This document shows positions 1 to 64,000 of a stretch of DNA of 64,000 bases, in pieces. The stretch is from NCBI GenBank assembly GCA_000708835.1, contig DF237071.1, forward strand, positions 62,001 through 126,000, read 5' to 3'. The notes beneath the pieces are model-generated. The model saw only the letters and a program-made list of their open reading frames with translations, did not search any database and had not been told where the DNA came from. How positions within the stretch are numbered: position 1 is the stretch's first letter; every line of letters starts with the position of its first letter. A program made the position numbers and the translations under genes. The stretch comes from Klebsormidium nitens. Lineage: Eukaryota; Plantae; Klebsormidiophyceae.

Positions 1-581
1 TGCCACCGGCTGAATTGCACATGCCACACATGATCGAATAATGGTGAAGCATCGCTCCGACAGAAGAAGTTCTTCAAAGGCCTCTGTCCTACTTTTGTTG
101 AAGACTTGACTTCAGGATTGAACCAATGGTCAGACGCGACCGAAAATGTTAAACACAAGATTTCAAGCCTGGTATAGAAGGATCAACGGGCAGCGCACAA
201 GCGCAGTTCCCACGCAGCTGGTTCTTGAGTTGGATCTGCTGGCATGGTTGAGTCGGTTTCTCGCCAATTCATGCAGGCACCTTGCCGTTGACCATACACG
301 ATAACATGATTGGGAATCCATGCACGATCTTCCACTGCCACACTACATCTCGAATCGAATCAAGCTACAAGCGATGCCACGCATGCAGAGTGCAGAACCT
401 GGCCAGCAGGATGTGTACGCAAGCCGAAGTACTCACATATACATCCGTGTCAAAGCAGCACGTGCGCCAAAAGCACCTTTGCACACGATCAGGCATGTAT
501 CAATCACGCGGGAGGAGGAATCGGGACTGAATGGCTTGCTTTCAGCATTCGATAAAAAAACGTGATGGTGGCATGGGGCCT

Positions 582-5591
<5,010 letters not shown>

Positions 5592-6645
5592 TGCGACGGC
5601 CCCTCCGCAGCTCCTCTTGTGCTGCCTGGACGCGTGAAAAGGACCTTCTCTCTCGCTGAGGAGAGACGTCAAGCTCCAGTCTGGCGTTTCGAAGCTTCGG
5701 CGTCGATTGACGTACGAAGCACATCGACTCAACAAGTGAACGGGCGTCTTGGAGCGGGAATCGACAGTGCGAGTATCGAAAGTGCCAATGCTAGAGCCGG
5801 GTTAGGGTCTGTAAAAGGGCAACCGGGTTCTGACCCAGAAATTAAACTCTAACCTCAGAACGAGCCAGCCGTCCGATATCAATGAGAACACATCTCAGCT
5901 GTTGGAACTTTTGACTAACCCAAACTGTCGAGCCTCGGTTAGGACCTGTTAAACCCAAGGTGAAAAGGTCACGACTAGCTAGCAACATGCAAGGCGATTC
6001 CCAGTCTGTTCCAGTCAGACTCGAAGACGAGCTGTTGATCACAGATCAGAGGCAAAGTTGGAGTCTTCAAGAAAGAATTTGAGTTCAATGGCATTGGAAG
6101 CTTTCTCGAAAAAGGTTGGAGGAATTTGACATCCACTGATGCAGGGCCCAGGCCAATGTTTGGATGTCTGTTGTAGCAAGGAAGCTGGACGATCCGATTG
6201 AAAGTCCTGGAAAAAAGGTTACCTGCGTAATCAGCAAAGTTTACAAACTTTTGATGTTTCAGCTGTTTTTACTACGGCGGCCCGTTGTTTCTGGTAAAGA
6301 AGTGGTACAGTGACGGCAAGGAGTTTCTTGGTGTCCCGCAGACACCAGCATTTGCTGAGAGCTCTGCACTGAAACATCGTAAACAGGGACAGGGGGCAAC
6401 TATCAAGCATTTGATCTAGCTCTATTGACCCTGAATCAGTCAAAATCATAGAAGCCTTTTGGATCATCATTTTCCCAACCATCAGATTTCTAAAAGACTT
6501 ATTGCTAAGAAAAGGTTGCGCTCTAGCTTTGGCATTGCAGCCAGCCATGCATGAGCAGAACGGAACAGCATTCCGACACTGACACTCAGCACTCATTGAT
6601 CCAGTTTGTTTGACAAGGCTTGCTGCAGCAGTGTCAATTGCAACA
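5592..6645. promoter_or_regulatory. Divergent RPL7A/PRMT4 promoter and 5' UTR interval
   Basis: The two start codons are about 1.05 kb apart, head to head. Pyrimidine tract CCTTTTC near 5640 on the minus strand (TOP-like) and telo-box-like GGTTAGGG near 5800. Transcription starts not determined. Confidence 0.4.
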
Positions 6646-9600
6646 ATGCAGGGCAATGGACCAGGCTCGTCTGAGCCATTTAGCTTCCCGTCAGTTTCAA
6701 TTTGCGAGCAGATTGTGACACAAGATGGGGATGTGCATTGGGGCCCTCCGCAGAGGGGCGAGCTACAGATTGCTCGGGACGCTTCGTTTGTCTTTGTGGA
6801 AGAGCAGCAGCGGCAGGGGCTCCTTAGGGGGTCGTTGGCAGACAACAATCTGCAGGTATGGCATTTTACCTTTGAAATACCATCTATGTTGCTCATCGTC
6901 CATTCTGCGTCTGCCGTTGAATTGGTTTCCCCTCTGATCAACGCAGGGAGCAATTCTTTTGATGGCGGCAGGATGCCGTAGATAAGCTTGTCACTTAACA
7001 TTTTCTGCTGAAGGTTCCTGTTTGTCTAGTTCCTCAACTGTCCAGCATTGAAGTTATAGAGACAAACACAACTATGGTGGTAGCATTCACCTGAAATGTT
7101 CCTCAGTCTAGCAGAAATGACTTTGGCATCACTTTCCCTTTTCTGCTTGCTTCATGACGTGTTAGGCCCAACACCCTCATGTAGGCTCTGATCGACTGAA
7201 GACATTCTCCAACTGGTGATCCAGGGCATCCAATGTGATAAAGTCTTGCAAAGTCCTTGCACCGACATGGTCACTCTCCGTGTTGCTAAATCAGGCTTTC
7301 CAAAGCCAGTTTTCAATCTCGAAAAAGACGCTTCTGCATGCAGGTCCTAAGAGCTGGGCCCACTCTCCAGATCTGGTCTATGCCTGCGGCTCAACAAGCC
7401 GAGGTAAAGTCAAAGAAAGCGATGCCTTTCCACTTCCTATTCTCTCTGTACTCACCATGGTTTGTGTGGTGGTGCCTAAAAAGATATAGATGCTGACTGT
7501 GCATGGGAAGGCTTTTAGAAGGTGACATCGATCGAGTGGTCCTGTCATTAAAAAGTTGACAGATTGATAAGTTGTGAAAGTGACAACTCAAAATGGTGAC
7601 TTTGAGAGGTGAAAATCTGGACTATTGAGGAAGTCTGGATCAGTGCACCACCTGCTGAAGGTCTGTTGTTGAAAATGAAGCAGGCCTAAGGCATGCCCTA
7701 AGCCGCTAGGGCGAAAGTGCATCGGTTGAAAGGATTGTGGTAAGCCAGGATCAATGTCGTATGTAATATTGAATACTATTTGATAAAAGCAAGCTGACCG
7801 TGGACTTCAGGCCAAGCGATGCTGTAAACCTTGTGTTGAGCACTTGGTATTTCTCAATTACAAACACATGAACCAAAAACAAGGACCAAGACTGTGGAGA
7901 GTCAAACTACCAGCTCTAATATCCAGCTTTTTTTGTCAAGTTCTAGGCTCAGGAAGTTTCTTACTTTAACAGGCCCGAACCATCCTCCTGCGATTGTCTT
8001 CCCAAGAAGCAAACGGGCGCCTTTGGACTCTAACACGTGAAGCGCAGCCAAAATCAGCTGGTGAGATTTGATAATGGACTTGTCACTTGCTTTTTTTAAG
8101 CACCCCTGGAATTGTCGCTGCACGCCAAAAGGATCAGTAAGAGTAGATGCTTGTTTCCTTGTCAGCATGTCCAGCTTCACCACTGCGAATGTGGGTTTAA
8201 ATTGATTAGAAGAAATATGATGCGCTCATTCCGGCGGTTTTACTCCGCAGAATCTGTTGCCTCCTTTGTGAAAGTTGCCATGCTGACCTTGCTTATGGCT
8301 CTTAGAAAAGGCCTCAGGATGATGATACGTTCTGCTGGTGTCCATTCACTCGAAGCGTCTCTGTGTTTCTAATATTGTCGAAGGTAAAGAAACGATTCTG
8401 TTTCATAGCGAACTGTGTCAATACATACGCTTTTGGTTGGTTGAGGGCTGTCTTATGTCTAGGCAGCGGCTTGTGCCTTCTTCATTGCTTTTTTTTCCCC
8501 CTGACCTAACTTCTGTCTCTTAATTTGTGAAGCCCGTCTTAGCTCGGTTTCTACCTGCGCTTTGTTAGTCTGTCACCATCAAACGTTTGACTACTAATAT
8601 CACTCTATGGTGCCTCCAGTGGCATTGGGCGTTTGAGGCAAGGGTCAATTGTGAGCCAGTGTTAGTCAGCTCCCAAATTTGTTCAATGTTGAGAAGCCTC
8701 AAAGGTCTAGGAGGGGCTGTCGTAATTGCATAGAGCTGGCGGAAATTTGTCTTTCTCCAATCTCTTGAAATGTCAAGCAACCAATTCCAACCTGTTTTCA
8801 GGGGATGCCAAGGCAGGGAGCGTGTTTGAGCAGAAGATCGAACAGGCATCGGCCAAGATGTACTTCCACTACTACGGCCAACTGGTGCATCAGCAGAACA
8901 TGCTGCAGGACTACGTGAGGACAGGTGGGTTCCGGGAATCTGACTTCGTGCTCCGTTCTTGCTGCACCACCTTTGACCTTTAGCAGGATTTCAGGATAGC
9001 CATTGATATTCCTCATCTGGGGTAGCTTTCGTTTATGAGAATAGATATTGCACCTACCAAGCAGAACATTTTGCAGAATTGTATAGGACAGGTGCGTTGC
9101 ATCATCGTGCTAGACTCAATCTCCTTCCCCCCTGCCGGATTAGATTCTGTTCTTCTCTGCTCACTCTAGTTTCTCTGCGGGCACTGAACTCGAGAACTGA
9201 GCGGACTTTAAAAGGAGAATTGTGGTGGAAGTGGGGTCAAAGACCCGAGTTCTTTTCCTCTTCATCTGCCCTCTCTCTATATGCAGGCACCTCACTACTG
9301 TAGAAGCGGGCGAAAAGAATGTTCTGTAGTTGACATGAGCGCAGAGAGCAGATTCGATTCCCGTTTCCCTGGCTTACCCTCTAATACCTCTGTTCCGCTC
9401 ACTCTTGTTTCCATTTTTGCAGGCACGTATTACGCCGCTGTTCTTGAGAACCGAGCGGACTTCGAGGGGAAGATTGTGGTGGACGTTGGAGCGGGAAGCG
9501 GGATCCTGTCGCTGTTTGCGGCGCAGGCCGGTGCCAAGAAAGTGTATGCAATCGAGGCGTCCGACATGGCGCAGTATGCGACGAGGCTGGCGGCAGGAAA

Positions 9601-12600
9601 CGGGGAGGTCGGGAGCAGGATCACGGTGAGGGTGCTTAATCCTGGTTCGTCTTACCTACGTGCTAGACAAATGCGAGGGCTCGTGCTTCAAAGTTAAGAC
9701 TGTCGATATATGATGCGGCTCGCTGCAAGGAACGGGGGCGCTGGGAGAAGGATATTGGTGAGGTTGTTCGATCTCCGACCGTCTTTTCTTTCAGTTTCAG
9801 AGAATCAAGGGTTCGCTTTAGGGTTGACAGTTTAGTATGTGAAGCAGCTGGCGGCGGGGAACACGTGAGTCGGGAGTAGGATTACGGTGAGGCTGTTAGA
9901 CGCTGGGATCGAATGTTCATTCTACTTCGTTTTCCGATTTCAATATTGTGTTGGATTGTGGCTACAGTTTTTTGTGTGGAATCTGCCATGGCTGCCCTGG
10001 GTGGGCGGCAAGGGGACTAAGCATCCAAGTAAGCAATCTGTTCCGACACACGCTGACAAACGGTTTCTTTCCGACACTAGCCTTCAAAGGGGTTAAGTTG
10101 GAACGTTTTCTGGGACTGGGCAAACAGCCGTATATGAGGCAACAAGATGGCAGGACAAAAAGGTTAGCTGAACTTGATCAAATGCTACTCTGCAGGTTGT
10201 GCACGGCAAGGTGGAGGAGGTGTCCATTCCGGAGCGCGCGGACGTGCTGATCAGCGAGCCGATGGGCACGCTGCTCATCAACGAACGCATGCTGGAAACG
10301 TACATCATTGCGCGTGACAAGTTCCTGCGGCCAGGGGGAAAGATGTTCCCGTCGCAGGGAAAGTGAGTGGCGTGACTGCCAAGAGGAACTTCTTAGCAAT
10401 GAGTTTTCTTGTAAAGGCCTGACGTCAGCGTACCAGCTTCCAACCGTCGTTCTTTTTTGCTGAAAGCCTTCGCCGTCTGGGATGAGGGACGTCGTCGGTT
10501 CTTAGAAAAGGGGAAAGACGTGGCTAGACACGCCCAAAGGAACCCACCGCAGCTTCGACTTGCAACCAGGACCATTTCTTCAGAGTCGATCTTCGTGGAG
10601 GTCAGCCGCGGAAGATCTCGGCAAAAAGGGGAGTCGTAGTCAGTAAAGTTCTTTATGCTGAGCCTTCGTTTCTGGTGTCCTATTGAGCACGGCTGATCGA
10701 AGCCCCTCGTCAGGCGATGGCCGACCCGGCGCTTTCTACCATTCCGGAAGTGTGTCTACGGCTCGATTTCGTTCGGGCTCCTTCATGCAGGAACCCTTCG
10801 CTTTCCCAATCGCCAGAAAATTCAACGTTGTTTGTTTATCAGTAGCCACGAGCTGACGCCTTGTCGTCCATTGATCAACTTCTGAAGCTCGTTTCCTCAA
10901 CTTGGCCTTTTCTCAGGATCTTGGTTCCGTCCTGTTCTTCGAGGAGGCGCTTCAGAGCTTACCATGATAGAACGCGGCCACATGATCAACATAGATTGTA
11001 GAGCTTTCTCCAATCCAGAGTGGTCAATGTGGGACGGAGAACATGTACGAAGTCTCTCTCAGGCTCGAGAATAAAATTCCGGCTTCGTCTTTCTCCCAGG
11101 ATCTTCATGGCTCCCTTCGCCGACGAAACGCTGTACACGGAGATCGCCAACAAGGCGCTCTTCTGGCAACAGCAGAGCTACTGCGGCGTCGACCTCTCGC
11201 CGCTGTACGGACAGGCCTTCTCGGGTTACTTCTCGCAGGTGAGAGATCCGTTCGTTTGATGGTCGAGCTAACAATCCTAAGCTGGTAATAATCCCAACTG
11301 TCTGTGAACAATTGCCAAGGCCACATATGTCCTTGTTTTTCACCTGGGATCCGCTTGTGGCTGAAAACAAGACGTGCAATTCTGCAAGGTGGCCCTTTGC
11401 TTGGCCACTTTGATTTGAGCCATCTGCATATGATTTGGAGTCTCGTGCATGTTTTGGGTTGGCAACAGGCAGAACGGCTTTATCCAAGGGCTCTCTCATG
11501 ATTGTGCGTGCCCGCTGCCTGAAGCTGTACGTTCGAGGTCTCGGGTTCAGAAAGCTCATCGGGGCCTATTGCTAGATCGTGCATTGGTTGTTTGAAACAG
11601 GAAGTACCACTTTGCACCCATATCTACCAACTAAAATAGCATCGCTGGGTTGGTTCTTAGTGTATCCAATGTTCTCACACATTGAATTTCACAAAGACGG
11701 CCCTAAAACATAATCTGTTATTTGACAACCCAAACCCCAGTAAACCCTCGAGCCTTGACGCTAACCCTAATTTTATCAAGCCTAAAAAGAAACCTCAAAA
11801 CCCTGCAAGCTGTGCCCTGAGTTTGCTAGAACCATTTCGCAGCCGGTGGTGGACGCGTTCGACCCGCGGCTTTTGGTGGCGCCGTCGCAGACCCACGTGA
11901 TCGACTTCATGACTGCCAAGGAGGCGGACCTGTACGAGATCGACATCCCGCTGAGCTTCAAGGCTGCCATTGCGACGCGTGTGCACGGGCTCGCGTGCTG
12001 GTTCGACGTGCTCTTTGACGGAAGGTAGGTCGTTCAAACGTGGTCCTTGGATCGCTTCCAGAGCACCCCAAGCCAAGCTTACAATGCACCCTTGCCTCAC
12101 CGCCTGTCTGCTGGTTTGACAATCATAGACGTCGTCGCTCTTATGGTTGTCGGCGGTCTTCCGCCGCTTTCTCAACCGTTTGGTGGGCTGGATCAACCGT
12201 TTGGTGGGCTGAATCTGACACTGCTCTTCACTTGAGTCCGTGTTCATTTTTCCTCCGAAGCCGCATACGAGCGCCGTGGCTTATCCGTCCTTTCCGGTTT
12301 CCAGCAACGTCCTGCGATGGCTTTCGCCTGCCCCCTTCAGCCGCCGACCCACTGGTGTCAGCTACATTAATGACTCATCTTTCGACCCATAGCTTATCCT
12401 CTTCCCAGTAGCTTATATCTCGGAGTCCAACTCAGCGCTTATGCTCGCACATTTTCCGTCCAGCAACGTCCTCCGGTGGCTCTCGACCGCGCCGGGCCAA
12501 CCGACGACTCACTGGTACCAGCTTCGTTGCGTGCTCAGCCAGCCTCTGTACGTCCTAGGGGGACAGCAAATCTCCGGTAAGCCTAAGAACCCTAACACTG

Positions 12601-14760
12601 CACCTCCGGGCTCCAGGGGTCTTACTCTATTCTCTCGGTTTCCGTAGCTTACCGAATGCACACTTTTGCCAGCGTTTTTGTGGACTGCATTATCAAAATC
12701 ATGCTGTCCACCGCGACTGCCCAAGTTGGCAATATCGAAGGAGGAATTTTTAGATCACATTCTAGCTATACATGTGTACAATTTCCACAGAGCGGTAGCC
12801 CCTGCCACTAGGAGCTACTCCATCAATGTCATGCTCCCTATCGAAACTGCTGCCTTCAACCCGACTTACCAACCCAAGCCCTGGAATTCTAAAGCGCACT
12901 TCTGCCTAAGGGCGTCTACACATGGTGGCCCACGTGGCCCAAAGTTACCCCATCGAATGATGCTTCGTATCATGACGAGCGGGCACGTACAAAGCTTCGA
13001 AGGTCAAGAGCTTGAACCCCAAAGATCCCAGAACCCTAAGTCTAACCCTTAGTGTTCCAGGGCGCCTCCACATGGTGGCCCATGCCTCCCAGAGCTACAC
13101 GATATCTCACGCGGTCTACCACGACGGGGGGCCGCGTGCAAAGCTCCTCATGGCAAGCTTCAGAATTCGAAATCTGAAAGAAAACCCAGAAACCTTGAGA
13201 CTGAACCCTAACCAACCCTTAAACCTCGTTTCCCAGGGCGTCTACACGTGGTTCCCCACGCTTCACTGAGCTACACCATCAATTTCAAGCTGTCTCCCAC
13301 GACGGGCCGGCGCGTACAAAGCGCCTCCGGCAAGCTTCAAACTGGAGACCTGAATTAAATCTCGGAAACCTGAACCTTCACCTAACCCTTCAACCTTCGT
13401 TTGTCAGGGCGTCTACACATGGTGGCCCATGCCCATGAGTACACCATCAATTCCATGATCTCTACCACGACGGGCGGCTGCATGCAAAGCTCGCTAACCA
13501 AGCTTCAGACTTCGAAACCTGAAACAAAACTCAGGAACCCCAAACCCGAAGCCTAACCTAACCTTTGAACCTTCGTTTGTCAGGGCGTCTACACATGGTT
13601 GCCCACGCTTCCCAGAGCTACACCATCAACCTGACGCTGTCTACCACGACGGGCGGGCGCGTGCAAAGCTCTTCTGGCAAGCTGGACCTCAAGGAGCCCT
13701 ACTACCGAATGTCACAGGCGGCGACTTATGGCTCCTGGTACGGAATGGAAGATTCACAAGCGGGGGGGCAGCCACAGCAGCAGCAGCAGGCGCAGGAGGC
13801 CCCCCCGGCGCAGATGCCCCCGGACGTGTCCATGCAGCAACACGAGGTAGGTGCTTGATTTCGAAGCTTGAGAAAATGTGGTCGGAGGATTCTACTCAGT
13901 CTTTGATGCTCGAGAGAATCTGATCTGCGGATGCTTTTCGGTCTGGTTCCTCAAATCTTGGTGGTTCTCTCTTCGTGAGTCTGTTACCAAAAAGCGTGCG
14001 TCAGGCTTCGAACTCCGCTTTTCGTGATGACCTTTTCGGAACTCTAGGATCGTTGCTTATTTGGAACTTCCGAATCTGGGTGCGCTACTCTTGCCATGCT
14101 TTCCAAGCGGAAAAGGTTGGGCTTTCGCTCTTACTAAGCTCAAGGGTAACGACCGAGTCGCTCACCTTGCTTCAGAGCCTTTTGATCACGTTTCTAAGAA
14201 GGCGACCGTCCTGTGGACGTCAGTCCTTCCGTTTTGAAGCTATTCGTTCTCCTGCCTTGCCCATCATAAGAAAGATCGTACGCAGACTTGAGAGGGCGCG
14301 CACGCTGCAACGACCAACTATATATAATTCTCGTTCCGAGTCGGAGTCGACGGTCGCTGCTTCGATTTCAATGCTGACGGATGCTCGGCGGCCGAAAAGC
14401 CCGATGTGCGCATAAACGGTCGCATTTGTGACGTCATGCGGACGCTTCCGCCGACGCCCACTTTGAGAATCGTAGACTTCGATCTCAGCAATACCGTTTG
14501 TGCAATATGTGCAGCCGTACCCAAACCAACACGCCCCCCAGCAAAGTGGCCGCCAAAGGAGGCAGCCGGAGCGGAGTCACCCCGACGGTTACCAGTCCGG
14601 AATGGGAAACGCCGCACAGAGTCAACAGCAGCAGCAATATTGGGCCGGTCAGCAGGGCCGGCCAGAGGGAGCATACGCTTCCGGCGGGCAGTACAGTCAA
14701 GGAAACAGCGGGGGCGGTTACAACAATCAGTCAGGGCAAACCGGGTGGCAATATCGATGA
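6646..14760 (+). CDS. PRMT4: Protein arginine N-methyltransferase 4 (CARM1-type), about 597 aa
   Basis: Exons 6646-6855, 7344-7403, 7973-8060, 8802-8924, 9423-9625, 10196-10362, 11100-11238, 11843-12024, 12464-12576, 13584-13846, 14515-14760. Phases are consistent, total 1794 nt. Motifs: [73 protein letters not shown]. The first three exons (PH-like N-terminus) and the last exon are less certain than the catalytic core. Confidence 0.92.
9180..9895 (+). repeat. Decayed copies of both ends of PRMT4 exon 5 in the flanking introns
   Basis: About 9180-9240 resembles cttgagaaccgagcggacttcgaggggaagattgtggtgga. About 9848-9893 resembles ctggcggcaggaaac...gtcgggagcaggatcacg|gtgagg and includes the donor. 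Confidence 0.75.
12295..13560 (+). repeat. Decayed copies of the PRMT4 exon-9 start (one) and exon-10 start (four, period about 150-177 bp)
   Basis: ccag|caacgtcct.c..tggct near 12303. AG|GGCGYCT.CAC.TGGT copies near 12909, 13059, 13235 and 13406, upstream of the true acceptor at 13582-13583. Confidence 0.85.
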
Positions 14761-16209
14761 CAGATGGAACTTTAGATGAACAACGACTTTAATGCTTGTG
14801 CGAGTGTCGTCAGATTGTGTAAGAAGGTAGACTCAGCGTTTGCCAATGTCTTTGCTTGGTTGTCGGGGTATGTGCTATTTCTGTTGTTGCAAATATCAAA
14901 GTTAGAGAAACACATTTGCAGAGCCGTTCTGAACGCCAGGACCACAAGTGTCTGAAGTCTGACTGAATTCAATGCGCCTCTGGAGATTAATCAGTATGCA
15001 TGCCATCCAAATTGCACAGGCGCACTGCATATATGATTGTCTTTTGTGAGGCCGGGCGGCTGCTTAAGTTACCCAGCGAATGCTCACCGTTGAGTGCCTT
15101 CAAGCATGCGAATGAGACAGATTGCCAAAGTGTTGCATCTCGCAGGCTGTCCCCTGAGTATCGGACATGCTGGGGACAGATTAAGCCTGCCCTCGATCCG
15201 TTATGCTCTCAAAAAATTATATGTCCGAATCTTGAATGTCAGGATATAAGTGAGATTGAACCGTTCAATGTTAACTTGAAGTTCAACCGACTCAATGCCA
15301 GGCAACCGTCCAGGTTTCAATCGGCGAATAATGCTCAGCGCACCCGGCCGCCATCGCGTACACAAAATCAAGCCATGCGCCATGCATGATGCATCTGGCA
15401 CCTCTTATCCAACATCGATCTGGCATCACATGCACTGTATAAAGCAATGATTATTCTTCGATCGTTACACATGGCATACGACCATACATTCCACCGCCGC
15501 CACGACGTACCTATCACGAATTGACTCAGTGACATGTTTGTGCATGCCGGCCGCTGAGCAGCTGTCACTCAAGCGCTCAATCAGAGGCTCTTAATTAAGT
15601 CAGCTGATCGTCAGTGTCACTATCTTACTAAAGTTGTCACGCACATGATATTCGATCTTGTACGCGAGATCGGTGCAGTGCAGTCAATGCACAGGCTATG
15701 TTGGGTCCGATTGCTATACGCATCATCGATCACTCATTCAAACCTTCTGAGACAAGCATGGTTCCGACCATGCCATGCATCCGGCCAACGGCTTGGCACG
15801 TACCGCAGAAGGATACTAAAGTAATGAACACTGATGTAGCAAAAAGTCCACAGAATCAATGGGCGCTAGCTTAGCAACCCTCTTGGATATCTCTCGATCA
15901 GCGTATACGTACGTACTGCCCAAGAAAGAAAGGGCTTACATCGGTCACTCGACCCACTACGGGGCTAAAGTCTAGCAACATCTGTCGGGCCGGAACGACA
16001 CCTTTCACTCGACAACCTCCACGGTGCTACAAGTCTAGCAACATCCGGGAACGACACCGCAACGGCTCTAGTGCGCAACGACTCTAATGCTGAGCAGGTT
16101 TTTCCCCAATACTTGATGGGGCCCAGTTATCAAAATGAAGTCGGCCCCTCCACCATCCTGAATTTCCAATTAGCCCACTAGGCTAAATCCTGCAGCCCAA
16201 CTGGCCTAG

Positions 16210-19200
16210 CTAATGCTGAGCAAAATTGTCCCAGTACTTGATGGGCCCCAGTACAACGGCGGACGACGGCGCTCCTCCGACGTTGAACGTCCGCAGGACC
16301 TCGAGCGTGTCCTGGTGGTACTCCTCGACCGCTGCCTTCTTGGGGATCATCACGAACAGCTGCAAGTCCACCGAAAGGACCCGAATCAGTTGCTAGCGAC
16401 GTAAAACCTTGGAAGTTGCAAACAACCGCTCCTTGCGATTAAAAAAACTCAGAGATAGCTAGTGATTAAAGGCGTTTGATTTCTTAACATCGTCGTCCGA
16501 CCGACATCTTGTCTGTTTTCTCTACATCTTGTGTGTTTCTCTACGATGTGAAAAGCACTACTGCCGGCGTGTTTGTTTGTTGCAAGCACTGGGAAAAACA
16601 GTCATTCGAAAGAAAGCTGAGGATCTGCATGCAAAAAACCGGTTGAAGGCTCAGAGCTTGCACGACAAAACTCAAGCACTCGATTCGGTCTGAGTCAGCG
16701 GAGCTTACCCTCCCCAGCCCGACTTGCACCGCGGGCCAGACGTCATCAGAAGTATCGAACGCCGTCGAAAGATCGCCGCTCAGAACGCCGGTCACGCGAC
16801 GCATTTCGGCCCCCGTTCTGGGGTTCAGAGTGATCAGGGTCCCGTTCTCGCCCGCCGTTAGCACAGCCAGCAGATCGCCCGCCGGATCAAGAACTGCACG
16901 AGGAAACAAAGCGCATTGTCTTCAGTTCCAGCATCACCCGAGTTCGAGCCAATCTCGTTAGCTAGCGCGTGCGCAGTGGGAGAAAGCGGTTTGTCCGAAG
17001 CTGGTCCGAAACCGGTTTGAATGTAAAACACCGGTCCGAGCCTGGTCCGAACGCTTCGGAAACCGTTCAAGACCTGTCCGACGTCGCCATGAACCGCACA
17101 GCAGTTTGGAGCGCGTATGAACCAGGTTCGGACAAAGAGTATTCTGCAGATTGGTTTCTTGAAAAACTTCTCAGCTCTTACTGCTAGCTTCTCATGAAGG
17201 TATCAACCAGTTACAACGACCTCAGACACGTGCAAAACCTTGGATGAGCTCCGGAACGTCACATTGTGGATATAAAGTGTTGTTTTTCTAGGCACGTGTC
17301 TCCGCTTAGGACACGTAGAAGCGCGCTACGTTCAGCTAAGGACGCGCCAGACTCGGGACGGAATGTGTCGCCGGGACTGAATCGAGACGCGAAGGAAGTC
17401 CTTTAACGTTTTCTTTTGCTTTTGAGTCCAAAAGCTATGAATCCTTTCATGCATGCAGACGTCCCCGTGCAACGTTAGCGCGCTTGCGTGGAAAGGGGAG
17501 AGGCCGTTCATCTCTACAGTGGCTGACGTTGAATGCTGATATTGTCCACCTGCGTTGATGACTTCCCCCTCGGTCGTTGCATTGACCACAAGTCGAGCCT
17601 CCCCAGCCGCTGGATCAAAGAAGTGGATCCCGATCGAGAGGTAGTCAGGAGGCGCGCCGTAAGAGACCCCAAAGAAGGTCGAGAACTTGCCGCTACCAAT
17701 GACCTCGTAAGCGCGGACGTTCAGAGGCAAGGGGATGCTCTTGTGGGTGAAGTTGTCCGGGGCTGCATTCAAAAGGAGGCAGCCATCAGCTTTTGAATGT
17801 GGAACGTCGTCTGCAATATCTACACGGAACGGCCTGTGTGTTGCGTATCGTGTCACTTTTGATAATTGTATGGAGCTCACAGGCAATGGAGGAAAATCAT
17901 AGAACTGCCAAGGTGATGAGCGGTATATCTGGTAAGGATTAAGCTTTCGATTGAAGAGATCCTCTAACAAAGCATCAATCACTCTGCACCCGTAAGTACT
18001 ACCCGTATCCCGGCCAAACTTAACCCCCGGCGTCCCACTCGATTCTCATTGGGCTTTGTCACTAAAGCGATCTAAATGGATATTCTCGGGTGATGATAAT
18101 TTGGAACGAACTCCAACTGCAATTCCAAGACAAGGCGCGAGCGTGTTAAGTACCTGTGTATGATATCACGAGTACCGAGCCGTTGCAGGCGAAAAGAGCA
18201 TCTTTGCCGTTGGTCGCAGTTCCATGAAGTTCGGGGCAAGCAGTTCTGGAGCGGTTGTACACAACGGTCCCGTCCGTGTTGTATACCTGCATATGAGCGG
18301 ATTGTCAATCAGCCTGGTTTTGCAGTGCTAGAATTTGATTCGATAGAAGCACTACAAAGCTTTCCTCCACTTTAAAATGAGCAGACTTTGCCAAGCAAGT
18401 CCTAAAAGCATGTGCGTTGTCAATTTCTAGTCTTCAATCGACTGGGCGTTTTTCAATAGTCTTCAATCGACTGGGAGTTTTCAATCTGAATCGCAACTTC
18501 CAAGAAGCTGCCAGTTTACTCGTCAACCGACCACATAAGGAGGTCTTTCATTCAGCAGCTGGATGACTCTCATTTGAATTCCCACCGAAAAAGACAGGTT
18601 GCTAAACTGATTTTGGAGCGGGGGAAAAGATGACTTATGCACTTATTCTTCCACTCGAACTGACAAGTTGCTGGGACCATTTAGAAGCGGGAGCGCAGCT
18701 GTAATCCAGCGAGGGAAAATTTGAGACTCACCTGAACGCCTTGAGCCAAGGCGACTTCCTCGTCGTTAATGGCAGACTGGTTAACGTAACCAATGGCGAA
18801 AAAGTCTTCTGACAGGGGCGCAACGAACCCGTGCTGTCGGTCGCTTTTGATGAACGTGGGCGAGTAGGAGGCGTTGCCAAGCTGCCTCTCGTCAATGATG
18901 CAAGCTCGCCCCTCTGGAAACGTGCACAGAGAAAGGCCGTCTGTCAGGGCTTTTAGAATAGGGAGAATGCTTGAAGTGCTGGGGTCCCAAATGGAAAAGG
19001 TAGACAGCTGTTAAGACGAGAACAAGGAGACGTGAACAGAGACGGCAGGCTGTCAGGACGCAGAAAAGGGTGACTGCCTGAGGTGATGCGGCTCCAAATG
19101 AAAAAGGTAGAAAGCTTTTAAGTAAGCACTTCCAAAGAGATAAAGGAAAGGTGCACAGAGAAAGGCCGTCTGCCAGAAATCGTAGAATAGGAAGTTCGCC

Positions 19201-21299
19201 TGAATTGATCCGGCTCCAAACGGAAAGGTGAAACAACTGTAGAGAGACTTCCAAAGGAACAAGGAAACTTGCACAAAGAAAGGCCGTCTGTCAGGACGTA
19301 GGAAAGGGGGATCAACCAAAGTGAAGCGGCTCCGAACAAACCAGTGAAACAGTTGTTCAGAGACTTCCAAAGAAATAATAATACGGGCACAGAGAAAGGC
19401 CGTCTGTCAGGATTTGTGGGAAAGGGCGATCGCCTGAATTGATGCGGCTCCAAAAACAAACGTTGAAACGGCTCTAAAGGGACTTCGAAGAGAACAAGGA
19501 AACGGGGCACAGAGCAAGGCCGTCTGTCAGGACTTGTGGGAGAGGGCGACTGCCTGAATTCATGCCGCTCCAAACAAGAACGTTAAAACAAGTACTGAGG
19601 GAATTCCAAAGAGAACAAGGAACGTGCACAGAGAAAGGCCGTCTGTCAGGATTTGTAGAACGTTTTTAGGTTTGTCGCTTCAAACGGGAAAGTGACACAG
19701 CTGTTATGACACTTCCAAAGAGAACAAGGAACGAAACAACACCGCCGTTCTTTGAGCTGCGGTACACTGCAGGAAGTAGTCGCTCCTAACCAAACCTGAT
19801 TAAGGAGGCACTCAAATTGAGCAGTGTATCAGTCTGTTGTGTTCGAAGGGTCATTGACCCGTTGCTTAACCCGGCTCAGTTAGGTGTTGGTTTGCATTGC
19901 GACTGCTGAGCTAGGCTGCAAGACACGGTGAGCTTGTTTCTCACCTTCGTCAAAAAAGATTGCTGTGATAGGCCCAAGCGTGGCAAAGTTGCTTGGTGAC
20001 GTCACATCGAGGGCGAAGTCACTCAGACCCGGTGTCGCAGTCTGCTCGATGGACCATGCCCCTTGGTCAAAGCCTGACAAAAGGGAGCTGACGTCAGGTC
20101 TGTCAGGCCACGTCAGCTGATCAAGGTGATGCGCGTTCGAAAGACACAAGCGCAGCGGATCTTCATCCAAGATAACGAGAGACAGTGCGAAACAATGGCT
20201 ACTAAAGATGCGGGTAGTCGTCAGAAAGTTGCACCAGGGGTCCTATGTACTCAGCAATGCGGAAGGTTACTAACCTATCTCGTAGTTGCTGTCGTAGACT
20301 GACGTCAGGTTTCCGTCATACTGCAGGAAGATGGCGTAGCGACCGCTACTGGTGGTAAAGCCAGAAGCGTACGAGTCTGCCAGCTGGAGTGTGTCGTTGA
20401 CTGATCCACTCGCCAGGTCGAGGACTGTCACCTGCAATCAGAATTTTGGTGATGCTGTTTAAAGAGTAGATGAACTTCAGAGCAGAGCGTTGAGCTGAAA
20501 CTTGGCCGGAGGTTCTGCGCGCGCTGCTCGCGGGCACGGACCGCATCGTCCAGGAGATTGATAGCGTGGAGTACGGCCTGACGGACATTCAGAAGTACTA
20601 CGCCAGCACGGGGGCTATGAAGGCCGCCGCCGAGACGCTGCGCGACGGCAAGAAGGTGCGGCCGGCCGGACAGTGATATGGTTAGAATACGCATTGAGTC
20701 AGTTCGAGCCAGCGGCTACTGCCATGGGCAGTGCAAAATTTTGCCTTGATTATGCATTGTTGGATGAGATTTCCAGCTAGTGTTTATGTGTAGCAGGAGT
20801 CTACATGCATGAGAACTGTGAGTTTTACGTGAGGACAGTGTTCCCGGGTTGCAATCCAGGTTGAGGCAGGATTCAAACAAAGCGCAACACCTCTACAGGT
20901 TCAAATTTGAAAAACTAGTTTCACTTTCACGGCGTCGGAGTGTTTCCAAAAACCGCTGATTGAGTCAAATTGCTGAGATTTGACATTTAGCTGAACTAAT
21001 AATATTGCTGAAAGGAAAGTCAAAATCCCGCAACATCACTCATCGTCTTGTGCTTGCGGGCAAGGTCTTTAATGAGACCCATACAAGCCGTCAGGTCTGC
21101 AGCTTACCTGGCCCTGTGTTTCGCCATCAATGACAAGCAGGTAGCCCTGAATGCCTTCAGACGCAGGTCCGCCCAGGGCAAGGCTCGAGTTTGTCGCCTG
21201 CTGAAGAAGGACCCTAGCAACAGTGTTTCGCGGCAAGTAGGTCACAAAGATAAGGCAGACAAGTGCGGGAAGTGCGCGGAGCGCTATCTTCGAAGCCAT
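16210..21299 (-). CDS. Secreted beta-propeller protein, AztD (zinc metallochaperone)-like, 446 aa
   Basis: Exons 21108-21299, 20275-20431, 19945-20073, 18732-18913, 18154-18286, 17550-17762, 16709-16893, 16210-16359. All GT-AG, phases consistent, total 1341 nt. Signal peptide MASKIALRALPALVCLIFVTYL. Ordered motifs match my recollection of AztD: VTVLDLASG, SGRYA, IFFDE-G, QHGFVAP, GVQVYNTDG, CPELHG..FACNGSVLV, PAVQVGLGRLFV, GGAPSS, terminal His. The gene model is more secure than the family name. Confidence 0.8.
18915..19735. repeat. About 7 decayed tandem copies (110-120 bp) in intron 3 of the AztD-like gene
   Basis: Core ACAGAGAAAGGCCGTCTGTCAGG at about 18926, 19036, 19155, 19273, 19389, 19509 and 19628. 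On the gene strand the core reads CCTGACAGACGGCCTTTCTCTGT, i.e. the branch point and pyrimidine tract of the exon-4 acceptor. Confidence 0.9.
20506..20655 (+). pseudogene. Isolated 150-bp fragment of a magnesium chelatase subunit H (ChlH/BchH family) gene, antisense within intron 1 of the AztD-like gene
   Basis: Translates to PEVLRALLAGTDRIVQEIDSVEYGLTDIQKYYASTGAMKAAAETLRDGKK, matching the ChlH-family segment QEIDSVEYGLTDIQEYYA. It is GC3-rich and followed by a donor-like GTGCGG. No other ChlH exons were recognised in the window. Confidence 0.85.
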
Positions 21300-21900
21300 G
21301 GGCACTGCTCTTGCAAAACCCTTACTAGCTCTCCGCCGGAAAGTTTTGGGAGTTGAACCACGAGGGGTTGCAAAGAGATTCCTGGACTTCAAGAATCTGC
21401 TACAAGAATGAGCGGCGCCGGCCGTGCTATATGAAGCCGGGATATGTGCTGTAAGAAATCATACAGAAGACTGGCCCCAAGTTGTCTAAATAGCTTCTTA
21501 TGGACGGCTTCGGAATATTTTAGATTACTCAAAGGCAAACCTGCATAATTACCTTATCAGGAGTCTACCAACTCAAGCAGCGTTTGAGCGTTCGTGGGTC
21601 CGAGGGAAGAGCGGCCGCTGTTACCACGTTCTGAGCGACAAGTGAGTCAGTAATTCGGTTTGTCTGAGTACTCTCGGGTTTGAGTCGAGCCAGGTTTAGA
21701 TACAATCCTGGAACCGGGAGGACGCACCAAACAAAAGTCTTTGTAGATACAAACCTGCTCCGCTCCCATACCACCCTAGCTAACCCCAAAATCCAACCCC
21801 ATCCGCCGACCTCTGGCGTACATCCTCAACCTGGCCGTATCTCAACCGAAGCCTTCGTACTACCGTACTTGCTTCTGCGTCCTTTCACTGCCGCCCTGTG

Positions 21901-21910
21901 ATGTCGACAC
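21901..21910. promoter_or_regulatory. Perfect zinc-deficiency response element (ZDRE) consensus match ATGTCGACAC
   Basis: Matches RTGTCGACAY exactly, about 600 bp upstream of the AztD-like ATG. A partial TGTCGAC core occurs near 21978. Function is untested. Confidence 0.45.
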
Positions 21911-22415
21911 GACCAGTTGCGGGGAATTGACGCTTCTTGATGGAGCGAAGCTGGTGTGGGATCAGGATTCTGGATGTTGTCGACCGTGTGTCCGGCATGC
22001 GACAATCATGTGCACCGGCGCAAGGCGCGACGGTATGATGGTTTGACAAACGCTCCGCACTCGCAGTGAAATGCATTCATGAGTATCATATCGCCTCGTC
22101 TGCGACGCACGCTCACACCATCATATCGCCGCAACTGCAGTGCCGTGAGGATCTACCGTTGCTACGCAAGAAATGTTGTCAGATACGTAGTCCGTACGTC
22201 AGCCGGAAGGCGGGTGGCAATTCGGCACCCACCGTCGAATTACCACACGTGTCCACACGATGTCCGCCGGCCTGCCGGCGGCAGCCGCATTGCCGCGGCA
22301 GGCGTACGGATCGGTAAGTTCTAACTTCACACACCGTTCTTCACGTGCTGACGTATCCGTCGCCGATTCGTCGGTTCAGTCTCGGCGGGTCGGCGAATGT
22401 ACGGTCCGGCTGGGC

Positions 22416-22750
22416 NNNNNNNNNNNNNNNNNNNNNNNNNNNNNNNNNNNNNNNNNNNNNNNNNNNNNNNNNNNNNNNNNNNNNNNNNNNNNNNNNNNNN
22501 NNNNNNNNNNNNNNNNNNNNNNNNNNNNNNNNNNNNNNNNNNNNNNNNNNNNNNNNNNNNNNNNNNNNNNNNNNNNNNNNNNNNNNNNNNNNNNNNNNNN
22601 NNNNNNNNNNNNNNNNNNNNNNNNNNNNNNNNNNNNNNNNNNNNNNNNNNNNNNNNNNNNNNNNNNNNNNNNNNNNNNNNNNNNNNNNNNNNNNNNNNNN
22701 NNNNNNNNNNNNNNNNNNNNNNNNNNNNNNNNNNNNNNNNNNNNNNNNNN
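22416..22750. other. Assembly gap (335 N) with very GC-rich, hairpin-prone flanks
   Basis: Direct observation of the N run. Confidence 0.99.
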
Positions 22751-25171
22751 ATGAGCGTGGTGTCCTCAGATTGTTCATCCTTTGCCCGGCCGATGCGGGC
22801 GTCTTCTTTCCTCGGGGACTCTCGAGTCTCATATTACTCCCCCGCGGCGGCCGCCGACCGGACACGGTCCTCGAACTTCGGAACTGTTCGGCGGCCGCGC
22901 CACGTCGTCTCGTGCGTCTCGCGGCCGGGCGCCCGTCGATCCTCATGTCGCTGGCCCACCAAAGCCCTGTCGGAGCCTCAGCTTCTTGCAAGCACGTATC
23001 TTCCCATCATATATAGCTGCATAGCGCATCTAAGAGCTTACGGCAGGCACTAATGATCGTCCGTAAGCACTTAGTAGGCTGCAGCCGGCCGGGCGCTGTC
23101 ATGGTCCGTGTCGCCTGGCAAGAAGGGCCCAGGACGTACGCACGACTGCTAGTCGTTTTGCAGCTTGGCGTAACTTCACTTCAAAGACTCTTGATCAGCC
23201 CGTTCGGTTTCCTCTACTTTTGCACTGTACTTCACGATTTAGATTGATCGCGAGTTGAGGGGCTGGTTGAGTCGTGGCCGGGTTACGATTTGGACGCAGC
23301 GTCGGGCAGGTTTGCATATTGGCCAGATGCCGGCGCCGGCGCAAACCTTTAAGGCTGAAAAGTTGGCGCCTTCCTCGACGCCCGTGTCCTATCCGCGAGT
23401 CAAATCTCATGTAAGATGATGGGGTATTAAAGAAGCCAGATCAGTTTCTCGTCCTGCCAGTAATCATGCGAAGATTCGTGGACGTGGGGTTGTGAAGAAA
23501 TTTGTGTGATGCTCGTAATCAGCCGGTCGAGAGCAAGAGGCGGGCATGAGTCCTGCAATCAGTACCTGATTCGACGCCTAAATGAGGGACTCGAAACAGA
23601 TTCGTTCGTAGGCGAGTAGAACCTCCAAATGTATCTGCGGATCACGTATGCACGCCCCCTGATTCGGATGAATCTCTTCCGGTCGTGTTGACCGTACAGA
23701 CCAAACGTTCGTAGCTCTGACACTACTAGAGGCTCAAGACGGGCTCTAAAGGAACCCTGATTAGCCGGTAACCTTTGAAGATAATGAACACGCGGCAACA
23801 TGCTGGGACTCTGGTACAAACATCAGCGGATGCAGACTTAGCAGCTTGGGGCTCAAGATGCAGCACTTGCCCTTTTCAAGGACCTTTCGAGCCCTGTTAG
23901 AACCTACGACCAACCATAATAGATCATTGGATCATTTCCACAAATTACCGAATTTATACCATGAAAATGGAGAGCAGAACCTCTCTGACACAACATGCTA
24001 AATGGGTATACTTTCCTTTTTCGATTAAAAAAATTGCAGAATGTGTGAGCCACGGCCGGCTTCTTATGCTTGAAAGTTAGCAGCTACCTTGGAGCGAGCT
24101 GTTTATGAACCTTCACTGGCAGAAAGACGATTCCGCAAAATGGGTAAACGGGCTTCTCAAACGGCCTTGAATGAGCCGGCCATATATGTAGCCTGATCAT
24201 CACACCATGCAAGGGACGTGGAGGCAAACAAAAAAGCCTTGGTCGCAAATGATTACGTCTCCGCCTCAGCTACAAGACGGGCATGTAGCCATTCGTGGGA
24301 GAGTCCCAAACCAGCTTTCTGATATATACTGATACTTGTGACCGAGTACGTCCGAGTCTGTGGATGAGTAGTCGTACGGTCGCGTGAAATTAGCCCGCGA
24401 TAGCTAGTGACCGTGATCAGTAACCATAATTCAAATATAGGAGAGCCTTGCATCAGCTCAGAGCTTCAGAGAGTTTCGACGCCATCAAAGTGGCCGCGCT
24501 TCCGATAAATGAGCACCACACTGGGTCTACATGAAGTTCTTGGACCTGTCCTTGCTCTAAGTAACTACCTAACGTTCTGAGTCAAGTCTTCTTCCTCGAC
24601 ACAAGCCTCTGGGCGTCCTTTGCGAAATCTAATGTCACGGAACCCACCAGAAGGACGCAGCCAAATACTGCACAAAAAAGTAAGATTGATGTCAGTGCTC
24701 CAGCAAACAATCGTACATCAATTCGTAGTTCACTGAAGACCTGTTGTTCACATCAAATAAGAAGGACTTTTCCTATAGAGATTCAGGCACGTCCTCAGGC
24801 ATCACACGTTGCCAATCTCGTTTCACACTTTTCAGAGGAAAACCCTCCGCGTAGACTGCACCTGGGTCGTTCCTTCCCCTACCCTCACGTGAAATAGTGG
24901 AAAATCTGGCCCATAACCCTCGCAGAGCAAAGTTGCTGACGCTCTCGAAGCCCCTTTGAAATCAAAAGGATAGTTCATGCTGAAATTCACTGTAAGACTG
25001 ATCTTGCACTCAACACAAGAGCTTACGGTCCTGCAACAGAAAGCTCAAATGCCTGTTACAGTTTCAGAATGTGAAAGACTGTGCATATATCAAGGTTCTC
25101 GACGCGTCATCATCATCAGCATTGAGCAACATTTATGCATAATCAAGGGAAATCAGCCTTGTGGGCCAGAT

Positions 25172-26946
25172 TCACTCACGAGAAACCCAGAAGATGGCAA
25201 ACGACATAGCGATGCCCCAGTCTTCGTCCAAGCGGGACAGCCAATTTCCTAGGGATGCGTGTGGCGCGCTTGTGTAGCAGTCAATGCACGTCGCTTCGAT
25301 ATCGTCTGCGGAGTATTCCTTCCCCGCGCAAGGGCCCTCCCCGTCGTCAAAGTACCCAATTGTGATGTTGAACTTCCTGAAAGAGCAGCTCAACGCCTCT
25401 GGTTAGAGCAATTTCGCAAATGACTTTCAACGATATAAACACCGCGCGCAGCGTAAGGAAGCGCCTGGAAAGACGTATTCTTGCAAAAAATCTTCTGACG
25501 CAAATCTTCAAAGCCTAAAATGCAGAAGCGTAGAGCAAGGACCAGCGAGATCTCATCGTAGCTGTAGTCCACTTGGCCTGGCCCCTACGAACAATGGGGA
25601 ATGCGGACGGTTGACAGATCAGAGCAGCATAAATTCTGCCAGTTTAAATCGAGAGTTTGTAGGACCGGTGGACCGCAAAGTCACTGTATCCCTCAGGAAG
25701 ACACGAACACATCTAGGCTGCCTGGGAGGTTATCAAATCAACATGTCAGCACTTTACTTCTCTGATTTTCTCTTTTTTGAATTTGACTTGACAGCTGTAC
25801 AACGGAGACTGTAGCAACTGCCTGCCATGTTAACAGGCTCTAAAGGACAGTGATGAGATCACAGGGTGTCTCCTCTCAGCAGGCTCTTGGCAGCGTCAAC
25901 TTACTTGCATACTTTGAACGCTGACGCCATGGGGTAGTAGGTACGGTCTTCGAACGCAGAGAACCAGGCAGCATACGTCTCGTCACAGAAGCAGTTGCGA
26001 GAGGGCATGGGTGACTCCGGGCCGTAGAAGTGGGCCAGACCCTGGCAGCAGTCTTCATCTGGAGCAGGATCATGACGAGAACAGGTCAGAAGCTCAGTAA
26101 TACACTCGGGAAAACTGATCGTCTATTCCTTCAAAAGTGGTAGAAGTCGGTCTGGCAGAATTATTTTGGTAAGGCTACAAGCAGGTTGCGTCGCGTCAAC
26201 ATGGAATCCCAACAATGAGCAGATTCAGAGCTGAGATGTCCCTTCTGTCAAGAAACCTCTACCATGAAAGGGGGTCAACTTGGAGCTAGCAGCCGGATAA
26301 TCCTGCTGCTACTAGTGCATTCACTGGGCTCCAGCTCGGAGCTGCAAACTTGGCCACCTTAGTCCCTATTTGACCAGAAGAGCACAATTTTTACGAATAC
26401 CAGCTCTCTCGTGGCTGCTTCAAGAGTGTGCAATCAGGAAATCTGATTGCTCAATCCGTTTGAATATCGAAAGTATTCTGTACGGTCCGAAGCACATACA
26501 CAAGTTCAGCTTTCAACAGAATAAATGTCTGCTGCCATATGCCCCCCTCCTCATACTGCATCTGCACAGCCGGCGCATAAGTGGTCAAAATAGCTCAAAA
26601 TAACCTGGAATATCTCGGCTTGGCTGTAATCTGGAAGAGATGAGCGGAAAATTGGGCTGGTCTGAAATCAAGAATGTCCAATTTGTGTCTCACCTGGGTC
26701 TTCATAATGGAAGAACTTCCGGCTGCAGCTGCGATAATGGTACGTCAAGCTGTGGAACACCTCTTTCGTGCATGCATCTGCCACGTTGACAGGGGTCTGT
26801 AGAGCTACGGTTGCATTTGCGGCGGCCGGTGCGGCAGCACTGATTTGTGCGGCAGCCAAGCTTGGTAGAATTAGTGCAACAAACACGTATAAGGCTGCCG
26901 ACAGCGCGAAAAGAGAGACGCCCCTGGTTGGGCGTGAGCTAGCCAT
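25172..26946 (-). CDS. Secreted cysteine-rich protein with an eight-cysteine-motif-like pattern (C..C..CC..CFC..C..C), about 203 aa
   Basis: Exons 26694-26946, 25905-26058, 25172-25376; phases 1 and 2 are consistent. Signal peptide MASSRPTRGVSLFALSAALYVFVALILPSLAAA. Cys core DACTKEVFHSLTYHYRSCSRKFFHYEDPDEDCCQGL...NCFCDE...KVCKKFN...GPCAG...TCIDC. Hydrophobic tail WGIAMSFAIFWV. Confidence 0.7.
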
Positions 26947-27108
26947 TGGGACGATACGACTAGGCTCTAGTTGGGTCGGCAAGGCAAATTAGGTTCGAGC
27001 GTCTACAGAGGTGCTTGGGATCCTTCTAGTCCAGCGCCCTTAATCTTGGACCGCCGCATTCTCAGATTAACCATTGATCGTCTCATGTCAGTGATCTCGC
27101 AGCTCTAC

Positions 27109-27415
27109 GTACACTGAAACCAGCTTCTACAGAGCTCCTCGTATTACGGAGTAAGGAATTCCTCTACAAGCGTGGTGGCGAGCTGGCTGGCCAAAGTCCT
27201 GCGACGTAGGTGGAGGCTACCTCTCCGGCACCTTAAAAGCTACCAGGAGCCTCTTACATTGGTCCCACATTGGGTACTTTATCCAGTGAGTACCTTGGTA
27301 CTAGTGTACGTTGCGTACCTATACCTCGTTAGTGTACACGTTTGCGATCGGGTGGCCTGATTGGATCCCGACGTACGGACCCGGTTCTCCTTCCATATTT
27401 ACCAGTCGGTCGTAC
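27109..27415. promoter_or_regulatory. Dense GTAC cluster (candidate copper-response elements) in the 8CM/FRO divergent spacer
   Basis: GTAC at 27109, 27274, 27290, 27298, 27306, 27315, 27334, 27373 and 27412, i.e. 8 within 142 bp. Several more occur between about 27576 and 28310. Confidence 0.45.
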
Positions 27416-27673
27416 GGACGAGTGGGTGGGCCGCGCCCGGCGGGGGGGAGTCGGCGCCGCGGGACTCGAGTCCGGATTCCGGAACTCCGGGTTGTTACCG
27501 GAAGGTCGGTATGTCGATCGGTATGGCCGGCCGGTAAAGTCGGCAGCTGGATTCTAGAAACCTTTGAGGGCCCCGGTACTTTACCACCACGGCCCGGGCC
27601 GACACGGAAGTGCGAGGTCGCCCGGCGTTGCGCCGTGCGGCGCCGAGAAGTTCCTCCGAGTCGACTTTGACCG

Positions 27674-27712
27674 GGCCGGAAAACAGGCCGCCGGGCGGCC
27701 TGTTTTCCGGCC
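27674..27712. repeat. Perfect 39-nt palindrome (19-bp arms, 1-nt spacer)
   Basis: GGCCGGAAAACAGGCCGCC-G-GGCGGCCTGTTTTCCGGCC. Confidence 0.95.
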
Positions 27713-28518
27713 ACCGTATGCAGCCAGATCGAGTGGGCCGACGGCCGAGCTAGGCGCGCCCCAAAGTATGTCACTCTCTAGTGCCCGGCCACCAGGGCTA
27801 TGTAACATGTTTATGTGTACACGTTTGATTTCAACATCTCCGGCACGGCTCCTGGCCAACACAATTTGGGCGTCGACCTACACACTCCGACACATGACCC
27901 TTGTACGTCATCCATTTTCCGTTCACGGACCATGCAATCATTGCAAGCGGCCGATTGTTCGGCGCGTGGCCAACGTGAGATATCGCAGGACGTCCTCATC
28001 TCTATCCGGAAGTACGCATATCTTGTGCAACAAAAATCTGACGCCCAACAATATGCCAGTACTAGGTACCACTAGAAGTGATAGGCTTCTTTCCTACTCT
28101 ATACAATTGTCGTCCAAGGCTTGATTCAAAGAGCTACTATGGCCTACGACAGGCTTCTCCAAACTCGAAAAGCTGAGAACTACCTACACGGGCTACTTGG
28201 TCAATACCGCGACGGAAGTGACAGTAGCTCGACTCTAACCAGCTAAGAACGCATACCTATTTAGGTTTGAAAATTATCAGAAAATTCCTACCACATACCT
28301 ATGCTGCGTACATTGCACTTGCCCGAGCACTTCTCTTGGCAGTCTCCTCGCCGCCCCCACCGCTGGCAGCACCACAAATTAAAGTTTAGTCACAACCTCA
28401 CGTTTATCTAAACAAGCATTTCCAAAAACAGCCACGCGAGAACCTGTCATCTCAGTAGCTCCCTGCGCAGACGTTGGCAGTCCTTATCACCAACGGACGC
28501 GTTCGGCTGGTCCGCAGT

Positions 28519-31500
28519 ATGGCGGGCATCGAGGGGAAGGTCTCTCCTCCAAAGGAACGCGCGGGGGGTCTGCTTTTCCTGTGCGGTATGCTTCGCTTAG
28601 TGCTGTTCGCAATCGCGTGGGCGTGCGTGTTCGCGTTCGTCTTCTGGACTGTGGTTTTTAACCTGCCCAAGTGGTCATGGGCTTACCAGGAGGGCGACTT
28701 GTGGCAGGACATGCGGACTGCCCTCAACCTCAAGTGAGGAACCCACACTGATAGCTGTTCTTTCGGAAGGCCAGATAGGAGAGTTCTGTTCGGGTTGAAG
28801 AAGAGCTTCCTTCTTTTTTGATCATACTCCATGAGTAATCTACTGCTTCTAAGTTTGTCAGAAAGAGTATTTGGAGACATGTTGACGTGGCTGTCACGTT
28901 GCCTTATTACATTCTGCTGCACAGCTGTCTTCTTGCATACATACTCAACTATATGTTGCGCGCTGCTAATCGTTGGCGTTTGGAGAAAAAACCTTATGAA
29001 TTCACTACTAGTAGGGGTGAAGTGGAAGGTACTCAGTGAGCGGAACTCAGTAAGTGTTCCATTTAGCACCACTAAGGACCATGCTGCCCTTGCTTCACTT
29101 AAAAAATGCTTTCATGCAAATCTGGTTTTTCTGTCAAACCTCTGTAGGGGCATTGTTAAACCAGTAAGGCTGATGAATTAACTGAACATCAAGGCCAGCT
29201 AATCAAGACATTCTTGTGCGATTCTGATGAGCCCCAAGTATCGCACGCGGCACTTCCATGTATGAGCCTCACTGTAAGCAAAAGGGAACAATAATTGCTT
29301 AAGACCTTAAGGGCGCCGTAAAAGCATTTTTGAATTTATCGATGAGACTACGGTGCACTAACCCAGTGCACTACCCCTGGGTTTCTGTGCAGGAACCATA
29401 TGATGGAATCAGGGCACTTTGTTGTGGCTGGCTACGACGCCCAGATGGTGATTCTCGGCGTGCTGCCCCCCTTTGTTGCCGCGGTCTGCGTTTCTCTCGC
29501 CCGGCTGCTCCCGAAGAAAGAGAAGACGCGGGCAGACTACAAAATCATGGTCCTTGGACAAGCCGCCCATGAGGGAGTCGAGTGGGTAAGGAGTCCTGAC
29601 TTTCGTTTTTCAGCAGGCTTATGCCTTGAGCGCGAGTGCTTCTCACGGAACTCTGCTGGCAAATAATTTGTTTCTTTAGTTGCTGCTACAACAATACTGG
29701 TTCGCGAGCGCATTCACCAGCAGTGCTTCTTCATTCTGGTGCTAGGGACAGCGGAATAGCCTGAGGTTCACACGCGCTTCAACCAATGCTTCTGTTGCAG
29801 TATGGTAGCTGTTAAATGCGAAGATACTAAAACTTCCTCTGCATCACTTCATCAAGGAGGCCGTCAAGTTGCACCTCCTTGCCTTTACTTTTCTCCCGCC
29901 TGCTGGACTAAGAAGAATGAGTTTCTGTCGTGCAGGTCCGGCGCAGTTTTGTCTGGCAGATCCCCCCCCGCCGCTTTTGGCTCTGGTGGTCATCTGGCAT
30001 GTCATTGGGCGAATTCCTATTGGTGTTTGGCTGGATTGCGCTCCACTTCATCTGCTTATGGAGCCACAAGATCAACAGCTGGGGTCAATTCGACGCTTGT
30101 AAGTCACATTTTGTCTTTCAGCCCTACTATATCTGGCCTTTATGAAGCCTACCAAGCAGTCCAGAACTAGTCAGGGCGGTCTTTTTCCTGGATCATTTAC
30201 GGCGGGCCAGCCTAGGCGGAAACGAGATAGCTGCATCCTTCAAGTTCCTCGATTCTGGACTGCTGTTGAGAACCTTCCCATCTCAGGTGATATAACGCCC
30301 TTTCTTGGAAATGCCCTTCTCGAGCTGCTTTGCCAGGCAGTGCTGAGTTGCTTAATTTGCCCGTGTCAATCTGCAAAGGAACACCTGCACCCGCTCTGAT
30401 CCAAACGTCACTAGCAGCTGCAGCCTCTTGTACTGTAGTGCAAACCGGCATTCGATGACCCCTTTCTACAAGTTGTGGGCTGTGTGCTGCGCAGGCCGCT
30501 AACACAATGATTGCAGTGAAAGCAGGCTACAGCACTTCGGTAGCTCCGGCCTAAACTCCATCCTCCTCGAACATTCTGCAGGGGACGAACTAGGTCTGTA
30601 CTACAACGTACCCAAAAGCGTGTACGCCCTCGATAAGTGAGTCATGCCGATCTCACTGACGTTCTATCGGGCTCTGCATTTGCCAACGTCGAGTCGAACG
30701 TTTGCCCATTGACGAACCTCTAGATCGATCTAAGGTCACTTCAGCTGAGTTGCACATTGCGCGCGTGTATTACAAGCCTGCCAGTGTGACCTGATCGATC
30801 AGCCGTTTTGCTCCATCTGACGAAATTTGCCCTGCTTCTTTACAGGATCGCCATTGCCTGGGGCTGGATTCTGTACCTGGATTTCACGCTCCTGTTCTTC
30901 CCGATCTCCCACAGCTCGTTTCTGAACTACATGTTGGGCATCCCGTTCCCGCACCTCGTCCGCTACCACAGGTGATTATGTCATCTGATTCAGACCATTG
31001 TTTTAAAGAAAAAGTGGAGACACAATGTTCTACATTGACGGGATCGTTTTTGGATCCCTGAGAGCTTTCACCTTCTCTTTTCTGAGACATCGACTACTCA
31101 GCATCCCACGCCTTGAATCTGACCGGGCGCGTTTTCAAATGCAGACGGAGTATGATGAGATGGATAAAGCGCTATGATTAAATACAACTCCGGACGGCCT
31201 TTGACAGTGGCTACCATATTCATTTTGAGCTGTGAGTGCTTAATCAAAAATCTTCCGCGGTCACGGATGTGAACGTCTGAAGCAAGACGTGGGCAGTTCT
31301 GGAAGATAGGGTCTGCAGCAAAGACCGCTCAAGGTTGAAAACAACGGCACTCAATTTCATCTTCCTTGCAGATGGCTGGGCCATATGGCTATGTGGTCTT
31401 TGACTGCGCACGCTCTGTTCTACTATCTCTATTGGACAGCCAATCCCGAAATCAAGTGAGTCGACATACCTTCTCTCGAGTTGCTCGCAGTCCACCTGTC

Positions 31501-34500
31501 ATCACCTTGTCATCTGCAAACGGCTCTTTGTGAAAGTAAGGAATTACTTATTGCCGAGAAATGACTGTCGAGGTCTGACGCCCGTCTCTCTCTCGAGCTC
31601 CACTAGCAGTCGCAGATCCACGGGAAATAGCGTGCAAGATTTTGAGTGCGTTCAGATGTCAAAAACGTCCCGAGCTTTCTACGAAACACGGGGTGACCAA
31701 ATACAGGCCGCGCCCTTGCTGTTTGTCAACTGACGTTATTCAATTCAGCTTCGTGCACGAGTTCTTCGACTGGGGCCAGCGCTACTTCATCAATCTCTTG
31801 GCCGGCTCCATCTCCTGGATTTTCGGCCTCGCGCTCTGGATCACTTCCCTCGACTGGATCCGTCGCAAGTACTTTGAGGTAAGCGCAGGTGTTCCACCCC
31901 TGTTTACCAAATATCCCGAAATCTGCCCTTGCGGCAAACACAATCACTCCTTTTGACGCGTCTGACCAAAACATTGCATTAGATTCTTAACTTTCAACAG
32001 CCAGACTCGTGGCATGTACTTGATTTAGATATCCAATTGTGTTCAAGTCGCGCTGGATGTATTTTGTGCACCGGAGATTGAGACTGCTCTTCACCTGCCA
32101 GGGGTGTCAATTTTTGACTTCTTTCATGGCTGATATGCAGCTCTTTTACAAAACACATATCGTCGGATTCGTGGGCTTAGTGGTTTTCGCCCAGATGCAC
32201 TACTACTGGATGTGGACCTGCTGGCTCCCAGGTAAGCAAGCTTGCCCAGAGTTAGGACGGAAACGGAAACGGAAACGGAAACGGAAACGGAAACGGAAAC
32301 GGAAACGGAAGCGGAAGCGGAAGAGGAAGCGGAAGCGGGAACGGAAAGGATTGTAACTCTCTAGAAACAAGCTAGCTGTGCAAGCTTAAGTAGCTTGACG
32401 TCCTTTGGCTGACTACCCAATCATGACGTCAAACACTTCAAAAGGAAGTGTGTCTGCCATGTCTTGTACCAGACCTTATCAAAAGAGCAAAATCACGGTC
32501 GACGTTGTCTTCTGGGTTCCTACAATCCTCGAGACTCAGAAGCAACTCTCAAATCCAGTGCACAAAATGCTCTCTTGCAGGTCTGCTCCTCTACGCGGCC
32601 GACCTGGCGGTCCGGCTTTGCCAGATCCAGAACACGTCGACAGCGATCGCCAAGGGCGTCTGTGAGGAGGACTCAGTCGTCATGATCAAGCTGTCGGTTG
32701 ACAAGGTAAGCTGCCGGGTTAGACACAACCACTTCGCTAAAAAAACAGTGGTGAGAAACGCGCTCTTTTAGCTGCTAGAACAGCTTCATCAAGTAAAGTC
32801 GATAGGGATGGGTCGTCTACTACCTGATGAAGAAGTTTGCACGTTCCCTTCGTCGTTCTGAAATATATCTGTAAAACTCACGCTCGTCTGCCACTCCCCT
32901 TTCATTTCTCATCATCAAAAACCTGAGACAGTGGCCACCAGGGGAAATTTTCACTTCTTTTGACGAATATCTGACCGATGCTGCTTGCCCCACTTTTCTC
33001 ACTGCTTGAGTACCCTAAACACAATTTCACTTGCGCACATCCTTTTGGCTTCTTGCGGCGTCCTTCGCTGCGAAGCACCCCATACTTACTGAGCCGCTAT
33101 TCTAGGGCCCACACTTTAATTGCTTACGTACGTGACTCTGACGTAAAGTTACACGTGGTCCAATCAGATATGGGTCTGTCTGTGCCTGCAGAACATAAAG
33201 CTGGCCCCACTCCAAGACATCTTTGTGGCCTTCCCCGACATCAGTCGCTGGCAGTACCACCCGTTCAGCATCGCGAAGGCCGAAACCTCGTCCGCTTGTC
33301 CGATGGAGGGCAGCAGTAAGGAGATACTGCTGAGCATGAAGCGTTACGGAAAGTGGACGTCGGTGAGTGCGTCCGAATGCGCGCGCGCACGAGGAGAGCG
33401 GTGCTGTTTCTCCTCCACAGGCTGTGACCGGGTTTATTCCTGACGTTTGAAAAGACGTGCCTTGTAGTGGAGATTTCGCTTGACCAGACACCTTTTCTCG
33501 TCCGAGTCTGACTTAGGACCAGCCTTTGCCGCTGTCTAGAATCTCCAGCACTGGGTTTGACACATTGCTTGGACTGCCAGTGGGCCCCCATGCGCCGTTC
33601 CGTCGTGATTTTGGTCAAACCTCTTCGTCGCGGTCAAAGCTCTGCGTCTCAGTCAGTCTTTCTCTTAGGCGGATGAAAGGTGCCATTTCTTCATTTTCCT
33701 TCTTCCAGGAAGTCATTGACCGCTTAAAGAACGGAGAGGTACTCGCGGTGCGGCTCAGCGGCCCGTTCGGAGGCGAGACCTCCTTCCAGTGGCGCAAATA
33801 CGACGTCGTCCACCTCTACGCTGGCGGAATCGGGGTGAGAACCTACGACCAAATTCTCCTTTTCCCTTCAGTATGTATGTCCTTGAGGCCTCATTGGATA
33901 ACGCCCACAGGATTTGATTCCACTACGTACATTCGAAAGTTCTAGAACCGTACCAGATGCTCTGTGTTTATGCTTGGCGGACTTCGGAGAGGAAGGACTC
34001 CAACTCGGTGTCACGTCAGCGCAAAGGACTCATCTATCTCATGCGCGCGATTTTTATTTTAAGACTTCAATCTTGTGCCACCAAGTTAGCGCGAAGGAAA
34101 TTTGGGATTGCACAGGAAGCCGTGGGTCTATCTACAGCTTTCAGGTACTTCCACAGAGCTGCAGTATGTTGTTCAAACTTCATCCGGGCGCCCAGATTTC
34201 ATCTCTGATATTGCACCTCTCCACAGGTCGTCCCGCTCATCTCCCTCCTGCAAGACATGCTGTCCGCGCGCGCGGCTGGTTCGCCGGATGACGTACCTGA
34301 GCGGGTGGTCCTGTACTGGTCGGCCCGCCACAAGGCGGAGTTCCACCTCCTAACCAAGGACATGGCTGCTGCAATACAGTAAGAGCCTTTCGAGACTTGA
34401 TCTGAGGCGTATGTAATTTGGTAAGGAGTCCAGGAATTATCGTAGAAGCTTTGTCCTCACCGTTCAATTGGGCTTTCCTTCTTTGCTTGTCGGATCCATT

Positions 34501-37268
34501 TGCAGTCAAGATGGATGTCGCGTTACCACACCCGCTTTTAGAACTTAAAGCATATTGAATCTGGTAGAGAATCGACCGTTTATCTCTCTAAAGGCTTGTC
34601 TGTCATGCTTTATCCGGCTGCCTTCTCTGCTTGTCAGATCCGTTTGCAGTCCCAGCCTAGCTCCACGCTGATCCCAGTGGCCTCGCATCAAAACACCTTT
34701 GGAAGTGTTTTTCAACCTTTAGAAGTGGTTTTCAACCTTTTGAAGTGTTTTTCAACTTTTGAAAAAGGCAAAGAGGAAGTATCTTATCTTATTCGTCCAC
34801 GTGTCCTTCAGGGAGGGTTGGCTCACCATCCGTCTGTTCTACACCGGCAACGAGTCGAAGGAACAGACGGCCAAGCCAAGCTTCAAAAGCTCCAAGGTCG
34901 ACTTCGACATGGGTTCTGTCTTAAACGAGAGGAACGGTGTCGATGTCGGAAACTTCAATAGCGCCCCGGCTGAAGGCCCGCGCGCTGACGTCAAGCTTCC
35001 GGGAGCATCCAGCTTCTTTTGGGATTACGCCAGGTAAAATTTTGACACAGCCCTTTGACTCGCATAAAATAAGGGTTTGGCGAATTTGATGCAATCTGCA
35101 AGTGAATTTTGCTTCTGAAGCCCACAATTTGCTTGGACCGCGCTGCACAGGATTTGGAAAGTTGGTTTGTAAGGTGGATTAGGCTGGCCTGGATGGGTTA
35201 AGATGTTTTTCGTGTAGGGTCCCAGGGTGGGTTAACGTGTTTCTCCTGTAGGGTCCCAACATTGACGGTAGAACCGTTCACACACACGAGACGAATTGCA
35301 CGCAGCATCAAAAGTTTGACATGGCTAACCGTGGTCATCATGGCTAACCCTGGTCATTACGGCTAACCCTGATCAACTCTCGACTCTACAGGCCGATCCA
35401 GCCCAAGTCCTTCAACGAGCTCGAGGCGCTCCTCGTCATCCTGACGACGTGGGTCGGCGGCTGGTGTGGACTCGTCCTCTGCCAGAGCTTCTTTGCGGAG
35501 TATGTGGAGACCTTCTACACGGAGTCGAAGTACTGGAAGGTAAAAGCAAACGACGTTTGCATTTGCAAGCGAAGAAGTGACCAGAAACGCTTATTGAGAG
35601 ATGGTACGCGTCGCTAGATTTTGTACCACTGTGAAAAAAAAAAACCAAGTTTCTCAACGTAGTACTTCTGGTTTCGCTTCTAGGGATAAAGGAGCTGTGA
35701 ATCTCAACAAAGCTCGCTGATTCGCATTGCTGTCGTGGTTTCTGCAGTTGACTCGGGTCTTCTGAACGTGATTCCTAGTAGCTCTTTCTACCTTCTCTGA
35801 GCCCTTTTGTTTTCCCAACTGAACAGTGATCCAGATGAAGATCCCGATCTCGTCGAAAGCCACTTCTGCAAGTGATGCAAGTACTTATGCGAATACTTAT
35901 GCGATGGTGAAAGAACCATCCGTTCTATTTATGCAGGCGGGTCTATTTTACACAGTTCTGCTCTCCGTCATGTCAATCGGGCTGCCAGTGGCTGTGGTCC
36001 TTTTCCCCAGGCACCTCTACAGGTCAGAAATGCACCAAGTTCTGAGTACCTCGACTGACATTCAAATCTCAAGACGGAATGGACTGCGTTTATCAATCTC
36101 GATTGGGTCACGGTGAGAGGTACCTCAATTCAAACCATGTCTCGCCCGGTCTAACCATTGGGCCTGTGTCTGGAGTTACAAGACGAGTCCAGAATTATCA
36201 GTGGACGGTCCGGGAGGCTGTCCGAAACATGTCTGATTACTGTCATTCTGCGCCCGACCTGTGCGGTACGTTCCTGTCTGTTTCAGTCTGACTCAGCCCG
36301 GGGTTCGAAGCGCTCTTCGAGCGAGGTTCAGGACACGTGACCTCTTTCCTGCAGGTATTTGCGCTACAGAAGGGAAGACGTCATCCAAGCGTCACAGCTG
36401 GCGTCCGCTGAGGACGTGTACGAGAGCCCCGACCACCCGTCCGTCGTAAGTGTGCACCTTGGGGCTCAGAAATTGCGCGCGCGCGAGCAGATCGAGCAAG
36501 CTCGACATGTAGAATGGATCAAATAGACTTAGAGCCGTGCAAAGTATTGGCTGTACATATATAGTAAAGGCACACTGACAGGAAAAGCTGGAGAACAGAA
36601 ACGTGCAAATAACGATTCTGCTCTTCTCGAGCCATCCCAGTTGGTTCTGGACGTATTTGACTGCCGTGCCAATTTATTTCTCGTTCACCATTTTTCTTCT
36701 TTTGTTGCCTTGTTGTTGCAGTCTGCCACGAGCGTCAGCTTCAATGAGCTGGGCCTGGAGGTCAACGTCGAGCAGGGGCGCCCCGACCTCAAGAGTGCCC
36801 TCGAGAGCATCGTCACAAATGAGAACGCTTCGATGAGAGTCGCCGTTTGCTGCGCCGGTACTGACTCAAACAGCTCGTTGAAGCTGTCTATACCGTTGCA
36901 TTTTCTCTTTCTACTCCCGCTCTGTGTATGAGAGCGACATGACTGTTCTGAAATGACAATTGGCAATGAATCTTACATCCAACATTTGTTGAGGTCATCA
37001 AAGCGAATCCCCAAGAATGAAGTTGAGTTACAGGAACAGGTCGCAGCCTCTCTGTCTCGAGCGCATACATTTGAGTCGAAGAAACTGGCGCCTAGACCTG
37101 ACCTGGCAGGTAATTTCTTGATTCATGATTCGTGTTTGAGAATCTCGTCTTTGTTCTGCTGCAGGCCCCGAAGTAATGATGAACAACTGCTCGAACCTGG
37201 TGTCTCAACTCAACGGCAATGATAAGGGAGTGTATCTTCAGTATCATCGCCTTGCCTACCAGCTGTAA
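28519..37268 (+). CDS. FRO: Ferric/cupric chelate reductase (FRO family flavocytochrome), about 805 aa
   Basis: Exons 28519-28733, 29393-29585, 29936-30098, 30582-30636, 30846-30971, 31372-31455, 31749-31878, 32141-32231, 32581-32705, 33192-33362, 33709-33834, 34227-34378, 34812-35033, 35392-35539, 35937-36022, 36355-36445, 36722-36857, 37165-37268. Phases are consistent, total 2418 nt. Heme-ligand helices RYHRWLGH..AHAL and YKTH..QMH, FAD motif HPFS, GPFG, NADPH motif AGGIG, GRPDL..CAGP. No EF-hand N-terminus was seen, so not RBOH. Confidence 0.93.
32257..32346. repeat. (ACGGAA)n / (GCGGAA)n hexamer microsatellite in FRO intron 8
   Basis: 9 perfect ACGGAA units followed by 6 variant units. 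Confidence 0.97.
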
Positions 37269-39712
37269 TTGTCAGGCGGTACGTCGTTGCGAAACCGTGA
37301 AGCACATTATACATGATTCCAGTTGCTAGAGGGGAACGATTATGTCCACTTTACTTTCTGTTGGGCAGGACTAAAATGAACAGATTTGCAACGATTGGTC
37401 AGTCGTAGCTGCACAGACGATGTCATGTGATTTATTTCAGTGTTATCAATAGCCCAATACTTCAGTACTACTGGCGCTATTTTAGTAGTAATGGTTTATC
37501 AGTTTGAACACATCGGTACGTGGCCCGGCTAAATTGTAAGTTGGCTTTGTGTTGCACATTATTGATGCCGTTAAAGTGCTCAAAACAGTGCTTTGTCACA
37601 AGTCATGTCACAAAAGACGTAAGAATCCTGTGAGACTATCCGCCGACCCACAAGCACAATCTTAAAGCATGTACACCCTCGAACGCGCGTCATTTGCTGC
37701 CCGGCCAATTACAAGAGAAATTTCAGAAGACGAGTTTGACCAGTTGCATTCCCTTTCCCTCCGCCTTCACCTCTTCCGTAAAGTTCATCACTAGCTGAAC
37801 GAACCAGTGCGTCTTGCCGGTTCCTTGGGGCCCATACATGAGCACTTTAATCTTTCTCCAATCCCATCGATAGCTCCTGCTTCCGCAAACTGTTCACCAG
37901 CTTCCGCGCCTTCCTGTAGAGCTTCGGACTCATCATGCAAACCCCCACCAGGTCCCCATTCACACCCCTAACCTTTCGGGTTAGCAGCCTCGGGATGTTG
38001 GGATATGCCTCTGGCAGATAGTGCCATCCCTGCTCAAACACCCGCCGCCGCTCTCGTCTACCTTACTTTTTTCCGTGAGCTTGTACGAGCTCCGTTCTCC
38101 TCTCTTGGAGGAGTTTGACCGCAACCCGAGCTCGTGCCGCTGTTTCGAGCAGGTCGGAGAGGGGCTGGAAAGAAGCACTTTGCGAGTCTGCATTGGGAAG
38201 TACGTTGCAACATGGGGTCAGAATCAACTCGACGTTGAAGGGGTCAGAGACTTCAAAGGTTACTAGTTATGCTTTGCGGTGTGGACAGGCAGCGGTGTGG
38301 AGCAAATATTTCTGTGATACGGTCAGATTTTTGTCGGTTTCTCGGAGTTCCTTTTCGCGATGTTGTTTATCGGAGGCATCTCCAAGGTTTGATTGGCGAG
38401 ATCTGGCTCCATGAGCGGCACTGACAAAATCTGCTCGACTCCTTTATTGTTGCAGTGATTGGCACTGTGCTTGACACAGTGGTCGCCCTGTGATGTGGAA
38501 CAAAGATGGAGATGCTGAATTCAAACCACGGATCATGGTCATGTCTTTGAACAGTGAACAGCCAGCTAATTTGGCTGGCTGATCACACCTTTCTTTACTG
38601 GACCTCTGCATCGGATCTTCCTTATGCAAGCTATCGCGACTGCCAATGCAAAGAGAAAGTCTAACACATCTATCTGCTTCTCTCCTGTCGAAGATAGCAT
38701 GACGACTTTTAAGAGAACGCCACTTTTGATTGCACCTTCTGTTGAGCTCTTGACACGATCCCAGGCGCTTTGGAAAGCCGTCCAGACAAAGACCTTCCGG
38801 TCATTGTTTAAGGGCCTCCACGACTTCGTCAACTTCAGGATCGTTCAGACCCTTTCACACGTGTTTCACACACTCCTCAGGCAAAGTAGTATTCTATTTG
38901 AAGGCATGTTACGACAACTTCGATGCATCCTAGCTTGAGGGCAAGAACTGAGAGAATGGCTTCTAAAGAATCAAGAAAATTGCGCTTTATGTCAAAGTAT
39001 ATCGGTCCTGTCCCCATCGGTCGGCTGCTCTGACGCGTGACGGCCGGCTGCGGCAGCCGCCCGCGGACGACCGTCGATCGAGCTGGGCCGGGGTTTTAGA
39101 ATTGGTGACAACTTCCGCGAACGAAGGGGTTTATTACTTTATGTGTACGCGCGTACGCGCGCCTCAGCTAAAGTTAGGGTTTCCAAAGAAAGTTTGCTGC
39201 ACAAGCTCTTCAGTGCTCATTGAGCATTGAGCCTTGAGGACAATGAGGCCCTGAGATCAGAAGGTGGCCGCTACGCATGGTGTAAGAAAGCTGCTCTTGG
39301 TAGAGCTTTAGGAAGGCTGTTTTGACACGTTGTGTGCGGTGCCCCTTTTGTATCAAGTTGGCTTTGCCAAGATCAAACCTGGTGGCTAGTCATGAGCCTG
39401 GTAAGAATCATGGGGTTCTATGTTGAATATGTGAGTCGCACCTTGCAAGGTCATGGAAGGGGAACGTTCACCAACTTTGCTGGGCTGGCTGCTCGTCAAG
39501 GAGCTGATGGCTCAATTCAAGTGGTTCATGTAACAGGAGAAAAGGACCCATAGAGAAACCAATGGAACTGTGTGAGGGTCAGGAAGCTGCTAGCAGCTCA
39601 TTCCCGCCACTCTCATAGAGGCTTCACAGAACTCATGAGAACTGGCTCGCAGGGGCAGAGTTTTCTCGAGGGAAATTGAGCCAACGCAGGCTGGAAGATA
39701 GACACTGTCAAT

Positions 39713-53295
<13,583 letters not shown>

Positions 53296-55882
53296 GAAAC
53301 GACAGCGGGTCCATGTCATTTTGTTCGAGATAAGGAACTCGCCCCTCATGACTTTAAAGGTGGATACGTTGATTGAGCTGTTCTGAAAGTTCTCGTTCTT
53401 CTTGAGAGGCAAACTTTCTTGTTTTGTAGATCTAGCTCTCACCTTCGGCTGAGAATCTTTTGCGGTCGAGACGCAGCGTCTGACGGTGCCAGGATCTGTA
53501 CATTTGGCCAATCTCTCGCTGCTTAGCATCATTTGGCATCAAATAACAGAACCTCGTAGACAGAGCTCCGAAGAGCAAATCGTGACGGCTTCCTCACTTC
53601 ACTTATACTCTTACGTTTGACCAGCGATTGACCTTTCTGACCCACATCTGCACTCGCTCTTCACCGCAGCCATAGGAATCGTCAGAAGCTCTTACGCGAG
53701 CCCTTCGGATAGCGCGACCAAAATCTCCGCTCGCCCGACGACCGCGAACCCGAGGAAAAGCACGTCGCTCCACGACCCGGGTCTTGCGCGCCGGCCCTCT
53801 TCCGCTTTTAGTAGGAGGGACGAGCGGTAAACCAACTTTCCGTCGTATCTACCAAGAAGCGGTTTACCTCGCCTCGCACGCTGCACTTTATGGCTTGAGA
53901 GCATCGTCATTCGCAATGCACCGTATGTACTACTAGTTAGTGGTAGGCAATTTGTGCGTCTGCAATCAGAGGGATCCGTATCGACTCGGGTCGCATACGG
54001 CATGTACAAGGAATCAGGCGCCAGTGACTGGTCAATAAGGGTGATATCCCTCGAACTTGGATCATAAGTGATTCCTGTGAAAGTGACTTCGATCTAGAGA
54101 AGGAGCACTCGGAGACGGCAATAATGGAGCAAGATGCATCACCGGGCCTCTGCAAACTCTTGTAAAGTTGTGTAGGTCTCGGTTGCATGGGACGTTTGCT
54201 TGGTCACTGGGGCAATAAGGAGATCCTACTTCAATTTGACACTCGCTGGTATGATGACTAGCTGCATTTGAGACCGGACAGGACTTCCAAAAGTTTATTT
54301 TGTTCTTGGCCAGAGGCCTCTGTATCTGGCTTGCTAGCTCATAAGGCATCTTTGTCAACTTTTCGATGATACGTGACCTCGTGGGGCAATTTGAAGACTG
54401 AGAGCTTGTGGGATTGTATGTAGGGTCCCCGGGCCCTCTGAGAGCTCGGTCCAAGTCGCCAGCTACTTGCAACCGCTGAAGTCTCGTTTAGAATATGGGT
54501 TTACAACCGGGGTGCGCTCAGGGCTAATCAAATATAAGAATGATTCTTGCGGTTGAGTAGACTCAGTTGTATTGACCGACTCCGTAAAACTGTCGAGCCT
54601 CGGGTGGCAGTGGAGGGAAGGGCACCCCGGCCTCCGCTCCATTTAGACTGTGCTAGCAGTGACCGTACTCTAGTGATACTTCTTGGTACGTCTGTTTTAA
54701 GCCACCGGGAATGCATATTGAAGCGAGCCATGTGGATTCTGCATGTCGGAGATCCCATAATCCCGTTTGCAGCGTTACAAGCTTGTCACTACATGCAGAA
54801 CAGGTACCGCGTACGTCAGTGACGGTGGCGGCAACTTCGGCAAAAAAGTCTACCTATTTAACATCCGACTGCATGACTTTGTATGATCGTGAACCATGTA
54901 GGTAATATCTGCATGACGTCTCTCGGATGAATGCTTTCTAGTGATCCTTGTTGATACGCAAGTGACTCGAAAGAATTCTCTTGCATTTCGGCCGGTTGCA
55001 ACTCAATTGAGCCTGCATGCTAGACCATATCAGTGTTAGTCACGTCCGTCGCACGTGGTTGTCAGCAGTTGAAAGCATGATCTGCTTCTTACTTAAGGGC
55101 TCGATCTGTCTTGCCTGTTTTAGCCGGAGTCAAGAAGATCAGAGGACAAAAGTGGGACCAGAAGCTTGAGGGGGCCCATGAGGGCCTGTCGCGATCGATC
55201 GACTTGGCAACGGCGAAGACGACTCGGTAGGGCTGAGAGTGGACGGGTGACAAATTACAAATTGCCGGGAAATTACCGAAGCACTTTAGGCTTTGTTCTG
55301 GACCTGGCGGTCTACGTCTGCATCAATGTACCGTATACCGCGGTTTAACCCGACGGATGCTGCAGAATTCAAAGTCCAGACCAATGGTGTACGATTGCCA
55401 ATCTGCAGTACGGAGTCGCACAGTTCGTGTACCGTGCGGTCGTACAGCGAAATTGTCTTGTCAGGCAGACCCGGCCCGACGGCGAGAGCCCGCTGCCCAA
55501 TGAGCAATCCAGCTAAATATATTACCGCTGATTTCTGAGTGCCGCCCTGTATAGATACTGGCGAGCTAAAAGCCGGCTTCATCCGAGGGAGGCTGCACCT
55601 TCCCCGGGTGGTCGATAGACCTTTCCGGGCACTCATGGGGAAGGTGGCTAGGAGCTTGCAAGTCCTCGGTCGAGGTCCCCGGTCAAAAACCGAAGGTTTC
55701 TCCGGGCGGAAATGTCCTGGTTTTTGAAGTCCGAAGTTTCCGCTAAGAGTATTCCGAAACAGGTTTTACCGAGGTTCTACCGGTAGTCTGACGTGTCCCG
55801 CTCAATCATGCGACACCATCATGCAGTCACGGTTGATCAGCCCTACGCCGTAGGGCCTCCGGTCTACCACCGTGCCAAACTA

Positions 55883-56176
55883 CCGTAGTCCAAAGTGATG
55901 ATTCCGAACGATTTTAGTTGGAATTATTTTCCGACAATCCGACCAGGAAAGCGGATTTCTTTATGATGATTCCGACATCATAGAATCCGAATGCCCTATG
56001 TTCTCACTAGGAAGGGGATTTTGAGGCCGAATTTTGCCGTTTTCGGGCTTCCGAGGACCATTTCAGAAATAATTGACCTTTAAAAATTTCCACTTTCCAA
56101 ATGCGAAATCCGAATTTCTGACTTTCCGAATGCAAATAATTATTTATCTATTCGGAATCATTACCTTGGACTACGG
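55883..56176. mobile_element. 294-bp MITE-like element, probably Tc1/mariner-type (TA-flanked)
   Basis: Inverted repeats 55879-55908 and 56151-56180 match at 28/30 (ACTACCGTAGTCCAARGTRATGATTCCGAA). TA|CCGTAG...CTACGG|TA ends, internal TCCGA submotifs, no transposase ORF. Confidence 0.7.
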
Positions 56177-56186
56177 TAGTCCTACG

Positions 56187-57043
56187 GTACGGTACGGTGG
56201 AATCCAACACATTCCCTACTTTAGGTACCGGTACTACTTCGTACTTACATTCTTGCTTGTATCGGTATGACCTGACTCCTGAGCTCTTCAGCTGGAGCAT
56301 CGGGACTGCTGTAGGTACCGGTAATGACAGCCTGTGTACCAAATGCTGGCTTGAATCCCCCAAAATTTTGGCGGAACAGTTTTGAAGCAGGACTGGCAGG
56401 TCTCACCCACCCAAGTGCGCGTCGGATGAAAACGAATAATCAAGCTCTAAGTTTGCGGATATGGCGCCACATTCAATGCTGCATCATAGAGGCCAGCTCA
56501 GACTCTTAGCGCCTGCTCTCATGGCCCGGACAATTAGCGGAGGAGACGTCCTGTATCCAGATGGGCCGCAGTGGCAAACGAGAAAAACCCATGAGTATTC
56601 CTGGGTCCGCTCTCTGAACCCGACAGAGCTGAGGCAGAGCTGCGGCCTAATTTCGACTAACCTCGACTTACTACCCTGATTTCGCAGCTCGCACGCAGCT
56701 AGGACGCATAAAGGTAGCAGTTTTGTGTTAAGCTAATCTGGGTTATGTCAGTCAGGGTTTCCCATGAAGCTGTGAAACAGCCCGAAACTGGGCAATGAGC
56801 TGGCCAGCCTAAACCGTACACACCGGCTGCAGCCTCCACACTCCCCTGCGGATTATGATGAGGCCCTCAGCCCTTACAATTAGGTAGTACGTGACACGTG
56901 TTCCTCCAGGGTACTACATTGTACAGCTCAGTCGATTCCGGATTGTGGGTAGACAACAATTAAAGCGAACGTACAGACAAGCTGGAGTCGAGACTTCGGG
57001 ACGGGCTCGTGAGGTTCGAGCTGCAGTCTGCTGGGCCTAGTAC
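56187..57043. promoter_or_regulatory. Second GTAC-dense region, upstream of the 30-Cys gene
   Basis: GTAC at 56187, 56192, 56225, 56231, 56241, 56315, 56336, 56887, 56911, 56921, 56971 and 57040. A probable 5' UTR intron runs 57260-58154. Confidence 0.35.
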
Positions 57044-58162
57044 ATAAGCTGGAGACAACATTCACTTTTGCCATTCTCAAATTAAACTCGCTATTTTCTT
57101 CAGCATTTCTTCAGGACGCAAGCTGCCATCCAGCTACATTCGCATTCGAAAAACACCACTGCCCTTAGCTTTTAAAAGCCACCTTCCTTTTTCCAGAGCC
57201 AACCGTCCGCGCCTCCAATTTCCCTGTCCCGACGCTTCCGGCCGCAAATCGTTTTTCCGGTGAGTGGTTTGTTTGCTTTGTTGCCCGCTGTAAAGCTGGG
57301 GAAGTTCATATCTCCTGGTGTGAAGTTAATGGGTCCGCATATAATTTGCTCAATTTACACTGCTCTTGGACAGTGACGGTGGCACGCGGGCGTGGGAACT
57401 GCCTTGCTTCACTTTCTCATACTCAGCATTGAGAATGCAGTGAGGGACAGGTCATAATGGGTGGACTTTAAGATCGTTCAAAGACGTGTGTCCAGCTGTG
57501 GACATAAGACTCTTGTTCATTCGCTGGCAAAGTGGCTGTACCTTTTTGGCTGTGGAATATACAGTAGTGGCAAGAGCATTCCTAGTACATCTTGAGTTTC
57601 GTTTAGCTGCTTTCTGATCTTCAAGGTTTTTAAGTCAGTTCCGAGTTTTCAGGAGTAGTAAGACAGGCTATTCTGGAGACTGGCAAGAACTAGAACAGTC
57701 AACGCTGGTGAGGAAAGTCAATTTGGAGTACAAATACCAACTTTTATTTCATCGGGATGTTCATTGAGAATTCAAGGTGGATGCTATGATTAAAGATGCG
57801 GAACTTGCAAACTGTTTGCAACCTCATGAAGCTAGAACTAGCGTCCACTCACGAGTTGTCTAAGCTTACTTTCCAGCTCCCTTTGTCAAGGAGTCGGCAC
57901 ACATTGTTTTGTAAGTGTGTCTTCACTTCTGTATCTAGGTTTGAAATATCTTTTAGCCGTCTATCGTAGAAGAGTTAACATGACCAAGAGCATATAAAGT
58001 AACAATGCTGGGAGAAGTAGGCTAAGTCCGGAAGTTAACTGGGTGTAGGTACAGAGCGCATGAGGTACAGACTATTTTCCGTGTCATTCTAGGCTTACCG
58101 TTTGATTTCCGCATTTAAGAATCTTCCTTGGAATCATCTCTTCTCCATCTGCAGACGTCACA

Positions 58163-60434
58163 ATGGCACGTGCCCTGTTCGCCCTCCTGCTCCTCTCCGC
58201 TCTCGCCCTCTCATCTGCCAACACGTGTCCCTCCACCGGGGGCTGCCCCACGACGGCTCCCAAGTGCACTAACTGCCCCAACTGTGAAACCACCATTACT
58301 TGCACGTGCAAGCCCAACCCCGCCCCCACGTGTCCTTCTCTCACGTGCGGGACCGTCTCTGGTCCTGACGGCTGTGGCGGATCGGTGAGGTTTCATTTGT
58401 TTGTTGACCACTTCTGCCAAGCGCAAGTTAGGAACGGGTGGAGATAGTGAGGGGGTGGAAGACGGGCAGTGTATTTTGTGGGTTTTAGTTTTGATGATGA
58501 ATTTGCTCTGCTATATTGCGAGCGTATCATAACCATTCCAAAGAGTTGCTCTGGTTAAGCAAACTCGCAGAACGAGAGCGCTCAAAGCATTCTGCCCCGC
58601 ATCCTGCTCGCCGTTTGTTCGCAAGTTCCTTCTGTAGTCTTTTCTTCTCCCCTTTTTCGCCCTATCTTTAAGACAAATGTTTTTAGGCTCCTGTAATCCT
58701 CACCCTCCTGAAAGCAGCTGTTTCATCAAAAGCGGCTCCCGTTCTGAGTCGTCTTGTAGCCGTCAGATACAAGCTTTGACTCATCGTTCCCTCCGCCTCT
58801 GAATGAGGGTTCAGGCGCACGCTTGTGGAAAAGCGGTCCCACCCTTTTGGAATGATCAGCATTCTCTGTTGTGGATAAATGCTCCGTTCTCCTGTTTCAA
58901 GTTCGATCCCTCCTTCTCTGATTAGCAAAGTCTCCTAGCTCCATTGTGAATCAATGTTCCGTTCCCCTCTGCAAAATCCGTTTTCCTTTAATTGCAACAG
59001 TACTCTCTCCTAAACAATTTTACCAAATTATCCGATATATTATAACTCCACTATTACTAATCTGTCCTTTCTCCTCTCTGAAATTACGTTTTATTTTTCC
59101 TCTACCCAGGTCTCGTCCAACTGCCAGTGCCCCAGCGGTTACGCTTGCCAAGGCTCCGGCAAGTGCTGCGAGACTAGCTGCAAGACCACCGTGACGTCAT
59201 CCACCGGTCAGAAGTACACCTTGAATGGAACTTGCGCTTCGACCCAGCCCGCCAACACTATCAAGGGCGGCCCCTGCTCTTCGGGCTGCGGAACCTGCTA
59301 CATCTCTAGTTTCGACCCCAACCGTGAGCATTCTTACTAATTCTCGAGGGAGTCTTTCTCTTCTCGATATCCATACTTTGCGCTTCAACCCCAACCGTGA
59401 GCAGTCTTCCTTTTCGAGGATCATATCAGCATTCTTCCTTTTCCAGGTCCACATTTTCAGCTTCGACTTTACAAGAAGGGCTTTCGGTTCATGATCCACA
59501 GTCCACTTTCCGGATCTCAAACGTCATAAACCGTCTATTTTCGAGTTCTGTGCTGTAAGATGCATCCCCAAGCGTGAGACCTCTCTTTTCGAGTTCCATG
59601 TTTTGAGCTTCGACTTACGCCAATTGTCAAAGTTTCTCGTTGGAGATCCGTTCTTTTGGCTTCGATATCAACCGTGAGGGTTTTATCTTTGAAAGATCCA
59701 CACTTCCTGAGCTTTGAATTCGATCGTTAGAATTCCCACTCGTCGAGACCCGTACTGTCTTCAGCTTCAATACCAACCGTAAAAATCGTCTCTTGTCGAA
59801 AATAATTGACCAATATTCAACTCCACATCATGAGAATGTTCACTTTTCAACTTTTCAACCTCCATTTTAAATTGAGCTTCGACATACGCCAACCGTGGAA
59901 ATTCTCCTTTCTTGAAAATCAGTAGCAGCTTGTTAGGTAGAACTCGGCCCCGACCCCACGTACTTATTAAGCCCCATGCTTCGATACGGGCTTTATAAAG
60001 TGATGTATCAGTGATCCATTGAGCTTCAATTCATACTGTTAGAATCCTCCAATCTCGAGATCCGTTCTTTTAGCTTCGACCCCAACGGTGAAACCTTTCC
60101 CTTCACGAGATCCACATTCTCAGCTTCGATGCCTCCGTCGTTACCCCGACGAAACGAAACCCGTCGGTGTCGAGTCGCCAGCCCTCTTCTCACGCACGCC
60201 CTTCTTGACACCGCAGTTTGCCCCGCGACCCCCAACGGCCAGTGCTCCAAGACCGGCAAGTGCGGCTGCTTCGGCACCTATTCCGGCGGCAGTTGCGCGG
60301 CCAGCAACTTTTTGAGCCCCGTCCCGTCGCCCCTCCCCGGTAACGGCGGCGGCTGCCAGGAGAATCTCTGCAACGCGGTCGCCGCGCAGAACGGCATCAG
60401 CGCCGCGTGCTGCCCCTCCGGCTGCAAGAACTGA
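58163..60434 (+). CDS. Small secreted cysteine-rich protein (217 aa, 30 Cys), function unknown
   Basis: Exons 58163-58384, 59110-59323, 60217-60434; canonical GTGAG donors, phases consistent, total 654 nt. Signal peptide MARALFALLLLSALALSSA. Ten Cys per exon. Confidence 0.85.
59324..60140 (+). repeat. Decayed minisatellite derived from the exon-2 end and donor of the 30-Cys gene
   Basis: About 8-9 variants of (g/c)ttcgaccccaacc|gtgag, e.g. near 59383, 59670, 59763, 59876 and 60073. Confidence 0.75.
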
Positions 60435-62337
60435 GGCGGCCCAGTCTAGTTCGCGTGGCGAGAATCTTATAACAGATTGAATGGCGGCGATAACGGAGGC
60501 GGCCCGGTCTAGTTCGCGTGTTGAGAAGGTGATTGCAGGTGGAACGGCGGCGAAACGGAGGCGGTTGAACTTATCAGCTTTGATGTAGAAGAGTTGTGAG
60601 AGTCGTAACGGTTTTGTAACGGGTTTTGGACGACGCGTGTCTGAGAATCGAATGACAGTTGTATTTAAGGCTTCGTTAACCCATTTTGGAGAGATTTCCT
60701 GCGAGCGTGTCTGAGAATTGATAGATGTAGCGTCGGCTTGGTAAACCAGTATGAGGGAGGGTTTTGCGAGCGTCATGTAAGCCTTCGGCCCTGATGCAGT
60801 TCTCCGGAGGTGGAAGGAGTTGACACTTTAGCTGCGCACTTACGAACCCTTTTGCGACGTAGCGCGCAGACCCTCGGTGGTTGTTGGTTTGAGAGTCCAG
60901 GTTTTAGTTCGATGTAGAGGTGTTGAGCCTAATTAAATCGAACGGCTTAAGCTGATGAGTTGAGTTCTTGACTCGGAGTCTGCTGAATTACGTACAGGAA
61001 CAGCAACTAATCTGAGATTCGCTAGCGCGATGAACTCACGTGTTGTATAGGTTTGGCAATTTATTGGTAATTGGAAATCGAGGGGCATCAGCTCCCTCTC
61101 AGTTGAGTATGAAACACATCTCTGACTTTCTAAGTAAGCGTCTGTGGTTTCAACCATAACTGTCGCTTACCGTACTCAGGCTGTAAGACTTCACTTGCCG
61201 GTCGGAATCTGGGATCCCCACTTCTAACTTAGTATGATTCTCGCATGTTGCATATTCTTAAATTCCATGTGCAGCCCGATCGCACAATATCGACGTAAGC
61301 AAGAATAAATGTAGAATTGCAATTTGATAACATTGAATTGGTGCTGATACTGCTTAGTGACATCCATGATATTTGCATGACAACGGAGATCCCCCAAGAT
61401 GTGTCATCTTCATGCAGGCTTCGCACATGGGCGGCGCGGCCCGGGCCATGATGCATGGCAATTCGCGCACGTTCGTATGCGGTAATCCAAATATATGTTG
61501 CATCGAACCGTTGAATCCGATCCGATCTCGCCCTTCGACGCGCGAACGGCCGCCTAAGTTCATAACTTTCTCGGCACATGAAGTAGGACATATATACTTG
61601 TCCCCATATATCCCAGTGCATGGCTGGCAGATTAAAATACGTTGACAAATGGTTGAGCAAGCTTGCTCAATGGACTCGAGTCAAGTTGACTGACATTGTA
61701 CGTTGCCTGCTGAACTTGCAGTTTTCCAACAGGACGTCACGCACATGACTCGAATAATGAATCATCGGCACGTACCGTCTGATTATCAGTTCCAATCTGA
61801 CTGTGATTCATATGCCACCGTCATGTCGGATTTTTTCGAATCAATTATTGGTCAGGCTATCAATGGCAAGGGCTTCTAACCGGATTTCGCTTGTTAAGTC
61901 ACAGTGACAGGTGGCTGCATGCATTGCACGACATCCAGCACGGCCAGCCCGAGTGCTAGCTTGTCTACATCCGCTGGTAAGTTCCCGGCCTGCCAGTGCC
62001 CAAAGCACCAAACAACATGTTCGCAAGAGTTGACAAATGATTGCACGTTAAACTGAAACCTACTTGCACTTAGTTCGCACGCTTTGCGCCATCGTCCGGC
62101 ACTAAAAGCTTATTCGCTACACTCGAACGACGCCTGCAGTCCTCACTTCTATACAGCTTGACAATCTGCGTGGCTGGCTGTGTCGCGGTCCCGGCTCCGT
62201 CTACAGTTTCGGTTAACAAGCCTGGCCACCGCTTCGTGCTGCAAACACAGCGCGCTAACCGCCTTGGTAACGTGGTCAACACGTGCCCTATGCGTCTATG
62301 GGGATTGGGTGTTAGAGGAGTCGGGGCGACCTAACTG

Positions 62338-63607
62338 TTATTCTCTCTCCACGGCTGCTGTCGAAGGCTTCCTGTCTGGGTTACGGGGCCGATCCTCGGT
62401 GGACTCTTCTTGTGGGCTCTTCAGTTGTAAAAGGAGCTTGGCGATGAAGTCGTCCCGATCCGGACCGGTCTGCCCCTCGACGATTTGCTGCGGAGAAAAT
62501 GAGGACTTTGATGCGTGCTCCAATGCATTTTAATGTCAACGGGCTTCGATCAAGGGCTCAGCTTAGCAAGAGCTCGTGGAGCCCACAAGGCTACGAAGCG
62601 CTAAACGGTAACCGAAAAACATCCGGTAAAAGAAACCCATTCAGTCCGCTAACCACCTTCACCCCTCACACATCCAATTCAGCAGCAACCCAGACGAGAA
62701 GCGATTGTTCATTGTCGTCGACTCCTTGCCATAGCCCTAGACAGCTACAAAGGACTCCATTGGGCGATGACTAGGAGAACAGAGCAATCAGAGACATCGA
62801 GTGACGTCAGCAAAACTCGTTTGCAGCCGCAATGTTAGTGCAAAAACATCCGCATCCCACTCAGCCTACTTTCTACAAAAACGCAAAGGACAGGAAAGGG
62901 CAATGGGAAAGCGACACTTTTAGATCCACTCACAACGACCCAGACACTTGCTCCTCCCTCGTCGTTCAATGCCACCGGCACCCCTGGAAAAATCATGTAA
63001 TCATGTGTTTTCAGAATCTCTACGGCCTTGAACGTTGCAAATTCACCGTTCTCAAGCAAGTCTTTTCATGATTCTCGTATCAAAGTTTTTCAAATCAGAG
63101 GGTTCGGGCGACTAACCTCCAATACTGGCACCACCCCTTGCTCTTTGACCGCTTCCAGATTCTCCGGGAAAGCGCACACGGCGTGAAGCACTCGAACGGC
63201 CGCCCGTTGCAGCCTCCTTTCGGACGACTTCAAATTTCGGACAAGCCACGGCGCCGCTCTTGCCTGGACAATCAACTGCACGAACGCGAGCGCATCGCTT
63301 ATGCTTTTTCCGCTAAAGGCCTGCTCCCCCCCCCCTTTTTCGGAGCTCTTTCGGAGCTCCGCAAGAGAACTAAAACCGCTCCCGTTACGATAAAAACCAC
63401 ACGGAAGGACCAGCGACGCGGATTATTCTGCATGCAAAGTCTGACGTTTCGACGATGACGAGAAAAGCTCGAGTCGTCGTACTCTACTGCAGACTGGGCT
63501 GTCAATCTCGCAACGACCGAAAGGCTTGACACATCAAACCCGTTGATCCTGGACCTCGTCCAAACCAATGAGGTATAGAGTAGTGGAGCTATCGCAACAC
63601 GTTCAAG
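62338..63607 (-). CDS. 3' part of a gene with ARM/HEAT-like helical repeats; upstream exons lie near or beyond the window edge
   Basis: Phase-0 exons 63446-63607 (tentative), 63117-63275 (LIVQARAAPWLVRNLKSSERRLQRAAVRVLHAVCAFPENLEAVKEQGVVPVLE) and 62338-62487 (QIVEGQTG...VERE*), with GT-AG boundaries. Confidence 0.55.
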
Positions 63608-63646
63608 CTGGGACGGTACCGGAACAGATGGTGGAGTTGAAAGATG

Positions 63647-63905
63647 TAAGACTGGATTTTGGACCATTTGATATCGGATGGGCAAACCCGAAATCAAAAT
63701 TCGGACTCAGTGAACGCAGTCTGCGGCTGCTCGTGCGCGTCTGTTCTTGTCGTCGCGTTTTGAAGTACCACTAGGGGACGAGCAGCGCGCGACAGCGTCA
63801 CACACGCGCGTGTGCAGCCGCAGACTGGTTCAGATAGTCCGAAATTATATATCGGCTTTGCCCGTCCGAAATCTAAATCGTCCGAAATTGGGCGCACCAG
63901 TCTTA
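63647..63905. mobile_element. About 260-bp imperfect foldback (MITE-like) element
   Basis: Ends TAAGACTGG / CCAGTCTTA; about 70-bp imperfect inverted arms with TCCGA/TCGGA submotifs (atcggatgggcaaacccgaaatcaaaattcggact versus the reverse complement of agtccgaaattatatatcggctttgcccgtccgaaat). Confidence 0.6.
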
Positions 63906-64000
63906 AGAGTTTACAGCAAAGTACAATCTGCTCTGAAGATTACTGATCCTTTTCTGAAACGGCAATGTTGTAGAATCAAAACTTTCATCAGCAATCTGCG

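Follow-up and report, generated by a model that had tools for sequence, protein, structure and literature searches.

An expressed, intron-bearing relative of bacterial AztD in the alga Klebsormidium nitens: a putatively secreted propeller of likely bacterial origin with most zinc ligands replaced

AztD has been described from bacteria only, where it hands zinc directly to the binding protein of an ABC transporter. A gene on contig DF237071.1 of the alga Klebsormidium nitens raises the questions of whether a eukaryote bears a relative of this protein, how much of its metal sites is left, and where such a gene came from. The window, that is, the whole stretch of DNA analysed, comprises 64,000 nucleotides. 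In AztD, site 1 lies in the pore and consists of His124, His167 and His218 (PdAztD numbering), and site 2 is formed by the HGDHxD hairpin together with the C-terminal His (PMC6689063).

Rebuilding the model from the sequence gave the same gene of eight exons and 446 aa that the first-pass annotation had proposed, located on the minus strand at 16210-21299 with a CDS of 1341 nt (Table 1). All seven introns are of the GT..AG type, and their boundaries are matched exactly by spliced contigs from 4 public runs (four studies and three organism labels), with the contig joints reading CT..AC on the plus strand at all seven boundaries. RNA-derived contigs extend past 16000 at one end and to 21500 at the other, and RNA-like runs show high contig word-depths. 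The reading frame is unbroken across the eight exons, and the stop-free stretches around the exons measure at most 237 aa. We conclude that this is a genuine nuclear gene of a photosynthetic eukaryote, both transcribed and accurately spliced.

Table 1. Features of the AztD-like gene and its flanks (positions in the window; aa, residues of the spliced protein)
Feature	Position	Strand	Description
5' untranslated region	21300-21500	-	RNA-derived contigs cover to at least 21384-21500
Exon 1	21108-21299	-	aa 1-64; start codon, signal-like hydrophobic segment (aa 9-20), RVLLQ, first propeller strand
Exon 2	20275-20431	-	aa 65-117
Exon 3	19945-20073	-	aa 117-160; counterpart of the site-2 hairpin of AztD and of the strand with the first site-1 His; residues in the AztD ligand region are D119/Q120/A122/S124 and N145
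Exon 4	18732-18913	-	aa 160-220; RQHGF; His187 corresponds to PdAztD His167 (site 1)
Exon 5	18154-18286	-	aa 221-265; CPELHG...FAC; Cys237-Cys254 corresponds to the AztD disulfide; His241 corresponds to PdAztD His218 (site 1)
Exon 6	17550-17762	-	aa 265-336
Exon 7	16709-16893	-	aa 336-397; highest conservation of all exons between algal copies (66%)
Exon 8	16210-16359	-	aa 398-446 and stop; conserved tail ends ...YWDNFAQH, terminal His446
3' untranslated region	16000-16209	-	contigs continue below 16000
Palindromic match to the plant zinc-deficiency element (ZDRE) consensus	21901-21910		single, ~600 bp upstream of the ATG

The hydrophobic N-terminal segment is followed by RVLLQ at aa 29-33, as previously noted, and no later membrane segment was found. 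A count in the spliced protein returned the same 10 N-X-S/T sequons as before, compared with a mean of 0.37 in bacterial AztD, and 5 of them are at positions common to an algal relative described below. The protein thus appears to carry secretory-pathway features absent from bacterial AztD, which suggests that it is secreted.

The relationship to AztD is evident from several comparisons, in which family placement is based on local comparisons with bacterial sequences gathered by a motif-biased scan. A local HMM built from 139 bacterial AztD sequences matches the spliced protein as a single domain over aa 46-435 (62.6 bits, E = 1.3e-15), whereas the best of 500 shuffled controls against the same HMM reaches 5.3 bits, and hhalign gives a probability of 98.7% across 358 columns. 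In TBLASTN the spliced protein matches intronless bacterial genes over aa 48-435; these genes score 409-445 bits on the NCBIfam AztD family (NF038015) and are named AztD by their sources. The identity with bacterial AztD is only ~25%, and the algal protein falls short of a family-level score: bacterial members reach at least 643 bits on the local HMM, which serves here as a proxy for NF038015 with its curated whole-protein cut-off of 400 bits. When the exons were searched one by one against NCBIfam, exon 5 was the only one to match AztD (19.1 bits), and this exon also matches the AztD structure 6cmk in PDB. Searched as single sequences against PDB, exon 4 and exon 5 gave no match, nor did exon 3 of the algal relative L001 or the exon 8 profile. 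The exon 4 profile retrieved a designed Kelch propeller and ribosomal protein L34 only, both taken as chance matches. The first-pass annotation had named generic eukaryotic propellers as the competing identity; none of the eight exons has a match in Pfam even at E up to 10, including the WD40, PQQ and YVTN propeller families, and a feature search with exon 7 found just weak generic propeller clusters with scores of at most 0.83. The AztD homology that it had recognized is upheld by TBLASTN, the local HMM and hhalign, and is colinear over the full length. As judged from these alignments, the algal protein is a true, very distant, full-length homologue of bacterial AztD, and an eight-bladed beta-propeller fold is predicted from this homology.

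To what extent are the metal sites retained? L054 served as the anchor of the ligand map: its match to 6cmk_B spans all 421 residues at 953 bits, and it bears the ligand numbering published for CkAztD. The site-1 ligands His124, His167 and His218, each at least 95% conserved in AztD, correspond to Asn145, His187 and His241 in the algal protein, so that two of the three are retained. The site-2 ligands His99, His102, Asp104 and the C-terminal His correspond to Asp119, Ala122, Ser124 and His446, and only the last of the four is retained. In total, 4 of the 7 side-chain ligands are replaced, and Gly100 of the AztD hairpin is Gln120. The segments earlier reported as replaced, NYEIGFDQG and SPSNFATLG, are both found in exons 2 and 3, and the His residues of QHG (His187), CPELHG (His241) and the C terminus (His446) are where they had been reported. 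The claim that one metal site had been kept is not what homology would predict, with site 1 at two of three ligands, site 2 at one of four, and neither complete. The proposed zinc site itself (HHG His, CPxLHG His and terminal His) is not a single AztD site, because the crystal structures place the terminal His in site 2 rather than in the pore. The disulfide is retained: Cys237 and Cys254 are spaced by 17 residues, as are Cys214 and Cys231 of AztD, and align with Cys212 and Cys229 of 6cmk. Compared with the bacterial proteins, the C-terminal tail has 6 extra residues, and it is highly conserved between algal copies; its conservation, with the terminal His, is a hint of a surviving metal or partner function.

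Algal relatives were found on three contigs, namely L001 and L123, both from JGI sample 3300060284, and L124 (Logan SRR14092359). L001 has eight exons, six of them identical in length to those of the K. nitens gene, and all phases are equal; the protein of this relative measures 456 aa. As all seven intron positions are common to the algal copies, the gene is not recent. No synteny between L001 and the window is seen outside the gene itself. The relatives and the K. nitens protein share a putative signal peptide, R-x-L-L-Q, five sequon positions and the ...YWD-x-F-x-QH end, and every algal copy preserves His187, His241 and the terminal His. The three relatives differ from the K. nitens protein in that all have His at site-1 and site-2 positions; their site-2 hairpin reads EGDHWH and their first pore ligand lies in PTH, so that both of their sites look largely intact. 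The identity of the K. nitens protein to L001 is 51% overall and 53-66% in exons 2 and 4-8, but just 26% in exon 3, which is 93-98% conserved among the relatives. Exon 3 holds five ligand positions, including all four replaced ones.

Read through single exons, the distribution of the gene seems restricted; the protein collection lacks the K. nitens protein itself, so that its algal coverage is incomplete. An exhaustive search with exon 6 against 1.84 billion protein representatives found one fragment and no full-length eukaryotic relative; two further matches (P0002 and P0003) are Cul7/caspase and Sushi-repeat proteins and thus unrelated. The exon 5 profile found three fragments only, all of the L001-type algal group, and no related locus was found in metagenome contigs searched with exon 7. 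The sole match in genome contigs, a Planctomycetia locus, does not share the reading frame of the HEAT/PQQ-propeller gene at that place and was rejected as spurious. The first-pass annotation had proposed a transfer from bacteria and a phylogeny as its check. In the tree, run with bacterial homologues, the branch of the algal pair is very long (about 10 substitutions per site) and lies outside every sampled alpha- and gamma-proteobacterial AztD; no donor clade was found among these. The introns and sequons on which the transfer proposal drew are confirmed and the transfer is plausible, but the tree points to no donor. A bacterial origin of the algal gene is likely, and its ancestor may have been very old or a propeller other than AztD.

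We propose the following history. A bacterial aztD-like gene would have entered the algal lineage before its split from the relatives known from metagenomes, and would then have acquired its seven introns along with glycosylation sites and a eukaryotic signal peptide, while diverging to about 25% identity. Its product would be a soluble, N-glycosylated protein of the secretory pathway, built on an AztD-type beta-propeller. In this copy site 2 is dismantled by replacement of His, Gly, His and Asp with Asp119, Gln120, Ala122 and Ser124, and of site 1 only His187 and His241 are left, the third His being exchanged for Asn145; the disulfide, the conserved C-terminal tail and the terminal His persist. 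Because most zinc ligands are lost, a role as a classic zinc hand-over protein is unlikely, and the hand-over to an ABC binding protein was presumably given up. A Pfam scan of about 30 ORFs from the window turned up no AztC/ABC or ZnuA-type domain, in agreement with the missing partner noted earlier; a eukaryotic gene would not be expected to follow operon organization. More probable is a role as a metal-binding propeller of lower affinity or with re-wired binding, active in the extracellular space, the wall or the vacuole. We regard it as reasonably probable that the gene encodes such a secreted AztD-type propeller of bacterial descent, whose transfer site has been dismantled and which is no longer a classical AztD.

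The origin could also be explained without any transfer into the algal lineage, by an old eukaryotic or plastid-era gene lost nearly everywhere, or by arrival via another eukaryote. The very deep divergence from all sampled bacterial AztD, the absence of a donor clade from the tree and the shared intron positions would suit such a history; it is nevertheless improbable, given that the exon 6 search yielded no full-length eukaryotic relative and that the family is described from bacteria only, as are all taxa in the AztD paper. There is a very slight chance that the window copy is a decaying duplicate, still transcribed, with a functional AztD-like gene elsewhere in the genome. Ligands lost in this copy and retained in the relatives could be read in this way, but the unbroken frame over eight exons, the exact splicing and the high contig word-depths in RNA-like runs speak against decay, and the five conserved sequons and the conserved C-terminus argue for selection.

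The remaining alternatives concern what the propeller binds. It might have a metal-independent function, e.g., binding of wall carbohydrate or protein, with the histidines as structural leftovers. The four replaced ligands point in this direction, as do the low His content (1.3% vs. 4.4% in bacterial AztD) and the divergence of exon 3, the exon of five ligand positions, in an otherwise intact and expressed ORF; however, the protein has kept its disulfide as well as His187, His241 and the terminal His, and none of the searches suggests another ligand or partner, so we hold this to be unlikely. At the other extreme, the protein could be a working zinc chaperone with one site made up of His187, His241 and His446, delivering to a eukaryotic acceptor such as a ZIP-type transporter. 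All three histidines are conserved in every algal copy, the longer conserved tail might reach the pore, and crystalline CkAztD has one chain inserting its site-2 extension into the pore of another (PMC6689063). Against this stand the position of the terminal His in site 2 of the solved structures (PMC6689063), an Asn as the third pore ligand, the loss of the hairpin of the transfer-competent site and the lack of a known acceptor. Nor does the ZDRE-like element upstream add much, as 17 of 100 shuffles give such a match and the promoter of the relative has none. A working chaperone is therefore quite unlikely, and we attach still less probability to its fullest version, in which the lengthened tail folds back and His446 joins His187 and His241 to make up the pore site, making the protein the first eukaryotic member of the AztD superfamily with a re-wired single site, a secreted scavenger that supplies a membrane transporter when zinc is scarce, possibly under plant-type ZDRE/F-bZIP control. 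We thus retain the lower-affinity or re-wired metal binder of bacterial descent as the preferred reading.

On this preferred reading, an alga placed close to the base of the land-plant lineage expresses an intron-bearing, glycosylation-adapted AztD relative, and the AztD propeller would have been taken over by a eukaryote without the bacterial partner. The ligand-poor copy in the window and the ligand-keeping algal relatives make up a natural experiment on a fold detached from AztC. The gene also offers a clean, RNA-supported case of intron and sequon gain after a probable transfer from bacteria to an alga, in which a zinc role is putative.

Among secreted eukaryotic zinc binders, fungal Pra1/Aspf2 captures extracellular zinc and brings it back to the transporter Zrt1. 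The resemblance would be a functional analogy only: Pra1/Aspf2 is unrelated in fold and family to the algal protein and is paired with Zrt1, whereas no transporter partner was found beside the algal gene, whose zinc regulation is only putative. Bacterial AztD (NF038015; 6CK1 of Paracoccus denitrificans, 6CMK/6N01 of Citrobacter koseri) is the closer system. The algal gene differs from it by seven spliceosomal introns, ten sequons, a longer C-terminal tail and the lack of an aztABC operon among the ORFs scanned, and the bacterial invariant motifs YSMDGHW, DPRPR and LPTRRVHF are not preserved. The two are nonetheless colinear over ~390 residues of the eight-bladed propeller, an N-terminal export signal is present in bacterial AztD and predicted likewise in the algal protein, and both have the disulfide spacing, the CPxLHG and xHG pore histidines and the C-terminal His in common.

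The gene was rebuilt from the raw sequence as eight minus-strand exons with GT..AG at 7/7 introns. The reading frame of 1341 nt encodes 446 aa; only one in-frame donor of exon 6 yields the length proposed in the first-pass annotation, and every motif listed there was found in the protein. In Logan contigs from four public runs mapped onto 16000-21500, seven joints match the exon boundaries exactly, all CT..AC on the plus strand, and contigs 1743 and 1922 nt long each join all eight exons. The gene is therefore expressed and spliced as first modelled. On the 3' side its transcript continues beyond 16000 and on the 5' side it reaches 21384-21500; intron 6 is retained in low-depth contigs (16868-17579). 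At 21480 one contig parts from the genome and continues with 27 letters that do not match it, and either a chimera or an alternative 5' leader may explain this. Within intron 1, a 58-aa open fragment matches the C-terminal region of Pfam PF02514 (CobN/Mg-chelatase H) at E 9e-9; because RNA-derived contigs show five base differences and unlike flanks, an expressed parent lies elsewhere, and we read the intronic piece as a duplicated gene fragment. In intron 3, a unit of 116-120 bp is repeated in tandem ~5.4 times (74% matches).

Coordinates of the AztD-like gene, its surroundings and related loci
Feature	Sequence	Coordinates	Strand
Exon 1	K. nitens window	21108-21299	-
Exon 2	K. nitens window	20275-20431	-
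Exon 3	K. nitens window	19945-20073	-
Exon 4	K. nitens window	18732-18913	-
Exon 5	K. nitens window	18154-18286	-
Exon 6	K. nitens window	17550-17762	-
Exon 7	K. nitens window	16709-16893	-
Exon 8	K. nitens window	16210-16359	-
CobN/Mg-chelatase H fragment (intron 1)	K. nitens window	20500-20673	+
Tandem array (intron 3)	K. nitens window	19018-19658	
Assembly gap	K. nitens window	22416-22750	
Ferric_reduct match	K. nitens window	31642-31956	+
NAD_binding_6 match	K. nitens window	36641-36931	+
Second AztD-like copy, JGI sample 3300060284	L123	about 4487-10284	
AztD-ZinT/AdcA-type fusion	L088	2122-3951	

Pfam, NCBIfam, PDB and the protein collections were queried with single exons, and full-length comparisons were made locally against fetched sequences. 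None of the eight exons matched Pfam, and exon 5 was the sole exon with an NCBIfam match, to AztD only (E 4.5e-4, profile positions 160-190). A two-sequence exon-5 profile found Citrobacter koseri AztD (6cmk/6n01) as its top PDB match (E 0.0025), with CPELHG...FAC aligned to CPGLHG...SC at residues 212-237. Bacterial AztD genes were fetched through a metagenome-contig scan with the back-translated motif C-P-[G/E/D]-L-H-G-[S/T]-A-x-x-G, which occurred at no fewer than 120 loci; among the best 120 listed, ~25 carry intronless genes alignable to the algal proteins across aa 48-435. Their scores on NCBIfam AztD are 409-445 bits (cut-off 400 bits), and NCBI and UniRef give relatives of these genes the name 'zinc metallochaperone AztD'. 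L054 is one such gene: its match to 6cmk_B spans all 421 residues (953 bits), it also matches P. denitrificans AztD (PdAztD, 6ck1) at 310 bits, and at 101, 104, 106, 126, 169, 212, 216, 229 and 405 it has the residues published for the Citrobacter protein. Five other loci (L088, L082, L009, L031 and L069) encode ~600-aa bacterial proteins with a full AztD domain (435 bits) and a C-terminal ZinT/AdcA-type zinc-binding domain (Pfam PF09223), and many such fusions occur among the protein matches too.

When scored with a local HMM built from 139 bacterial AztD sequences, the K. nitens protein reaches 62.6 bits (E 1.3e-15 at Z = 1e6) as a single domain over aa 46-435, compared with at most 5.3 bits for 500 shuffled versions, and hhalign of the algal pair (K. 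nitens and L001, described below) with the bacterial alignment gives 98.7% probability (E 2e-16, 358 columns). On these profile scores, homology to AztD across the whole propeller is secure. Bacterial members score at least 643 bits, and a score so far below their range places the protein in the AztD superfamily rather than in the curated AztD family; the AztD-like identity first proposed thus stands as full-length homology but not as family membership.

Exon 6, searched exhaustively with phmmer against 1.84 billion cluster representatives, gave a single true relative, a 118-aa ORF fragment on a JGI metagenome contig (L001). This contig encodes a 456-aa homologue (51% identity, 91.3 bits on the local HMM) in eight exons, with every intron phase equal and exons 2, 3, 4, 5, 7 and 8 identical in length. 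Its exons 5 and 3 match NCBIfam AztD at E 2.4e-6 and 0.048, at colinear profile positions. The exon-5 profile, run over a 5.8-billion-protein collection, recovered three fragments only, on L001, on L123 from the same sample (~90% identical to L001) and on the Logan contig L124 (95-100% identical). Downstream of the L123 gene, at a distance of a few kb, is a Ty3/gypsy-type retroelement (chromodomain, RT, integrase). As intron positions are common to the algal copies, the introns are older than the split of these copies.

In the AztD paper the family is reported from bacterial phyla only, and the literature searched yielded no description of a eukaryotic AztD. In a maximum-likelihood tree, the branch of the algal pair is very long and lies outside every alpha- and gamma-proteobacterial AztD sampled; the tree points to no donor. 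The bacterial sample is biased by the motif scan and the best-120 listing. Negative results for other eukaryotes carry little weight, as the protein collection lacks the K. nitens protein itself. We rate the bacterial transfer proposed earlier as the likely origin.

The K. nitens protein has a strongly hydrophobic 12-residue segment at its N-terminus, followed by no other membrane-spanning-like segment. Directly after the predicted signal segment, every algal copy keeps R-[VL]-L-L-Q (aa 29-33; aa 37-41 in L001), for which bacterial AztD shows no counterpart. N-X-S/T sequons number 10 in the K. nitens protein and 9 in L001, with five at aligned positions, whereas the 139 bacterial AztD average 0.37 (maximum 3), in agreement with the suggested gain of glycosylation sites. 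Histidine content is 1.3%, versus 4.4% in bacterial AztD.

A single ZDRE-like palindrome 600 bp upstream of the gene, matched by chance in 17/100 shuffles, is absent upstream of L001. Some 1.1 kb upstream, 335 N mark an assembly gap, and the promoter-distal region is therefore incomplete. Weak, colinear Pfam matches to Ferric_reduct at E 4.4e-4 and to NAD_binding_6, the NAD-binding domain of ferric reductases, at E 4.6e-3 suggest a ferric-reductase/NADPH-oxidase-type gene ~10 kb from the 5' end, on the opposite strand. No ZnuA/ABC domains were found among the window ORFs scanned.

Bacterial AztD has site 1 in the pore and site 2 on an extension; site 2 alone can make the transfer to AztC (crystal-structure paper PMC6689063, also the source of the ligands and the disulfide). 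MAFFT and hhalign were concordant in mapping these residues.

AztD residues (PdAztD numbering) and their algal equivalents; L123 and L124 are the same as L001
PdAztD	Role	K. nitens	L001
His124	site 1	Asn145	His152
His167	site 1	His187	His194
His218	site 1	His241	His248
His99	site 2	Asp119	Glu126
Gly100		Gln120	Gly127
His102	site 2	Ala122	His129
Asp104	site 2	Ser124	His131
C-terminal His	site 2	His446	terminal His
Cys214-Cys231	disulfide	Cys237-Cys254	kept

Exon 3 bears five ligand positions, including all four replaced in K. nitens; its identity to L001 is 26%, compared with 44% in exon 1 and 53-66% in exons 2 and 4-8. Within the L001 group, exon 3 is 93-98% conserved. In the algal copies the C-terminal tail exceeds that of bacteria by six residues, and it is highly conserved among them (YWDNFAQH in K. 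nitens, YWDEFYQH in L001). By this mapping, the three histidines that the first-pass annotation assigned to one retained site fall in two different AztD sites, neither of them complete in K. nitens; that assignment was mistaken about the make-up of the AztD sites. Our best guess for the K. nitens protein is a propeller outside the cell that binds metal or has been re-purposed. Compared with bacterial AztD, its putative zinc sites are largely degenerate, whereas both sites look largely intact in L001, L123 and L124.

Follow-up and report, generated by a model that had tools for sequence, protein, structure and literature searches.

What brings a descendant of a bacterial zinc chaperone, a ferric reductase and a cysteine-rich protein side by side in the nuclear genome of the alga Klebsormidium nitens? 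A preliminary description of the 64,000 nucleotides analysed here (the window, on scaffold DF237071.1) had taken these three genes for a single co-located module of metal capture and reduction. We have examined the gene structures, the metal-ligand residues, the upstream motifs and the history of the locus (Table 1), and we lean towards three independent neighbours.

Table 1. Features of the locus, with positions counted from the first letter of the window.
Feature	Position	Strand	Details
Gene A, AztD-family propeller, predicted secreted	16210-21299	minus	CDS 446 aa, 8 exons; ATG 21299, stop 16210-16212
Gene A exons 1-4	21106-21299, 20274-20429, 19945-20072, 18730-18913	minus	
Gene A exons 5-8	18154-18284, 17550-17762, 16709-16893, 16210-16359	minus	
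Gene A exon 3	19945-20072	minus	equivalent of AztD site-2 hairpin (H-G-x-H-x-D) and site-1 His124
Gene A exon 5	18154-18284	minus	AztD motif C237-P-E-L-H241 ... C254: disulfide pair and site-1 His
Tandem repeat	19018-19658		116-120 bp units, ~5 copies, within gene A intron 3
Perfect ZDRE-type palindrome	21901-21910		ATGTCGACAC; 602 nt upstream of gene A ATG
Assembly gap (N run)	22416-22750		between gene A promoter and gene B 3' end
Gene B (8CM2)	24582-26946	minus	229 aa, 4 exons; ATG 26946, stop 24582
Gene B exons	26694-26946, 25905-26058, 25180-25376, 24582-24667	minus	
GTAC array, 8 motifs	27274, 27290, 27298, 27306, 27315, 27334, 27373, 27412		span 27274-27415
GC-rich segment	27345-27814		470 bp; 13-nt direct repeat GTGTACACGTTTG at both ends (27332, 27815)
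Gene C (FRO2), FRO-type metalloreductase	28519-37268	plus	804 aa, 18 exons; ATG 28519, stop 37268
Gene C exons 1-6	28519-28733, 29393-29585, 29936-30098, 30582-30636, 30846-30971, 31372-31455	plus	
Gene C exons 7-12	31749-31878, 32141-32231, 32581-32705, 33192-33362, 33709-33834, 34227-34378	plus	
Gene C exons 13-18	34812-35033, 35392-35539, 35937-36022, 36355-36445, 36722-36857, 37165-37268	plus	

An AztD descendant with altered metal-ligand positions

Gene A is transcribed. Spliced transcript contigs (four runs from four studies) cross each of its seven introns at GT..AG borders and show no sequence differences from the genome, and the 1031-nt intron 3, with the tandem repeat inside it, is skipped in the transcripts. 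The predicted protein matches a profile that we have built from seven bacterial AztD sequences over positions 26-398 of 407 (106.9 bits, E 5.6e-29 at Z=1e6). It also matches the NCBIfam model NF038015 (AztD) with E 1.4e-4, against 2.6e-6 for a relative found in the JGI metagenome contig Ga0590114_0004671 (loci L001 and L009), and exon 5 of this relative leads by tblastn to annotated aztD genes on plasmids. These matches bear out the AztD relationship that had been suggested for the propeller.

The homology to AztD of Paracoccus denitrificans and Citrobacter koseri (NF038015; PMC6689063) is full-length and extends to the disulfide pair (Cys237-Cys254, with the 17-residue spacing unchanged), the CP-x-LHG motif with its site-1 histidine, a second site-1 histidine (QHG), a C-terminal histidine and an N-terminal export signal. 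Unlike its bacterial counterparts, gene A is a transcribed eukaryotic nuclear gene with seven spliceosomal introns, has no aztABC transporter genes nearby, encodes 10 N-glycosylation sequons and shares just 22-28% identity with the bacterial proteins. We take it to be an intron-bearing, expressed descendant of bacterial AztD whose product is predicted to enter the secretory pathway.

The differences are most telling at the ligands, whose roles in bacterial AztD, including zinc transfer from site 2, have been described (PMC6689063). In the MAFFT columns the gene A protein reads D119-Q-G-A122-W-S124 at the site-2 hairpin and N145 at the position of His124. The H/H/D of site 2 (H99/H102/D104 in P. 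denitrificans) is replaced by D/A/S (D119/A122/S124). At site 1, asparagine takes the place of one (H124) of the three pore histidines, and the two others are retained. Where gene A has D119, Q120, A122, S124 and N145, six or seven of the seven bacterial sequences have H, G, H, D and H, and the gene A protein contains no histidine upstream of residue 187. Since the hairpin ligands of site 2 and one pore histidine have been lost, the canonical zinc chaperone role is probably gone as well; the protein may bind metal weakly in its pore or have switched to another ligand. Metal could still be bound by the Asp, Glu and Asn now found where the ligands used to be, which counts against our reading of the locus as three independent genes.

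The metagenomic relative has the 8-exon structure of gene A and is 52% identical to it in amino acids; its N-terminus is again signal-like, and both the Cys pair and the C-terminal histidine are present. It differs in keeping H129, H131 and H152 at ligand positions that gene A has lost, and it scores higher against the AztD profile (159 bits vs 107 bits); therefore the copy in the window is the more derived one. Its neighbour genes are wholly different: no similarity to FRO or to the eight-cysteine (8CM) proteins was detected within 14.6 kb upstream and 7.7 kb downstream of the AztD-like gene of this one relative, nor was a ZDRE found in its locus. The linkage is thus not shared by the single relative available.

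A divergent FRO and 8CM pair, duplicated en bloc

The exon pieces of gene C match Ferric_reduct, FAD_binding_8 and NAD_binding_6 of Pfam in the order seen in Arabidopsis FRO2, FRO4 and FRO5. Also shared with plant FROs are two H-x13-H haem-ligand pairs, the HPFS, GPFG, GGIGVVP and C-terminal CAGP motifs, additional N-terminal hydrophobic helices and the absence of an EF-hand domain. All introns of the model are GT-AG and the frame is open throughout; the first 14 intron sites are conserved with the paralog FRO1, and the 3' exons have been predicted from canonical splice sites and reading frame. As a plant-type FRO flavocytochrome, the protein would take electrons from NADPH on the cytosolic side and, by way of FAD and two haems, deliver them to Fe(III) or Cu(II) outside the cell. 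Unlike the Arabidopsis FROs, it belongs to an inverted duplication with two diverged paralogs, both of which stand head-to-head with an 8CM gene.

The model of gene B rests on splice sites conserved with its paralog at the second copy of the pair (locus L010, see below). The protein has a signal peptide and the C-Xn-C-Xn-CC-Xn-CXC-Xn-C-Xn-C pattern common to plant 8CM proteins such as nsLTP, LTPG and prolamin-like/EC1 (C59, C74, C88-C89, C107-x-C109, C135 and C152), and its paralog P0002 (KFL_001220050) is listed in UniRef as 'Prolamin-like domain'. It departs from these families in having a predicted hydrophobic transmembrane anchor and a basic tail at the C-terminus, instead of a free end or a GPI signal, in three further cysteines, one of which lies within the anchor helix, and in Pfam matches (LTP_2, Tryp_alpha_amyl) that are weak and below threshold. 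A secreted 8CM-like protein had been proposed, of which the 8CM identity stands, but the product is predicted to be anchored in the membrane and not freely secreted. It would be a type-I membrane protein with its LTP/prolamin-like eight-cysteine domain facing outward. The preliminary description was right in all three gene identities, and the translations agree with it in making all three products extracytoplasmic or membrane proteins.

The first 7724 positions of the window are 100% identical to the NCBI K. nitens scaffold. An inverted paralogous pair, FRO1 and 8CM1 (L010), lies 25 kb from genes B and C, just to the left of the window. Genes B and C are a divergent pair that has been duplicated en bloc, and the block ends on its inner side near 24.5 kb. 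The recurring unit, in divergent arrangement both times, consists of FRO and 8CM only, and no AztD copy is present at the FRO1-8CM1 pair. The genes that flank the locus in the window, a methyltransferase and a P-loop ATPase, are not metal-related.

Motifs in the 5' spacers

The perfect ZDRE reported upstream of gene A is present, as the only match in the 64-kb window, and is at chance level (mean 0.17 by chance; at least one in 17 of 100 shuffles). A second perfect ZDRE, with unrelated flanks, is found in the FRO1-8CM1 spacer (L010 9112-9121). In ~77 kb there are two, each of them in a 5' spacer of the genes discussed here, against ~0.2 expected, an excess that counts against independence.

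Likewise present is the GTAC cluster in the divergent spacer, 328-469 nt upstream of the ATG of gene B and 1104-1245 nt upstream of that of gene C. Five of its eight motifs fall inside 46 bp, and the array, with 8 per 150 bp where none of 100 first-order Markov simulations exceeded 5, is clearly non-random. This too speaks against independent genes, as do the four GTAC in 115 bp near the 8CM1 start in the other copy. A second island exists at 55-57 kb, where the bin 56001-57000 is equally dense (12 GTAC per kb). Upstream GTAC motifs are shared with the Arabidopsis FROs, among which FRO4 and FRO5 are SPL7-dependent (PMC3968747).

The same spacer holds the GC-rich segment, possibly an insertion, with a perfect 19-nt hairpin (27674-27712). 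No further copies of it were found in the window, nor any Rfam or tRNA matches.

Independent neighbours, coupled pair or module

We infer that these are three ordinary neighbouring K. nitens nuclear genes, most likely independent, that became adjacent via duplication and rearrangement, a reading to which we give a probability of about 0.55. Chance would a priori seldom place an AztD descendant beside an FRO, and this too weighs against it.

A rather unlikely alternative confines the coupling to FRO and 8CM, which would share a bidirectional promoter, possibly SBP-regulated through GTAC and kept in both copies, with the AztD-like gene as a bystander. The divergent order found twice, the intact frames of FRO2 and 8CM2 and the enrichment of GTAC on the 8CM side of either spacer (8 in 142 bp for the window copy, 4 in 115 bp for L010) point in this direction. 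Block duplication, however, carries neighbours along whether they are coupled or not, and the two spacers are otherwise unalignable, the tight array not being conserved. The pairing is also not obviously maintained, as 8CM1 contains an indel of 13 nt and its annotation gives a truncated protein of 114 aa. To our knowledge, FRO and 8CM proteins have not been described as functionally linked.

The proposed module, in which the AztD-like protein would capture metal in the wall space, the FRO reduce it and the 8CM protein assist, all controlled by a ZDRE-binding and an SBP-domain (CRR1/SPL7-like) factor, appears improbable. The gene identities, the extracytoplasmic or membrane nature of the products, the two ZDREs, the non-random GTAC array and the precedent of FRO4 and FRO5 are all consistent with it. 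Nevertheless, none of the tests run supports it: the AztD relative has lost its site-2 ligands and one site-1 His (N145), the sole relative available shows no linkage, the segmental duplication took FRO and 8CM and left AztD, the ZDRE of the window is at chance level, F-bZIPs being known from land plants only (PMC5476651, PMC9643250), and GTAC arrays occur also outside the spacer. Moreover, gene A adjoins genes B and C only as assembled, across an N-run gap. This gap interrupts no gene and so leaves the reading frames untouched.

That this adjacency is itself a scaffolding error arising from the nearby inverted duplication is very improbable. In its favour, only ~1.8 kb separate the gap from the inner end of the duplicated block; against it, the flanks of the gap are unique and non-overlapping, and 79-99% of the gene A stretch (a figure for this stretch only) is present in four DNA-like runs from the source sample.

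As independent neighbours, the three genes would owe their present order to segmental duplication and rearrangement, which would have left gene A beside the FRO and 8CM pair with no selection for a module.

The AztD-like gene and its metal-site residues

Spliced contigs from four runs, one for each of four studies, were aligned to positions 16150-21450 of the window and give the AztD-like gene (gene A) seven splice joints, CT..AC on the plus strand and hence GT..AG on the minus strand, with no sequence differences between gene and contigs in any of the four runs. Gene A encodes 446 aa, with a hydrophobic N terminus and ten N-x-S/T sequons, and its stop codon lies at 16210, exactly where the preliminary description had set the start of its cluster. 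Intron 3 contains a tandem repeat (19018-19658) of about five copies of a 116-120-bp unit, with 74% match.

The proposed relationship with AztD was borne out by two matches. One is to a profile of 407 positions built from seven bacterial homologs, three of them annotated as AztD. The gene A protein aligned along nearly all of it (profile positions 26-398) with 106.9 bits (E 5.6e-29 at Z=1e6). The other is to the NCBIfam AztD family NF038015 and concerns exon 5 alone (E 1.4e-4), the whole-protein cut-off of this family being 400 bits. Given the full-length homology, the protein is predicted to adopt the eight-bladed beta-propeller fold. Apart from exon 5, the single-exon ORF pieces matched nothing in Pfam or NCBIfam, most of them being too short to score. 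Searches of PDB chains by phmmer with exons 5 and 6 gave no matches, a degenerate DNA pattern for CP[DE]LHG-x9-FAC had no matches in bacterial genomes, and a metagenome scan with an exon-7 alignment confirmed no locus. Regarding the association with aztABC, no signal of an ABC transporter or solute-binding protein appeared among the scanned window pieces.

An exhaustive phmmer search with the exon-6 ORF against 1.84 billion representatives matched a single protein, encoded on a 42-kb JGI metagenome contig (Ga0590114_0004671). The whole gene is present there, with the same eight exons, inferred GT-AG sites and 52% amino-acid identity to gene A. This relative scored higher against both the seven-sequence profile (159.1 bits) and NF038015 (exon 5, E 2.6e-6). 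Its exon 5 retrieved 81 plasmid records by tblastn, some with genes annotated as aztD, and one of these genes sits within a Klebsiella aztABCD operon.

In Paracoccus denitrificans AztD two zinc sites have been described, together with a disulfide; the zinc ligands show at least 95% conservation among homologs, and site 2 is the one from which zinc passes to AztC (PMC6689063). The states of these positions in gene A and in its relative are compared in the table below. The seven bacterial sequences have the canonical residues throughout, except for one gap at H99 and one His at D104.

Residues of the two zinc sites and the disulfide of P. denitrificans AztD (PMC6689063), with the aligned residues of gene A and its metagenomic relative
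P. denitrificans	Role	Gene A	Relative
H99	site 2	D119	E126
G100	hairpin turn	Q120	G127
H102	site 2	A122	H129
D104	site 2	S124	H131
H124	site 1	N145	H152
H167	site 1	H187	H194
C214	disulfide	C237	C244
H218	site 1	H241	H248
C231	disulfide	C254	C261
H408 (C-terminal)	site 2	H446	H456

The gene A protein keeps two of the three histidines of site 1, a triad complete in 7/7 bacterial sequences, while the C-terminal histidine is the only ligand of site 2 that it preserves. The disulfide pair occupies the same alignment columns as the bacterial one, with the same spacing of 17. Because the protein has no histidine at all before residue 187, the conclusion that the site is lost is independent of the precise register of the alignment. 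The substitutions at the three upstream ligands of site 2, with exon 3 confirmed at the RNA level by the spliced contigs, mark gene A as a derived member of the AztD family that, judging from its residues, has lost the zinc-transfer site and kept the scaffold.

The reductase and the eight-cysteine gene

Gene C (FRO2) had been described as an FRO reductase, and this identification holds. Its exon pieces match Ferric_reduct (PF01794, on an exon piece), FAD_binding_8 (PF08022, E 2e-6) and NAD_binding_6 (PF08030, E 4e-3), in that order. In the gene model the first 14 introns were placed at splice sites that the paralog shares, and the 3' exons were set by canonical sites and the reading frame; the result is a prediction of 18 exons and an open frame of 804 aa, with all introns GT-AG. 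The model contains two H-x13-H pairs (H250...H264 and H328...H342), i.e., two bis-His haem sites, and the motifs HPFS, GPFG, GGIGVVP and CAGP. Its N-terminal exons encode extra hydrophobic helices, and no EF-hand was found in the two N-terminal pieces scanned. The lack of an N-terminal EF-hand region is what separates FRO from RBOH and NOX5. This set of motifs and domains is the FRO pattern (PMC3968747). A PDB search with the FAD-binding exon produced weak matches to the NOX5 dehydrogenase domain alone (E ~0.7), and a metagenome scan with an FRO exon alignment confirmed no locus. Intron 8 holds an (ACGGAA)15 microsatellite (32257-32347), which a naive ORF reading renders as a long KR repeat.

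For the neighbouring gene B (8CM2), a homology search with exon 2 found one protein, K. nitens KFL_001220050 (76% identity), which carries the UniRef name 'Prolamin-like domain'. The splice sites are conserved between the two loci, and for this reason an early model using a GTACCA donor was replaced; the resulting model predicts four exons and 229 aa. After a hydrophobic N terminus, or signal peptide, the cysteines C59, C74, C88-C89, C107-x-C109, C135 and C152 fit the eight-cysteine motif of LTP/prolamin-like proteins, C-Xn-C-Xn-CC-Xn-CXC-Xn-C-Xn-C. There are three extra cysteines, one of them within the anchor helix. Profile scores stayed under the cut-offs for Tryp_alpha_amyl (16.1 bits vs 21.7) and, in the paralog, for LTP_2 (17.6 bits vs 22), and a search of the ESM Atlas with the eight-cysteine exon returned no usable match. 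The preliminary description had taken the product for a secreted protein. The cysteine-rich motif and the signal peptide stand, but a hydrophobic stretch of 25 residues with a basic tail behind it predicts a membrane anchor, so the product is probably tethered and not freely secreted. All three gene identities (AztD family, eight-cysteine motif, FRO) and the presence of the genes where they had been placed were confirmed.

Duplication, neighbourhood and candidate regulatory motifs

Directly to the left of the window the same scaffold holds a second FRO-8CM pair, on a stretch here called L010 (window 1-7724 is L010 13297-21020, 100% identical). FRO1 is annotated with 794 aa and all three Pfam families, and lies head-to-head with 8CM1 (KFL_001220050), the pair being inverted relative to FRO2-8CM2. 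Exon nucleotide identity between the copies is 70-94%, and the co-occurrence of FRO and 8CM, two of the three genes at issue, arises through duplication. The interval between the two copies holds gene A together with a methyltransferase gene and a ribosomal gene of L7Ae type. We found no AztD-like sequence at the FRO1-8CM1 locus; therefore what recurs as a unit is the FRO-8CM pair, and only one of its copies has gene A next to it.

Features of the window and of the adjoining scaffold (window coordinates unless marked)
Feature	Position	Strand	Basis or remark
Inverted FRO1-8CM1 pair	L010:1-12656 (DF237071.1 48705-61360)		directly left of the window; with the window pair brackets ~25 kb
PrmA/PRMT-type methyltransferase (flanking gene)	9212-9694	+	Pfam on ORF pieces; not metal-related
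Gene A exons 1-4	21106-21299, 20274-20429, 19945-20072, 18730-18913	-	spliced contigs
Gene A exons 5-8	18154-18284, 17550-17762, 16709-16893, 16210-16359	-	spliced contigs
Gene B (8CM2)	24582-26946	-	predicted model
GC-rich 470-bp segment	27332-27827		13-nt direct repeat GTGTACACGTTTG at both ends; perfect 19-nt inverted repeat 27674-27712
Gene C (FRO2)	28519-37268	+	predicted model
P-loop ATPase (flanking gene)	37726-37893	-	Pfam on ORF pieces; not metal-related

The two copies differ in some details. A 13-nt indel shifts the frame of 8CM1 (L010:10863-11101 vs window 25877-26102), and NCBI annotates it as a truncated protein of 114 aa and, separately, a gene of 102 aa; 8CM1 is possibly a decaying paralog or a mis-annotation. 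The exon 5 donor of FRO1 (homologous to window 30971) is GC vs GT in FRO2 (CAG/gcgagc vs CAG/gtgatt), and the intron that follows may be of the GC-AG kind. An internal direct repeat of ~170 bp (75-83% identity, 2395-2793) lies in the region of the L7Ae-type gene.

The apparent adjacency of gene A to genes B and C spans a run of Ns (22416-22750), which is intergenic and crossed by no gene. It is 1.1 kb away from the ATG of gene A, on the upstream side, and 1.8 kb away from the stop of gene B. The flanks of this gap are unique and non-overlapping. Between 15 and 38.5 kb, neither the Rfam scan nor the tRNA scan yielded a match.

Linkage of the three genes in relatives, which the idea of a module would lead one to expect, is absent at the locus of the one relative found: neither the 14.6 kb upstream of its AztD-like gene nor the 7.7 kb downstream contains an FRO or 8CM gene, and in this one distant relative those flanks show no similarity to any neighbour gene of the window. 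The K. nitens duplicate likewise has FRO and 8CM without AztD.

The perfect ZDRE (RTGTCGACAY) reported upstream of gene A does exist (21901-21910, the only one in the window), but it is not an enrichment, since shuffles of the window contain 0.17 on average and 17 of 100 reach one. Sites with one mismatch number seven vs 6.05 expected. The FRO1-8CM1 spacer contains another perfect ZDRE (ATGTCGACAT, L010 9112-9121), and the flanks of the two sites are unrelated to each other. Two such sites in ~77 kb, both in relevant spacers, are suggestive, albeit post hoc. The relative's locus has no ZDRE. The F-group bZIPs that bind this element have been reported from land plants only, Klebsormidium being outside those surveys (PMC5476651, PMC9643250).

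The cluster of GTAC motifs (the CuRE core of the copper regulon under the SBP-domain factors CRR1 and SPL7) in the divergent spacer of genes B and C is also real and non-random: eight occur in 142 bp, five of them within 46 bp, vs a maximum of five per 150 bp in 100 simulations. It is not unique. A second island at 55328-56971 reaches the same density (12 in 56001-57000), with tight groups within 55328-55442 (at 55389-55442) and at 56187-56241, and among the ORF pieces around it there is no Pfam-recognisable gene; GTAC clustering is therefore not specific to the spacer. The FRO1-8CM1 spacer has 13 GTACs in 1.8 kb, four of them in 115 bp near 8CM1, with no tight array, and the two FRO-8CM spacers could not be aligned. 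Three of the eight GTACs of the window spacer fall within, or at the repeat border of, the GC-rich 470-bp segment. The direct repeat that bounds this segment makes it a possible insertion with target-site duplication; no second copy was found in the window. Further along, ORF pieces at 58106-60431 (+) are Cys-rich, with signal-peptide-like first residues (MARALFALLLLSALALSSA) and no Pfam match, and look like another gene for a secreted Cys-rich protein.

From neighbours to function

The preliminary description had joined the three genes into one module of metal capture and reduction. This step from three neighbours to a module is not supported, because the zinc-transfer site of gene A is lost, only FRO and 8CM were duplicated together, the gene of the one relative is unlinked, the ZDRE is at chance level in the window and the GTAC array has its equal in the second island. 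A zinc- and copper-responsive apoplastic metal island in a streptophyte alga, made up of an AztD propeller of bacterial origin with its metal site remodelled, a cell-surface FRO and an anchored 8CM protein, with functional ZDREs upstream of gene A and in the FRO1-8CM1 spacer, seems to us very improbable. If it were true, a zinc-deficiency circuit based on the ZDRE would predate the origin of land plants. As for the cluster, it is mainly a cautionary case, in which persuasive identities and motifs have to be set against residue states, paralogs, a relative and shuffles.

Gene A, for its part, is a newly documented eukaryotic descendant of AztD, expressed, spliced and predicted to be secreted; the literature on AztD is bacterial throughout, with no eukaryote among the matches listed. 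The pair formed by gene A, with its transfer site lost, and the copy of a related alga, with most ligands kept, offers a natural experiment on the repurposing of a transferred bacterial metal chaperone.
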